DNA of 63,397 nt from an uncultured virus (IMG/VR IMGVR_UViG_3300018411_000016) (Duplodnaviria > Heunggongvirae > Uroviricota > Caudoviricetes), in the IMG/VR virus record IMGVR_UViG_3300018411_000016; one strand, written 5' to 3'. Numbering within the stretch: the stretch's first letter is position 1; each line of letters begins with the position of its first letter. The notes beneath the pieces were generated by a model, which made no database searches, was not told the DNA's origin, and was given only the letters and a program-made list of their open reading frames with translations. Below are positions 1-63,397 of this stretch, piece by piece. Position numbers and translations under genes: made by a program.

Positions 1-273
1 ATTCAACACTGAAATCGTCAATCCGATAATAGCAATAAAAAGCAAACTGTGCGTGAATGTGCGATGCCCGAACATAGCAAATATCATTGTTGATACAGGC
101 TGTATCTTCCTGCCGAACTTTGATTTTGGATGGTCAATATCTGGCAGCAGTCCACCAATCCAAGAACCACCAATAAAATATAATAGCTGAAGTTCAATTC
201 CCATTTGCTTACCAAAATACACAATCCCATAACCTAAAACAACTGCACCAATTACATGAGCCTCACTTGTCAT
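1..273 (-). CDS. YdjM-family membrane metal-dependent hydrolase (runs off the window edge)
   Basis: Not in ORF track. Manual translation MTSEAHVIGAV...LLPDIDHPKS...GHRTFTHSLL shows the PDxDH and HRxxTHS motifs; GGAGGT RBS at 281-286. Confidence 0.8.
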   Translation of the reverse strand, partial: MTSEAHVIGAVVLGYGIVYFGKQMGIELQLLYFIGGSWIGGLLPDIDHPKSKFGRKIQPVSTMIFAMFGHRTFTHSLLFIAIIGLTISVLN

Positions 274-373
274 TTGAACAACCTCCGTATGAATATATCA
301 ACGCAAGCACATTAATACAAAGTTTGTCCATATAATTAAGTTTTAATACTCTATGTATGTTTAATATCTGAAA

Positions 374-937
374 CTACTTATTTTCTCTGCTATGTAATAA
401 TTTATATAAAGTTGGTCTTGAAATATTTAGATTTTTCGCTAACTCGCTCTTACTTATTTCACGATTTTTATATCTTTCATATTGCTGATTAAATATATTT
501 TCATCTATTTTGGACGAGTTTCTACCTTTATATACACCCTTATTTTTTGCAATTGCTATACCCTCTCTTTGACGCTCTAAAAGATTAGTTCTCTCAAACT
601 CATTAATTGCGGCTATCATAGTAAGCATTAATTTGCCTGTTGGTGTAGTTGTATCTAAATTTTCCTTGTTACTAACTAATCTAACATTTTTATTTTTCAA
701 TTGTTCAACCAAATCTAATAAATCAATTGTACTTCTTGCTAGTCTTGAAAAATCATGTATAAATATTGCATCACCTTCTCTAGCAAATTCCATCATAAGT
801 TTAAGCTGTGGTCTATCCATATTCTTTCCACTAATCTTTTCTACGAACCACTTTTCAATATTATGCTTTTTCAAAGCTTCAAGCTGTCTATCTTCACTTT
901 GTTCTATTGTACTAACTCTCACATAAGCCATGTTCAT
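374..937 (-). CDS. Small serine recombinase (resolvase/invertase)
   Basis: YVRVS catalytic motif, SRLAR, C-terminal HTH (ISRPTLYK); AGGTGA RBS supports the ATG at 937. Confidence 0.92.
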   Translation of the reverse strand: MNMAYVRVSTIEQSEDRQLEALKKHNIEKWFVEKISGKNMDRPQLKLMMEFAREGDAIFIHDFSRLARSTIDLLDLVEQLKNKNVRLVSNKENLDTTTPTGKLMLTMIAAINEFERTNLLERQREGIAIAKNKGVYKGRNSSKIDENIFNQQYERYKNREISKSELAKNLNISRPTLYKLLHSRENK

Positions 938-960
938 TTTAATCACCTTTTTTAGAATTT

Positions 961-1079
961 TGTAAAAGAATGTCTTAGAAGTTATTAACACTCTGTAAAA
1001 TATACCTTATTATAACCCTATTTTTACAACAAATCAATATATCTTAAACTGTAAATTTAAAGTACACCCTATATTTACA
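961..1079. promoter_or_regulatory. Putative res site with three TGT...ACA subsites
   Basis: Imperfect inverted repeats TGTAAA...T(T/A)ACA at 961-990, 994-1028 and 1050-1079, directly upstream of the resolvase. Confidence 0.65.
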
Positions 1080-1147
1080 AAATTTTGTTGACATTCAGTT
1101 GCTATGGGTTTATAATTATTTTACACAAAAGAATGGGAGATGTTTTT

Positions 1148-1762
1148 ATGAAATTTAAAAAAGGTTTAATGGTATTAGGAATGACAACACTTATGTGTTC
1201 ATCAGTTGTATTTGGTGCAGTAAACCATCAAAGAGTAGAAGCTACCATTGTAACAAATAAAATTATAAAAGATAATCAGCAGGTTTTACAAGGGACAGAG
1301 TTAATAAATTATAATGGCTCTTTGTATGTACCATTAAGAAAATTCGGTGACACTACGGGAATAACAATAAACTATAAAGATGGTGTTGTGTATTTGGGCA
1401 ATAACAATACTATACCAGTCGATAACACAGCTAGTGCAACTAATTTATATAGCAAATATGAAGATGTTTTACCATCTCTAAACAAAAATGGTGGAGCAAC
1501 TAAAGTAAGAGACACTGAATATTATAAAAATCTCCAAGATTATATAGACGAAGCACATAGACTTATCAAGGGGACACTAAAAGACCCAATGAGTGTTGTA
1601 TTCGATTATGATAGAGAAGGGTATCCTGAAATATGGGTATCAGATGGTGTTTTGGTTATATGCGTAGATTATAAAGCCAAAAATAGTTATGGTGGATACG
1701 AAAACGGTTCTAATGTAGTTGTTTTTACGGGACTTGATATTGCTACAGGTGGCATTATCTAA
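1148..1762 (+). CDS. Secreted protein with copper amine oxidase N-terminal-like (stalk) domain
   Basis: Signal peptide MKFKKGLMVLG..., YNGSLYVPLR motif; GGGAGA RBS. Confidence 0.6.
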   Translation: MKFKKGLMVLGMTTLMCSSVVFGAVNHQRVEATIVTNKIIKDNQQVLQGTELINYNGSLYVPLRKFGDTTGITINYKDGVVYLGNNNTIPVDNTASATNLYSKYEDVLPSLNKNGGATKVRDTEYYKNLQDYIDEAHRLIKGTLKDPMSVVFDYDREGYPEIWVSDGVLVICVDYKAKNSYGGYENGSNVVVFTGLDIATGGII

Positions 1763-1778
1763 TAAAATCAAAAAGTAA

Positions 1779-1815
1779 AAAATAGGACTACAAATTAATG
1801 TAGTCCTTTAATTTA
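1779..1815. terminator. Bidirectional intrinsic terminator
   Basis: AGGACTACA/TGTAGTCCT stem between convergent genes, with A/T tracts on both sides. Confidence 0.75.
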
Positions 1816-1818
1816 TTC

Positions 1819-2256
1819 TTAAATAACTTTGTAATATTCCATAATAACACTTACAATTCTTTCTGCAATATCAACATCACATCTCTGTAGGATTATTCTC
1901 ATTCTACCTTGAGATATTACAGCTTTACAACATGACGGTTTTTTGATACTGTTCATTAACGCTTCCACAAAAAAAGCTACCAACGTATTTTCTGTAGGTA
2001 GCTGAAGCTCAACATTAAATTTTATATTATTATCGGTGTCATAAGCTTTCTGTAATAGTTTGTTATGCTTACCAGTTGTGAGTTTCTTTAAATGTTCAGC
2101 AAATCTTTCTTCTGGATGGCGTTTAGTTTCACCTATGTATAGGTACTTTCCGTATTTATCAGTAATAGAATAAATAGTTGTTATGCCACTTGTTTTAGCT
2201 GTTTTAGAAGTCTTAGGAGTTTTACTTTTTACCTGCGACTTAATTTTTGTTGCCAT
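1819..2256 (-). CDS. GIY-YIG nuclease family protein
   Basis: IYSIT...LYIGET...ERFAEH motif. Confidence 0.75.
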   Translation of the reverse strand: MATKIKSQVKSKTPKTSKTAKTSGITTIYSITDKYGKYLYIGETKRHPEERFAEHLKKLTTGKHNKLLQKAYDTDNNIKFNVELQLPTENTLVAFFVEALMNSIKKPSCCKAVISQGRMRIILQRCDVDIAERIVSVIMEYYKVI

Positions 2257-2299
2257 TAGACCAACTCTTTCTATTGTTTAATTTATTTTATAGTAATAA

Positions 2300-3256
2300 T
2301 TATACTTCAAAGTTATCTTTATTTTTGCCAATCTTGCTTTTGTCTTCCTTAATATAATGTCTGCGAGTAGTGTCGATACTTTCATGGTTCAATAATACCG
2401 AAACTTCCTCCAAAGACATTCCTGCATTCTTCAACAAAGTTGCACCTGAATGTCGCCAATCATGAGGATGAAGAGTCAAAATACCTATCATTTCTCCAAC
2501 TTTTTTAGTCCAATCTGATAAAGAATTTACACCAGCTTGTTTATATTCTCCAGCATATTTTGTAACAAACACATACTTACTATCTATTCCATCAGCTTTT
2601 CGCTGTTCTTGTAATTCTAATAACAATGATTTAACTTCTTTCGAGAAAAACAATGTAACAATTTTTCCTTCTTTCTCAAGAACATCGTCAACCGTTCTGT
2701 TTTCAAAATCTATCTGTTCCCACATAATATTACTTATAGCTGTTACTCTTGCCATTGTAGACAATGATAACATAATATATGTGGTTAATTGTAAATCACC
2801 GTGTTCTTTTAATTTTTCTTTAACTTCATCACATTGTGCTTTTGTAAGAAATGTTTGAACTACAACAGGTAATCCCTTACGAGGTCTTGATAAAAATTCA
2901 CACGGGTTCTCTGTTATTAGCTTTTTTCGTCTAAGGAATTTATAAAAAGCACTAATACTAGCCATTCTTCTTTTAATTCGCTCTGTATTGTTGCCATATT
3001 CTTTGCACATAAAAATCATTTCTTCTATGTCATCTTCTGTTAAATCTTTAATAGATTGATTTCCTTGTTCTTTATATATGTATCTAAACCATGCCTTAAT
3101 GTCGCACTCATAAGAATAAATACTTTTTTCTGATAGTTCTCGCATCTGCATATCTCGTACATATTTTTTCAATAGAGATAAATTTTCTGCATTTATCTTA
3201 TCATCTGTTACTTCTTTTCCAATTTGAAGCAACCGACTACGTTTTACGTTAGCCAA
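2300..3256 (-). CDS. Tyrosine recombinase (XerC/D-like)
   Basis: SAM-like N-terminus; catalytic R (MAR), HPHDWRH, LNH...HY. Confidence 0.9.
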   Translation of the reverse strand: MANVKRSRLLQIGKEVTDDKINAENLSLLKKYVRDMQMRELSEKSIYSYECDIKAWFRYIYKEQGNQSIKDLTEDDIEEMIFMCKEYGNNTERIKRRMASISAFYKFLRRKKLITENPCEFLSRPRKGLPVVVQTFLTKAQCDEVKEKLKEHGDLQLTTYIMLSLSTMARVTAISNIMWEQIDFENRTVDDVLEKEGKIVTLFFSKEVKSLLLELQEQRKADGIDSKYVFVTKYAGEYKQAGVNSLSDWTKKVGEMIGILTLHPHDWRHSGATLLKNAGMSLEEVSVLLNHESIDTTRRHYIKEDKSKIGKNKDNFEV

Positions 3257-3326
3257 ACGACATCACCAACTTTCTCTCTTTATAAAATTCCCTATTTATA
3301 AGGGTTTCAGACCCTTAATTTTCTTC

Positions 3327-3516
3327 TGAAACTCACACGACTAAAGTCGCATGGTTCTTATCTTATTAAACTTCTCTTATACTCTCATTTACGATGTTGA
3401 TTGTATTTTACAACATATAAGAACTAATTAATTGTAATAAGACTTTCACTACCAATCTCTCCAATGAAAGAATTAGCGATAGTATATAGGCTCGTTTCAA
3501 AACCTATTTTTAATAC
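3327..3516 (-). ncRNA. TnpB omega-RNA / IS200-IS605-type right end
   Basis: Non-coding region downstream of tnpB ending in the hairpin ATGCGACTTTAGTCGTGT followed by GAGTTTCA (- strand). Confidence 0.6.
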
Positions 3517-5049
3517 TTATATTCCCATACTGCTTATTAATTTACATCCATTGTTTTTTAATTCTCTTAATCTTGCTATTTCTTTATCATGTAATAATTT
3601 AAAGTCATCATAAGTTTCAAAACATAATTGTCTATTAATTGCTTCCAAATCACTTGAAACATTCATTATCAAGAAAGCAGAATAAAGGTCACGTTGTACT
3701 TCAATATTTTCATTCCATCTGATACTTAATTCTTTCTTATTATATTCATCTGTAAAATGATTATATTGACTAGCTTTAACTTTTTGAGTATTTATCTTTA
3801 ATAACTCTAAGTTATCATATTTAAGTTTACGGTCAATTATATCTAATAGCATAGCAGGTGCTTTATTTGCAAGAGATTTACCAAATCGTTTCTTTTTATT
3901 AAACTTACCATTCTTATCTTTGGTTATATTTTTAGCTCGTTTTTGTAATGCTTGGAATTGCATTGTTTCAACTAATACTCTATCACCTAAAGATATGATA
4001 GTATTTGCCAATCTTTCATGCGATTGTTTCCTAATACACGCTTGCTTTCTTTGAAGTTCTCTTAATTCATTTTGAGTTTTAATATATTTATTGCTCTTAT
4101 TCCACACAAGCTTAATACCATATTTAATAGTACCATTATCATTATAATTATTAGGATTATTTGAACGTCTTTGCCTATCTAATTTTCGTAGTAATATTCG
4201 TTTTTTATGCTCAATATTATCAACTTCTGGACAAAGCTCTAATAATTTTACTTCTGACTTACTAGAATAAGCAATAGTTCTAGTTCCTATATCAATACCT
4301 ATATTACCCAAACCAACATTGTGTTTTATTTCTCCTGTTTTTATATCATATTTTATAGGAGGAACTCCCTCAATCATAAGTTGAACGTAATATTGATACT
4401 TCCCTCGGATTAGCTTTCTAACTATCCTACAAAACTTAATTCTATCTTGAATGGCTTTTTGAGCATAGTAATCTTTTTTATTTATAATTATAGGCAATTT
4501 TAACCCTTGCCATAATATGTACCTATTAAAATATCTCATACCACTTTTATTCCACTTATTCTCTATTGTATTATATTCATTGACTTTATCAAAATTAACC
4601 CCATTGCCATTACCAAAAAGTAATTTGTCAAATTTAGTCCATACTCTATTAGCAATCGCTTGTGCTTCTAAACTGCCAATATTATCTTTAAAATGCTTAT
4701 ACATAGGCTTAACATCTTCATGCAGTGAATATTGTGATAATTCATATTTTAGATAAATTTGATTTAGTTCCTTATACAACGCTTTTCTAGCCTTGATAAA
4801 TTCTCTTGAATGTTTCATATCTTCTGCATATAATGCCTTATTAATTGGTTTTAATGCCTTTTTAATTACATTATATTCTTTACTCTCTAGCATTAGTTTG
4901 TATCTTTTTAAGACCTTATTGGTTAGACTATTTGATATATTCCTTGCAATTTCTAATCTTTTATCTATTACATCTTCTTGGAATTTTTGAGTGTTCAATT
5001 TTAGAGTTAAAACATATGTAGAAGATTTTGATTTAATCACAATATTCAC
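3517..5049 (-). CDS. tnpB: Long TnpB-like RNA-guided endonuclease
   Basis: RuvC-I GIDIGT, RuvC-II VETM, RuvC-III QRDLYSA; no CxxC zinc finger. Confidence 0.85.
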   Translation of the reverse strand: MNIVIKSKSSTYVLTLKLNTQKFQEDVIDKRLEIARNISNSLTNKVLKRYKLMLESKEYNVIKKALKPINKALYAEDMKHSREFIKARKALYKELNQIYLKYELSQYSLHEDVKPMYKHFKDNIGSLEAQAIANRVWTKFDKLLFGNGNGVNFDKVNEYNTIENKWNKSGMRYFNRYILWQGLKLPIIINKKDYYAQKAIQDRIKFCRIVRKLIRGKYQYYVQLMIEGVPPIKYDIKTGEIKHNVGLGNIGIDIGTRTIAYSSKSEVKLLELCPEVDNIEHKKRILLRKLDRQRRSNNPNNYNDNGTIKYGIKLVWNKSNKYIKTQNELRELQRKQACIRKQSHERLANTIISLGDRVLVETMQFQALQKRAKNITKDKNGKFNKKKRFGKSLANKAPAMLLDIIDRKLKYDNLELLKINTQKVKASQYNHFTDEYNKKELSIRWNENIEVQRDLYSAFLIMNVSSDLEAINRQLCFETYDDFKLLHDKEIARLRELKNNGCKLISSMGI

Positions 5050-5069
5050 CTCACTTTCTGCTATGTAAT

Positions 5070-5291
5070 TTACATTTCTTCTATGTATTCTATCAAATCT
5101 TGAGTCTCAACCATAACATTATTTTCCTTAATTACATCAGCAATTTCTATAACACCGTCTAAAACACTCAATATCTTATCTTTCATATTGGGTATAATAA
5201 ATAGTGTTTCTAATAAAGCAGATGAAATTTTTATGTATGTATTGGATTGTTCAAATACGTGTTCTGTTTGCTTATTTGATTGCTTAGTCAT
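5070..5291 (-). CDS. Small acidic protein, LLET family copy 1
   Basis: GGAGAG RBS; close paralogue of 13355-13576. Confidence 0.75.
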   Translation of the reverse strand: MTKQSNKQTEHVFEQSNTYIKISSALLETLFIIPNMKDKILSVLDGVIEIADVIKENNVMVETQDLIEYIEEM

Positions 5292-5465
5292 ATTAATCTC
5301 TCCTTTGTATTATGGTTCAATATGTATATTTTGTTTACAAGAAGAATTATAATATATATGGGAACATATATCAATATACATTATTACCAAATATGCACCC
5401 ATATATTTATGATAATTGTATATGTACCCATATTTCTAAATATGTTATAATATCTTATAACAAAT

Positions 5466-5657
5466 ATGGAGGTGGCTTATATGGCTTCTGATGCACAGCG
5501 AAAAGCAGCTGATAAATATTTAAAAGAAAAAACAGATGAAATCAAAATCCGTGTGCCTAAAGGTAAGAAAGAAATTATTCAAAATTATGCCAAAAAACAA
5601 GGTGAAAGTGTTAATGGATTTATCAATCGTATTATTGATGAAAAAATAGATAAATAA
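5466..5657 (+). CDS. Arc/ribbon-helix-helix regulator
   Basis: AQRKAADKY...IKIRVPKG...ESVNGFINR; repeated ATG(N)ACCCATAT operator-like sites at about 5358-5432. Confidence 0.8.
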   Translation: MEVAYMASDAQRKAADKYLKEKTDEIKIRVPKGKKEIIQNYAKKQGESVNGFINRIIDEKIDK

Positions 5658-5658
5658 A

Positions 5659-6861
5659 TTAAATTTCTATGTCTGTAGTCAGAATTGTGATTTTACACAG
5701 TCTATTATCCCACAGCACAGTACACCCAAAAGCTTCAGCAATTAATCTAATTGGCACAAAAGTTCTCTCATCTTTAATAACTGGCATTTGGTCTAGTGTT
5801 TTCTTGTAACCATCTACAATAGCGTAGTCTTTACCAATCCATAGGTAAATAGTATGTTTGTCATTCTTTATTGCTACACGCTTGCTTGTATCGTTCCATT
5901 CTACTTTATAACCTAAACATTCACTTAAAAATCTAACAGGAACTAAACACCTATTACTCTTTGTATCAATATAAGGTGCAACGTCTATTGTGGTAGTATT
6001 TCCGTCTACAAGTACGTCTTTACTTCCTATAGTTAATTCTATTTTAGTTCCAATTAAAGGGTCATTCTCAAGGTCTATGAATGATAAAGCACCGATAAAT
6101 AAACTAAAGCCACTATCTTTTGTTTTAAATCTTAAATAGTCTTTGGGCAAATAAGCACTGCCATTATCCCCCCATTCTTTTCCCCAACTATTTCTGATTT
6201 TAAAACAGTCTTTTTCTGCATCATCCTTATAGCATAATACTAAATGACCACCTACAATCAACATTTTACCATTAGCGTCAAAAGTTATAGTATCACTTGC
6301 ATTATTGTTTAAATCTGCCCATTGTCTAGTTACTTGTATACCTAATAACACAAATTTACCATCATTTAAAGCTTGTTCAATTTCTTCTACAGTATCGCAA
6401 TAAGCATAATTTTTACACTTATAATGAGGAAGTGTTGCTTCGTTTGCAAGACCTAGTGGAAATTTAAAACTACCAACCACATAATCATTAGATGGATAAT
6501 ATTCTTCCTTAATGACACCAGTATCAATCAACACTTTGGCAACATAAGGTAAAGTTGTTCCTTCATTGCTTGTATCTCCATCTAAAGCCTTTACTGTTCT
6601 TGCCATATATAAAGGACTTAGTTCTTGCTTATACCCTAACTCTATGTATTCTTGTGCCTCTTTCATGGCTGTCGCAGAATAACTATGACAAAAACCCGTC
6701 TCCCCTTGGTCTTTCGGTTCAAGGATGTACTGTTCTAAGTCGATTATATCATTGACTTTTCTTGATACACCTTTTACAATTTTTCCATAATGCCAATCTG
6801 TATCCTTAACTTCTCCACGCCCGACCAAACCTAATTTATAATCTTTTTTATAATCTTTCAC
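5659..6861 (-). CDS. Papain-like C1 cysteine peptidase with C-terminal copper amine oxidase N-terminal-like domains
   Basis: DQGETGFC, GGHLV, NSWG catalytic motifs; LVPVRFLSE and TFVPIRLIAE repeats. Confidence 0.85.
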   Translation of the reverse strand: MKDYKKDYKLGLVGRGEVKDTDWHYGKIVKGVSRKVNDIIDLEQYILEPKDQGETGFCHSYSATAMKEAQEYIELGYKQELSPLYMARTVKALDGDTSNEGTTLPYVAKVLIDTGVIKEEYYPSNDYVVGSFKFPLGLANEATLPHYKCKNYAYCDTVEEIEQALNDGKFVLLGIQVTRQWADLNNNASDTITFDANGKMLIVGGHLVLCYKDDAEKDCFKIRNSWGKEWGDNGSAYLPKDYLRFKTKDSGFSLFIGALSFIDLENDPLIGTKIELTIGSKDVLVDGNTTTIDVAPYIDTKSNRCLVPVRFLSECLGYKVEWNDTSKRVAIKNDKHTIYLWIGKDYAIVDGYKKTLDQMPVIKDERTFVPIRLIAEAFGCTVLWDNRLCKITILTTDIEI

Positions 6862-6921
6862 ACAATCACCTCATAAAAATAAAGGCTACCAATTAAGGCG
6901 ACCTTTACAATATTATTTAAT

Positions 6922-7575
6922 TTATTTCGTAAGGACTGGAATATTACCTTGTGAACTAATGTTATAGCCTAGAGCATCTGCAATATCTCTTATTTTAATA
7001 TAATTAGTACCATTTTTTAAAATTCTATCTACAGAAATTTCTTTGCCATTTACAATCATTTTACTAATTTCAACCACTTCATCATCACCTTCTAATCTCT
7101 TTTTAAATGCAGACCACAGGTCAGGATTTCTTACAAATGGTTCAGGGCAGCGTTTCCCTGTGACTAAATTATGAGTCAATACATTATCTATCGGTATATT
7201 ATACTTTTTCATTAATTCTTTTGTGAGTCCTACTGTATTTGCCACAACTTCGTCTTTAATATAATAAGCACCATTATTATCTTTTCTACTACACATTTCA
7301 ATAGATATACTATTGTGATTTCTGCAATAAGGATGAGCATAATTTTTCGCACCTACAGACCACGCTGTATTATCATCTGATACACTTTGGTAAACACTAT
7401 TTTCGTCTACAAAATAATGTGCCGATGCATTTCTACCACCTGTAGCAAAGTAATTACAATTGCCTTTTGCGGTATCTCCATTATTAGCTGTATAGTGAAT
7501 TACAATATATTGAATTGGCTTTGTTCGACCAAAAGTATAATTGCTGCTATGTGCTAGTTTTCTTTGAATATTCAA
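6922..7575 (-). CDS. N-acetylmuramoyl-L-alanine amidase (Amidase_2) endolysin
   Basis: IVIHYT, ASAHYFVD, SISIE, H...KRCP motifs; TTG start after GGTGA. Confidence 0.9.
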   Translation of the reverse strand: MNIQRKLAHSSNYTFGRTKPIQYIVIHYTANNGDTAKGNCNYFATGGRNASAHYFVDENSVYQSVSDDNTAWSVGAKNYAHPYCRNHNSISIEMCSRKDNNGAYYIKDEVVANTVGLTKELMKKYNIPIDNVLTHNLVTGKRCPEPFVRNPDLWSAFKKRLEGDDEVVEISKMIVNGKEISVDRILKNGTNYIKIRDIADALGYNISSQGNIPVLTK

Positions 7576-7655
7576 TATTGTCACCACTCTTTTTAATAAA
7601 AAAGACACCTTGAAATATAGGTGTCTCTGACTATTTAATTTTATTTATATGTAAA

Positions 7656-7916
7656 TTATTTTAATTTTGCATATAATTCTGCCAATTCAGGAATTACTTT
7701 AATTTTATCTCCCTGTGCATCTACTTTCATTTCTGTTTCACTATATACAATTACACCGTCTAGCTTACCATCAAAATCACAAGCTGGATAACCACCATCC
7801 ATATACCCAATTTTAACTTCTAAATATTTACCATTTGCTGTTTCAGATTTTGCTTTTGCCTCTGTGTTTCTAATTCTTAATATACCATCTGTAGAGATAA
7901 ATGCGTAATTTTTCAT
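7656..7916 (-). CDS. Hypothetical protein
   Basis: ORF with GGGGG RBS in the lysis cluster. Confidence 0.6.
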   Translation of the reverse strand: MKNYAFISTDGILRIRNTEAKAKSETANGKYLEVKIGYMDGGYPACDFDGKLDGVIVYSETEMKVDAQGDKIKVIPELAELYAKLK

Positions 7917-7967
7917 AATTAAATTCCCCCTTGAATAAATAAGACCTGTTAGGTCACAACAATAATA

Positions 7968-8276
7968 TTATTTTTTTGTAATTTCTACACCTAAAATACT
8001 TGCAAGTTTTGAACAAGCTTTTCCTGTATAGAGTAAAATAGATGAACTCATTATCAACATTGGTGTAATTCCAATTTCTGCTAAATCCACCACATCAAAA
8101 ACATATGCCAACCCTATAAAACTACCAGCAACAATAGCTACTTTAATTATTCCTTTAATAAATACTTTAATGTCAAAAGATATTTTTTCGACACCTATTT
8201 TACCATAAACACCCAAAGCCATATTTACTACAATAACAATTAATAAATAAGGCAAATATGTAATTATATTTTCCAT
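7968..8276 (-). CDS. Putative holin
   Basis: Three hydrophobic segments; upstream of the endolysin. Confidence 0.7.
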   Translation of the reverse strand: MENIITYLPYLLIVIVVNMALGVYGKIGVEKISFDIKVFIKGIIKVAIVAGSFIGLAYVFDVVDLAEIGITPMLIMSSSILLYTGKACSKLASILGVEITKK

Positions 8277-8295
8277 TTAATCACGCCCTTTTGTA

Positions 8296-8427
8296 TTAAG
8301 CTATATATTCATCGCCAGTAATTAATTGATAATCTTCGGCTGTAATCTTACCAGCCACAACAAACACCTTAACATTTTCCTTGCTGTAAATCCCCATATC
8401 ATAATATCTCTTAACAACTTTAACCAT
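8296..8427 (-). CDS. XkdX-family protein
   Basis: Not in ORF track. MVKVVKRYYDMGIYSKENVKVFVVAGKITAEDYQLITGDEYIA. Confidence 0.8.
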   Translation of the reverse strand: MVKVVKRYYDMGIYSKENVKVFVVAGKITAEDYQLITGDEYIA

Positions 8428-8801
8428 TAGATAACACCTCCTGCACTATTTATTAATACAACTGCTAATGTTTCATCAATTGCAGTGAGTCTTGCTTCTT
8501 GTGACGCTTGATTAAGTAATATTTCTGCATTAATTAAATCCTGTGTTGTTGGTTCTGGTATGGGTTCTGGAATTGGAATAACAGTAAAATATCCATCAAC
8601 AACCACGTAGTCTGTACCATTAAAATTATAAACCGTAACAGTTGTATCAACTTCATAATTTCCGTTTTCCATATTGAATTTCTTAACACAATATTTATTT
8701 TCTTCACATGGTTCAACAATTAGTAAATTACCATGATGTATCCACTCAATCATATCATTTGATTTATACCATACTTGATTTTCATTTCTTAACTCAAACA
8801 T
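8427..8801 (-). CDS. Tail fibre-associated/chaperone-like protein
   Basis: PEPIPEPT...coiled C-terminus; position before XkdX. Confidence 0.55.
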   Translation of the reverse strand: MFELRNENQVWYKSNDMIEWIHHGNLLIVEPCEENKYCVKKFNMENGNYEVDTTVTVYNFNGTDYVVVDGYFTVIPIPEPIPEPTTQDLINAEILLNQASQEARLTAIDETLAVVLINSAGGVI

Positions 8802-8813
8802 TATACCCCTCCT

Positions 8814-9599
8814 TTAATACTCTGGTTGATAAGTAACAGTAATTGAGTTTATTCTGACAGCATTACTGCTTATGTTACCCCAAAGAACCAAAACAACAGG
8901 TTCTCCCGCTTTGCAATAAAACAAACCGCTTTTTGAGGTAGTTCCTGTGGTGCTTGCTTGTACTTCAAGAATTTTTAACATCATATCATGATACCTACCT
9001 GTACCTTCAGTTGCGAGATAATCTGCAAACGAAACAGATGAAGTCACAAGGGCTGCTGCTCCCACTGATGAAAGATTATATGTAAGAGACTGTGATATTG
9101 AATATGCACTTGCTCTGACTTCTGTGGTGTAATATGACCCTCCAACAACAGAGTCTACAACTTTTCCAACATATCCAGTGCTACTGAAGCTAGCTGTTAC
9201 AATCGGCGTTGTAACTACAACATTATATACCCCACTTACTGGGGCTATAAATTTAGCAACTAATTTGTTGCTAACACCTTCGTCTGCATATATATCTGCT
9301 ACCCCACTAAAAACTGTTATACCTGACCCTGTCAAGCTTGCATTTCTTTTATTGATTATTGCACTTGCCTTTTGGCTTAATGTACCCGTTGAGCTTGCGG
9401 TATTGTTTGTAGCCGTATACCCACGGATTGTATCAATCAGTCCTGCCCTTGCTGCTGTCCAACTGGAAAGCAAAGCATTAAGTTTTGCCATTAACGTTCC
9501 TGCTGTTGCCGAACCGCCCGTATTTGTAGTAGTACCAATTTGGGTACTCAATTCTTGTTTTGCACTATCTATTTCATTTAATACTATTACATCTGCCAT
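8814..9599 (-). CDS. Putative tail fibre / receptor-binding protein
   Basis: G/S/T-rich, N-terminal GTLMAKLN helix; tail module position. Confidence 0.55.
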   Translation of the reverse strand: MADVIVLNEIDSAKQELSTQIGTTTNTGGSATAGTLMAKLNALLSSWTAARAGLIDTIRGYTATNNTASSTGTLSQKASAIINKRNASLTGSGITVFSGVADIYADEGVSNKLVAKFIAPVSGVYNVVVTTPIVTASFSSTGYVGKVVDSVVGGSYYTTEVRASAYSISQSLTYNLSSVGAAALVTSSVSFADYLATEGTGRYHDMMLKILEVQASTTGTTSKSGLFYCKAGEPVVLVLWGNISSNAVRINSITVTYQPEY

Positions 9600-10234
9600 T
9601 AACTAATCACTCCTGACCAATTCTCACCTGTGTTAGTAAGAACCTCTGTTGTATTTACTGATAATTCACTACAAGTCGTAACTATAGTCCAACTACCATT
9701 TACATTCTTTGTACTAACCCTTTGAGAATATGTACTACCATCTGCATTATTGGTGTACTTTTCAGTCCAAACAGGTAAATTATTCACAGTAGTTTTTACT
9801 GCTGAATACGTCATATTTTTCCTATAAATCGGATTGTCAAAGTCAAAGTATTGTCCATCATATAAACCAGTCTGTACAACCGTATACCAAGCATCAATAT
9901 CTGTTACTCTTGTTGTATAATTTGTTTCCATAGTTGTCATTCTTGCATTATAATCAGCAAACAAAGCGTCTAAATATGTTTGTAAATCCGTTGTTATAAA
10001 TGTTTGTACATTTTGCATAGCCGTAAAAAGATTATTATAATCATTTGCTGTTATGTTATAAGGCTCTAATTCTGTTGCCAATAAATTTAATTCTTCTAAT
10101 TGGGCAGCACTAGGGATTTCTATAACTATTAATTCTCTATATCGCACAACAGAAGGAATTAATCTAGTTGGAACATCATATTTTTTTACAAACGTAACTA
10201 TATCATATCCATAATCTAAAGCATCTATAGCCAT
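9599..10234 (-). CDS. Tail tip/baseplate-associated protein
   Basis: ORF with RBS, coupled to the downstream gene; function inferred from position only. Confidence 0.5.
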   Translation of the reverse strand: MAIDALDYGYDIVTFVKKYDVPTRLIPSVVRYRELIVIEIPSAAQLEELNLLATELEPYNITANDYNNLFTAMQNVQTFITTDLQTYLDALFADYNARMTTMETNYTTRVTDIDAWYTVVQTGLYDGQYFDFDNPIYRKNMTYSAVKTTVNNLPVWTEKYTNNADGSTYSQRVSTKNVNGSWTIVTTCSELSVNTTEVLTNTGENWSGVIS

Positions 10235-10390
10235 CTAACCACTCCTTTCTTTTAATTAACCATATTTTATTTATAATTTTTTAATTTGTTTTAGTTTGTC
10301 ATATGTATCAGATTTTCTTAAAAATTCAATTTCCAAAACCCTTGATTTTAGGGCGTTTCAGCCTGTCTAATTTCTTGTAAAATCTTACTT

Positions 10391-11509
10391 TTACTCAAAT
10401 ATTTGGTGACAAGTAATACTCATACTACTACTGGCATCAAATGGAATATTAATACTATCTAAAACACACGTATATTTTTGACCATTATCCTCAACTACTA
10501 CCACTTTATTAACATCATTTAATATATATATGGGAAACGTATCAATTGTAAAAACCCTTGACATATTCTGCACTTGTTCCATTTCATACTCACATCTAAG
10601 TTTACATTGTTCTATTGTTGTATAATCATCTTCTGATATACAATTTCTTCTTTCTCTAATGTTGTCTATTGAAAATATGTTATCAACACCTTCAATTTTT
10701 AACTCGTACTTAGGCTGTATTCCAGTATCATCATTCACAGCACCTAATACTTTAATGTGATTTTTAATACTGTCATAGTCTGTAACTATACTTCTTGAAA
10801 TGGTTAAATTTTTGTCTCCACTAAACTCCCACAATACAGAGTCGGTTAATTTATTTTTAGTCTTTTCAAATACTAAATAACCATCAATATTATAATAGAT
10901 GTGGTAATTCATATATAAATTAACAATGTCCTTTAATGTGCTATCTATGTCATCTGTTGCAGATACTTGAATTTCATATGGAACAGTATATGTAGTTTCT
11001 TCAATCAATAATTTGGTTTCGTCTATTAATGCTGCCAATGCTTTTATCGCTTCGTGTACTGGTGTGTTCGCTGAAATAATACATTCATCCATAAATGGCT
11101 GTTCAAACAAAATCATTTTGTCTGAACCATCTATACTAATAGTTCTGCCATCTAAACCAACAGAAGTTTCTGGATTAGATAAAACAAATATACCCATATT
11201 AAACCAAACAATATCACCATTATATTTCTCAATACCTAGATAAAACTTTAATCTTTTATTTATCCATAGTAAACTTGTTTGATTTATTTCTAACTTGCTA
11301 TCAGCCACAAAAGTAGCACTAATTGTTCTACGTACCATATTGGATACATCTATGGATATACTTCCATCTGTACAATATCCAGTTATTTCCCCGACAATAT
11401 TATCAGACATATTAAGGACTTCTATTTTTGTATGAGTAACTCTTGTTTGTTGCAACATTAAATTCACAAGCGAGGTATAAGTTAAACTATCAGAAATCAT
11501 TTCAGCCAT
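10391..11509 (-). CDS. Tail hub protein (DUF5048/YomG-like)
   Basis: GSISID...VRRT...WFNMGIF...DKM pattern typical of siphophage hub proteins. Confidence 0.6.
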   Translation of the reverse strand: MAEMISDSLTYTSLVNLMLQQTRVTHTKIEVLNMSDNIVGEITGYCTDGSISIDVSNMVRRTISATFVADSKLEINQTSLLWINKRLKFYLGIEKYNGDIVWFNMGIFVLSNPETSVGLDGRTISIDGSDKMILFEQPFMDECIISANTPVHEAIKALAALIDETKLLIEETTYTVPYEIQVSATDDIDSTLKDIVNLYMNYHIYYNIDGYLVFEKTKNKLTDSVLWEFSGDKNLTISRSIVTDYDSIKNHIKVLGAVNDDTGIQPKYELKIEGVDNIFSIDNIRERRNCISEDDYTTIEQCKLRCEYEMEQVQNMSRVFTIDTFPIYILNDVNKVVVVEDNGQKYTCVLDSINIPFDASSSMSITCHQIFE

Positions 11510-11523
11510 TCTATCACCTCACT

Positions 11524-12013
11524 CTATATCGCATTCTCTGGTAACAATCCATTCTTAACTAAATCTTCTGTTAATGTAGCATTCCCGATTTCCACCCAAT
11601 CAAAAGAGATTGTACATATTCCACCCTTAAATCCATCTTTAGAACTCTCTGATACGTTCTTTGTTATAACTATTTTCTTAACTCCGTTACCATCTTTCAT
11701 TACTTTTGGCTTTCTATTTCTTAAAAACTTTACTACTTTATCAATAAGCTTTCTGTCTCCTAGATAGTCAACATTGACACCATCTTTACCCGTTTTATCT
11801 GCAACAATTACCGCTGAATTGCTACCAGTATCATACTCAAGAATAGTTGAATTTGTCATAGGATATTGTCTTTCTAAAAGTTCTATCTCACTGATATTGT
11901 TTATATGACTTATATCTCCATATTCAACATCATAAAATAATCTATAACTTTCATCGCTATCTACTATCCACAAGCCATCATATTCACATTCTATAGAATT
12001 AACTACAGCATCA
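11524..12013 (-). CDS. Tail/baseplate protein, exon 2
   Basis: Frame stays open upstream of 11973 (DAVVNSIECEYDGLW). Joined to exon 1 it gives GIEG-DAVV and a 299-aa protein. Confidence 0.75.
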
Positions 12014-12015
12014 CC

Positions 12016-12188
12016 GTAACATAAAAGTTATAAAACTTTATAAACATCACATAATTAACTTTTACACTTCTTATTTCATCGTGTTCTCTTTTGTCAATAA
12101 ATATGACTACTCGAGTTGGTATAACACTCCATAAGCGTAAATTCCAGCATACGGTTGCTGTACACATCTAATTGGTAGTTTAAGTTAC
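12016..12188 (-). ncRNA. TnpB omega-RNA / IStron 3' end
   Basis: Non-coding segment after tnpB (GTAC...GGAATTTACGCTTATGGAGTG) running to the right end. Confidence 0.6.
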
Positions 12189-13337
12189 TCAATTAGATTG
12201 TGTCTTATAATTCTTTAAATTCAAAGCTGCATTATAGTCCCTGTCTATAACTAATCCACATTCTGGGCATATATAAGTTCTATCTGATAATTTCAAATCT
12301 TTCTTAATATGACCACAGCATGAGCAAGTTTTAGATGAGGGATACCATCTATTAGCTATCACCAATTCAACACCATTCCATTTACATTTATATTCCAATT
12401 GTCGTCTGAACTCATAAAACCCCTGTTCAGATACGGCTTTAGATAAATGTTTATTCTTCATCATTCCTGATACATTCAAATCCTCTATTATTATTTTTGA
12501 TGGATTTTTCTTAATCAGTGATGAAGTAATATTATGAATTTGATTTAGCCTAATATTAGAAATGTGTAAACGCAACTTTGAAATTTTACTTTCTAGTTTT
12601 CTTAAATTATTTGATTTTCTTAATTTCTGGAACTTGATTTTCGTATCCATACTCTCTTTTATTAAAACCAAATATTGTTTACTTGCTCTTTTTTGAAATC
12701 TTCTTAATCTTTTCTGAATTTTCTTTGAGTTTGCGTGTTTGAAATTTTCTCCATTAGAACAGGTTGCGAATGTCTTCAACCCTAAATCAATCCCTATTGG
12801 TTCAGTTTTAGGTTGATTTTGAATAATATCTGGAACTTTTACACTAACACTAAACCAAAAATCAATTCCATCATAAGATAAGTGATAATTGCAATAATCA
12901 ACATTATCTCCTAATGGAATATTATGTTTATAAGTTGGCATCCAGCCTAATTTTTCACATCTAATTCTTTTTGGTTCTATTATTGTAGTTCCCTCATGTG
13001 TGGCACAAGACATTTTGCTGAATTTTCTGGACTTAAATTTAGGATATTTACTTTGATGTTTGAAAAACCTATCATAAGCTTCAGCCGCATCAAGGATAGC
13101 AGTTTTAGTTGCCCTACCAGAAATATCTTTTAACCAAATATTGTCCTCTTCTTTTTTAAATAAAGTAAATTGTTTAGTTAGATTATATCCTGATATGAAT
13201 TTTCCACCATTCTTATAGTTCTCTTGCTCTTTGGCAATCGCCCAATTATAAGCAAATCTAGCAGCGTGGCAAAACCGTATTATCTTTGATTGCTGTTCTT
13301 TGTTTGGATAAATTTTAACTCTATAACCTTTATACAA
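12189..13337 (-). CDS. tnpB: TnpB RNA-guided endonuclease
   Basis: N-terminal HTH (YRVKIYPNKEQ), GIDLG, IEDL, CSCC...CPEC zinc finger, DRDYNAA. Confidence 0.95.
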   Translation of the reverse strand: MYKGYRVKIYPNKEQQSKIIRFCHAARFAYNWAIAKEQENYKNGGKFISGYNLTKQFTLFKKEEDNIWLKDISGRATKTAILDAAEAYDRFFKHQSKYPKFKSRKFSKMSCATHEGTTIIEPKRIRCEKLGWMPTYKHNIPLGDNVDYCNYHLSYDGIDFWFSVSVKVPDIIQNQPKTEPIGIDLGLKTFATCSNGENFKHANSKKIQKRLRRFQKRASKQYLVLIKESMDTKIKFQKLRKSNNLRKLESKISKLRLHISNIRLNQIHNITSSLIKKNPSKIIIEDLNVSGMMKNKHLSKAVSEQGFYEFRRQLEYKCKWNGVELVIANRWYPSSKTCSCCGHIKKDLKLSDRTYICPECGLVIDRDYNAALNLKNYKTQSN

Positions 13338-13354
13338 TTTAATTCACCCGTTTC

Positions 13355-13576
13355 TTACATCTCTTCTATGTATTCAATCAAGTTCTCTACTTCAACCATA
13401 ACATCATTTTCTTTTATCACATCAGCTATTTCTATTATGCCATCTAAAACATTTAGCATCTTATCCCTCATATCAGGTATAATGAATAGTGTTTCTAATA
13501 AAGCAGATGAAATTGTTATGTATGTATTGGATTGCTCGGTTGCTTGTTCTGTTTGCTTGTTTGATTGATTAGTCAT
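13355..13576 (-). CDS. Small acidic protein, LLET family copy 2
   Basis: Paralogue of 5070-5291 with an identical leader TTAGTCATATTAATCTCTCCTTTGTATTATGGTT. Confidence 0.75.
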   Translation of the reverse strand: MTNQSNKQTEQATEQSNTYITISSALLETLFIIPDMRDKMLNVLDGIIEIADVIKENDVMVEVENLIEYIEEM

Positions 13577-13732
13577 ATTAATCTCTCCTTTGTATTATGG
13601 TTTCTAGTTGTTTCTAACTGTTACTAACCATAATATAACATATTAGTTTCTAACTGTCAATATATTTTTCTAAAAATTATTTACTTTTTTCAAAATATAT
13701 AGTACAATACAAATATAAAGGAGGCTGATAGT

Positions 13733-13888
13733 ATGCCAATAAATAAAGATAAACAAGTTTCCGCTTCTGTTATCTTAGATAAAAAGATTTACGATGAATT
13801 TAAGAAAATTTGTTCAATAGAAAAACGAAGTGTGTCTTCTCAGATTTCTCTGTTAATTGAAAATTTTATCAAGAATTACAATATTTAA
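13733..13888 (+). CDS. CopG/Arc-like ribbon-helix-helix protein (51 aa)
   Basis: Not in ORF track. AGGAGG RBS; MPINKDKQVSASVILDKK...EKRSVSSQISLLIE; GTTTCTAAC repeats upstream. Confidence 0.75.
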   Translation: MPINKDKQVSASVILDKKIYDEFKKICSIEKRSVSSQISLLIENFIKNYNI

Positions 13889-14014
13889 TTTTCCGTATAT
13901 ATATACCACATACCAAAGTGATATATATATTTTAATTATGTTTAATTTATTTTATATAACTTTTATGAATTTATTTATGTTCGCAAAACATAAACGCAAT
14001 TTCTGTCACCATAA

Positions 14015-14463
14015 TTGCCACTCTCTTTCAAGACGTGCGTAGACTATTTGTTCATCCTTATTCAATATAAGGAGTCAGATTTTTCTTCCACCATTATCTA
14101 TTGTCATAGATTGCATTGTGGCTTTACTCTCCCATTAGGAGATAGTCGTTGAAAGTTCCTCATCGTCTTTACGTTAAGAGGAGTCTCTGCATGAACAGGG
14201 ATTATTAAAACACTTAGGACTATACTGCCTTGTATAGCTTTTATTTCACCTTATGTCATCCTTACGTTTTTTCTACTTTCGTACCATTACCGTATTAGTT
14301 TTCACTATCCGTTTTGGCGTAAGGCTTTACCCATTACCTGCATTTAACCTGAAACACTCACCAGTTACCTGATAAGCGAGGCTTTCTGTTAGCTGGCATT
14401 TAAAACTTATAAATATTGTTAAGTTTTATAACATTTTATAAGTTATTGCTAACAGATTTGTTA
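14015..14463 (-). ncRNA. Group I intron catalytic core of the IStron
   Basis: P (TAAATGCAGGTAA), Q (CATGCAG), R (TTCAACGACTA, about 14143-14153), S (ATAGTCT, 14041-14047). Confidence 0.85.
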
Positions 14464-14873
14464 CCCTCAATTCCCTGTGATACAGGAAATACAGCATACT
14501 CATAATCATCTAAGCTATAAGCAAGTCTGTCTACAACTGTATATAATTTAACTTCTCTGCTATATGTCATTTCCTCAATAAAAATCCAGTCCAAATCACC
14601 CTTTAGCCGTTTTTTAAACCTAACTAATTCTATTTCGGTGTCTGCTTGCTGAATATTGCCACATTCAAACGTGTTGTCAAAAGTAGCAAGAAAGATTGTA
14701 TTCGTTCCCCATTCTTTTTTGACTGTTGAATATGTCATAGTAGCATCATTATCAGCAAAAATTTCATCATATATACCTTTGTTAAACCTCACATAATTAA
14801 AAGCATATGGTGATAATCGTGTATCAAATTGGCTATCAGGCATACCACCAAAATTGTCATATCCTATAATCAT
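14464..14873 (-). CDS. Tail/baseplate protein, exon 1
   Basis: FN3-like YEYAVFPV ending at ...GIEG, which continues in exon 2. Confidence 0.75.
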
Positions 14874-14902
14874 TTTTTCACTTCCTGTCTACCATACAAA
14901 TT

Positions 14903-15358
14903 TTAGTCTTGCATTTCTTTTTCTTGCCACTTCTCATAATATTTTTTGATAGTTAGAAACTCCTCATCTAAAACACCATTTGTAAGTTTCCTATTATCCA
15001 AAATCTTATGGTATTTTTCATTTATTTCGATAATATGCAAAAAATCATCTTTTGTATGTTCTAAACCTTGTCTACATAAATTAGCAAAACTTAATATTTC
15101 ATGTCTAATTCTTGATATTTCATTTTCATCTACTTTAAAACTAATATCTTGTACTTCTTTTTCAATGGAATTAATTTTCTCGTTTAATTCTTTGTTTAAT
15201 CTTTTCCCTATCCACCCTAATATATCACTAAGTGGATTAATTTTAATTGGTGAAATTTCAACAAACACACCCACTACCGCCAACAAGGGAATAAATCCAC
15301 TTATTAAATTCCAACTATTTTTTATAATCTCCAACAGCCACCGCCACCTTTTCCTCAA
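14903..15358 (-). CDS. Membrane protein, holin-like
   Basis: TM segment then EISPIKINP and IRHEILSFA motifs common in Firmicute phage lysis regions. Confidence 0.55.
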   Translation of the reverse strand: MRKRWRWLLEIIKNSWNLISGFIPLLAVVGVFVEISPIKINPLSDILGWIGKRLNKELNEKINSIEKEVQDISFKVDENEISRIRHEILSFANLCRQGLEHTKDDFLHIIEINEKYHKILDNRKLTNGVLDEEFLTIKKYYEKWQEKEMQD

Positions 15359-15424
15359 TTATTTAAAAGAAAAGAGGACGGAGTACCGCCCTCATAATGC
15401 TTTATGTAATTCATTTAATGTATT

Positions 15425-15586
15425 TTATTCTGTAATGACTGGCTTGCCGTCTGCATCTAAACCAAGTGCTGTAAGTTCTACTAGGACTAACGCTCTATAT
15501 CTTGTTGGTACGAGTATTACAGTTGTGTTTTCTGGATTACAAGTTCTTCTTCCTGCTATTACTAAAGCCACGTACATATCTACCAT
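15425..15586 (-). CDS. CD1375-like small phage protein
   Basis: MVDMYVALVIAGRRTC...VPTRYR; GAAGGA RBS. Confidence 0.7.
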   Translation of the reverse strand: MVDMYVALVIAGRRTCNPENTTVILVPTRYRALVLVELTALGLDADGKPVITE

Positions 15587-15683
15587 ATCTACATTCCTTC
15601 TTTCGTTTAATATACTTACATCTGTTAACAATAAAACTTTGGTTATGAAAATAAATAATAATAAAAGACCACAAAAGATAGTC

Positions 15684-15836
15684 TTATATTCTATACCCAT
15701 TGATGTCAAATCCCCTTTCAGAAAGTAATAAAATTACATCTGCTCGATATTTTATTGGTACTTGAACAACTGTTAAATTTGTTTCATCACAAGTTCGTTT
15801 TTGATTAATTACCAAATTATAATATAGTTCTATCAC
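15684..15836 (-). CDS. CD1375-like small phage protein (paralogue)
   Basis: Not in ORF track. MIELYYNLVINQKRTC...VPIKYR; GTGA overlap with the upstream stop. Confidence 0.7.
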   Translation of the reverse strand: MIELYYNLVINQKRTCDETNLTVVQVPIKYRADVILLLSERGFDINGYRI

Positions 15837-16270
15837 GCAGTAACCGCCTCCTGTATAGCTAAAATTGACTCAAAAATTGTTGCTTGAATTTCCATAGCAT
15901 TTATTTCATTAGCTAATCTATTTTCTTCTGTTGTAGCTAATGCGTCCATTATAATCAATTGCATTTCACCTATTTCATTGTTTGTTTTTTGTTCTATTGC
16001 AATTGGCAAATTATTAATATCTACCTGTATTTCTTCTGCTGTTCTTTCTGCTACAGCCCCATCAACATATTTGTAAATATAAATTGAGGTTGATTGTCGC
16101 ATTTCACAAAGTGGCTTGCCTAAATAATTATTTTGAGCGTATTCAAATCTATCTCCTATTCCCTCATCAATTTGCAACCAATCTGTAGTATAAGTTATAA
16201 ATTTTGATGAGTTAATTTCTGTGACACAATTGTTTGAATTGATTTTTATGTAAACCTTTAGGTTCTCCAT
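15833..16270 (-). CDS. Tail fibre assembly-like protein
   Basis: KVYIK...INSS...QIDEGIGDR..AQNNY; follows the fibre gene. Confidence 0.6.
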   Translation of the reverse strand: MENLKVYIKINSNNCVTEINSSKFITYTTDWLQIDEGIGDRFEYAQNNYLGKPLCEMRQSTSIYIYKYVDGAVAERTAEEIQVDINNLPIAIEQKTNNEIGEMQLIIMDALATTEENRLANEINAMEIQATIFESILAIQEAVTA

Positions 16271-16287
16271 TGTATTTTCATTCCCTT

Positions 16288-17337
16288 CTAAAGTTCTGCA
16301 TGTGCATCAAAAGTTATAGTATACCAATGCCCCACAGTAAAATTGCCAGTTGCAAAGGTTACGTTGTATATGGCATTTATTCCATCTGCACCGCTCTGCA
16401 CAGTAAACCCCGTTGCCACTAGAACCTCACCGTTTACATTAGAACGGAAAGTTAAATTTGTAAGCGTTGGTGTGATTCTCATGCTTGTAGGAAATAAAAT
16501 GTTACCAGTTAATGTTGTTGTCGCTATTGCAACCATAGCGTAGGGTGAGGAGAGTACAAATTTCTGCGTATAGAAATATCTTCTACACAATGCCAATTCT
16601 TCACCATATGGTCTAGGCACAAAAGGTGTTGCTACAGAGCCAAGTTCAAGTTTTGCCCATGATGGGGTAATTGTTGTGGTTTTCATTTGCACAATCACAC
16701 TTGTATATCCGTTAATCATCGCTACAATAATACCGTCTCCTGTTATAAATTCGTTATTTGCGGACGGTGCTATACCAGTAACTACATGTACTATGCCGTC
16801 TATTTCAGCACTAAAAGTTACAGTTTTCCCTTTTAAATCTTCTTCCAACATTTGGTAGAACCATTGTCCCTCTGTGCTCGAAGTTAATGATACCCCATTT
16901 ACACCTAGCGTTAATGTCCCGCTTGATACTCTCCAACCATCTATTGTATATGCAAATCCCGAAGTTGGTACTGTGTATGTGTTTAATCCTCTTTGGTTTA
17001 TGGGCTTTTTAAAATTAGCATTTCTAAGTAGGTTAGGATTACTAAACACCCCCTTTGCCCATGTTTTTGAATCAGCGATAGCTTCGGTTTTAGCTGTAGC
17101 TATTTTTGTATCAGTTTCCGTTTCGGTGTAATATCTGTCATCATGATTATGGTTATAAGTGGTCAAAAAGCCAGCATCATTTACCAATTCTGAAGTCTTA
17201 CTTGGATAGGCAGGCAGACTGATTACTCCGTCAACATGAGAATAATCAACTTCACCCAACTTCACGCTAGTTGTTAATCCATCTGCACCTGTATCCCCTT
17301 TGTCCCCCTTAACTCTTCCTAAATTTATTTCTGCCAT
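16288..17337 (-). CDS. Tail fibre / receptor-binding protein
   Basis: Collagen-like KGDKGD, HNHDDRYYTETE, SNPNLL, KLELGSVATPF...ELALCRRYF. Confidence 0.8.
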   Translation of the reverse strand: MAEINLGRVKGDKGDTGADGLTTSVKLGEVDYSHVDGVISLPAYPSKTSELVNDAGFLTTYNHNHDDRYYTETETDTKIATAKTEAIADSKTWAKGVFSNPNLLRNANFKKPINQRGLNTYTVPTSGFAYTIDGWRVSSGTLTLGVNGVSLTSSTEGQWFYQMLEEDLKGKTVTFSAEIDGIVHVVTGIAPSANNEFITGDGIIVAMINGYTSVIVQMKTTTITPSWAKLELGSVATPFVPRPYGEELALCRRYFYTQKFVLSSPYAMVAIATTTLTGNILFPTSMRITPTLTNLTFRSNVNGEVLVATGFTVQSGADGINAIYNVTFATGNFTVGHWYTITFDAHAEL

Positions 17338-17362
17338 TTACTCACTCCTTTATTCATTTAAT

Positions 17363-18460
17363 TTATATTGTTAGAATTAATTCACCGCTTGTATTTATAG
17401 CTAGATTAGGTGCTACTCCATCATCGGCATATCTGACATATAAATTACCATCTGTTTTAACATCAAAATAGTAATAACCAGATGCTTCAACTACTGCAAC
17501 TCCACCACTTACCAAACTATCTACTTCTGTCTTTGTGTAAACGTCAGACTTGATTAATTCATTAGTGTCAGTAGGAATTGTGGGAAGGTCTGTTATTTGA
17601 GATTTTGTATGTGTATGTACAAGAGGAGCATAAGGATGTGTATGATTTCCTTTATCATAAGCTATTTTTACGGAATTACTACTAGCAGCAGTATCAAAAC
17701 TCGTAGATGTAACACTGTCTAAAATGACTGTTTTATTAGCTTGTTCTTCTATACCATCTAATTTAATTTTATTTGCCGAACTCATTAATCCATCTGTTGT
17801 GTCTGTAGCTGTACTATAAGTTGTATCTGTAAATACTGCCCCACTTGGAACGTCTGTCAAGACACGAGAACTATCAACTTTATTACTGACTGTGTTCCAT
17901 AATGTTCTTTCATCTGAAGATATATGCTTTATGGTATCCGAAACGTGAGTATAAGCAGCATTCCAATTATCTAATAAAGATTGAGTAATACTATCGAGAA
18001 TAGTCTTATTGGCGTGTGCATGTAGCTCAGTATGAGTATGAGTTGTACTAGATTTGCCGTCTAATGCAGTTTGAGTAGCCGTACTAATCGGCTTGCTTAA
18101 ATCAGATGTATTATTTACATTTCCTAACCCAACGTCACTTTTTGATAAAACTACATCCCCTGTTCTTCCTGAAACAGAAGTAACACTACCTGTTCCACCT
18201 CCACCACTACTAACAATATCTACATATAATTTCTTATAATTATTATTCGGTGCTATTACTCTTACAACTGCACCAGCTAAAACTTCAGCAACGCAAGAAC
18301 AGTTATAAGAAATTTCGTCTATTTCTACTACCGCCGTCCCATTTGCATATGAAATTACTTTTCCGTATAATGTTTTATCATACTTTAAATTACTCATAAA
18401 TATCTTAATTCTAGTATCTATAGCATCTATTATTGCTTGTTGAAAACTTACGTCACCCAT
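17363..18460 (-). CDS. Tail fibre protein
   Basis: VTSVSGRTGDVVL, DVGLGNVNNTSD, DGLMSS..K.KLDGI and HTH repeats. Confidence 0.75.
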   Translation of the reverse strand: MGDVSFQQAIIDAIDTRIKIFMSNLKYDKTLYGKVISYANGTAVVEIDEISYNCSCVAEVLAGAVVRVIAPNNNYKKLYVDIVSSGGGGTGSVTSVSGRTGDVVLSKSDVGLGNVNNTSDLSKPISTATQTALDGKSSTTHTHTELHAHANKTILDSITQSLLDNWNAAYTHVSDTIKHISSDERTLWNTVSNKVDSSRVLTDVPSGAVFTDTTYSTATDTTDGLMSSANKIKLDGIEEQANKTVILDSVTSTSFDTAASSNSVKIAYDKGNHTHPYAPLVHTHTKSQITDLPTIPTDTNELIKSDVYTKTEVDSLVSGGVAVVEASGYYYFDVKTDGNLYVRYADDGVAPNLAINTSGELILTI

Positions 18461-18471
18461 TTAATCACCAC

Positions 18472-19518
18472 CTATAATACTTCAGCGACTAAATCCATAC
18501 GCCTATTTATTTGTGTTATATACAGACTAAATGGACTGGTTCTGTAGCTACTATTAAATACTTCTGAAACATATTCCATTACAATTGTTCCCAACTTCTT
18601 TACAGCATGAAATCTACTATCAGTAACATCATAAAATACAGTCAAGCTATTTTCTATATTATTCACTGTATCCTTTAAAAGCAAAATATTCTCATAACAA
18701 GTATTAAACCATATCTGTATCACAAAGTTATTATTCAAGGTAAAAGAGTCATCCATATAAATATAGCTATTGTCATCTTGAATATTAATTGCATTATTTA
18801 CAAAGCTTGTATTTCCGATAACCTTAAAGATTAGCTGTCTAATATCTGACTCAATAGTAACCGAAGCTGTACTTGCATCGTTTATAAGATTTATGACCTG
18901 TCTTATTCGTGGAGACTGATAATCAACATAAAAAGATATTAAATTGCTTGAAGTTTGTACATCATTCTGGTCAACACAAACTAATTTAACCTTGTACCAT
19001 GTTTCATTGCTCAGCATAACTATTGCCTGATATAGAGTGCCAGTTTGCTGATAAGTTATAGGATATTGTTTAATTATATTTCCAGTGCTATCATAGAATA
19101 TATAGTAATATCCCTTTAAAGCAATACTTTGAGTCTGTGTGTATGTTCCTTCAAATATGAACTGTTGATTTTTTACTTTATAAATGCTATCCTCGTAAGT
19201 CAAATTATTAATTGTAACTGTTGCAGTAGAATAACATTTCAAAATCATATAATCTGAATAGTTACTATAGTTTGTTCCATCAGTTGTTTTAACTCTTATT
19301 CTATATTCAACACCATTAGTTAAAGTGTCTGCTGTTAAAGAAATTATTGAAGCTGTAGAAACAACACTTACAGTTGCCACAACCGCTAAAGTTGAATTGT
19401 TCGTTATTTCATATGTATATCCTGTAAATTGGTCTCCACCTATAGTTACGAATGTAATCTTATTGTTTACATTTGCATCTATTACAGACATACTTGGTAG
19501 AATTGGTGTTACTAACAT
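18472..19518 (-). CDS. Tail protein with fibronectin III-like repeats
   Basis: LTNGVEYRIRV and LSNETWYKVKL motifs; downstream of the tape measure gene. Confidence 0.6.
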   Translation of the reverse strand: MLVTPILPSMSVIDANVNNKITFVTIGGDQFTGYTYEITNNSTLAVVATVSVVSTASIISLTADTLTNGVEYRIRVKTTDGTNYSNYSDYMILKCYSTATVTINNLTYEDSIYKVKNQQFIFEGTYTQTQSIALKGYYYIFYDSTGNIIKQYPITYQQTGTLYQAIVMLSNETWYKVKLVCVDQNDVQTSSNLISFYVDYQSPRIRQVINLINDASTASVTIESDIRQLIFKVIGNTSFVNNAINIQDDNSYIYMDDSFTLNNNFVIQIWFNTCYENILLLKDTVNNIENSLTVFYDVTDSRFHAVKKLGTIVMEYVSEVFNSSYRTSPFSLYITQINRRMDLVAEVL

Positions 19519-19590
19519 TTAATCACCGCCAATCTCTGTATACTAAAAAAGGATATGAAACTAATCACACCCTTTAATTATTTCTATTGT

Positions 19591-19755
19591 TTAATTTTCC
19601 AAGTTCTCAATTCTCTCAATTAAGTCTTCTATTTCTAATATTACGTCTATTTCTTGGTTCTCATATGCTACATCTTCAGCACCTCGAAGAATATTAAGTA
19701 GTTCTTCCTTTGCTTCAGGCATAATTGCTATTGTTTCTAATAATTCATTACTCAA
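19591..19755 (-). CDS. Small acidic protein, LLET family copy 3
   Basis: Not in ORF track. TTG start, MSNELLETIAIMPEAKEELLNILRG...IEDLIERIENLEN; TTGACA/TATAAT promoter at 19920-19947. Confidence 0.65.
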   Translation of the reverse strand: MSNELLETIAIMPEAKEELLNILRGAEDVAYENQEIDVILEIEDLIERIENLEN

Positions 19756-19976
19756 TACAAACACCTGCTTTGCTTGTAATTATATGTATTGTGTTTTTCA
19801 TTTTCATTTCTCCTTTGCAATTAAATTGATTATGATATTGTTTATTTAATTTATTTTGTAACTTTGAAAACTACACCACAAACCGCATAAGTCGTAAATA
19901 CAGCTTGTAGCATAGTTTCATTATATCACAAAGGAAAAATTTGTCAACATTTATTTTATTACTCGTTTAATTTATT

Positions 19977-22900
19977 TTACCCTTTTGCACTTTTGAGTTT
20001 GGCTTTTTGTGTCAAACCTTTTGCTATGTTGGTCAACTCTTGAGCAAACTGTTCACCATTCTTTACATTTGGCAATTCTATTTTGGCTATGTTAATACCA
20101 ATGCTATCACCAGATTGTGTGCTGTTAGTATTTGTTAAGTTTGATAAGATTTCAGCACTCTTAGCAATCTCTGGCATTGCCTTATAAACTAAACTCTCAA
20201 ACGCTTCTGTTTGTGCTGATGATAATACACGTTCTGGACTACTTTGTGTACCATGTAATAATTGCCATCCAGTAGATGTATTCAAACCACCAGTTGCAAA
20301 TCCTGTTGTTGCAGATAAAGAGGGTAATCCTGAAATGGTAGAACTTGTTGCAGTAGCGTCAATATCTACACCATCAACACTATCTAATTCAGCCCTAATC
20401 ATTTCCATATAATTTCTAACAGTAGTATAAATATTGTACATACCGTCATTATATGTAGTGTTCATATCACTCATTTTAGTGTCAATTGTGGCTGAAATTG
20501 TTGCAAAACCTGTTTCAATACTTTCGTTCAATTCATTATTAAAAGACGCATCTTCGTTTAATATATCTACATGAGATTTAACATAGTCTTTGTATTGTTC
20601 ATCATACTCTGATTGTTTGTCTACTTTTGCTTGTTCGAGTAGTTCAATCTCTGCTTCTAATGCAGCCTTTTGTTGTGCCAATGATTGTTCATCATATATT
20701 TCTTGAAGTTCAAGCCGTTTATCACTAATTTCTTCTTCTGTTTCAGCGACTTCTTCATAGTCTGCTATATAGTCCCATTGCCACGAACCATCTTCGTTTT
20801 TCTTGAGAATTTTAACAGTCTTATTAGCTTGTAATTCTTGAAGTTTAGCTTCTAATTTTTGTATCTCAAGAAGTTTATCCTCAATTTCAGTTTCTTCTTT
20901 TTTCTTATCATTGAGTTTATCCAGTGCGTCAATCTGGTCTTGAATGGCTTGAATTTCAGCTTCATTTTTAGTTTCCCATTCATCTTGACCATTTTTACCA
21001 TAAACTTCTTTTTCTGCAAAGATTGCTGCTTGTCCCTCAATCAAAGAAATTTGGTCACTTATTAAACTGCTCTGTTGACTTAAAAGGTCATTAATCTCTG
21101 TAGTATACTCAATATACTCTTCAGCAGTAACCCCTTCAGCACTACGTTGTTGTTGTAATAGCTTAACATGTTCACCAATATTTTTAATTGATTCACCATT
21201 TAAGACTTCAATCTTCTTTTGTAAATCAAGTTGTAAGTCTGTATTATCATTAGCCATAGCAAGATTAATAGCGGTTTGAATTTGATTTTTCAATGTGTCA
21301 ACATCATCCAAAACAGCTTTTTCTAAATTGAAACTTAATTCGATATTGTCTAACTTTATATCATATTTCTCTTGTTCAAGGTCTACAATACTATCACGTA
21401 TTTCTTTTACCGTATCGGAATTTTCAGTTAATCCAAGTTTCAAATAGGCTTGAATGGTAAATTCTTTTTCTGCTAACTGTTTATCAATTACACTTATTTC
21501 ATCAGTATTAAAGTTTAATGCTTGAATACTAACTTCTGGAGATTGATTACGTATAAAGTCGATGTATTTACGTGTTTGCTCATATCCTTCTTCTTCTGCT
21601 TCATATTTTGCATTAACTAAGTCAATATCTGATTGTAAGCCTTCTGTTCTTGCAGACATATACTCACTTTGATTACTCTCAATAGCTTCTTCAATGGTTG
21701 CTATATTTTCCTCGGAAGTATATTTCTTCTTCAACAACTCAAGTTCTTTTTGTGATTGTGATAAGGTTTCTGGCTTTGATTTAAGTAAACTATTAATCTG
21801 TTCATTAATTTTGTTGATGTTTTCAGTATTTCCCACCAATTCTTCAAAAGATAACTGTTCTTTTAAAAGACTGATTTTACTGTCTATTTCTTCTGACTTC
21901 TTTTGAATGCTATCAATAATTTTGCTTAATTCTTCATCCGTCTTATCTTTTGATGAGGTCTCTTTTTTATTATCATTGTTGGCTGCATTTCCACCATAGG
22001 TAGGCATAGTAACTGTAGTCCCGTTTAATGCTTTCTTAACTTCAGATAAAGCAGAGCCAGTTATGTCTGTCATATATCCTTCGTTAATTTTTTTCATGTA
22101 TGCTCCAGCATTGTATCGTTCTTCAGACGAACCAGCATTAGCCATCATCTCTTCGCCTTTTGCAACATTGGCTTTTAATTGAGCAAATCTCTGTAATGCG
22201 TAAGACGCCCCTCCCAAAGCTTCAACTAAAGATATAAGATTTTCAATATCACTTGTTGAGTCTAATACACTACCATTAGCTGTTTCTTTTGCTAGTCTGT
22301 ACTCCAACATAGACTTACCAGTTTCGTCTAACTGTGCTTCAAGGTATTCTTGAACAATTACTTCGGCATTAGTTATACCTTGTGATTCAAGGGCAGCAAT
22401 GGCTTGTGCCTTAGTTTCTTCTGTTACTCCATTTAGTGCGTTCTTACTATTTAGATAAGCACCCACAAGCCTATCAAAAGCAGATTTAGTGGCATCGAGA
22501 TTGTCTGGTGTTTTAGATACTGTTGAAATAAAATCTTCATATGCACTACCTAGATTTCCAAATTCATCAACAAAATCTTTACTAACTAGACTACTAAAAT
22601 CAAAACTCTTTTTATCTTCAACATCTTTCCAAATACCATTTAATTTATCTAATCCTGTTGATACTGAAGCGATATTAGTCAAAACACCTTGCAAACTTGT
22701 ATCAACTTTAATTTCAACTTTCGACTTATCCTTTAATTCTTTAATCTTACCAAGAATGTCATCCCAAGTCATACTTCCGATATTATTAATTTCATAAGCA
22801 AACTTTAAATCTTCAATAGGTAAATCTGCAAGCATAGAATAAACGTCACTACTTACTCTTTGCTTTAAATCATTAAGCATTGTGCTGACTTGATTATAAG

Positions 22901-24278
22901 AAACGTCTATGCCTAATGATATTTTAACATCATCAGAACTTACATTTAAAATTGAAGATATCGCATTTACATATTCATCTACCTGTGCTTTATAATCTTC
23001 AGCAGACATATTAGCACTATCTAAGGATAATAAATCAGATATTGCACTTTGTACGTTATCTTTATTTTCCTTAATAGGTACAATAAGATTACTAAAAATC
23101 CAATCTTGCATTACACCATCATCATATTCAAATTTAGATGGGTCTAAAGCACTTGACAATGCACTAATAGCACCTTGTTGCTCATTGTTTAAGTCAGCAT
23201 AAGTTGTACTGTTGTCTAAATATGCTTGTGTAACAGAATTGACTCTACCTTGAACATCTTCTTGTTTTGCTAAGAGAGTAGTTCTTTTTGCAACTAAGGC
23301 ATTTATCTTATCTTGATATTGCTGTTGTTCAGCCAAAGTAGCATTTTCTCTAAGAGCATATGACTCGGTTACACCATATCCACTAGCATTTTTAACTGTT
23401 GATTTTGATACGTTGCTGTCTTTTAAAACTTTCTTAGCACCAGTAGTTACAGGGACATTAGCACCAGTCATCAATTTTATGGCTGTGTTGATGTCATCTA
23501 TATCTTCTTTTACTTGTTTCGTTTCATTTTTTACACCTTTGAATATATCATCAGCGTTATTCAATACTTCTTGATTAGCTATTCTCTGTTGTTCTTTTAA
23601 TGCTTCATTAAGTGCTTCTACATTACCTTTATTTTTGAGAATAGCATTTCCTTGTTCATCATAACCACTAACCATTGTAGGAAACATACTTGCAATTTGA
23701 GTAGTTATTTCGTGATAACGCTTGAACTCTTCCTCGGTTAGTGATATATTATTACCAAAGGTATCTACACCAGTTGCCAAGTCTTTGTATTCATCTTTTA
23801 AGGTTGAAATAGTATCAGCGTTAGATTTCAAGGTATTCTGACTATCTTTAAATGTAGTTACTAATTCTTTAGATTTAGTGATTGACTCTTCTATTGACTG
23901 CTTGTATTTCTTGTTGATGGTAATAATCGCAGCAATCGCAGCAGTCGCAGCAAGAGTAACCGCCAAATATGGATTAGCTAATATAAAAGCGTTCAGTCTA
24001 GCTTGTGCTGTGGCAAGAAGGTTAGTGGCTGTTACATTTCCATATTTTGAAGCTGTGTTGGCATTGTTAGCCATAGTTTCATTTATAACTTCTGTTGTAT
24101 ATCCTTTTTTTACTAAGGTTTCCGCAATTTGTTGTTTTGTACACTTTGCAGATGTCATAGCTAATACAGTTTGAGATGCTGATAATTCTTTTGTTGTTGT
24201 TGCTAAAATTGCAATATCTCCATTAGCTGCCCTAATAGCATCTAAATATGTGCTGACCTTAACAAAAGAGGTAAGTAC
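19977..24278 (-). CDS. Tape measure protein, exon 4
   Basis: Long coiled coil with a C-terminal FATGG...HGT...PERVL motif; no RBS at the track start; in frame with exon 3. Spliced product is 2223 aa. Confidence 0.85.
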   Translation of the reverse strand, partial: VLTSFVKVSTYLDAIRAANGDIAILATTTKELSASQTVLAMTSAKCTKQQIAETLVKKGYTTEVINETMANNANTASKYGNVTATNLLATAQARLNAFILANPYLAVTLAATAAIAAIITINKKYKQSIEESITKSKELVTTFKDSQNTLKSNADTISTLKDEYKDLATGVDTFGNNISLTEEEFKRYHEITTQIASMFPTMVSGYDEQGNAILKNKGNVEALNEALKEQQRIANQEVLNNADDIFKGVKNETKQVKEDIDDINTAIKLMTGANVPVTTGAKKVLKDSNVSKSTVKNASGYGVTESYALRENATLAEQQQYQDKINALVAKRTTLLAKQEDVQGRVNSVTQAYLDNSTTYADLNNEQQGAISALSSALDPSKFEYDDGVMQDWIFSNLIVPIKENKDNVQSAISDLLSLDSANMSAEDYKAQVDEYVNAISSILNVSSDDVKISLGIDVSYNQVSTMLNDLKQRVSSDVYSMLADLPIEDLKFAYEINNIGSMTWDDILGKIKELKDKSKVEIKVDTSLQGVLTNIASVSTGLDKLNGIWKDVEDKKSFDFSSLVSKDFVDEFGNLGSAYEDFISTVSKTPDNLDATKSAFDRLVGAYLNSKNALNGVTEETKAQAIAALESQGITNAEVIVQEYLEAQLDETGKSMLEYRLAKETANGSVLDSTSDIENLISLVEALGGASYALQRFAQLKANVAKGEEMMANAGSSEERYNAGAYMKKINEGYMTDITGSALSEVKKALNGTTVTMPTYGGNAANNDNKKETSSKDKTDEELSKIIDSIQKKSEEIDSKISLLKEQLSFEELVGNTENINKINEQINSLLKSKPETLSQSQKELELLKKKYTSEENIATIEEAIESNQSEYMSARTEGLQSDIDLVNAKYEAEEEGYEQTRKYIDFIRNQSPEVSIQALNFNTDEISVIDKQLAEKEFTIQAYLKLGLTENSDTVKEIRDSIVDLEQEKYDIKLDNIELSFNLEKAVLDDVDTLKNQIQTAINLAMANDNTDLQLDLQKKIEVLNGESIKNIGEHVKLLQQQRSAEGVTAEEYIEYTTEINDLLSQQSSLISDQISLIEGQAAIFAEKEVYGKNGQDEWETKNEAEIQAIQDQIDALDKLNDKKKEETEIEDKLLEIQKLEAKLQELQANKTVKILKKNEDGSWQWDYIADYEEVAETEEEISDKRLELQEIYDEQSLAQQKAALEAEIELLEQAKVDKQSEYDEQYKDYVKSHVDILNEDASFNNELNESIETGFATISATIDTKMSDMNTTYNDGMYNIYTTVRNYMEMIRAELDSVDGVDIDATATSSTISGLPSLSATTGFATGGLNTSTGWQLLHGTQSSPERVLSSAQTEAFESLVYKAMPEIAKSAEILSNLTNTNSTQSGDSIGINIAKIELPNVKNGEQFAQELTNIAKGLTQKAKLKSAKG

Positions 24279-24348
24279 CAGACTGATTAATATAATAATG
24301 GTTGAAATCATTACATTAAAACTAACACATATGTAAAGGAGTTATGCT

Positions 24349-24651
24349 ATGGATAAATTTTGTAGCCGTTGTAAAAAAGATACTGAACATTCTGTATTTA
24401 CTACTGATAATCGAGCAACTTATATATGTACAATTTGCGGATATGTTGAAGATATTTTTGTTAGTGAAACATTACAACAAGAATGGTCTGCTCAACAACA
24501 ACCTAACCTACCTAAGTGTCCCAAATGTGGTTCTACTGCAATATCCACTGGTGCTAGAGGATTTAATCTAATGTCAGGTATGTTAGGTGCTAGTAAAACT
24601 GTTAATCGTTGTGCTAACTGTGGTCATACTTGGAAACCAAATGGTAAATAA
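24349..24651 (+). CDS. Double zinc-ribbon protein (intron cargo)
   Basis: CSRC/CTIC and CPKC/CANC pairs; AAGGAG RBS. Confidence 0.75.
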   Translation: MDKFCSRCKKDTEHSVFTTDNRATYICTICGYVEDIFVSETLQQEWSAQQQPNLPKCPKCGSTAISTGARGFNLMSGMLGASKTVNRCANCGHTWKPNGK

Positions 24652-24662
24652 GGAGTATTGTT

Positions 24663-25025
24663 ATGAATAAAAATGAAGAGATTGTTCTAAAACATTTACT
24701 TAATCTTCCTCAAAATAAATACGAAGCTAACCATGTACGAATTGGTGCTGGTCAATACAATATCGAAAGACTAACACCAGAACAAACCATTTCTATACTA
24801 TTGTCATTACAAGACCAAAACTATATTCAAACACATTTTTATGGTTCACAATCATCTGACTCTGTTTGTGAAATAACTCTTACTGCATCTAGCCTAAACT
24901 ATTTTGAACATCAACAAACTCAAACCAAAACTAAGATATTTAGTAGTATTTGGGATTTTATCAAATTTATAACTCCTACAATTATTTCAATTATAGCATT
25001 ATTAAAAAGCTACGATGTCGTTTAG
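24663..25025 (+). CDS. Hypothetical protein with C-terminal TM helix (intron cargo)
   Basis: AAGGAG RBS; FITPTIISIIALL. Confidence 0.7.
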   Translation: MNKNEEIVLKHLLNLPQNKYEANHVRIGAGQYNIERLTPEQTISILLSLQDQNYIQTHFYGSQSSDSVCEITLTASSLNYFEHQQTQTKTKIFSSIWDFIKFITPTIISIIALLKSYDVV

Positions 25026-25156
25026 TGAGCAAAACTTACAAACAGTGCTATTAAAGAAAATGACAATGATAAACAAAAAGACCAATCTAGCTCTCTGTTT
25101 GATTGACTGGTTTGTTTTGTGAATAACATTGTTGCTGCATATTTAATATGTTTCAT
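25022..25156 (-). CDS. Small membrane peptide (44 aa)
   Basis: Not in ORF track. AAGGAAG RBS, hydrophobic C-terminus. Confidence 0.35.
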   Translation of the reverse strand: MKHIKYAATMLFTKQTSQSNRELDWSFCLSLSFSLIALFVSFAH

Positions 25157-25181
25157 TTTATATCTTCCTTTCGTCCATAAT

Positions 25182-25212
25182 AAAAAGAAGCCATCTATTA
25201 AAATGACTTCTT
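25182..25212 (-). terminator. Intrinsic terminator inside intron 3
   Basis: GAAGTCAT/ATGGCTTC stem followed by TTTTT on the - strand. Confidence 0.65.
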
Positions 25213-25223
25213 CTTGTTATTGT

Positions 25224-25382
25224 TTATATGTTTTCTATTTTGTTTATTAATTCTTGAACTTCAGACAAAGTGCTTGTATCTCTATTATCATATGATATAT
25301 CATGAACACCATACAAAATATTAAGCAATTCTTCCTTAGCATCTGGCATAAGACTTATTGTTTCCAATAATTCGTTACTCAT
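25224..25382 (-). CDS. Small acidic protein, LLET family copy 4
   Basis: Not in ORF track. MSNELLETISLMPDAKEELLNILYG...; TAATG overlap with the antirepressor stop. Confidence 0.7.
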   Translation of the reverse strand: MSNELLETISLMPDAKEELLNILYGVHDISYDNRDTSTLSEVQELINKIENI

Positions 25383-26200
25383 TATGCCACCTCAATTTCT
25401 TTGATTTTTGAAAGTAAGGTAGCAGTATTGAATTTATCAAGCATATCTTTCTTTTTCATTAACTTATATATGTATTGTAATCCTTTTGGACTAACCATTG
25501 TTACACTTGAAATATGTCCACTTTCAGTTGTTGAAGTAATCACTTTAAACATCCCATTATTATTAAATCTACCATATGGAACATTGTAGTTACTTTGTTT
25601 AGTAAGAACTTTACATTTCCTAAGAAAAGCCAACAACGTATTTCTTCCTATCTTAACCATTGCAGATATATCTAAGAATTGTAAATAACCGTCAGCTTCC
25701 ATCAAGTCCATATAAGCCTTAGCTTTGGGTTCTAAATCTGCAATTTGTTTCTTATAAAGTTCATTCTGCTCTCGCAAATCTTGAACCATTGATAGTTTAG
25801 TTTCTTCTGTGAATGATGGAAAATATTTTTCAATAAATTCGCCTTCACGATTAGTTTCTACTGCACCGCCAGTTAGCCTAATCTGCTTGAGATAAGCTTT
25901 GATTTCTTTCTTCATCTGTTTAGCAATAGGCTTACGAGAATTCATACATGCTTCATACAAGCCATCTTCTGTGAGAAAAAGAACATCTCTTTTTTGACCT
26001 GAATGTACTATTGTTCCATTCAGCTTTTCATCTTCTTCTACACTACTTATCATTTTGGTTGTATGAGTATGTTCAATCCAATTTGCAACATCTATAACTA
26101 AAAATAACGGATTTTCAATACTGCCATACATTTCAATTTTCTTACCTAAAATTTCTACTTCTGCTACCACTTCTAACACGTTCTTTTCTTCTGTTCTCAT
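25382..26200 (-). CDS. Phage antirepressor (Bro-N + KilAC/ANT)
   Basis: PLFLVIDVA, FLTEDGLYE, IRLTGG, PKAKAY, GRNTLLAFLR, VSPKG. Confidence 0.9.
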   Translation of the reverse strand: MRTEEKNVLEVVAEVEILGKKIEMYGSIENPLFLVIDVANWIEHTHTTKMISSVEEDEKLNGTIVHSGQKRDVLFLTEDGLYEACMNSRKPIAKQMKKEIKAYLKQIRLTGGAVETNREGEFIEKYFPSFTEETKLSMVQDLREQNELYKKQIADLEPKAKAYMDLMEADGYLQFLDISAMVKIGRNTLLAFLRKCKVLTKQSNYNVPYGRFNNNGMFKVITSTTESGHISSVTMVSPKGLQYIYKLMKKKDMLDKFNTATLLSKIKEIEVA

Positions 26201-26313
26201 ATTAATTCCTCCTAAAAATATAGTTGATATAGTTTTAGAAGTATGATAATATTAAGATGTAAGTTTTATGTAGACAGTCCTTAACTCGCCAAAGTTAAAT
26301 GCAGGGCTGTCTT

Positions 26314-26508
26314 TTATTTGCCATTTTTAAGTCTTTCTCCTATTTTATTAACTGCTTCAAGGCTGAATAAATAAGTTCTTTTCCCAGCGTCTCTCATTTC
26401 GTACTCATTCAAATCAATAGAACGAGCAATTTTAATAATATAATTAGGAGACATATTAAATTTATCGGCAACCTCTTTTGTAATGAAGACATTTCTCACA
26501 TCTGTCAT
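26314..26508 (-). CDS. Small HTH DNA-binding protein
   Basis: FITKEVADKFNMSPNYI; GGAGG RBS. Confidence 0.7.
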   Translation of the reverse strand: MTDVRNVFITKEVADKFNMSPNYIIKIARSIDLNEYEMRDAGKRTYLFSLEAVNKIGERLKNGK

Positions 26509-26830
26509 TTCCATACCTCCTTTTGTTACTATGACCATATTACTACATAGGAGTTAGGATGTCAATACAAATATGAAAAATATTCCAATTATTTTAACAC
26601 AACAAAAAACCCTTCCCTAGTTGGAGGTTTTTTGTTATCAAGTTTGTTTATTCAATTTAAGATGTTGCGAAAACAGTTCTTTTATATTATAATAAATATT
26701 GCAAGCAGAAACCGAACATTTTATTTTAGCTATATAAGATGGTTAGGCGGTTGAGTCACATCAGAATAGTGATATTCTGTTTATACATAGAAATCCTTTA
26801 CGGAAATACATAAGAAAAGGATGATGTGAA

Positions 26831-26923
26831 GTGACAATTTTTGTTTCAATTATTTACGGAATAATTGGTAGCATAATAGCTACATATATTGTTCGGATTA
26901 TAGATAAAAGAACACAAAAATAA
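26831..26923 (+). CDS. Type I toxin-like hydrophobic peptide (30 aa)
   Basis: Not in ORF track. MTIFVSIIYGIIGSIIATYIVRIIDKRTQK: one TM helix plus basic tail; AAAGGA RBS. Confidence 0.7.
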   Translation: MTIFVSIIYGIIGSIIATYIVRIIDKRTQK

Positions 26924-27024
26924 CCGCCCTCGCCAAAGTACGGTTACTTTTGTTAATTTTTTAAGTTAGCTTAGTTTCAAATCTATGGCTCAACCGTCTA
27001 ACGGTTTCTGTTTGTATTTATACA
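26915..27024 (-). ncRNA. Putative type I antitoxin RNA
   Basis: TTGAAA-17-TATAAT promoter at 27031-27059; TAACCG hairpin + U-tract terminator; convergent with the toxin 3' end. Confidence 0.65.
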
Positions 27025-27556
27025 ATATCTATTATACAGAGTTTTCTCTCTCATTTCAATACTTTTTTATACTTTTGTTATGTTTTCCATGATAACAATA
27101 GTTTATAATCTATTTTATGTATTTTTCTATCAACGTAATACACATACGTTCAACCTTGATTAGAAGTAAAGGATAGTTCTCTACTAATAGTTTCCACCTA
27201 ATCTGTGGCTCAGTCCCGACTGTCTATTCACAATATGCTTTTTCATACATAAAGTGCAACCCTAGCAGTCCGTGGGGTTAGGTCTTTATACAAAGAACCT
27301 GTCACCTGCTGACCATCCGAAGTTCTAAACTTTTACTATACTTATAATGTCACCACTATAAGGGAGTGTTAGAGTTTTTACGGAATACCCAGCCACATTA
27401 CTATTACTGTGTGCGTAGTATCAGTACGCCATATCTGTTGTTTAATTTATATTTTAAATATAAAACCCAATACCTAAACTTATACTTCGCATAAGAACTA
27501 TATTGGTGTCGATGTACTCTTTGTATTTGGGGACAACTGTTTTTATTGTTTGCCCC

Positions 27557-27868
27557 ACCGACATTTTTAAACGCTGCAAATGCTAATCCTACACTTCCAA
27601 GAACGGGAACTAAACCGCCCATTTTATCAGTAAGTTCTAACACTTTTGTCGTTAATTCAACTATATTATTTACAGTATCAGAAGTTAATGTTTTGGTAAA
27701 AACGCCCTCTAATGTAGCTTTTAATGTATTTAATTTGGCTTCTGTACTTTCCATATAAATACCATATCTGTCTACAGCTAAACCATTTGAGTCAAGTGAC
27801 TTGGTGGTTAAATCTGTTGCCATAGACATATTATCCATCAATACAAGGAAATTCTCACGTTGTCTTGT
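27557..27868 (-). CDS. Tape measure protein, exon 3
   Basis: TRQRENFLVLMDN...FKNVG; 104 whole codons. Confidence 0.85.
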
Positions 27869-29420
27869 CGTTTATGTTATATATGTTTGCTATACATATA
27901 CGTTTTGTTGTTTATTTTCGTATTCATATTTAAATATGTATTTGTGTCCTTTAGTATTATCTCTCTTATGTAGTAATACATTTTTTATAAATGTTGTGCT
28001 TGTAATTCCTATATCTTCCATAGCATCTTTTAATTTCGTATATGCTTTAATTATATTATTATTTTTATCAATTTCGTAAAATGTTTTTATATGATTTTGA
28101 GCAAAAACAGGGATTTTATAATTACCATTATCATAATGTTCCTTTCTAATCCATGCGAAACCATGGTAACACACAACATTGTCATGTGTTACTGTTTTCA
28201 TTGTCGGTTTAAATCCTAATTTCTTTTGTGCTTGACTTTGATTTTTAAAACATTCTAAAAATTCTCCATCCATTGTCATTTGAACTATTTCATATGATTT
28301 AGTGACCACTTTAATAAAATTATATGGTAGTTCCACTTTTTTATTTTTAATCATATTACTTATCAATGTTTCTGTCACATTTAATTCTCTTGCGACTTGT
28401 ACTATCGGTGTATATTTGTTTAATTTTTCTTGTACTTCTGAAAAAGAGAATTTATATTTATAAAATGTGTTTAAATCACTATACGAACTTATGTCTATAT
28501 TCCCAAACAACTTCATAGCTACATTTTCTACCAAGTCTATTCTATTATCATATGACATAAATTGATAGCCATTGTTGATTGCAAACTGTCGTTTTTCATT
28601 ATCAAAATCTTCTCGACCATCATGATATCTTGATTGAAATTCGATAAGTGTGTTCTTCCCTTTTAAATTGGGTATAAACAAATCATAACAACTCGCTCTT
28701 CCTTTTCTTCCTTTAAATCCAATGTCATATTCAATTTTACTGCCAACATAAATAGCTTTTGCTATAGTTGCTATGGTTGCGTGTAAATGAGAAACAGATA
28801 ACTTATTACCACAATAAGGGCATCCATATTGTCTTTCGTTTTTTGACATGCAATTACTTGCTCTATCAAACTCTTTTCCACATTGTATATGTCTTATTTT
28901 TAACCACGTTTCATTTCTTTTTGTATCTTTTCTTATTTTATAAAATATATCTACCAGCTCTAGTTCATTTGTTTCTTCAACTCTACGTTTCCATTCTTCA
29001 AATGAAACCTTGCTCCTAGGTAATTTACTGTTTAATTTTTCTATTTGAATCATCTCTCTTTTGTATAAACAACAAAACTCTTATGCTTTTACATAAGACC
29101 AGACTATATCTTCACCCTCGATTAAGGGGCAGGATTTTCCATACTTTAGCATAAGCATGTACTCTACTCACTTCGTCTAATTTTAATTAGCTTATTCTCT
29201 TAGTTTATAAGAGTTAAATTTATTATCGTTTTCGTTAGTCGTTGAACCTATATCCTATCTATACGACTTAGATATGTGGCTGCTAATTGCCCAATTCATA
29301 TAATTTTTTACTATCACGCATACCGTTTCCAATTACGTTGTAGTTTATATGACTCTAAGGGGTTTCTAGCAATTTACCCTGTTCTATATATGTGTTACCA
29401 CATATTCAGGCTAGAAATTA
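27869..29420 (-). ncRNA. Group I intron 2 of the tape measure gene (1552 nt)
   Basis: P1 CAGGU/GCCUG with U.G; TCAACGACTA and GATATAGTC core; ends in G; join gives LAG|TRQ. Confidence 0.9.
27890..29053 (-). CDS. Intron-encoded homing endonuclease (Vsr/EDxHD-like, zinc ribbon, NUMOD1-like repeats)
   Basis: CGKEF...CPYCG, YDLFIP...IEFQSRYHD, IVQMTMDGEFL; lies in the 3' part of intron 2. Confidence 0.75.
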   Translation of the reverse strand: MIQIEKLNSKLPRSKVSFEEWKRRVEETNELELVDIFYKIRKDTKRNETWLKIRHIQCGKEFDRASNCMSKNERQYGCPYCGNKLSVSHLHATIATIAKAIYVGSKIEYDIGFKGRKGRASCYDLFIPNLKGKNTLIEFQSRYHDGREDFDNEKRQFAINNGYQFMSYDNRIDLVENVAMKLFGNIDISSYSDLNTFYKYKFSFSEVQEKLNKYTPIVQVARELNVTETLISNMIKNKKVELPYNFIKVVTKSYEIVQMTMDGEFLECFKNQSQAQKKLGFKPTMKTVTHDNVVCYHGFAWIRKEHYDNGNYKIPVFAQNHIKTFYEIDKNNNIIKAYTKLKDAMEDIGITSTTFIKNVLLHKRDNTKGHKYIFKYEYENKQQNVYV

Positions 29421-29651
29421 ACCTGCTAAGGATTTTGAAATCGAAGCCCTCTCTGCCTCATTTAAGTCTCCCCACTTTAATGAAAGGTCTGAAATTACAT
29501 CACTAAAATCACGAAACTCTGTTTCTGACTCCATTAATGCCACACCAACATTTTCAAGTGTTTTTCTTACATTACTTACTACTGTTCCATCTTCAACAAA
29601 ATCCCCAATTTTAATATCTTGGTAACGTGTGAACATGGTTTTTAAACTTTC
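29421..29651 (-). CDS. Tape measure protein, exon 2
   Basis: ESLKTMFTR...FRDFSDVI...SLAG; 77 whole codons. Confidence 0.88.
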
Positions 29652-30105
29652 CTTTGACATTTGCTGTTATTCGCTAAATAACAACCTTGTTTATAGTAAT
29701 TCTTTTAATTTACCAATAACAGGCTCACATCTTTCATATGAGAATAGACCATATCTTCACCTTCACCAGTATGTGTTAAGGGTACACTTTTTCCATTTAA
29801 GGGATTTTCACCCACTCTAAGCGATTGAGCCGTACTCCTATTGACGAGTTTACGTCTTGTCGGATGGTCGTTGAACATTACTTTATTCAAGTCTTTGCTG
29901 CTGATTTCCCATTGTAATAATACTTAGGACTATATTTTCATATAGCTTTTATTTCACCATATATCATCTATGTTATTTTTTCTGCTTTCGCAACATTCAC
30001 ACATAAGTTTATTTCATCTTTATGTTGTAGTTAACATAGCTTTAGTAGATTCCAGCAATTTAATGTATTTCATGCACACATTTCTGTATACACAGGCAAA
30101 AATTT
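29652..30105 (-). ncRNA. Group I intron 1 of the tape measure gene (454 nt)
   Basis: P1 GGGU/GCCU; AAATTGCTGGAA, AATCAGCAG, TCAACGACCA, GATATGGTC; ends in G; join gives ETVG|ESLKT. Confidence 0.9.
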
Positions 30106-31932
30106 ACCCACTGTTTCTGAAGATTTCCTTGTTACTGACTCAATTGTACCAATATAGCCAATCAATGTATCCATATCAACACCAGCCATTTGTGCTGATT
30201 TAGCCGTTCTTGACATGGCTATACTTAACTCAGACATTGACGATGCACTACTATTGTCTACTGCAACAAGCTTATCTATAACGGATATTGAATCTTTTGC
30301 AGCTACATTATAACCATTTACGGCAGACGTTAAGTAATCTGTCATAGATGAAGTTTCTGTTCCTGATAGCTTTGCTCCCATTACGGCAGCGTTAATTAAG
30401 GTTTGTGTTTCCGCTATACTCCTACCCTGTCTTGTAAATTCAACAGCAGAGTCCATAATCTGTTTAGTAGTTGCACCTATCGTCTTACCTAATTCGTTAT
30501 ACTCATCACGTAACTTCTCTACACTGTCAGCACTCATACCGTTTACAAGACGTATATCTGTCATAGATGCGTTAAGTTCATTTACAGTAGATACCATTTC
30601 TTTCATAACACGCCTAATTGCCATTAATGGAGTGCCTATCATTAATAACTGTGCCAGACCTTTAAATGCTGTAGACAATGTACTCATTGCTCTACTTTGT
30701 GCTACAAGTTTATTCACTTCACTTGTTGCTAATTTGGCAGCATTACGGAAACCAACTGTACCAGCTTCTACTTCTTTTAATCTTGCCACCATCTGCTGAA
30801 CATTTTGTAGTTCGCCACTATTAATAAGTTTATTGCCTTGTAACAAGGATAGCTTTTGTTCTAAACTATCAATAGCAACTTTCTTGTCAACTAATGCTTT
30901 AGATGCTTGTTCTTCTGCCTTAGTTTGAGCGTTAGCAGACGTAGACGCACTTTGTAACCCCTTGGTATAATTGTTAAGGTCATTATTTAAAACAGCTAAT
31001 CCAGCCCTATACTCGGCTGTAAGTGGGTTCATTTGTTGTAATGCGGTTATCTGTGATTGTAGTCCAGAAGTTGTATCCGCATTACTAAAACCACCATACT
31101 TACTATTCGCATCAGAAAGTGCAGTCTGTATTTTTTGTATAGCAATTTGCTGATTAGTTAGTGCGACTAATTGTTTGTTATTATTGGCTGTAGTCTGTTT
31201 GTCAAGGTCGTTAGTTGCTCTTGTTAACTGATTTACATATTCCAATCTTTGTTTCTCTGGAATATTTGTAAAATCCGTTTTATATGTACCGTCTTTGCCA
31301 TACATAATGCTTTGCATTCGAGTAACATATTCTTCAATTTTAAGACTACCATTCTTATAAGCTGTTACTGTATCATCAAGTGCTTTTTGTAAGCCAGACA
31401 TTTGTGATGTATTTGTTGTTGTATTTCCAACAGACGCAATTTTTACTTTTACTTCTTCAACCTTTGAACTTATCCTATCTAAAGCATATTCCCATGTGCC
31501 AGTATCTTTATTTAAAGAACCTAATACATTGTAATTAGAAAGTTCCTTCAGGTTACCTTTTAAACTCTCAACCTTAACATTAAATCCAGATATATTACCG
31601 CTATCATCAAATATCTTATTTACACTTTTAACATTACCAATCTGCTTTAATTCCGAAAATATGCTTTCAAGATTTTTTGATAATCCTTGTATCTGTTTAA
31701 TGGTATTATCTAAGGATTGAAATTCTAACTTTTGACTTGAAACTTTTTTAGCTTTAGATTGAATATCACCGAAAACACTTTCTATAGATGCTTTGAAATC
31801 ATCAATATTAAGAGATATTTTTACATTTTTTAATTTTTCTTGAATTGTTGTTATCTGATTGTTGATATTAGATATACTTTTTGCCTCGTCTAGCATAGCA
31901 GATAACAGTATATTTAATTCGTCTTCTCCCAC
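30106..31932 (-). CDS. Tape measure protein, exon 1 (TP901-type core)
   Basis: Coiled coil, then EFTRQG...DKLVAVDN...IGTI..VTRKS. Confidence 0.9.
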
Positions 31933-31950
31933 TTAATCACCACCTTTATA

Positions 31951-32439
31951 TCATGTAGTTATTCCATTCTTTTTTAATTCTTCTTTGAAAATTCTCAGAT
32001 ATTCACCACGTAGCCACTCTACAGTTTCTTTAATAAATCCGTAAGCAGGATGTTGATAATACTTATTATTTGGTGTACCATTTTCTAGCCAACCAATCAA
32101 ATTATCACTCGAAACACTATTAGACATTGCCCATTCACCACTAAAACTTGCGTGTGCGTTCCATGAATGTTCATTTATGATAGGAAGAATTTTTAGTGGG
32201 TCAAAGTAAATTTCTACAGTATACTTGCCACCACTTAAAATAGGTTTAGTTCTACTAATAGAATTTAAAACCTGATTTGTTCTTTGATATTCTAACGGAG
32301 GTTTACTATAAACAGTTTTCTCTACATTTTCTTTTAATTTATTCATAACAATTATAGATACAGAAGTTAATGATTTTTCTATCTTCTTATTAATATAATT
32401 TGTGGCTTGTGAAAAGTTTTTAAATCTATACTTCGCCAT
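31951..32439 (-). CDS. HK97 gp10-like tail-associated protein
   Basis: YQRT...WLENGT...PAYGF pattern; start position uncertain. Confidence 0.5.
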   Translation of the reverse strand: MAKYRFKNFSQATNYINKKIEKSLTSVSIIVMNKLKENVEKTVYSKPPLEYQRTNQVLNSISRTKPILSGGKYTVEIYFDPLKILPIINEHSWNAHASFSGEWAMSNSVSSDNLIGWLENGTPNNKYYQHPAYGFIKETVEWLRGEYLRIFKEELKKNGITT

Positions 32440-32971
32440 TTGCATCACTGTCCGTCTGCTCATCTTCAAAAGAAACACCATTCGTTTTATCTTCTTTTTC
32501 TAGTTCTTCTAATGCTTGGTCAACTTGAACCTGATACATATATGTAAACATTTCAGAAAAATCTTTGCTAAAGTTAGTAATCTTCGCTGTTTCATCTTTA
32601 TCAACGCTCTTCATAATATCCTCAAAAATTTCTAAGTCTATTAATGCCTTAATTGTATTGACTTCATTTTCATATCTTTTTCCAAGTTCCTCATACTCTA
32701 CAAACTTTATATTTGTAAAATATCTTAAAATCATTGCCCATAAACAAATAGTTACATCAAATTCAACATCATTTCTTTTACAATATTCTGCTCGCTGTAC
32801 CATATCTGTAACTAGCTTAACTATCTTAGTTTTCTTAAATTTTTCATCCATCAAGATTTTATAAGTCTTATTATTAACTGCGGTCACAGTTACTTCTTTT
32901 TGGGCAAATCCTAAACCAACATCACTAATAAAGTCATTTGCTTTAACATTATCTTTTATCATGTAATCCAC
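32426..32971 (-). CDS. Putative tail assembly chaperone
   Basis: Acidic protein between tail tube and tape measure genes. Confidence 0.5.
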   Translation of the reverse strand: MDYMIKDNVKANDFISDVGLGFAQKEVTVTAVNNKTYKILMDEKFKKTKIVKLVTDMVQRAEYCKRNDVEFDVTICLWAMILRYFTNIKFVEYEELGKRYENEVNTIKALIDLEIFEDIMKSVDKDETAKITNFSKDFSEMFTYMYQVQVDQALEELEKEDKTNGVSFEDEQTDSDANGEV

Positions 32972-33104
32972 CTTTTCTAATTATAATACTGTTGCAAATG
33001 CAACACTTTTTAATATCACAACTACTGCAAAATACAGTGTTTCAAACCATCAAATTTCCAGTAAAACAAAAATTTTACTAGCTTAAAAAATATAGCAGGG
33101 TTGG

Positions 33105-33248
33105 TTACCCTACTACGTTTTCCTTTACATCGTCGTATGTAACCTCAGTCCATACAATCTTGTTCAAGTATTTCTTTTCTCCATTTACTACAACTACATT
33201 TGAACCTATTTCATATTCAAATTTATTTAATGCTACTTTATCTGCCAT
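33105..33248 (-). CDS. Hypothetical small protein (47 aa)
   Basis: Not in ORF track. GAGGA RBS, MADKVALNKFEYEIG... Confidence 0.5.
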   Translation of the reverse strand: MADKVALNKFEYEIGSNVVVVNGEKKYLNKIVWTEVTYDDVKENVVG

Positions 33249-33374
33249 TATAAAATCATCCTCTCGTTTGTTTGATTGTTTTTACTACTTTTAGAAATGC
33301 CTTACATACTTAATACATAAGACACTTCTAAAAACAGGAGAACGCAATATACGTTCTCACTATTTTAATTTGTT

Positions 33375-34139
33375 TTATGCTTCTTCAATAAATGCTAACT
33401 TATATGGATAACCGTCTGCACCAACAAGTAAATCAATGTTTACAGTAACCGCATCAGGAGCAGCAGAATCATTTTTACCTTGTAAAGTAAATGATGGCTG
33501 TACTGTTGCATTAGGACAATCAATCCATGCTGTATAAAGATTACCTGTTTCAATTTCCTTACAAACAAGAAGCCCTTTAACCTCATAATTCTTAGGTGTA
33601 TTATCTTTTGCTTCAATTGTTTCAACTGTAACGTCTGAATCATAAAATACTTTGATTTTAGTTACAGAAGAATGGCAAGTAATAGCCGTTGATGCTATAG
33701 AATAATCTGTTGCATTTGTAGCTGGAGTACCAACAACTAATGCTGGCTTAACTATTTTACCATCAGCATCAACTTTAAAAATAGTTGGTGTAATACCTAT
33801 GGATGGAGTATTAGTAAGCGTAAATACACCACCAGAAAGTGTAAGTGTTTCTACGAACTGTTCAGGTGTTGTTTTGGTTACAACACTATTGTTTGACATA
33901 ATCTTCATTAAGTCAGTTGTCATAGTTGCAGTTGTACCTTCAAGCTTACAATCCCTATCACCATAAATTGTTAAGAGTTTAGGATTACCATAACCACCTC
34001 TAAGGAAATCTTGTGCTGTTTCATCGGTTAAACTAATGTTTACCATATGTTCCAAGTTACATAATACTTCCTTTGAAGTTTTATCTCTAAATACAAAGTT
34101 TTTAATACCAATAAACGCAAATGACGCTATGTTTGACAT
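33375..34139 (-). CDS. Major tail tube protein (YomU-like)
   Basis: LRGGYGNPKL motif, beta-rich, strong RBS, downstream terminator. Confidence 0.75.
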   Translation of the reverse strand: MSNIASFAFIGIKNFVFRDKTSKEVLCNLEHMVNISLTDETAQDFLRGGYGNPKLLTIYGDRDCKLEGTTATMTTDLMKIMSNNSVVTKTTPEQFVETLTLSGGVFTLTNTPSIGITPTIFKVDADGKIVKPALVVGTPATNATDYSIASTAITCHSSVTKIKVFYDSDVTVETIEAKDNTPKNYEVKGLLVCKEIETGNLYTAWIDCPNATVQPSFTLQGKNDSAAPDAVTVNIDLLVGADGYPYKLAFIEEA

Positions 34140-34174
34140 TTATACATCACTCCTTTTCTTTTGCTTGCTTTTGT

Positions 34175-34870
34175 TTAATTTGTTTTACTACTTGTTTTTT
34201 CGTTTGCCCAATACATATCTTCAATATTTACATCTTTAGAACTTACTGTTCCTGCATATACTGCTGTGATTGTACGGTTTTCTCTATCTATTTGGTTTAT
34301 GTAGTGGTAACTTTCCATTAGTTGATACATGGTGTAACCCCATATATTGAGCAAATTTATAGAAGGGTGTTTACAACTTACTGCTTTGATAATACTCATC
34401 AGCGTTATAAAATTACCCTTTTTTTCTTTAATTTTATTTTCTTCTTCTTCAAACTCTTTTAAAAGTTCTCGCATAGAGTCGCTTATATCTTCTCTATCAG
34501 ACTCTTTTTTCATTTCTTCCATACAATAGATTCGTTTAAAAATATCAAGTATGAATTGTACGTTATCCTCCAACAAAATAACTTGAGGGTTATCAGTAAC
34601 ATAAAACACTTTACCGCTTAAATAATAATCCCATTTTTTATTAGTAAATAAATCAAGAAAGTTTAAAAATTGTTTTCGTTTTTCTTCGTTATTGAAGATT
34701 TCTTTAGGTTTTTCTGTACATATACTCACTGTACTTAAATAAACACCCAAACCTATTTCTTTACTAAATAATTCTTTTAATTTATAATTCTTTAATGTTA
34801 CTCCACTAAATTCAATATCTAGTCCAGCAACTAATAAAGACTCAATAACTAAACTATTAATGTCAACCAC
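34175..34870 (-). CDS. Virion morphogenesis protein (YomV-like)
   Basis: NIWGYTMYQL...YAG motif; synteny. Confidence 0.55.
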   Translation of the reverse strand: MVDINSLVIESLLVAGLDIEFSGVTLKNYKLKELFSKEIGLGVYLSTVSICTEKPKEIFNNEEKRKQFLNFLDLFTNKKWDYYLSGKVFYVTDNPQVILLEDNVQFILDIFKRIYCMEEMKKESDREDISDSMRELLKEFEEEENKIKEKKGNFITLMSIIKAVSCKHPSINLLNIWGYTMYQLMESYHYINQIDRENRTITAVYAGTVSSKDVNIEDMYWANEKTSSKTN

Positions 34871-34874
34871 GTTA

Positions 34875-35384
34875 TCACAATCCTTGTTTATCGTAAAAGA
34901 TTATAGAAATATGAGTACAAAGATAATCGCTGCCTTTTATGCTTATAGGTTCACTATAATCTACCTTACTATTACCAGTACATCCTACTTCACCATAATC
35001 AAACATATCAGCAATACATTGTTCTATTGCATCCATTCTACTTCCATGTTGTGTCAGATAATCAATAGCTCTTTCACACACTATATATAAATTAAATGTG
35101 TTCCCATTAAAATAATGGTTGTTTTGAGCATGATATTGTTTCAATCCGTAATTCATTGATATGTAGCAACGCTTATCTGTTTCTGTATTTGCTTCAACTT
35201 TTTCATACTTATAAATATAATTATCAACTACATCCCTAATCTGAGATGCTGTTAAGCTTGGTAACAATGTAATATCAGTATCTAAATCATCCACATAATA
35301 TAAAAATTTCAACAAAGTCATATTACTTTTTAATTTATTTACAATTTCATTTCTAACCTTATTTTTATAGCCATATGCAGCCAT
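34875..35384 (-). CDS. Putative tail completion protein
   Basis: LLKFLYY...RMDAI; synteny. Confidence 0.5.
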   Translation of the reverse strand: MAAYGYKNKVRNEIVNKLKSNMTLLKFLYYVDDLDTDITLLPSLTASQIRDVVDNYIYKYEKVEANTETDKRCYISMNYGLKQYHAQNNHYFNGNTFNLYIVCERAIDYLTQHGSRMDAIEQCIADMFDYGEVGCTGNSKVDYSEPISIKGSDYLCTHISIIFYDKQGL

Positions 35385-35394
35385 ATGTTATCAC

Positions 35395-36885
35395 CTATTC
35401 TAAAGTTATTTCTTTTTGTATCTTTTGAATTGAGTTGTCGGCATTGACAATATTAGCAGTAAGAATAAACTTATCACCCATATTATATTTAGCCGTAATT
35501 AACAACTTACAAGAGTTATCATTAAATTCAATTATTGAAATCTTGTCATTATTGACTTCCCAATACGTTCCAGTTTTGCTTACTGGTTCAGATAATTCAT
35601 ACAACCAGTCATATCCTTTGAAGATTTTACTTTCACCAATAATATGAATATCACTTATGTTTGAATTATTAATCTGTGCCATCTGTGATACATAGTCAGC
35701 TACTCCATTTAAGTCTTGAGAAAGATTTATTTCATCAATTACTAAGCCCAAACGAATCAGTCCTTCATCAAGGTCACTAACACCTGTAATTTTATATACA
35801 GAGCCTTTTATCATTACTCGATTAATTTTTCTTTCAACAAACTTTCTTGTCAATTCATTGTTCTGGAAAATAATCATCAACGAAGAGTTTAAAAATTCTA
35901 TGTAATCATTGTTGGTTGTCTTATCAATCCTTGTACGATTATCTTCAAAATAGTAAGGAATTCCTATAATATTTCCACTGGTGTCAAGCATTTTAAAACT
36001 ATTTAGACATCTATAAACCAAAGATATATCATAACCATCATATTTAGTCGGAAGATTATAAACCATATAAGTTTCTTCTTCCATAGTTCCTAAATCGTCC
36101 ATATCAAAGGTATACTTTATATAATCACCTGTTTTAACAACACCATAATTACATAATAACTCTCTTGATATAGAATTTAATTTCTTATCTTTAACTCTGG
36201 CATATTTTAATAAACCCTTCATTTCTACAGAAGTATGATTAACAACATTAACCTTTTCAATAGAAGATATTGGTGATAAAAACACTACAATTTGCAATAT
36301 TCCATACTCTTTGTTGTATTTTTTTAAAACATCATCATCAATCTTAGCTATTTTATAATTAATATCATTGACCTTAACATTATCAAACAATTCTAAAGTA
36401 TCTGATACAGTATCATAAGTAACAATAATAGCTTTCATTTCATTATCTTCAAAAACATTCTCTTGTCCCACATAAGAACTTTCTTTATATAACATTCCAG
36501 AAGCTAAAATTCCATCTATAGAAAATTCAGTTGCGTTTTTTGTAAAGGTAATTTTGTCATATAGTGGTCTTATTCTATAACCAGAATAAACTTTGTTTCC
36601 TATCGGCTCTGTAACAGCTATGTATTTTTGGCTCTCATCTGTAACAAATACAACATTTCCTATATGAAAAATATCACCATTGCTATTTAAGAATTTTGCT
36701 TTTTTATCAAGCAATCCTTCATTTAAAGGGTTAGTATGACGTTGAATTATCATTTTGATATTTTCATTTTCATCAACCGTTGTTAGGTGACCTTCTTGAC
36801 CATTCTGGAATTGTGTATTAAACAATCTTTCACCGTTTGTAATATATCTGCTTTGATGGTCTAAGGCTTTTCCATAAAAATTCAT
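35395..36885 (-). CDS. Neck / head closure protein
   Basis: Position between adaptor and tail genes. Confidence 0.45.
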   Translation of the reverse strand: MNFYGKALDHQSRYITNGERLFNTQFQNGQEGHLTTVDENENIKMIIQRHTNPLNEGLLDKKAKFLNSNGDIFHIGNVVFVTDESQKYIAVTEPIGNKVYSGYRIRPLYDKITFTKNATEFSIDGILASGMLYKESSYVGQENVFEDNEMKAIIVTYDTVSDTLELFDNVKVNDINYKIAKIDDDVLKKYNKEYGILQIVVFLSPISSIEKVNVVNHTSVEMKGLLKYARVKDKKLNSISRELLCNYGVVKTGDYIKYTFDMDDLGTMEEETYMVYNLPTKYDGYDISLVYRCLNSFKMLDTSGNIIGIPYYFEDNRTRIDKTTNNDYIEFLNSSLMIIFQNNELTRKFVERKINRVMIKGSVYKITGVSDLDEGLIRLGLVIDEINLSQDLNGVADYVSQMAQINNSNISDIHIIGESKIFKGYDWLYELSEPVSKTGTYWEVNNDKISIIEFNDNSCKLLITAKYNMGDKFILTANIVNADNSIQKIQKEITLE

Positions 36886-37292
36886 TATTCTTCACCCTCA
36901 TAATCATCATATATTCGGTCTGCCATTCTGTTTAATAAGGATTCTTGTGTTTGTATTCTTGTTTCTCTACCGTTCAATTGGTCTTTGTAATTCTTTCTAC
37001 CAATATCATTCTGAAATACTTCCCACACAGAAATATAATCGTCTAACATACCTTTGTAAATTCTAAGCTTCATACACTCAGACACATATCTAATCTCTGA
37101 ATTAGTCAATTCTTCGCTTACTGTTTCGGTTATATCATCACAAGTCAATGCTCTTTCCAATCGAATATTAAACTCATCTATACCATCTTTAATTAATAAA
37201 ACTTGTTCCTCAACGGTTGATGGTAAGTCGAGTGCATCAGCCCTAATATTTCTTGAAAAGTATTCATATATATTGTCATAAGTTGTGTTCAA
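36885..37292 (-). CDS. Head-tail adaptor protein (YomZ-like)
   Basis: TTYDNIYEYF...FQNDIGRKN; synteny. Confidence 0.55.
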   Translation of the reverse strand: MNTTYDNIYEYFSRNIRADALDLPSTVEEQVLLIKDGIDEFNIRLERALTCDDITETVSEELTNSEIRYVSECMKLRIYKGMLDDYISVWEVFQNDIGRKNYKDQLNGRETRIQTQESLLNRMADRIYDDYEGEE

Positions 37293-37331
37293 ACCACCAC
37301 CACCATTTCATTGAACATTTGAAGTATCATT

Positions 37332-37802
37332 TTAAGCCTCATTTATAGGGAAAAGAAATTCTCTAGTTTCGGTATGTCCTAAAAGTTCAGCTAAGTATGT
37401 TTTAATACTATCGCTGTCAAGCTTAATATCATTAGCTACACGAACTATCTCTAAAAGAACGTCTTTTGGTGTATCTGATGCTACTTTCTTTTTAAAAGCA
37501 GGAAGTTTCAATGCAAGAATTTTCTTGATTTCTTCTACGCTTAAAATTTCAACATCTTCTACAACCTCAGCAACTTCTTGTTTAATTTCTTCATTGGTTT
37601 CATTTTCTGACAATACCAAATAACCCTGTTGTAATGTACAAGTGTTGTATCTGATGTATTCAAAAACTTCGTCATCAACTTCCAATTCACAATATCTATT
37701 TCCATGCACGCCAGTCCAAACATAAGGCTTAACTGTACCATTTGCTAATGGAAAATTAACACCAAACTCTGATGTCTTTACATTTTTTAATTTTACGCCC
37801 AT
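37332..37802 (-). CDS. Head-associated protein (YonA-like)
   Basis: Follows the major capsid gene. Confidence 0.5.
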   Translation of the reverse strand: MGVKLKNVKTSEFGVNFPLANGTVKPYVWTGVHGNRYCELEVDDEVFEYIRYNTCTLQQGYLVLSENETNEEIKQEVAEVVEDVEILSVEEIKKILALKLPAFKKKVASDTPKDVLLEIVRVANDIKLDSDSIKTYLAELLGHTETREFLFPINEA

Positions 37803-37880
37803 TCAAACTACTCCTTTTAATTAATAGAAAAATAGCGGTGCAACATTAAATTACACCGCTAAATTGTTTAATTTATTTTA

Positions 37881-38918
37881 TTACATTACAATTGCAGTAT
37901 CAGTGATTACACCAATGTTCTGAGCATATAAGAAATCTACACCCAAACGCTGTCTAACAATCATTTTAATTCTACCGTACTCAACATCTTCTTCTGTTTT
38001 CTGTGTTAAGCCACCAGCAAGAGCAACCGAGAATGGTTTCTTACCACTTGCACTACCAAACATATAGCCAGTTGTAATAGGGAACTGTGTATCATAGCCA
38101 GTTTCAGTAGTAAATTCATTTAACAATGGAACTGCATCTGCACTACCAAGATTTGTAAGTTCATAATCATACAAGTCTGTTTTAAGTGCATCTGGCATAT
38201 TTGTAGTAACTACGGTAGCTTTCTTGCCAGCAAAACTTGTAATAAGTTCTCTATCTGCAACAAAGAGAGGTCTTGAACCTGTTCTTCTACCTACAATACT
38301 AGCAACCTTATCAAACTCTGGCATAGTAACACCAGCTTTAGCAACACACTGTTTTGTAGGAATTACTGTACCTGCTGCAACACCTGCTGCGATAAGACTC
38401 ATAATTGTATCATAAACTAATTTTACTCTTGATGCTGCAACATCTCTAACTAATGCTCTAAAATCATCAACCTGTGACTGTGTGTTAGAAAGTGGGTTAT
38501 AAGACATACCTGTCTGTACAGTACCAATTTCAATATACTGCTCTTTACCTGTTTCTACTCTCTTCAAAGATACAGCAGAGCCAGCAGCAGCCCACTTAAA
38601 TTTAATATGTTTTGGTACAGCTTTTGTATATTTAACCATATCAGTATTGTAATTTACGTTCTGTACTTCTGCAAAATAATTAATTAACTGTTGAATATCT
38701 GCTTCTGAAATTGCTGTTGCTGTCTTAACTACAATGTTATTAAACTTAGTTAATTCATGCTGTGATGCAGACTCGCCACTCTCTGGAAAGATAGCAGAAC
38801 ATAAAGCCTTAATTGCTTTTTCGTCCTCAAGCTGAAGTTCTTTTGTTTCATGTTTACTATTGTATATTCTTAACGCTAATTCCTGTGCTTTTAATTCATC
38901 TTTTATAATAGCCATCAT
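37881..38918 (-). CDS. Major capsid protein (YonB-like)
   Basis: 345 aa, KWAAAGS, C-terminal LGVDFL; strong RBS and terminator; synteny. Confidence 0.75.
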   Translation of the reverse strand: MMAIIKDELKAQELALRIYNSKHETKELQLEDEKAIKALCSAIFPESGESASQHELTKFNNIVVKTATAISEADIQQLINYFAEVQNVNYNTDMVKYTKAVPKHIKFKWAAAGSAVSLKRVETGKEQYIEIGTVQTGMSYNPLSNTQSQVDDFRALVRDVAASRVKLVYDTIMSLIAAGVAAGTVIPTKQCVAKAGVTMPEFDKVASIVGRRTGSRPLFVADRELITSFAGKKATVVTTNMPDALKTDLYDYELTNLGSADAVPLLNEFTTETGYDTQFPITTGYMFGSASGKKPFSVALAGGLTQKTEEDVEYGRIKMIVRQRLGVDFLYAQNIGVITDTAIVM

Positions 38919-38934
38919 ATCATCTCCTAACTAA

Positions 38935-39465
38935 TTATCGAATAACAACTAACTCAACAAGAGTTGTTTCGTCAATGCTATACTTTTCATCAGACTCAAT
39001 ACTTGCAATCTGGAATACTTTAATATCTGTTACTTCTGGTGTTGCTTTTACAACAAATTTCTTTGTAGTTGCATCCCAAATAGCAAAATCACCTACACTT
39101 GCGTCGGCAGGAGCAGTGAAGTTTGATGTTTCAAATGAAAAACCTACTTCTGGATAAGCAATTGTAGCTAACTCTCCCTCACCATTGTAAAAATCAGAAA
39201 GTTTCTCACCATATGACTCCAATACATCTTCTGGTGTCACTGTAATAAATACATTAGTAGCTGTTGCTGTTGCAGCAGTTGCATACTTAACTGTAGGAAC
39301 TCCACCCACATATGCCATTTCTACTAAACAGAAATTATCAACACCACCTGTTTCAGTTACCTTTGCACCGTTAATAAGAGTTCTAATAGGTGTGAAACCT
39401 GTCACCTGTCCTACTGTATGTGCTGTACGTGTACCGCTTATAAATGCTTTAATATTACTTGCCAT
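38935..39465 (-). CDS. Head decoration protein (YonC-like)
   Basis: NGAKV...VDNF...FYNGEGE; between scaffold and capsid genes. Confidence 0.6.
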   Translation of the reverse strand: MASNIKAFISGTRTAHTVGQVTGFTPIRTLINGAKVTETGGVDNFCLVEMAYVGGVPTVKYATAATATATNVFITVTPEDVLESYGEKLSDFYNGEGELATIAYPEVGFSFETSNFTAPADASVGDFAIWDATTKKFVVKATPEVTDIKVFQIASIESDEKYSIDETTLVELVVIR

Positions 39466-39495
39466 CTATATCCCCTCTTTCTCTATCCAATCAAA

Positions 39496-41049
39496 TTAAC
39501 CATTAATATCAAAACCATATTCATCTACATATGACTTTGATTTTCCTTTAGGAATTGCACTATTTAAAGACTTTGAATACTCAACTCCACTATTGCCATC
39601 TTTACTATTTTCTTTTACTGGAACTACTGTTTTAGCACATTCAAGAAGAATGTCTTTTAATTTGATTACAGAATTGAAAGACTTTTCATTATCAAGAGTA
39701 TCTTTAATTAATTCCTGAACTTCCTCTGTTTCAAACTTTTCAGCACTATTAAATGAATTAAATTCGGTAAAATATGTAGCTTTGGTTTCTTCCAATTTCT
39801 CATTGTATTTAATTTCATCTAATTCATTTTTGCATTTTTCCAAATCTTCTACTTTACTTGTAAGTTCTACGATTGTAGAGTTTAAAACAATTTCAGTATC
39901 CTTAGATGTAGTTAAATCATTTTTAAGTGTTTCGACAGTTTCATTTACCTCATTGAGTTTTAGCTCAATATCTTCTTTTTCTTTGGTAAGTGAATTAGTG
40001 GCAGTCTGAACTTCAGACACCTCAACATAAACATCTTGTCTTTCTACTTTCTTTCTGCTTGCATAATCAACAGTGATTTCATCATTTTCTGATTTCGTAT
40101 AATCAATCTTGTATCTCACCCATTCATATTCTAAATAAGTTTCGTAGATAATATAGGTGTCATAAATATCCCACATACCTATGTACATTGTGTTATATTC
40201 TTCAGCTATCATCACTTTAGATAAAGCTTCATATATCTTAGACCTAATTTGACCAAAAGAAATATCATTGAACGCTTTTAAAAATCTATTTTCCATGTGT
40301 TCATCACCCTTTCCGTTTATTTTTTTAATTTCTTCTTGCTTTGTACTACCATTTTTTATATCTTCCATGACAGCACTATTAAATTGCTGATAATGGTCGT
40401 TATTTAACATTAATTTGATATGAGAACAATCATAATTTCCATACACAATATCTTTATTACCACGCTGTTCGGAGTTCAATATAGTTAAAGCACTAAAATT
40501 AGGGTCAACTATCCATTCAACTCCATCGTTGTCAATCATATTTTGGGTATAATACCACTCAACAGAAGTGAGTATAGGAATGTTGTTTCCTGCCCATTCA
40601 AGTAGCAAACTACATTCGTTTAAATTATCCCAAGCTAGTAAAATACCCTCACACCACATAACATTCTTGGATAAAGAATTGTTTGGGTCTAAGGGTGCAA
40701 TCCACACATTTGTAATTGTTCCAATACTTCTTGTATTAGTTATAGGGATTTCTACATCACCATTACTGCCACGCAAATGTGTAGAAGATGGCTCATGGTC
40801 TCCTAATGCGTCTATTCCATCGTTTTCATCCTCACTATAATATCTAGTGACAATGTGCTTATGTAATAGGGTTTTCATATATTTTCTTGCAGTATCTTCC
40901 GACACAGCCCACTTATTATGAGATTGCTCGAAATCGAGAACAACTGCTTTAAACTTTAATACTGATTTATCCTCTTTGACTTCCTCAATACTGTTAATAT
41001 AGAAATTATGAGTTATCATTCTATTTAAAATTGCATTTTCTACACTCAA
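39496..41049 (-). CDS. Prohead protease/scaffold (YonD-like)
   Basis: DALGDH...IGTI...TSVE protease-like N-half, coiled-coil C-half; TTG start overlapping the upstream stop. Confidence 0.7.
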   Translation of the reverse strand: MSVENAILNRMITHNFYINSIEEVKEDKSVLKFKAVVLDFEQSHNKWAVSEDTARKYMKTLLHKHIVTRYYSEDENDGIDALGDHEPSSTHLRGSNGDVEIPITNTRSIGTITNVWIAPLDPNNSLSKNVMWCEGILLAWDNLNECSLLLEWAGNNIPILTSVEWYYTQNMIDNDGVEWIVDPNFSALTILNSEQRGNKDIVYGNYDCSHIKLMLNNDHYQQFNSAVMEDIKNGSTKQEEIKKINGKGDEHMENRFLKAFNDISFGQIRSKIYEALSKVMIAEEYNTMYIGMWDIYDTYIIYETYLEYEWVRYKIDYTKSENDEITVDYASRKKVERQDVYVEVSEVQTATNSLTKEKEDIELKLNEVNETVETLKNDLTTSKDTEIVLNSTIVELTSKVEDLEKCKNELDEIKYNEKLEETKATYFTEFNSFNSAEKFETEEVQELIKDTLDNEKSFNSVIKLKDILLECAKTVVPVKENSKDGNSGVEYSKSLNSAIPKGKSKSYVDEYGFDING

Positions 41050-41204
41050 TTTATACCACCACACTTCCTATTGTTGTATATTGTCAAGATTTCATTATCT
41101 GTTTTACGTGTGATGTATTCGTCAGTGATTATTTGTTTACTTCCGTTTTCAACGATGATAACAGAATTTAATACTCTAAAAATCTTAATATCTTTCATAT
41201 CCAT
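41046..41204 (-). CDS. Hypothetical small protein (52 aa)
   Basis: Not in ORF track. GGTGA RBS; fills the portal-protease gap. Confidence 0.5.
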   Translation of the reverse strand: MDMKDIKIFRVLNSVIIVENGSKQIITDEYITRKTDNEILTIYNNRKCGGIN

Positions 41205-41218
41205 CTATTATCACCGTC

Positions 41219-42748
41219 CTAGTCCGTACTACCATCTATTAAGTTGCCACCTGTTTCTTGGCTTTTAATTGTGTTTTCATTATCTGGTTCTTCTTCTGTT
41301 TTTCTTCCAGTGTCACCATCTTCAGCAGAGAGTGTACTTGAAGTTTTTGGTGGGGTTATGATTTCTCTTATACCCATATCATCAATTTCTCGCTTGCTAT
41401 CATCAAGTAATTCCATATAAGATACACTATTAAGCATATCAACAATACTCTTATAAGAAGTACCTTCAGCGTGTAATTTCTGTAGAATATCCACTTCATC
41501 TTTTGTTGATAATGGTGTGCCTGTAATAAATTCAAAAGCATAGTTTTCTGATATTTTTTTGCTTAACACAATACTAAAAAGCTGTTGGAATATTTCTTGA
41601 ATTGACTCCAACATCATTCCTATTCTTGAATATAAAACATCCATAGATAATTTTGCACTCTGATAATTACTGCCATTATTACTACCTGTTAAAGTACCGT
41701 TTACACCTATACCTGCTTGTATTGCATTGTTTACTTCCTCAAACTTATCTGCACCGTCATTAAACACTTCTAAACCCTTTACATCTGGAAACATTAACGA
41801 AGCAAATTGAGGTAATACAGAAACAGGTACTCCACTTGCACTTACAGATTTCTTAATAGCTGTCTGTACACTTGATACAATTTTCTTTCTCATAGGAGAA
41901 CCAATATCTTTATAATCATGTTCCTTATCGCCTATGGTTAATACAGCGATACTTTTAATTATCTTTTCAACTATATTTTCTTCTAATTGTCGCAAAGTTT
42001 TCTTGTGCTGAATATCAAGTAATGACTGCATACCTAACGGTAAACCAATTCTTTGATTTCTTAGAATTGTATTATTTTTTATAACTGTAGTCTTATCTGT
42101 AGGGAGTTCTAAATATTTATATGTAGTAGAATCTTTTTGATACTTTTCATAATTAGATTTCAGACCAATATCTTTAAGAGTTTCATACATTTGTTCTTTT
42201 TCTATATCAGTCATGTTATCTATCCAAGCCATATCCATTTTAGCTACCCATTTACCATTTCTTCTACTGGAAGAAAATACGTATTGGTTATTTTCAAATA
42301 TATAAAGATATGGATTTTTTTTATTGCCCAACCAAGTACAAATCAATGTTCCTGTTAAACACAACTGTCCTATAATATCTCTTGTTAGCTTTTTATATCC
42401 AACACTATATAAGGTTTTATCATAAAGAATTAAATTATCTTCAACATTCTTTGCTTTTCTATCAAATACTTTAATCTTATAATTAAGTTTAGGAAGTGAT
42501 TGAAATAAGGTATATAATTGATATATCGTACCATCAGAAATATACATATACGTCATATACTGAATAATATCATCATAGTTATCTTCTGGTTCAGTAAACC
42601 ACTCTACTATCTTATCTTCATCTATACCCTCATAACTACTTAAACTATCACTATAGATAGCACCTTCAGTAAAGTCGGCTATATAATCCTGAAAATCATT
42701 ATATGAAACTTTTGGAGTTACTGCCCCATTTATTCTATATTTCCCCGT
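41219..42748 (-). CDS. Portal protein (YonE-like), probable ACG start
   Basis: Follows TerL; RNQRIGLP motif; frame open for 64 codons above the track start, up to an ACG preceded by GGAGTGA. Confidence 0.75.
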   Translation of the reverse strand, partial: TGKYRINGAVTPKVSYNDFQDYIADFTEGAIYSDSLSSYEGIDEDKIVEWFTEPEDNYDDIIQYMTYMYISDGTIYQLYTLFQSLPKLNYKIKVFDRKAKNVEDNLILYDKTLYSVGYKKLTRDIIGQLCLTGTLICTWLGNKKNPYLYIFENNQYVFSSSRRNGKWVAKMDMAWIDNMTDIEKEQMYETLKDIGLKSNYEKYQKDSTTYKYLELPTDKTTVIKNNTILRNQRIGLPLGMQSLLDIQHKKTLRQLEENIVEKIIKSIAVLTIGDKEHDYKDIGSPMRKKIVSSVQTAIKKSVSASGVPVSVLPQFASLMFPDVKGLEVFNDGADKFEEVNNAIQAGIGVNGTLTGSNNGSNYQSAKLSMDVLYSRIGMMLESIQEIFQQLFSIVLSKKISENYAFEFITGTPLSTKDEVDILQKLHAEGTSYKSIVDMLNSVSYMELLDDSKREIDDMGIREIITPPKTSSTLSAEDGDTGRKTEEEPDNENTIKSQETGGNLIDGSTD

Positions 42749-42788
42749 TTAAATCACTCCCTTTCTTTGTTTAATTTTGTTTAATTTG

Positions 42789-44621
42789 TTATACCTCAAA
42801 ATACCAATCTTCATCGGTTGGGTCATATCCATCTTTATTTAATTCAATACCAGTTTCTTGTTTGCTTATCCAATAATTAGCAAAACCAATAGAACTAAAT
42901 CTATCTTTTCGCATTAAATTATTTTCAACCTTCATATATGGGCTGTTTTGCTGTTTCTTAACTTCCAGTGCCATTAATTCTTTTACAAGATAATCAACTT
43001 CTATATTGACTTTAAGGTATTCATTAATAACCATATCACTAATTCTTGCTTTTGGATTGTCTTTATTCTTTTCGTTCTCATCTTCATAAAAAGCTCTAGC
43101 ATCATTACTATCTACAGGCAATTCCAATCTTCCAGTTTCAACAACATTCTTTAGATATGTTATCATATCATGATTAAATTTAGCATCCTGTTTTATGGCG
43201 AAAATACAAGCTATAACATCTTCTTTTTCGGTGTTATACTTTCTATCAACCATATCTTCTCGATTAAATACAGTGAATGCTGGATAGTCTATGCTTCTGC
43301 TCTCGTCATGTTGTGTCTTGCTTGCAGCATCGGCTACACCCATACCATTACCATTACAGTCCAAACAAATTACGTCTATATCATAATCATAATATAACTG
43401 TTTCATTCTTATACTTTGCACTTCAGAGTGTGTATCACTTGCGTGTTCCATAAACATCAGCTTACGATTATATCTCTTTCCATCTCTATCAGGTATAGCA
43501 GAAGTAACAGAGAATACAGTATTATCATTCTTACCACCCATCATAGCCACGTCAATCGCTAAAACTCTAAGTTCATTTACTTCTTTGGGAACAGCATATC
43601 TCTTATTCCAATCTCTTAAATCTTTTTCATCAGTATATAAATAGTGTGGAATAGCTAAGAATGTCTTTTCAATAGTTCTTAATTTCTTTAATTCTTGATA
43701 CGAGAACATACTATATTGTGATTCACTTACGAATAATCCTTCATTCTCTTGTGTCCAGAACAGCCTACTAAATGTAGAACTTTCCATTTGAGTTTTAATA
43801 TCTTCCTCATATGTCATGTTGATAAAAGGTTCTGCAACAGGGAAACCCCAGTGCATACTCAATAATACTTGAGATACATCCTTAGTTGTTAACATATGTT
43901 TAAAAGTATCTATACACTCTTTGTACACAGGATTAGTTTGAAACTCACCACTTGTAATATGTATTTGTTTTTTCTTTTCATCCGTTGGCTTAAATCCAGC
44001 GTATTTAGGATTATCTTTATATCTAGGTATTCTTTCACCATTCTGTAAGAACTTAACTAATACATTCTCCTTGACCTTCTGTTCCATATAAGCACTTTCT
44101 TCACATACTAAAATAGCACATCTATTACCACGGCTATTTTCAGAAGAAGTTACACATACAATTTGACTCTTGTTAAAAAAAGTTATATATGTATCATTGA
44201 AACTGACCGAAGAATTTTTCATATCAATTTCTTTTCTTACGTTTGGGTATCTGTTATAGATTTCGCCTAATATTTTCTGTGTTATAAGCATACGTGCCTG
44301 TCCTTTTGTAGAACTGGCTAATACAATTTTAATACGAGGGTAGAGAATCGCAAGTACAACGACTATCCATCCGATAATATAGGATTTTCCGATTCCCCTT
44401 GATGCTATATATCGAAAGATAGAACTTCGGCAAGCTAAATATACAATTACATCTTGAAACCAAGTTAAAGTAGTACAACCTAATTCAGTAGATATAAAAC
44501 GGTGTGGATTCTGGCGATATAAATCCGTAATATCCCTTGTTATTTCTAATTCTCTTTGTTCTTTAGTTTTCTTATAATCTATTTCTCGTTTTTTAAACTT
44601 TAATGCTCTTGCCATATACAA
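42789..44621 (-). CDS. terL: Terminase large subunit (YonF-like)
   Basis: Walker A ASRGIGKS, Walker B LVCEES, nuclease AIDVA...ND, KDRFS. Confidence 0.92.
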   Translation of the reverse strand: MYMARALKFKKREIDYKKTKEQRELEITRDITDLYRQNPHRFISTELGCTTLTWFQDVIVYLACRSSIFRYIASRGIGKSYIIGWIVVVLAILYPRIKIVLASSTKGQARMLITQKILGEIYNRYPNVRKEIDMKNSSVSFNDTYITFFNKSQIVCVTSSENSRGNRCAILVCEESAYMEQKVKENVLVKFLQNGERIPRYKDNPKYAGFKPTDEKKKQIHITSGEFQTNPVYKECIDTFKHMLTTKDVSQVLLSMHWGFPVAEPFINMTYEEDIKTQMESSTFSRLFWTQENEGLFVSESQYSMFSYQELKKLRTIEKTFLAIPHYLYTDEKDLRDWNKRYAVPKEVNELRVLAIDVAMMGGKNDNTVFSVTSAIPDRDGKRYNRKLMFMEHASDTHSEVQSIRMKQLYYDYDIDVICLDCNGNGMGVADAASKTQHDESRSIDYPAFTVFNREDMVDRKYNTEKEDVIACIFAIKQDAKFNHDMITYLKNVVETGRLELPVDSNDARAFYEDENEKNKDNPKARISDMVINEYLKVNIEVDYLVKELMALEVKKQQNSPYMKVENNLMRKDRFSSIGFANYWISKQETGIELNKDGYDPTDEDWYFEV

Positions 44622-44628
44622 TCACCCA

Positions 44629-45561
44629 CTATTCCATATCTTGACAATATTCAGGGTGGTCATCTACATAATCCATCATTTCTTTTGCATCAACATCCAC
44701 AGATGTTTTATTAGCACCAATAAAACGTAATAATTGCATAATAAGTTTATCCCACATAAACATTATTCCATCAATGTCATAATATTTTTTGCTAGGTAAA
44801 ATTGGTTCATTTTCTGACCAATCAATTTTCTCACCCATAGAGTCATTTGTTTTCTTATCTCTTATCGCTTGAACATTCATCCCATTATCTTTTAAAAGTT
44901 TTTGTCTTGCATCTAATAATCCTTGTCCATCTTTGGTTGCTCCATTTGCAAATTTATCTCTTGCCATCCATTTATAATTAATTAGTTCACAGTATAAATC
45001 CGTTGCTGGCTTGTTATCTCTATCCCCGCCATAGGTAATATACATTTCATCTAATTCCTTATTCATAACTACAAGTTGTTCTCTTGTCCATTGATAGCCA
45101 AATAAATCTTGAAGTACCGCATAAGCAGCATCCGACTTATATAAATAATCATCTACTTTTTCAACTCTGTTTAGATTAGGACTATCTGAATAATGCAAAT
45201 CCATTAAGTTTCTATCATCTTCATATTTCTTTCGAGGATTATTTACTCTTAACATATAAGCACTAAACATATTTTCTTCTGCTTGACAAACTTCATATAA
45301 ATCGGGCAAGAATGGTATATCAAGTAACATTAATACTTGATGACAGCTTTGTACATCTTCATTAGCAACTCTACAAGCACACGCCTTACACAATGTATAA
45401 GGCTTATCCAACAGAGGATTTCTTGATGTATAAACTTTATCTTTTTTTAATTCTGTACCACAATTAAGACAGGTATATGTCATGTTTTTATCTTCATTAC
45501 TCGAATTAGATGGCTCGACACTAGAAGCCTTTTGAGTTGCCTTACTTTTAAATCCTGCCAA
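44629..45561 (-). CDS. Putative terminase small subunit (zinc finger, YonG-like)
   Basis: CLNC...CKAC, LDIPF; directly upstream of TerL. Confidence 0.55.
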   Translation of the reverse strand: MAGFKSKATQKASSVEPSNSSNEDKNMTYTCLNCGTELKKDKVYTSRNPLLDKPYTLCKACACRVANEDVQSCHQVLMLLDIPFLPDLYEVCQAEENMFSAYMLRVNNPRKKYEDDRNLMDLHYSDSPNLNRVEKVDDYLYKSDAAYAVLQDLFGYQWTREQLVVMNKELDEMYITYGGDRDNKPATDLYCELINYKWMARDKFANGATKDGQGLLDARQKLLKDNGMNVQAIRDKKTNDSMGEKIDWSENEPILPSKKYYDIDGIMFMWDKLIMQLLRFIGANKTSVDVDAKEMMDYVDDHPEYCQDME

Positions 45562-45583
45562 CTAAATCACCTGTTTCTTTTGT

Positions 45584-45793
45584 TTAATTTGTTTTAATAT
45601 GCGAACATATAATTTCTTTTACACTATCTTCTTTCAAACCAGAGTTGAACAATGCAGTTGCTATTCCAGCATACATGCTTCCAACTTTTAATCCTAATTT
45701 AAAATCAGACATAGAAATCTCACTACCCACAGCTTTATCAATTTCCATAGGGAGAAATCCTAAATCAATTTTTTTATCTGTATCTTCAGCCAC
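45584..45793 (-). CDS. Hypothetical protein
   Basis: GAGGTGA RBS. Confidence 0.6.
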   Translation of the reverse strand: MAEDTDKKIDLGFLPMEIDKAVGSEISMSDFKLGLKVGSMYAGIATALFNSGLKEDSVKEIICSHIKTN

Positions 45794-45803
45794 ATTCTCA
45801 CCT

Positions 45804-46799
45804 CTATAGCATTATTTTGCTTTCAACTTCATATAATTCATCTGTATTATCCAAATGATAAACTTTAATATTATTGGGATTTACTTTCTCATCATTGTTA
45901 TAACTAATTATAGAATAGCAATAATGTTGTGGTGTAAATGACAATTTTCCACTGTTAGCATATTCGTGTGGTTGACATACACAACCATTCTCTACTACAT
46001 ATACCCCTTGTCTTCTGGCTACTGTCTGCTGACAATATTTATGAGTGTGGGCAAATACATATACATCTGCACATTCTTTTTTATTTAAGAAGTATTCTGC
46101 AACCTTTTCAGTCATTTTACCATCTACACTACTAAAATCTTTCGGATGACAATACACTATCTTATCGTCAATATTTGTATACCAGCTATCTACATACTTC
46201 AAATTAGGGATAGGAGAAAACTTTTCACGTTTCTTACCTATGAATAATTCAAATCCTTCTTCATACATACGTAAAATCTTTGGGTCAATAAAATTCTGCA
46301 ATACCATATCTTTTAATATCATTTTCTCAAAGCGTTCTTCGTGATTACCAGCAATTAAGATAATAGGTATCTCACTCCCTAGTATTTTTCTTACTTCTAA
46401 AAGCCAATTGTAGCCATATTTAAGCTCATCAATTATACTTAAATCATTTGAATGGCTAAATACACTTATACTCTTACAATCAAGCAAATCACCGCCTATA
46501 ACAAGGTGTGTGATTTCGTGTGCATGTTTCTTTATTTCCTCAAGCACGTCTTTTCTCTCAAATGGCAAATGAATATCGTTCATCAGCATAACTTTCTTGT
46601 CAAATGAAGTATTATTCATATCATTGTACGCTTCCAAATAACCATAAGAAGCTTTTCTTATCGTGTCTGGATTAAAATTAGAATTGAATATAGCTTTTAT
46701 ATCACCCCAAGATAAATTATACTTACTTCTGTTCTGATATAACCTAGTTTTCCAATCTAAAACACTTTCATTTTCTTTTCTATTAATCATATATTCCAC
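45804..46799 (-). CDS. Calcineurin-like metallophosphoesterase
   Basis: DIH, GDLLD, GNHE, CH, AHTH motifs. Confidence 0.88.
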   Translation of the reverse strand: MEYMINRKENESVLDWKTRLYQNRSKYNLSWGDIKAIFNSNFNPDTIRKASYGYLEAYNDMNNTSFDKKVMLMNDIHLPFERKDVLEEIKKHAHEITHLVIGGDLLDCKSISVFSHSNDLSIIDELKYGYNWLLEVRKILGSEIPIILIAGNHEERFEKMILKDMVLQNFIDPKILRMYEEGFELFIGKKREKFSPIPNLKYVDSWYTNIDDKIVYCHPKDFSSVDGKMTEKVAEYFLNKKECADVYVFAHTHKYCQQTVARRQGVYVVENGCVCQPHEYANSGKLSFTPQHYCYSIISYNNDEKVNPNNIKVYHLDNTDELYEVESKIML

Positions 46800-46804
46800 C
46801 GCTA

Positions 46805-46969
46805 TTATAGTCGTTTTAGTTTAATTTTCTTTTCGCAATCTTCATTGTTGCAGATAATAAATCTTTCACCATCTTCTTGTAAAACATCATCTTCAGTAAA
46901 GAATATTAGTTGTTTACAATAAGGACATTTAATCTTTTTACCTTTGCTATTACTAAGTTTAATAGTCAT
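46805..46969 (-). CDS. Small zinc-ribbon protein (54 aa)
   Basis: Not in ORF track. CPYC...CNNEDC. Confidence 0.6.
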   Translation of the reverse strand: MTIKLSNSKGKKIKCPYCKQLIFFTEDDVLQEDGERFIICNNEDCEKKIKLKRL

Positions 46970-47049
46970 TCAAATTCCCCGTTCAAATATAAAAATAATG
47001 ACTACGCAAGTTATACGTAGCCATTTGAGTATGTATTTATTTAATTTTA

Positions 47050-47247
47050 TTATGCGTCTGGTGTTATTTCTTTATTAGCTTTGATTGTTATTGAAACATT
47101 TTCACTACCTACTAGGCTTTTAACAAGTGCAGATATATTATAGGTTTTTACATCATCTTTCTTGACTTCATCTAATAATATATTACCTTCTTCATCCTCG
47201 TACATAGTGCCATTTACATAATTTTTATTGATAGTTTCTTTTGCCAT
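47050..47247 (-). CDS. YonK-like protein
   Basis: Size, NVSITIK ending and position after HU, as in SPbeta. Confidence 0.6.
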   Translation of the reverse strand: MAKETINKNYVNGTMYEDEEGNILLDEVKKDDVKTYNISALVKSLVGSENVSITIKANKEITPDA

Positions 47248-47301
47248 ATTAAAACTCCTCTATAATTACGCTATTATTTCAGCCGTTATTTACATATTTA
47301 T

Positions 47302-47580
47302 TTACGCATTAACTCGTTCTTTTACCTTTGGAGATACCTTTAATTTAAAACTCTTAGATGCTGCAATTTCCATATCTTCACCAGTCTGAGGATTTCTGCC
47401 TGTTCTTGCTGGTCTATCTGCAATCTCAAATGCACCGAAACCAATTAATTTAAGACCTTTATTTGCTTTCGCACACTCCACAATTGTATCTAAAATAACA
47501 TCTAAATTTTCTGACATTTCTTTCTGTGATTTACCTGTTTTCTCTGCTAATACCTTTACAAATTCGCCTTTGTTCATCAT
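47302..47580 (-). CDS. hup: HU histone-like DNA-binding protein
   Basis: MNKGEF...GFGAF...RTGRNPQTGE. Confidence 0.95.
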   Translation of the reverse strand: MMNKGEFVKVLAEKTGKSQKEMSENLDVILDTIVECAKANKGLKLIGFGAFEIADRPARTGRNPQTGEDMEIAASKSFKLKVSPKVKERVNA

Positions 47581-47734
47581 AATTATAATCTCCTTTTCTT
47601 TCTGTGCTATCTGCACAAACCTATACGTTAATCGTTATATTTTCTGTTACTATATTTGTTTAATTTGTTTTAATTTTGTTTTTGAGCAGTGATACAAAAT
47701 TCTTAAACCATAACTGCATTTGTGTTACTATTAA

Positions 47735-47805
47735 CACCCACTTTAGGACTTGAACCTAAATCTTACGGTTTTGGAGACCGTTGTGTTTCATTACACCAAG
47801 CGGAT
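47735..47805 (-). tRNA. tRNA-Trp (CCA)
   Basis: Manual cloverleaf: acceptor ATCCGCT/AGTGGGT, anticodon arm ACGGT-CTCCAAA-ACCGT, T arm TTAGG-TTCAAGT-CCTAA; no encoded CCA end. Confidence 0.8.
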
Positions 47806-48077
47806 ATAGATGGGTTGAATTACTCCAACTCCACCAAGTATGAGTCCACAAACGCATACCCCAATTCAAAAAATATAAAGGTTGACCTATACCACCTTTA
47901 GGTACTTAATGGAATATTTGGACATAGGCATTACCCTAGCCTTCCGCAAGATATATCATTATTATTATTATTATTATTTGTATCCTCGTAGAGAGGGATT
48001 GGAGATGAGTTTAATGTCTTCATTCCGACAGTTATTAACCTTTTAAAATCCTCGTTTTAATAGGTTAAGGAAACCAT

Positions 48078-48422
48078 TTATTTTACATCTTTTACCATAA
48101 AGTTAATTGTATTAAATCTTGCATTATCCATATAGTAATTCATTAATTCGGATAAGATTTTAGAACGCTTATTAATACCTAACATCTTATCAAATACTAC
48201 CTTGTGAACATCTTCTAAAATTAGTTTCAAATAATGAATATGTATCTTTAAAATATCAGTATCAGTTTCCAAAACAAAATCTGTAAGAATTCTGTCAATA
48301 TGAGCAAGGTTATAAGACGCCATATTATCATGCTGTAAATTTAATTCGTAATCTTTTAGATATAATCTCATTTCAGTTTGTAGCCTGCTAATTTCAATAA
48401 ATAATTTTATACGTTCTTCCAT
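48078..48422 (-). CDS. Hypothetical protein
   Basis: AGGGG RBS. Confidence 0.6.
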   Translation of the reverse strand: MEERIKLFIEISRLQTEMRLYLKDYELNLQHDNMASYNLAHIDRILTDFVLETDTDILKIHIHYLKLILEDVHKVVFDKMLGINKRSKILSELMNYYMDNARFNTINFMVKDVK

Positions 48423-48679
48423 ATGTAAACCCCTTTTATTTCAGTAATAGTTTAATTTTTTAATTAAGTTGCCACATACAACGCCTGTGGCGAGGCACTC
48501 TTCAATTGAACATGTCCCCATACTTGATTAATCGCATCTGGATATATAGCGATGAAGGTACTCGTGCAAATACGCCCTTTCTCCTTCATTAGTCGACTTT
48601 ACTCCGATGGCTGAAACCCTTGATTTTAGCGGAGTTCAGCCGTTGAAAATAGTCCAAGCGACCCTCAAAACTCATCCGT

Positions 48680-50246
48680 TTAGTCGTTATTTGAAAAACA
48701 TTTAAGAAAATTTTGTGGATTTATTTCATATAATATTTTTAACAGCATTGATTTATTTGTGTCTATTGTTGATTGCATTTCTTTTTTGTGCCTTTTAGCA
48801 TCTGAAGATATAATAAATGCTCTATCTATTAACCAACTCATTAAACCAAGATAATTTTTAGATATATATATACCTTTAATTTCTTTAATCAAATTACTAA
48901 AATCTTTTCGTAACAGTATGTATTCTTCATCATCGCCCGTTGTATTATAATTAAATAAATTCAAAGAATAGCTAGAAATTATTTCTTCAACCTTTTTACA
49001 AGTTTTCCTGTTTTTATCTAATTCAAACTTTTTGAAAAAATATAACATTGGTAAGGTTGAGTCTTTGTCTCTAAACTTCTCTACATTCAACGAACACAAG
49101 TAATTCATAGGGCATTTTAATTTCTTATTAATTCGTTTCTTGTTAAAGTCTTTTTTAACAATGCCCCAAAAATCAGGATAACCATTTTTAGATATATCCA
49201 TGTCTTTTTTTATTCGTTTAATTTCTTCTACTAAGTCAATATCAAATCTACGTTTGGCATTATCTATAGCTACTTGAGCTAAGACAGAAAGTATGCAAAC
49301 ATAATCTATGTATTTCTGGTCTTTAAAATTATATGTATATGTTTGTGCTATTTGAGCCAAATTACTTGTTTCTCCAATAGCAGAACTTGCACTTGCTAAA
49401 TTATTATCCACTTGAGCATAATCACTCATTGTATTACCATACATTGTTGTTTCTTTTGGTATATTGTTAATTATTGTAGGATAGTCGAGATAACACATTC
49501 TTGCATGTTCTACAATATCTAATTGATTAGTACAATAACCTGAATCTGAATCTTGGTCTGAGCCATTGTTGCGGTCTTGAAAATCTGTACCAATCATATT
49601 AACTGCAATTATCTGTTTCCCAAAATTAAAATATTTTTGCAAGTTATCGCTGTATACATTATGTAAATATGTTAAATTATTTTTACTATTAAACGGACTT
49701 CTAAAGAAAGCAAGATAATCTCCATTATCAAATCTTTCTGTATAACATTGAATTGTACCTTGCTCATAACAGAATGTGTCATCAATATCTACATTTTTTT
49801 CTGCTCCAGAAGTAGCATATAATAACATAGCATATGGAGAACCGATAATAACTAAGTTTTCGGCATTTTGAATTATTTTGCCTGTTTTTAAATTAAAGGT
49901 GTAAACTTCAACAATTCTTTTCTTTCTATCTCTAAAATATTCACTTCTTACAAACTCCATGTTTTGTTCACATAAGGCAACTAATACATCATAATCGTTT
50001 GAAAAATTACTATTTTTCCTTAGGTAATCCAAAAATACATTATTGTCAGTCTTTAGCTTATTTATATAGCCAATACTTTCTTTAACCACATTTTCCATAA
50101 TATCGTTGTCCAAAGAGTTTACCATTTGATAACTCATTTTCTGTACATCACCTAATTTACTTTCGTGAGCAGTCTTAACTATCCCAAACATACAGTTGTT
50201 TTCATAAACTCTTTCGCACCAGTAATCATAGGATTTATTAAATTTG
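48680..50246 (-). CDS. YonO-like single-chain (two-barrel) RNA polymerase, exon 2
   Basis: FRSP, NNGSDQDSD metal-binding motif, IGETSN, AIDNAK. Confidence 0.85.
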
Positions 50247-51135
50247 CATTTTGTTAGTATATAGGCTCTTTATCCTATACTTCTAGGAGTTTCCTCCATT
50301 ATACCATGTCAATTCATGGCTAGTTCAGACTATATCTTCACCCTCATCTTATATATGTTAGGGTGTCGGGCGTTCGTGGACGGATTATTGTTTTGACTAC
50401 TCACCGTCTAGTCGTTGAACCTTCCAGATTACTTTTATGTCATTCATCTGGCTTGGTGTATGGTTAGCATGGAATGAAAGTTATTTGCTAAATTGAAAAT
50501 GGAATCTTTTTGCAAAATATCGCTGGTTATTACAACATCCTGAAATTAAAGCTCTACTTACATTATATTTTTGCGAAGCTTCAACACCACTTGAAACAGT
50601 CTCAATATAATTCATATTAGAATCGTATACATCTATTGGGCGAGAGCGATGTTTTGACCTTCTTAAAATTAAATCCTTGTAATTAATGTTGTATTTACAA
50701 TCACACCATTCCAAATTTTCTATAAAATTGTTTGTCGAATCTTCATCACGATGATTAACTTGGTCGTAATTATTGGGATTCGGAATAAATGTTTTCGCAA
50801 CCAGTCTTGCCACAATTAATCTATACATTTTCTTATTTGACCAAATTGAAACCATAACTTGAGTATATCCATTTTGTGTTTGCTTCTTTAATGAAAGAAT
50901 TTGTCCTTTTTTATGATATATTCTTCCAAGTGAATTTTCAAAAACTCTATCAATACTTCTAACACGTCCAAAAGTAGAAATTTCATATTCTGGATAACAT
51001 TCTATAATTTTCCATTCTTCATTCATTTTATACACCTCCTTACTTATATATTATTATAACTTTCACTCTTTAGCTTTCCACTATTAACCCGATATTTTTA
51101 ACTAATTATTTCTAAATAGCTGACCCATATTGTTA
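50247..51135 (-). ncRNA. Group I intron in the RNA polymerase gene (889 nt)
   Basis: P1 UGGCU/GGUCA; GGTTCAACGACTA and GAAGATATAGTC; ends in G; join tggct|caaattt gives MKWL-KFNK. Confidence 0.88.
50481..51026 (-). CDS. NUMOD4-HNH-NUMOD1 homing endonuclease (intron-encoded)
   Basis: EEWK.I..Y..YEIS..GRVRS, VNHRDED..NN..NLEW. Confidence 0.9.
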   Translation of the reverse strand: MNEEWKIIECYPEYEISTFGRVRSIDRVFENSLGRIYHKKGQILSLKKQTQNGYTQVMVSIWSNKKMYRLIVARLVAKTFIPNPNNYDQVNHRDEDSTNNFIENLEWCDCKYNINYKDLILRRSKHRSRPIDVYDSNMNYIETVSSGVEASQKYNVSRALISGCCNNQRYFAKRFHFQFSK

Positions 51136-52178
51136 AGCCATTTCATAGAATTATCTGTTGTTATTAATTCAATATCTTTTGCAAAATGTTCAATCCCAAA
51201 CATATCTTTAACGGTTGCGGTATAATATCCTTCCCCAAAGTAATCTCTAAAGAATTTCTGAATATTACTGCTAAAAGCAGCCATCTTACAAAAGTGATGC
51301 CTCAATAAGATATACCCATTACCCCAATCAGGAAATATACTACTGTCGATAAGAGCCTGTCCATCAAACAACGTATTTTTCAACTTGTAGTTGTCTATCT
51401 TCTTTGCTATACACTCTTTGTTTTCATTGGTCTCAACGCTTATAGCATTTGTAGTAAAAAATCTATCTATGTCTTTAAGTATCAATATATTTTTAGGATT
51501 AATTTTAATCTTATCAACGATTGTACTGGATACCAGCGGAGCATAAGCACTAATTTCAACAATCATTGGATTATCTTCGTCTAGTTTTATTCCCATATGT
51601 AAGAAGTTTATTGCCTTTTTGTATAACTTATCCCTTATGAATATACACGAACCTTTTTTCGCCTTACCTGTACTGCGGTATAGCATCTTGTAGTGGATTT
51701 TCTCTCTCTTTTTTATCTCTCCGTTTTTCTTATGAGAAATATATTCAACGTCAACGCCATCATTGTAAAACAATTCCCGTATTTCTTCTTTTGATTTTTT
51801 GCTGTATTTCTCTTTGTTATTTTGGGCAAATTTCAAAAGTGAGCCAATTTTATATCGTTTGTTCCGTACTTTCGCTATTGTCATTTTATCTTTTTTGGAT
51901 TTTGCTAATTTATAATCCAATCTGGCTTTAATAGCAATGTTATGTAAATGCTCTAATTCCTTCTCATATGAGCGTGAGCCGTAGTTAAACTCCAAACAGA
52001 TAATATCCCTCGTTGACTCTTCTTTCCAAATTTTAAGACCATTCTCTTTCAAATAATCACTAAATAAACTATTAGTGAACATTGCATCTTTGTATTCATA
52101 ATGGTCACGCACCCCATTATTATATTCAAACAAGGTGCTTGCTTCTATATTCTTTATTCTTAAACCATATTCACTGAT
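51136..52178 (-). CDS. YonO-like RNA polymerase, exon 1 (probable ATC start)
   Basis: YRSTGKAKKG, LFDGQAL, LLRHHF; frame open to an ATC 6 nt after GAGGTGA. Confidence 0.8.
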
Positions 52179-52218
52179 TTAGTATCACCTCACTATAACT
52201 TCTGCTAAAATTTATCTT

Positions 52219-52944
52219 TTACTTAAAAATATTTTTATGTATGAACAATCTTTCTACAGCTTTACTTCTACTGTTTTTATCTAGTGTAGTTGTTAATTCT
52301 TTGCTCCATATACATTCAAAATCGTCTGGTGCGTTATATTCACTGCATATAAGTATATTATCTTTGCTCATCTTTCTAACCCAATCCCAATATGTATTAT
52401 GGTCAAAATCATCTTTATATTTTGTAGTACCCTCATATGGAGGGTCACAATAAATAACACAATTTTTTAAATCCATTATGTCTAAATAAGATTTGTACTC
52501 ATATTTTACATCCTGTAATTCTTTAATTTGTTGCATTACATTTCTTACTGCTTCGTCATAATAATTTCTAATTGTTCCAATCTTAGTTGTCACTATTCCT
52601 GCATATCCACCAAACCATTTTGCGTTATACGTAGCACAAAATCCAGCCAAGGCAACAATTTTAGGTGAATACAATCCTTGATTATTTTTAACCTCATTAT
52701 AAAAATCCTTAGTCATTTCAATTTCTTTAAATGGTTGCCAGCCATCTTGCAATGCTTTCCAAAATTCTATTAAATATTTGTTGTTGTCATATCCATATTT
52801 ATTATCACATTTGATGTGTTGAATCATATTTGAACCACCTACAAAGGGTTCTATGTATTTTTCTATTTTATTATCATCTATATATTTTTGAATAATTGGA
52901 ACTATATCTTTTGCTATTCTTGCTTTACTTCCCATGTATTTCAA
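52219..52944 (-). CDS. DNA adenine methyltransferase (D12/Dam class)
   Basis: KYMGSK, EPFVGG, YCDPPY. Confidence 0.92.
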   Translation of the reverse strand: MKYMGSKARIAKDIVPIIQKYIDDNKIEKYIEPFVGGSNMIQHIKCDNKYGYDNNKYLIEFWKALQDGWQPFKEIEMTKDFYNEVKNNQGLYSPKIVALAGFCATYNAKWFGGYAGIVTTKIGTIRNYYDEAVRNVMQQIKELQDVKYEYKSYLDIMDLKNCVIYCDPPYEGTTKYKDDFDHNTYWDWVRKMSKDNILICSEYNAPDDFECIWSKELTTTLDKNSRSKAVERLFIHKNIFK

Positions 52945-53051
52945 GTTTATATGTCACACCCTTTATTTTATTCATCTCGTGTTTATTCGTTTAATTTATT
53001 ATCCCACCCAATAACAAGAGTGGGATATGCAGTTCGTATGTATTAGTTTGC

Positions 53052-53588
53052 TTAATCTATATATCCTTCGTTAAAGGCAATTCTACGTGTCTCAGCATTT
53101 TTATCAGCTATCTTCTTCAATTCAAAACAACCACAAGATGGTGTCCAAGCTTCAATAAAATCAATTACCCTTTGGAAATCACCCTTCTTTGTACGTGAAA
53201 TCTTACTACCTAAACCAGCATTGCGTTTTGCGTCAGTATAAAGCCTTTTAATAAATATTCTAAAGTATTTGTGTCTATCTAACAAATCAGTTCCAAGTAT
53301 TTCCATTACTCTCCTCGTTGCTGTTTCAATAATTGTTTCTTGCTGTGTGGTAGTCACTTCTTCGTTTAATTTCAAGTTTTCTATATCTGATTTCACTTCT
53401 GTTAAATCCAAACTAACATTATTCATAGTATTTGATAATCCGTTCATTAATTGCTCACTTGTTTCTAATCTTTTTAACACCACAGCCATTGATTGTGTAT
53501 TCTGTAAAGAAATCTCTGCTGTTTTATTTAAGGTTGTCATAATTGTTTCCATTGAAACGCTAACTGCTGTATTTTCATATGTATTCAT
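53052..53588 (-). CDS. ORF6C-like coiled-coil protein
   Basis: Coiled coil then LYTDAK...DF..VIDFIEAWTP. Confidence 0.55.
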   Translation of the reverse strand: MNTYENTAVSVSMETIMTTLNKTAEISLQNTQSMAVVLKRLETSEQLMNGLSNTMNNVSLDLTEVKSDIENLKLNEEVTTTQQETIIETATRRVMEILGTDLLDRHKYFRIFIKRLYTDAKRNAGLGSKISRTKKGDFQRVIDFIEAWTPSCGCFELKKIADKNAETRRIAFNEGYID

Positions 53589-53590
53589 AA

Positions 53591-54724
53591 TTATCTAATC
53601 TCCTTTATGTTGTTGTTAATATTATAATCCATTGTATTTGACCAATTTTTAATTTCATTTATTGCTTTGATATAACCCATTCTTTCTAGCTCTGGTAGTT
53701 CATTTATATGGTCGGTCAGCCATACATAACCACCAACTTGTTCTATAAACGTAGCAACTTTACTACAGAACAACAAAGTTGAGTCTTTTAATTTTTTGTT
53801 AAACTGTTCTTGTGGTGACTGCTCTGTTATAGTTTTGATTTGTTGTCTTAGCTCTTGTAATTCTTTTACCTTGTTTGTGTATTCATTATTTAAACGCCTA
53901 TAATCACTTTTATATTCCTCCAATTCTTTCTTTGTTGAATGGTAATCCAGTGGTAAAGTTTCAATTTCCTTTTCTGGTCTGTTATCTAATTCTGCTTTTA
54001 ACTTAGAAATTTCATCTTCGAGGTTGTCCAGTTGAGATAACTTTCGAGATAATACATTATTTTCATTTTCAGTTATCTTTAGTTTATCTACATATTCTTC
54101 TACTTGTTTCTGTGTATATTTCTTTGTAATATCAAGTTGTGCAATTAATTCTTCTTGTTCTTCTTGAGATAACTTAACCAACACTTTACTGGCAACTCTT
54201 TTTGTGAATATACCATCATCTAATAATTGTTTTACTTCTGGTGTAAGTTTGCGTTCAATAGCTAATAATTCCTTTAGAGAAGTTTCGCTTGTGTTAAGTT
54301 GGGCTGCTATCTCTTTTAAGGATAGTCGACTGTCGACTATGCTAAATTGATTATCACCAAGTGTATTTCCACATAAACTTACATACTCTACAGCGACTTT
54401 TCTTTGTTTTATAGGGTCATTTTCGTCTCTTCTAAAATTTGTGATAAGAAGTTGTTTTAATTTTTCTTCCTCATTATTCAAATCTTCTCTAATAATAACT
54501 GGAACAAGTGTAATTCCTAATTCTTTACACACTTTCAATCTCTGATGCCCTGAAACTACCGTCATATCGGGAGCTATTAATAACGGCTCTGAAACTCCAA
54601 AATTTTTTATTGATGCTTTAAACTTTTCATAAGAATCCCCCTTTATATCATCAAAAAATTCTTGATTTCTTGGATGAACTTTTAAAACATCTATTGAAAT
54701 ATTTGTTAATGTTTGCATATACAC
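53591..54724 (-). CDS. ParB/Srx N-terminal domain protein
   Basis: LKVHPRN...EPL...SGHQRL, HTH, coiled coil. Confidence 0.8.
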   Translation of the reverse strand: MYMQTLTNISIDVLKVHPRNQEFFDDIKGDSYEKFKASIKNFGVSEPLLIAPDMTVVSGHQRLKVCKELGITLVPVIIREDLNNEEEKLKQLLITNFRRDENDPIKQRKVAVEYVSLCGNTLGDNQFSIVDSRLSLKEIAAQLNTSETSLKELLAIERKLTPEVKQLLDDGIFTKRVASKVLVKLSQEEQEELIAQLDITKKYTQKQVEEYVDKLKITENENNVLSRKLSQLDNLEDEISKLKAELDNRPEKEIETLPLDYHSTKKELEEYKSDYRRLNNEYTNKVKELQELRQQIKTITEQSPQEQFNKKLKDSTLLFCSKVATFIEQVGGYVWLTDHINELPELERMGYIKAINEIKNWSNTMDYNINNNIKEIR

Positions 54725-54736
54725 CCTTCCTTTAGT

Positions 54737-55024
54737 TTATAGAAATTTATATTCGTTAACGACTGCAATTGCCACACATTCATTTTCATCACACGGCACA
54801 ACATGAATTGCTCCTCTTGCTTCTAATGAGGTGCATATTTCTACTATTTCACTCATTTTTAATTTTGAAATATTTTTTAAATCATCGTATGTAGCCCTTT
54901 TATTGTTACTCATAATATAATCTTGAATTTTCTGTATTTCTTTATGGAATTTTTTATTTTTACATACTTTTATAGCAGTTTTACTTAAATTTAAAACCTC
55001 ATCAACTATCTTTTCTTCAAACAT
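54737..55024 (-). CDS. Hypothetical winged-HTH-like protein
   Basis: AGGAG RBS; ATYDDL...LEARGAI. Confidence 0.55.
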   Translation of the reverse strand: MFEEKIVDEVLNLSKTAIKVCKNKKFHKEIQKIQDYIMSNNKRATYDDLKNISKLKMSEIVEICTSLEARGAIHVVPCDENECVAIAVVNEYKFL

Positions 55025-55253
55025 TTCATTCTCCTTTTCAACTTCTAATCGTCCTATTTACATACCTTGCTTAAATCGTCAAATTTGACATCTGATTTCG
55101 ATTATACTCTTCACCCTAACAACTTATCGAGTAAAGGGTTATCGTTGAAATTAGGGTGCTAAAACTCAAATTTAAGCCAACAAAACACTATTTGCAATCA
55201 TTCATCTAACACATAAAATAAGTGTGTAAATATTTAATTCATTTAATTTATTT

Positions 55254-56063
55254 TTAGGCTTGCTTTTTAAGATTACTTTTAAGGTTTTCTTTTGCAGTCA
55301 ATACCCAGTCTGTATTTTCATCAAACAACCAAGGCATTACTCTTGGGGCATACTGTCTACCGTCTAACCCTTTGATAGTGGAAGATAACTGACCACTCCA
55401 AACATCTTCTAACTTACTATTTTCCATAACACTTATTATGTTGGATATAATAAACATCTCATCTTTTATTTTTCTGCGTTCAAGGCGTACATCTTTAAGC
55501 ATTTTAGCTAAAATATATCCAGAGTAAGCATTCATTTTAGTAAATTCCATTTTATGCTCTATATCTTCTTTACAGCCTTCAATTTCCCTGTGTTGTATCT
55601 GAAGATTGATTTTATATTGTTTTAATTCCTCTAATTCAGTCCTAAAACCCTCAATCTTTTCATACCAGTTTGTATTTTTATCATCATATTTACTTGGCTT
55701 GTAGATACATTCACCTTTATAGCTGTCTTTTGTTATAGTTTGTTTAATTTGTTTTAACTCATTTTCGCTTGTTTCTATGTATTGACTATCATTGATAATG
55801 CTATCAAGGGTATTATCAGCCTTATTAATATCATACTTTTTAGGCTTTTCTTTCTTCTCAACAAATATTACTTGATACTTTTTTCTCTCTTTTGGTGATA
55901 TGTTATTGTCTATTAACTGCTTTGCCCTAGCATAAATAAACTTTTCAGCTCTGTCTGCATTAGAAGTATATGATATTTTGTGCTGCCTATCAAATACAAG
56001 GTACTTGTCGCAATATTTAATTATATAATCATCCATCTGCCACTCTCCCATCTTTAAATTCAA
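55254..56063 (-). CDS. Hypothetical phage protein
   Basis: DIEHKME...RRKIKDE...YAPR; start position uncertain. Confidence 0.6.
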   Translation of the reverse strand: MNLKMGEWQMDDYIIKYCDKYLVFDRQHKISYTSNADRAEKFIYARAKQLIDNNISPKERKKYQVIFVEKKEKPKKYDINKADNTLDSIINDSQYIETSENELKQIKQTITKDSYKGECIYKPSKYDDKNTNWYEKIEGFRTELEELKQYKINLQIQHREIEGCKEDIEHKMEFTKMNAYSGYILAKMLKDVRLERRKIKDEMFIISNIISVMENSKLEDVWSGQLSSTIKGLDGRQYAPRVMPWLFDENTDWVLTAKENLKSNLKKQA

Positions 56064-56077
56064 CCGTTGTAATAGTG

Positions 56078-56257
56078 TTAATCGTTATAATAACCATATG
56101 TATCATCATATTCCCGTTCTTTGTTCATTAATTTAAGTTTGTTTCTTCCAATAAAGCAATTTACTTCATCAACATCTATGTCATCGTAACTCACTTCATC
56201 TACATTATTATGTATGCCATTATATACTGCCTCTAAATAATCTTGTGGTACTTTCAT
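56078..56257 (-). CDS. Hypothetical acidic protein (59 aa)
   Basis: Not in ORF track. GGGTGA RBS. Confidence 0.5.
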   Translation of the reverse strand: MKVPQDYLEAVYNGIHNNVDEVSYDDIDVDEVNCFIGRNKLKLMNKEREYDDTYGYYND

Positions 56258-56377
56258 TTTTCACCCTCTCACCGATTAGATTTAATCAAATTCATTTAAT
56301 TTATTTTTGCTACATTCATATAGTACCATTATTACAAAAGCTTGTCAACACTTTTTATAATATTCATTTAATTTATT

Positions 56378-57223
56378 TTATGACTTCCTATTTAACCATA
56401 CTTTTTTCATAGTTTCACTTCGTTTATTATTCACTGCCAATGTATTTAGCTTAAAAAGGTTCTTACTCTTAGCTTCTTGAGCAACAATATCAGCGAAACT
56501 TTCCACTGTGACTTTGCCTTTATAGCCACTCTCATTATTATTCCTATGGAAGAAAATAGTGCAAGCATACTTAAATGAACCATTCTCTCCTATACGACCA
56601 TATTCATTATTATAGAATATAACCCCTATATCCTGCAAGATATTAGTCCATGTATTGCAGGTAGTCCTAGATACTTTTACACTTTGTGCTAACTGTTTCT
56701 GCGATATGCTCCATAACTGACCATCATTTGAACAACTTCTGGCAATTAATAGATAATATTTTATGAATTGGTATTTCTTTATTCCCTTGTTTGCTTTGAA
56801 ATATTTTAGGATTTTAAGCAAATTTACCTCTGGAATTTTTGTAAATCCATTAGAAATACTATTATTTTCATCTTCATGCAAGAAACTGACCTTATATATA
56901 TTATTGCTTTTTCTATCAAATTTTACAGATAAATTCCAGAAATCATAGAGCTCTATATAATTTTTATGTTCTAATTCAACTATAGCATTATACAAATCTT
57001 TCAATTGACTGCTTTGGGTGTTACCAATATTCAAAATATTAGTAAGTGTAGGTACTGATATGTATGAACATCCACTTAAAACATCAAAATTAACCGTTCG
57101 CATAATAGTATATACAGATAAAGCAGTATCGGATAAATCTTCATCTGCTATCATATCATTACTTATTATGCTAAAACTTTCTTTGTTGACTAAAACATCT
57201 GATATTACTTCTTTTTTAATCAT
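56378..57223 (-). CDS. Tandem winged-HTH protein, putative replication initiator
   Basis: FSIISN..DLSD..L.VY and FTKIP..SQKQLA..SRTT repeats; adjacent to the iterons. Confidence 0.55.
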   Translation of the reverse strand: MIKKEVISDVLVNKESFSIISNDMIADEDLSDTALSVYTIMRTVNFDVLSGCSYISVPTLTNILNIGNTQSSQLKDLYNAIVELEHKNYIELYDFWNLSVKFDRKSNNIYKVSFLHEDENNSISNGFTKIPEVNLLKILKYFKANKGIKKYQFIKYYLLIARSCSNDGQLWSISQKQLAQSVKVSRTTCNTWTNILQDIGVIFYNNEYGRIGENGSFKYACTIFFHRNNNESGYKGKVTVESFADIVAQEAKSKNLFKLNTLAVNNKRSETMKKVWLNRKS

Positions 57224-57414
57224 TCATATTAAACCCCTTTTCGTTTTTGTTTAATTTATATTGGTATGAGACATAAAAGAAAAATGAAAAGAAAGAATAG
57301 GAATAGAATTTTAAGAATGAAACCTAACATGACAAAAATTATTTTTTGCGTAGCAATAGTTCTTCTTTTAATATATTTTTCTTCTTTTATATTTTTCTTC
57401 TTTTATATGCATAG

Positions 57415-57533
57415 TGTGTAATAAGATTTTATTAACACATTGTAGTCGTTGTAAAATGTATAATAAGATTTTATTAACAAGTGTATAGTCGACTATAAAT
57501 GTGTAATAAGATTTTATTAACAGGTCGATAGTC
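57415..57533. repeat. Three 42-43 bp iteron-like tandem repeats
   Basis: TAATAAGATTTTATTAACA at 57419, 57461 and 57504. Confidence 0.85.
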
Positions 57534-57800
57534 AAAAATAAGGATTGAATTTCCAAAATCAATTCAGAATTCATTTAATTTATTTTCACACTTAGGATAC
57601 CACTTTCAATTATTATTGTCAATAGTGTTATGGAAATATTTTCAAACAGAAAAGATATAGCTTATCATTTGACATTAAACAATTATGTATCTTATCGGTT
57701 AAACCTCTGAATATGTATATATATATTTTATTTTCATAAGGAATTATCAACAAAATGTCAATTTTTTTCAAATATTTTTTTGTTCTAGTGTGTATAACTA

Positions 57801-58218
57801 TTTACATTTTGATAAAAAAGAGATATACTATACACAAGTTGCACGAGTTATTAGAGAGTATTTAACGGGATTGTTCGATTTAGAGTTCTGTTGTTATTAT
57901 AAACAAGTTTATATCAAGTTTTACGCAAAAAAAGAGTTCAAACTATCCGAAACAGTGATTCTCCTACAACCACTAATTATTCCAACAAAGTTGACGCTTT
58001 GAAAGAATAGGATATTTGAACTCCCAGTAAGTATTAATTACTTATGCCGATATTATATCATACAGCTACACTCATTTCAATACTAAACAAGAAATTTTTT
58101 AAACTTTTGAGTGAAAACTTTTTGAATAAAATAGCGTTTTGGGAGTTCATTTTTCTAGTAAATGGTTAATCGGTCTATTAGGCTTATCTGAGGTCATCAC
58201 TTTGGATAAGTCTTTTTT
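57801..58218 (+). promoter_or_regulatory. Rep leader with attenuator terminator and counter-transcript promoter
   Basis: TTTACA-17-TATACT (+, 57801-57829); TTGAAA-17-TATAAT (-, 58052-58080); AGGCTTATC/GATAAGTCT + T-run at 58180-58218. Confidence 0.55.
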
Positions 58219-58258
58219 GTTGCTGATTTCACCAAATATTATTAGAAAGGAGGACTCT

Positions 58259-59170
58259 ATGTTATCATTTGCTCCAGCAAGTACAGAAACAAATACGGAA
58301 ATAAGGTTTACAAATTGCAAATTGAGTAGTGATATTATAAATAGTATGGCTATTAATCCATCTATTTCATCAGCACAGATAGATGTTCTCCTTTGGATTG
58401 CTCGTAGGCAGGATGCGTTCGGGCGAGTATTCTATGTTAAATATAGTGAGGTATGCAAGGATATAGGCATTAGCCATCAAGAATATTATAATTGTATTCA
58501 ATCCTTGGTAGATGAAAATATTATTCGTGTTATTAATAGGCATAATCGCTATGGTTGGGATTTTGAAATACTCAACAATGCTTTTATTGGTTCGGAAGAT
58601 GATAAAGATAGATATTTGAATATCAACCGTAATTTCCTATTCTCCAAAGCGTTTATAGGACTTAGAAGTAATGAGAAAAAGCTTATTTTGAAGATATTGC
58701 TTGAAAAAATTGAAGGTAAAGAGTTCTATTTATTCATTTCTACTGTAACAAAATGGACTGGAATAAAGAATAGACAGCTTATAAGGTCTTATTTAGATAA
58801 ACTAAAGACCTTCTTTACTGTATCATTCTTTACCAAGGGTAAGAACAATAGAAATAAGTCATACAAGCACAAGGATAGGCAAGGCTGCGTATTACAAGAT
58901 GATGTTATATCATTGAATTTTCATAAGAACAGTGAGTTTGAACACGTATATAAGCATAAAATAAAGACACTCTGTAGAAATATGAAGATATTTGTATCTG
59001 GAGAACACTTAATAGATGATGTGATTATCTTGATGCAACAGTATATGAATCATGTACATTTATCTGTAATTTATAATATAATAGTTGGTTCATTAGAAAA
59101 ACATAATGAGATAAGACCACGGTACATAAACTGGAAGATTAATAACTATATAGACACATCGACCATATGA
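58259..59170 (+). CDS. Putative plasmid-type replication initiator (winged HTH)
   Basis: AAGGAGG RBS; YSEVCKDIGISHQEYYNCIQSL HTH; next to the par locus. Confidence 0.6.
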   Translation: MLSFAPASTETNTEIRFTNCKLSSDIINSMAINPSISSAQIDVLLWIARRQDAFGRVFYVKYSEVCKDIGISHQEYYNCIQSLVDENIIRVINRHNRYGWDFEILNNAFIGSEDDKDRYLNINRNFLFSKAFIGLRSNEKKLILKILLEKIEGKEFYLFISTVTKWTGIKNRQLIRSYLDKLKTFFTVSFFTKGKNNRNKSYKHKDRQGCVLQDDVISLNFHKNSEFEHVYKHKIKTLCRNMKIFVSGEHLIDDVIILMQQYMNHVHLSVIYNIIVGSLEKHNEIRPRYINWKINNYIDTSTI

Positions 59171-59791
59171 TGTTTTATATGCCCCTATCTGAATAGGAGA
59201 ATTAAATTTAGAGTAAAATTGGATTTGTTTATATCATTAAAATAAATTAAATAAATATTGTCTGTATGTTTAATAAGAAAACACCTATAGAATATACTAA
59301 ACCATGAGAGTATTGGTTTGGTTATCTTCAGTGTCTACCAATAGTCAGTATATTTGTTCAAATACCAGTTGATATGTCATACTTTTTCAATTTTTATTTA
59401 AAAATCATGCAATAACAAGGAAATGTAGTCATTGTTGATTTTCAATTTATATTTAAGCTGTTATGTTGTTTTCCAATTTTCATTTCACTTATTAGATAGT
59501 GTTTTTCAATTCACATTTTTCAAAAGGTGTCTGAAACCCTTGCTGTTGGTGCGGTTTAGCATTTCTTATTATCTCTTCTGTTTTTACTATTCTTTCTGTT
59601 ATTATATTATCCAATCTATCTAACGCTTATTCTTGTTAATCAGTAAGAAAATCTTTAGAAAATCTCTTAAAATATAGAAGAACATAAAAATAACACCCAT
59701 ATGAAAACAGTTATTAAACTGCTGACAGTATGAGTGTTATAATAGTGCTTATATATATATTAAATGAATTTCACATGGACTTAATGTGCCA

Positions 59792-60865
59792 TTAATCTTC
59801 TAAAAGCTGAAAGAAATAACCAGCCACATTAGCATAGATAAGTTCGTTTTGTGTGCCAATTATCTCTGTTTTGTAGTTTATCTTACCTTCGGACAGCATA
59901 TATTCAATAATATCATTGATAGTATATGCCCCACCGCCTATAGGATATATGTTTCTACTGTTCATATCAGGAAAAGAAAGCTGTATTGTCTTAAATATTT
60001 CTTTTACAGTATGCTCCCCATATTTAATCCAATCTTTCATATTTACACTATCTAAACCTATTTTAACCATTGGAGCGTTAAGTATTCTATCCTCAATGAC
60101 TTCGGCAGTATAATTGCAGCCAGTATCATTCAAGAATTTCTTCTGTATATCCTCAAACACCTCTAATAAGCCTGTATTGATAGTTTTAAAGTTGCCTATA
60201 ATAAGTTCTTTATCTTCTTGATTGATGTTGATACTAAGAATATCAGTAGTCCTATAGCCTGCATCCACTATTAAGAATGGTGTAGTTATATCCATCTTCT
60301 CATGCAAGGCAAGAAAACCACTATATCCCTCCGCACATACTTTAAATGAATTAATCTTTACAAATACATCTTGACCATTTACTTGACCAGAAAGTGTCTT
60401 TGTTAGCATAGAATTAATCTTCATTTCAAAGTATTCCCGCTTGTTCTGTGATTTGTATAAATCCAGTGGAAGTCCTAAAGCCAAGTCAATCTTTAATATG
60501 CCATCAAAATCTCCATATATTTGATTAACAGCTAATAATATGGTTTCCTCTATATACTCTCTTTGTGTTTTGTCCTGTTGAATTAAACTATCCCCCACCC
60601 CAAAGCACAATACTCTGTCTCCAAGTTTTACTACATAGTTAGTATCTAGTGCATCCAAAGACACCTTTGATTTTATTTTCTTAAACTTTACCTCATTACC
60701 TATCTGTCCAGCTATTTTTAAATTGGCTGAACCTAAGTCTAGTGCAAGTCTGTATACTTTAGATAAGTCTATACTTCCGATGGTGACTTCAGTTTTTTCA
60801 TCATTAGATATTTCTACTTTGTCATCAATATCTGTTATTCCTGTCACCTTTATTTTATCTGACAT
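59792..60865 (-). CDS. parM: ParM/StbA actin-like partition ATPase
   Basis: LDLGSANLK, LGLP, AEG, VDAGYRTTD, IGGGA. Confidence 0.88.
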   Translation of the reverse strand: MSDKIKVTGITDIDDKVEISNDEKTEVTIGSIDLSKVYRLALDLGSANLKIAGQIGNEVKFKKIKSKVSLDALDTNYVVKLGDRVLCFGVGDSLIQQDKTQREYIEETILLAVNQIYGDFDGILKIDLALGLPLDLYKSQNKREYFEMKINSMLTKTLSGQVNGQDVFVKINSFKVCAEGYSGFLALHEKMDITTPFLIVDAGYRTTDILSININQEDKELIIGNFKTINTGLLEVFEDIQKKFLNDTGCNYTAEVIEDRILNAPMVKIGLDSVNMKDWIKYGEHTVKEIFKTIQLSFPDMNSRNIYPIGGGAYTINDIIEYMLSEGKINYKTEIIGTQNELIYANVAGYFFQLLED

Positions 60866-60956
60866 GTTGTTATCCTCCTTATAATAAAGAACATTTAGAA
60901 ATAATATATTAACAATACATTAAATGAATTATATAAACGAATTATATTTTTGTTAA

Positions 60957-61352
60957 TTAGAATGGATTATTTTTTATTTTTACTGTTGGTAATGTGAATG
61001 ATAAACCACCATCATTGTTTGGGGTATTTTGATTGTTGTTTTGTGGAATATCAATCTTTACAATAGCGAGTTCTTCTTTTGTAGCCAATTTATTTTTAAT
61101 ATTATTATCAGATATTTCTTTATTTGTTTCTTTAGATACTTCTTTAGATACTTCTGGTTCATTGTTAGAAGGGGTTAATATTATATTTGCTTTCTCTGTA
61201 TGTTCGGCTAATACTTTTCTAATATAACTTGCTAATGACCTATCATCGGCATCAGCTAACATTTGCAACCTATCTTTAATATTCATTCCTATTGTAAGAG
61301 AAGTTCTGTATTGCTCGGTATCCTTGGTGGATTTGTGTATATTATTTTCCAA
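60957..61352 (-). CDS. ParR-like ribbon-helix-helix adaptor
   Basis: RTSLTI...LADADDRSLASYIRKVL with a disordered C-tail; upstream of ParM. Confidence 0.7.
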   Translation of the reverse strand: MENNIHKSTKDTEQYRTSLTIGMNIKDRLQMLADADDRSLASYIRKVLAEHTEKANIILTPSNNEPEVSKEVSKETNKEISDNNIKNKLATKEELAIVKIDIPQNNNQNTPNNDGGLSFTLPTVKIKNNPF

Positions 61353-61451
61353 AAAATCACCTCCAGTTAGATATAGATTAGTTGTGTTGGATTTTGTTTA
61401 TTCAAAATTTATATCTATCATAGCATAATAGGAAAAATATAGCAAGTAAAA

Positions 61452-61612
61452 AGTGGTGCTAAAAGGTGACGGATTACATTGAAATTACATTGGAGTTACA
61501 CTAAAACAGTGTAATGATGGTGTTATGTTAATACAAATTTGGTGTTATATTGGTGTAAAAGTGGTGTAAATAATATATAAAAATGGTGTTATTAAGGTGG
61601 TATATCACACCA
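61452..61612. repeat. parC-like centromere, 11-bp phased repeats
   Basis: TGGTGT at 61518, 61540, 61551, 61562, 61584; inverted TTACA copies at about 61474, 61485, 61496. Confidence 0.7.
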
Positions 61613-63302
61613 AAATAGTATTAAGTAGGTGCAAATAGATGCAAAGTGGTGAGAAAGAGATGGTGTTAGGTGAGACAAGGTATAGAGGATATAAAAAGAG
61701 ATGAAAAGATAAAAATGATGTTTGTGGAGCTTATGAAAAAGTCGTGAAAATTGTAGGTAATATAAGGGATTGAATATGATTGATATTAGAAAATGATTGA
61801 GAGTAAGTGTGTTTCCAAAGGATAGAAATGGATGTGAAAATATATTAAATGAATTATAAAATAATAGGGGATTATACAAGTAAATATAAGGGATTTGTAT
61901 AATCTGGATGTGAATGTAGATAAGGTGTTATGTGGGTGTTAAACGACATTTATATGGTCTTCATGATGTGTTCTCAAAATGACTATGTAGAACAGATATT
62001 TGAATCGTAATGTAAATATCGTCAGAGTGTAGGAGATATAAGGAGAAATTAGGTGTTATATAGGGTAGAAATGGACTATATTGAGGTGGTTGATAAAAAC
62101 TATGAAAGAGATGATAGATGGGAGGGAGATTATTGTGATAGGTGAAGTAGTTGTATTATATGGATATTACATAGGATTGAGGAGATAGAATGAAGGATAG
62201 GTTGAGATAGGAATATGGGATTTGACGATATGATAACGATATTTAAGGGTAAAAAAGAGTGATTTTTGTTGCATATTGTGTAATAATTAATGATAAAATG
62301 TTATGATATGTGGAGATATTTAGAGGAAATGAGAAATGGAAAGTGTAGGAAAATAGGGGAGTTTGGAGGGGGTTGTGTGGATGATATAACTACCCACCTG
62401 TAGCAAAGGTGCATTTCACTTTTAGGTGTAAAGAGTACCCCTCTAAGTGCCTAAAAATAGGGATTTCAGACCGTTTTTATGGCCATTTTAACAATACATT
62501 AACAATGGATAATATAGTATTATGCACTGTTGTTGAGATAGAGCTGATTGAAGGTCTGATGCAGTAGGGTAGACGATAATTATTATTGTTTATTTCACGA
62601 TATGGATATATCGTCAATTTGTTTACTAATACTAAACAAAAAATTTCAATCAATTATTGTAATATATTTGTAATAATATAGTAATACTACTGCAATATTT
62701 AAACAACATAATATTAATATAATTGATACATAATTGCAACACATCTGTAACAATTTATTAACATATACATAATATATCTGTAATACTTTATTAATATTTA
62801 TTAACACTTTTGTAATAATTATATCTGCGTTCCATTTCTATAAATTAAATACATTAACACAACTGCATTTATACTAATATCTATCTAATATCTATATTAC
62901 CATCATATCTACAGCTATACCATTCAATCCAGCATATCCAATACACTAACCATATTGTATTAACCTATATCAATTCATACACCATACACGTTCTATTATA
63001 CCATTACATTTCCCTTGAGCAATATACCTTTATGTATTCATATCTATATCATATTTATCTTATATGCCACTTCATTCTCTCAAGCACTCTTATACACTCT
63101 TACAACATCATACAGCAGTCTATACTATTGATCTGTACTCTACATTGGAAATCTTATATATATCTGCTTACAATGCCCTTTACATCAGTATTATACCACT
63201 ATTGTACTCCTATTATATTACTTCCTTCCTTTATATGCAAAACGAATATCATACCAATATTCTGCCACATTAAAATAAATTAAATGATTTTATAAAAACA
63301 TA

Positions 63303-63331
63303 TTGACAATACATTAAACATATGCTATTCT
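63303..63331 (+). promoter_or_regulatory. SigA-type promoter
   Basis: TTGACA-17-TATTCT with extended TG. Confidence 0.55.
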
Positions 63332-63397
63332 ATGTATATCAACAACGGATAACAAATAGCAAATACACTGTTGATGCAGCATTATAAAATGTATCAC

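Follow-up and report, generated by a model that had tools for sequence, protein, structure and literature searches.

A candidate third group I intron with a multi-gene, non-mobility cargo in the tape-measure gene of an SPbeta-like phage or prophage

Positions 27556-24279 (minus strand) of a 63,397-nucleotide stretch of DNA from an uncultured virus, hereafter the window, are best explained as the third group I intron of a gene for a tape-measure protein of 2223 aa, carried by an SPbeta-like phage or prophage, and as sheltering a cargo of accessory genes; this reading was given a probability of about 0.6. As read from the sequence, intron 3 is probably a real intron of IStron-like layout, with its cargo at the 3' end. 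The tape-measure gene lies on the minus strand and is split into four pieces. When the exons were joined at the proposed sites (31932-30106, 29651-29421, 27868-27557 and 24278-19977), 6672 nt encoding 2223 aa were obtained with 0 internal stops, and exon 3 ran into exon 4 in frame across the residues FKNVG/VLTSF (slashes mark junctions), which bears out the tape-measure protein of the original prediction. The introns and exons concerned are as follows.

29652-30105, minus strand: intron 1, RF00028 24.3 bits, E 0.005
27869-29420, minus strand: intron 2, RF00028 64.2 bits
27557-27868, minus strand: exon 3, 104 codons, its final 7 bases being the P1 5' strand
27130-27556, minus strand: ribozyme part of intron 3, about 430 nt, directly after exon 3
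19977-24278, minus strand: exon 4, 1433 codons plus stop, its opening 6 bases pairing with the guide (P10)

The start of exon 3 was set by relatives without intron 2 (AG/[VI]RQRENF) and its end by four relatives that lose homology at VG/GA. The frame of exon 4 is intact, and the C-terminal ORFs of relatives begin 0-7 residues from its start point. When mapped onto the 2457-aa tape-measure protein of L011, which is uninterrupted, the end of exon 3 falls at about segment residue 244 and the beginning of exon 4 at about 253; the two exons adjoin on this intact protein, and removal of intron 3 gives an uninterrupted host gene. Intron 1 is flanked by positions 1-136 and 137-201 of Pfam PhageMin_Tail, its junction (ET[VI]G/ESLKT) having been taken from relatives. 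Intron 2, which is missing in the relatives P0074-P0077, has a 387-aa ORF (29053-27890) downstream of its core.

The claim of a group I-type ribozyme directly after exon 3 appears well founded, with the core helices in canonical order and a P7 G-binding pair, bulge and J8/7 segment in place.

27556-27529, minus strand: P1 extension hairpin, followed by the guide (27519-27507)
27506-27467 and 27463-27447, minus strand: P2 and P2.1
27393-27389/27312-27308, minus strand: P4, with the P5 region at 27387-27314
about 27306-27274, minus strand: P6
27272-27266/27222-27217, minus strand: P7, with bulged G27271
27265-27257, minus strand: 3' strand of P3
27256-27229, minus strand: P8
27216-27210, minus strand: 5' strand of P9.0, GGACUGA, one base past the P7 3' strand
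27208-27194 and 27185-27165, minus strand: P9 and P9.1
27150-27132, minus strand: P9.2-like hairpin

P2, P4, P5, P7, P8, P9 and P9.1 were all present in the unconstrained MFE fold of the core (folding z of -2.8 versus shuffles), while P3 and P6 were placed by eye; P3 so placed is weak, with 3 + 4 pairs flanking two A.G mismatches. In P7, the C27272-G27217 pair is followed by the bulged G27271 and the G27270-C27218 pair (C-G pair, bulge, G-C pair), and the helix reads GACUG/CAGUC, versus GACUA/UAGUC in the other introns, so that both strands are changed. A J8/7-P7 descriptor composed after the sequences had been seen (GAANANA + NNGUC, with a complementary GACNN located 15-140 nt upstream, after AC) matched the window at five places, each of them on the minus strand, against a mean of 0.02 in shuffles and any match in 3 of 200. 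The five were three RF00028-matched introns (one at the gathering score and two below it), intron 3 and an IStron-like TnpB element. The original prediction had named a failure of Infernal to fit a group I core as evidence against it, and, taken literally, this was the outcome: searches of 23800-30400 and of 27120-27620 with RF00028 gave no match to the intron 3 core, even at E<=10. The test nevertheless carries little weight, since the core of the TnpB element (14430-13990) likewise escapes Rfam; the RF00028 model does not encode P7 and depends on GACUA/UAGUC-type sequence. In 15 loci, blastn gave no match to the core of intron 3 but did find relatives of introns 1, 2 and 4 and of the TnpB element's core. 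When the five cores were aligned with MAFFT, intron 3 was misplaced.

All of the P1, P10 and P9.0 pairings that had been predicted were found on the minus strand, each at its predicted position, and all are intact (7, 6 and 7 bp, respectively).

27563-27557, minus strand: P1 5' strand UGUCGGU, the end of exon 3
27519-27514, minus strand: guide GAGUAC, adjoining AUCGACA at 27513-27507
24279-24286, minus strand: 3' end of intron 3, comprising the P9.0 3' strand UCAGUCU (24286-24280) and the terminal G24279
24278-24273, minus strand: P10 exon strand GUACUU, the first bases of exon 4

With the guides fixed by position, the 3.4 kb downstream of the core was scanned for P9.0 plus P10; of its 568 G's, one scored 13/13 (next best 8), and this is G24279, also the point where the tape-measure gene resumes in frame. 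Together, these two properties argue for the predicted 3' splice site 3.3 kb away at 24279. P1 plus P10 alone are just modestly significant, because a generous null (81 in-frame U/..G/ junctions, first 120 intron bases shuffled) reached them in 71 of 2000 shuffles, and the actual sequence yields one additional match, which is G.U-rich and spurious. The 3' UCAGUC might instead pair with the P7 5' strand, but the local CAGUC in its J8/7 context fits better. This phage does not use long P9.0 and P10 helices as a rule, since intron 2, a firm intron with its 3' splice site 1.2 kb past the core, shows none comparable by eye.

A U.G pair at the cut site is nearly universal in group I introns. The pair found here is U27557-A27513, as a caveat to the original prediction had anticipated. 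The U.G pair of the 5' splice site has been described as critical (PMC4227781). P0076 and P0077 probably carry a G opposite the splice-site U, because both have Arg (second codon base G) where intron 3 has His CAU, and splicing may be slower here than in these two relatives because of this difference at the cut site. The natural U-A variant and its G-bearing relatives are a ready comparison for the importance of the wobble pair in vivo. A cut one base early, as in group B IStrons, was considered and rejected, since the reading frame is lost in that case if the intron ends with G24279.

The relatives P0074-P0077 are 67-76% identical in exon 3, and, beyond the point where homology is lost, their protein tails match the 5' sequence of intron 3 in three frames (FLCEV, TVVP and SYAKYKFRYW, from frames 2, 1 and 0, respectively). 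The insertion site and the 5' intron sequence are thus kept in all four, and the shifted frames suggest that the latter is conserved as RNA. The X4 contigs, in turn, are colinear with the window at 26678-31924, where 5247 bases show 360 differences, and at 25180-25861; in these contigs, 24065-25180 is swapped for 1088 other bases and 26263-26678 is skipped. Conserved ends with variable cargo had been predicted, and this pattern was seen in one relative, with about 1.1 kb replaced and about 0.4 kb skipped. Small X6 contigs span 27472-27654 and 26899-27280, and the interrupted layout recurs among freshwater, chicken-gut and landfill runs. In searches for close-relative DNA, neither megablast nor blastn matched the region to any phage record, and tblastn of exon 3 gave no match. 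No close relative was recovered by single-protein scans of viral contigs and genome contigs (the latter scanned twice), and neither P0077 nor three core/P2 DNA patterns matched the viral contigs; profile scans returned distant relatives only (23-35% identity).

These comparisons bear on the reading of the region as a moron island between two separately translated tape-measure genes, with coincidental pairings, which was judged extremely improbable. The absent Rfam match, a 1444-aa ORF opening at ATG 24311 and the many database homologues that are C-terminal-only ORFs of 1320-1667 aa would agree with it. However, no AGGAG-type ribosome-binding site was seen by eye upstream of ATG 24311, and the N-termini upstream of the junction vary between relatives (MISTIIILISL in this phage, just one M in both P0002 and P0003). 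The core helices with the P7/J8/7 signature, the uniqueness of G24279 and the 5' intron sequence conserved through frame shifts likewise speak for an intron.

The cargo of intron 3 (about 2.84 kb) lies between the P9.2-like hairpin and the 8-base 3' tail, so that it starts past 27150-27132 and the 3' site lies beyond it, as in IStrons. Its six or seven non-mobility genes are spread over both strands and come with predicted promoters and terminators of their own. The cargo agrees with the claimed HTH-antirepressor operon and two opposite-strand genes in the absence of a homing endonuclease, and has a toxin-antitoxin-like module where a toxin-antitoxin pair was claimed.

26600-27120, both strands: type I toxin-antitoxin-like module, assigned on anatomy
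26831-26923, plus strand: 30-aa hydrophobic ORF, downstream of TTGCGA-17-TATAAT (26665-26693, plus strand)
27059 to about 26914, minus strand: predicted convergent small RNA, bounded by TTGAAA-17-TATAAT (27059-27031) and a hairpin-plus-U terminator (about 26953-26914)
25178-26565, minus strand: operon, with a promoter-like site at 26565-26537 and a terminator at about 25220-25178
26314-26538, minus strand: 74-aa Xis-like HTH protein (PHROG excisionase, 3.6e-6)
25382-26200, minus strand: Bro-N/KilAC antirepressor (Pfam ANT 1.3e-17, Bro-N 3e-10; PHROG anti-repressor 7.8e-38)
25224-25382, minus strand: 52-aa ORF, third gene of the operon
24663-25025, plus strand: 120-aa ORF
24349-24651, plus strand: 100-aa double zinc-ribbon protein (Pfam)

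None of the seven cargo ORFs matched an endonuclease or transposase in Pfam, PHROGs or NCBIfam; this covers GIY-YIG, HNH, LAGLIDADG and other nuclease families as well as transposases of the IS200/IS605 or IS607 type (0/7). No defence family was found in the cargo by PADLOC, and no terminal inverted or direct repeats mark a transposon border. The putative toxin-antitoxin module, which includes a 17-nt inverted repeat (26742-26758/26986-27002, 88%), was assigned on anatomy because it had no family match in profile searches or PADLOC. The zinc-ribbon protein just passed the Pfam cut-off for Zn_ribbon_Nudix (27.5 versus 25.6 bits), other Zn-ribbon families scoring below theirs, and AGGAG stands 7-8 bases upstream of both its gene and the 120-aa ORF (direct repeat D8).

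Between the core and the 3' site, three hairpin-plus-U terminators were predicted in the sense direction (about 26914, 26599 and 25178), with hairpins of -18.9, -16.7 and -17.6 kcal/mol; for each, none of 200 shuffles folded as well, and the -17.6 hairpin, at the end of the operon, has a z of -6.9. The late genes of SPbeta are described as a single operon read by YonO, a polymerase that pauses little and is highly processive (PMC5467207). A gene is present at the yonO position in the window, its similarity to YonO being weak (BLASTP E 0.016-0.033); this phage polymerase gene spans 48680-52133 and contains an intron of its own. The phage polymerase would presumably ignore the three intron terminators. 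In the preferred reading, that of a spliced intron, the ribozyme of about 430 nt would be followed, after the P9.2-like hairpin, by about 2.84 kb of self-contained accessory units and the 8-base tail. In the lysogen, the cargo genes would use their own sigma-70-type promoters, fenced by hairpin-plus-U terminators, and after induction late operon transcription would cross the entire element. The ribozyme would fold once transcribed, with P1 retaining exon 3; when the far end emerged, UCAGUCU would pair with GGACUGA beside P7 (P9.0), G24279 would enter the G-binding site, GUACUU of exon 4 would pair with the guide GAGUAC (P10), and exon ligation would follow. We infer that the insertion is spliced out and in that sense neutral, so that the intron would shelter accessory genes within an essential gene, as IStrons do a transposon.

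The same terminators would fit trans-splicing, in which an RNA of exon 3 and ribozyme ends at the first terminator and exon 4 with the intron tail forms a second RNA, the two being held by P9.0 and P10, which at 7 and 6 bp are unusually long. This was considered very improbable. Engineered ribozymes do work with their ends apart and a P9.0-type duplex joining them (PMC11417360), and the 13 bp of intermolecular-grade pairing lie exactly at the 3' site. Yet a consensus scan found no minus-strand promoter-like site in 25178-24279 from which the second RNA could start, and read-through by a processive phage polymerase is the simpler account. We know of no natural group I trans-splicing in bacteria or phages, which also counts against it. 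A further possibility, regarded as distinctly doubtful, is that intron 3 is a conditional gate and not a mere passive container. Here the internal terminators would block read-through by the host polymerase into exon 4, which would be joined only when the processive phage late polymerase crossed the 3.3 kb, or in trans, when a second RNA brought the 3' tail and paired through the 13 bp of P9.0 and P10. The toxin-antitoxin and antirepressor cargo would be on in the lysogen, inside an essential late gene, and the tail-length protein would be tied to the lysis decision.

Lastly, the present copy may be a former intron that is now dead, through cargo build-up, internal terminators and a G-to-A change opposite the splice-site U, leaving a broken tape-measure gene in a defective prophage or evolutionary dead end. 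This was thought unlikely. The cut-site U-A pair, where P0076 and P0077 probably have G, and the three strong terminators speak for it. The window also carries an invertase, two integrases and transposases, genes that decaying prophages often hold. Against it, P1, P10 and P9.0 are all intact, exon 4 is open for 1433 codons (1425 aa in the 75%-identical X4 relative), the interrupted layout recurs in the freshwater, chicken-gut and landfill runs, and terminase, portal, head and tail genes form a seemingly complete structural module.

Multiple introns in tape-measure genes have precedents. The T4 sunY (nrdD) intron, studied by Michel and co-workers in 1992, reportedly relies on P9.0 and P10 to choose a remote 3' splice junction across an inserted ORF of about 1 kb, a single endonuclease gene; in intron 3, by contrast, the insertion is about 2.8 kb and contains several transcription units and internal terminators. 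Tourasse and Kolsto (2008, PMC2504315) described group I introns that occupy three sites of prophage tape-measure genes. These introns of Bacillus cereus-group prophages, TMP-IVS1, IVS2 and IVS3, likewise occur several per gene, have P1 and P10 adapted to each site and are sporadically present among related phages, as are introns 1 and 2 here. They differ in being IA1/IA2 ribozymes with or without endonuclease-gene remnants, and the available part of that report does not describe a multi-gene cargo. Intron 3 has no room for P7.1/P7.2, since only 9 nt separate P7 from P8. IStrons (Tourasse et al. 2014, PMC4227781), CdISt1 and BcISt1 among them, resemble intron 3 in their 5' ribozyme, in genes placed after P9.2 and in a 3' splice site past the cargo, splicing making the insertion harmless. 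Unlike them, 24279-27556 contains no TnpA/TnpB or other transposase and no outstanding flanking inverted repeats, and its cargo consists of independently equipped non-mobility genes. In an engineered cis-splicing circularisation system, a duplex adjoining the terminal G, between post-core and distant sequence, was described as enough to pick the second-step site over a long coding insert (PMC11417360); that system is artificial and in vitro, and as described has no internal terminators or antisense genes. The layout had been claimed as unprecedented. This does not hold for tape-measure introns or for the ribozyme-then-cargo order, both published (PMC2504315, PMC4227781), and stands for the multi-gene non-mobility cargo as far as the available parts of these sources extend.

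If intron 3 is spliced, a self-splicing RNA can carry far more than an endonuclease or a transposon, in this case an island of independently regulated accessory genes kept in a gene that the phage cannot lose, and introns would join the known sites where phages store and swap such genes. Splicing would also explain the frequent split annotation of tape-measure genes in large Firmicute phages, and would provide a natural case of 3' splice-site choice across about 3 kb by extended P9.0 and P10, relevant to the design of RNA tools. In the same phage, the IStron-like TnpB element (14436-11974, core 14430-13990) lies in a tail gene, and its cargo includes a homologue of the 52-aa ORF of intron 3.

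Sequence comparisons gave good support to reading intron 3 (27556-24279, minus strand) as a group I intron that encloses a gene island and has G24279 as its 3' splice site; this copy may splice. The tape-measure gene was found in four pieces. PhageMin_Tail (Pfam) was split between the end of ORF 30070-31932 (positions 1-136) and the start of ORF 29418-29660 (positions 137-201), and Rfam group I matches were obtained at 29726-30115 (24.3 bits, E 0.005) and 29080-29430 (64.2 bits). Exons 1-3 are uninterrupted in the related database proteins P0075-P0077, which fixed the junctions ET[VI]G/ESLKT and AG/[VI]RQRENF and thereby two introns:

30105-29652, minus strand: intron 1, RF00028 (Rfam group I model) match, junction from relatives
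29420-27869, minus strand: intron 2, RF00028 match, junction from relatives

The four exons, each of a length divisible by three, were joined with exon 4 at the proposed site, and the in-frame join expected in the original prediction was obtained (6672 nt, 2223 aa, 0 internal stops). Against the uninterrupted 2457-aa tape-measure protein of locus L011, exon 3 ended near residue 244 in the segment used for comparison and exon 4, by extrapolation, began near 253, indicating that no protein sequence is lost between them. Intron 2 is missing in all four of P0074-P0077 and intron 1 in P0075-P0077, so that intron 3 has the broadest conservation among these introns. A prophage tape-measure gene with more than one group I intron is described in PMC2504315, and split tape-measure genes seem common in this phage group, since about thirty database proteins (P0014-P0044, 1543-1667 aa) are C-terminal-only ORFs starting 8-87 residues ahead of the equivalent of the exon 4 start. 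The 387-aa ORF 3' of the intron 2 core (27890-29053, minus strand) matched no family in Pfam, PHROG, NCBIfam or PADLOC at the thresholds used, with one sub-threshold DUF7836 match; by eye, it presented a CxxC...CxxC zinc finger, a possible PD-(D/E)XK-like motif and HTH-like repeats, which make it a possible homing endonuclease of an undescribed kind.

All pairings originally named for intron 3 were found at their coordinates. The RF00028 search of 27120-27620 returned nothing even at E<=10, an outcome that the original prediction had itself counted against a group I core, but core helices and the J8/7-P7 signature were recovered. The unconstrained minimum-energy fold of 27570-27160 (z-score of the core against shuffles, -2.8) contained P2, P2.1, P4 (GCUGG/UCAGC), P5, P7 (GACUG/CAGUC), P8, P9 and P9.1, while P3 was weak and assigned by eye. 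P7 has the canonical arrangement of a C-G pair, a single bulged base and a G-C pair, the last of which we take, from Tetrahymena numbering, to be the guanosine site; the last pair of the P7 helix is changed on both strands relative to the GACUA/UAGUC of the window's other introns. A J8/7-P7 descriptor was composed with the sequences already seen, and so it summarises them without testing them blindly. Across the 63 kb of the window it gave five matches, each on the minus strand, against a mean of 0.02 in 200 dinucleotide shuffles (any match in 3/200):

29113, 29758 and 50339, minus strand: the three RF00028 matches
27229, minus strand: intron 3
14053, minus strand: core of the TnpB-carrying element

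The Rfam group I model is without the P7 pseudoknot, which probably explains the misses at intron 3 and at the 14430-13990 core of the TnpB-carrying element.

The proposed 3' splice site was borne out by a scan of all 568 G's over 3.4 kb past the core, taking as the P10 guide the hexamer just 5' of the P1 guide and, as the P9.0 strand, seven bases from one base past P7: G24279 alone scored 13/13 (runner-up, 8), and it coincides with the in-frame resumption of tape-measure coding. P1 and P10 by themselves were less impressive, as a generous null, in which any of 81 candidate junctions could be matched by a 13-bp guide, was reached in 71 of 2000 shuffles; one additional, G.U-rich spurious match turned up in the real sequence. 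The warning that the cut-site pair is non-canonical was justified. The codon with the base opposite the splice-site U is His (CAU) in the window and Arg in P0076 and P0077; since the second base of any Arg codon is G, these relatives have the canonical U.G. This copy would then carry a G-to-A change, which supports the P1 assignment yet raises doubt about how well the copy splices.

P0074-P0077 share 67-76% identity with exon 3 up to VG/GA, where homology ends and their tails match intron 3 in differing frames (FLCEV in frame 2, TVVP in frame 1, SYAKYKFRYW in frame 0); conservation of nucleotides without a frame fits a structured RNA. The C-terminal ORFs P0002, P0003 and P0004 start 0-7 residues from the exon 4 start, P0002 and P0003 opening there with a single M, and the guide letters inferred from the P0075 and P0076 proteins would allow exon 4 to start with Val-Leu or Val-Phe. 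In sequencing run X4, the P0002-encoding contig and a second contig were colinear with the window over exon 4, 25180-25861 and 26678-31924 (360 differences in 5247 bases for the last), with 1088 other bases in place of 24065-25180 and with 26263-26678 skipped. This layout indicates a relative that retained the core and the toxin-antitoxin region, with some of the cargo swapped together with the 3' splice region and about 70 codons at the start of exon 4; P0002 is divergent at its N-terminus only, consistent with that exchange. Variable cargo next to a conserved core was found as anticipated. Small contigs of run X6 span the exon 3/intron 3 and core/cargo boundaries.

The cargo agreed in anatomy and family matches with the predicted toxin-antitoxin-like pair, HTH-antirepressor operon and two opposite-strand genes, the first module being without a family match. 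A 30-aa hydrophobic plus-strand ORF with a Shine-Dalgarno sequence faces a convergent minus-strand promoter (11/12 consensus matches) and a strong terminator, fitting a putative 3'-overlapping type I toxin-antitoxin pair of a kind known from SPbeta. The operon comprises a promoter, a 74-aa Xis-like HTH protein, a Bro-N/KilAC antirepressor, a 52-aa ORF and a strong terminator at its end, and AGGAG precedes each of the two plus-strand genes. Family searches of the cargo found no endonuclease, as had been claimed, and no transposase or PADLOC family.

Ribozyme, insert and distant 3' splice site follow in this order in T4 sunY too. Intron 3 shares the ribozyme-cargo-distant 3' site layout of the IStron (PMC4227781), as does the window's own tail-gene element:

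11974-14436, minus strand: IStron-like element splitting a tail gene (PHROG 27355 positions 1-144 in ORF 14436-14873, 156-296 in ORF 11524-11973)
12189-13337, minus strand: TnpB (Pfam OrfB_IS605 and Cas12f1-like TNB)
12068-12135, minus strand: RAGATH-18 RNA, 71 bits

Judged by eye, its group I-like core (about 14430-13990), for which Rfam gave no match at E<=10, shows R and S elements of textbook form; the element also contains a 73-aa ORF and, on the plus strand, a small ORF that looks RHH-like by eye. A second S-like stretch (..AAAAGCUAUA..UAUAGUCCUAAGU..) in a peripheral domain is common to intron 1 (29939) and this element (about 14225), both on the minus strand, and their ribozymes therefore seem related. 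The 52-aa ORF of intron 3 (25227-25382, minus strand) and the 73-aa ORF just upstream of TnpB (13358-13576, minus strand) are 36% identical over 50 residues (pairwise E 8e-10), a homology that points to one small gene carried in two intron cargos of one phage. Intron 3 appears new in how large its cargo is and what it consists of: six or seven genes, distributed over both strands and equipped with promoters and terminators of their own. The top-ranked results of literature text searches included no comparable multi-gene intron cargo, which is not proof of absence from the literature.

The window is assigned to the late region of a Firmicute phage or prophage of SPbeta-like type. Its genes follow the order of SPBc2 (polymerase-like gene, DNA-binding protein, exonuclease, terminase, portal, head and tail genes, tape measure), the late genes from the polymerase-like gene to the tape measure are all on the minus strand, and YomI-type relatives were found for the C-terminal part of the tape measure. 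Synteny with SPBc2 puts a split PHROG 8308 gene at the yonO position (48680-52133, minus strand; profile 25-330 and 348-811 on its two parts) with weak, colinear similarity to YonO, interrupted by a fourth intron:

50306-50541, minus strand: group I intron, RF00028 39.7 bits, E 2e-8
50481-51035, minus strand: its HNH/NUMOD4 endonuclease ORF

The probable late polymerase of the phage would itself require splicing. Three hairpin-plus-U terminators inside intron 3 lie in the sense orientation and so confront the tape-measure transcript. Read-through by the polymerase is plausible by analogy with SPbeta, whose late genes form one operon transcribed by the highly processive YonO with little pausing (PMC5467207), though the resemblance to YonO here is weak. 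Beside the lysis genes, a further group may represent the prophage end or another mobile insertion:

374-5049: serine invertase, tyrosine integrase and 510-aa TnpB-like transposase, adjoining the lysis genes
6922-7608: endolysin
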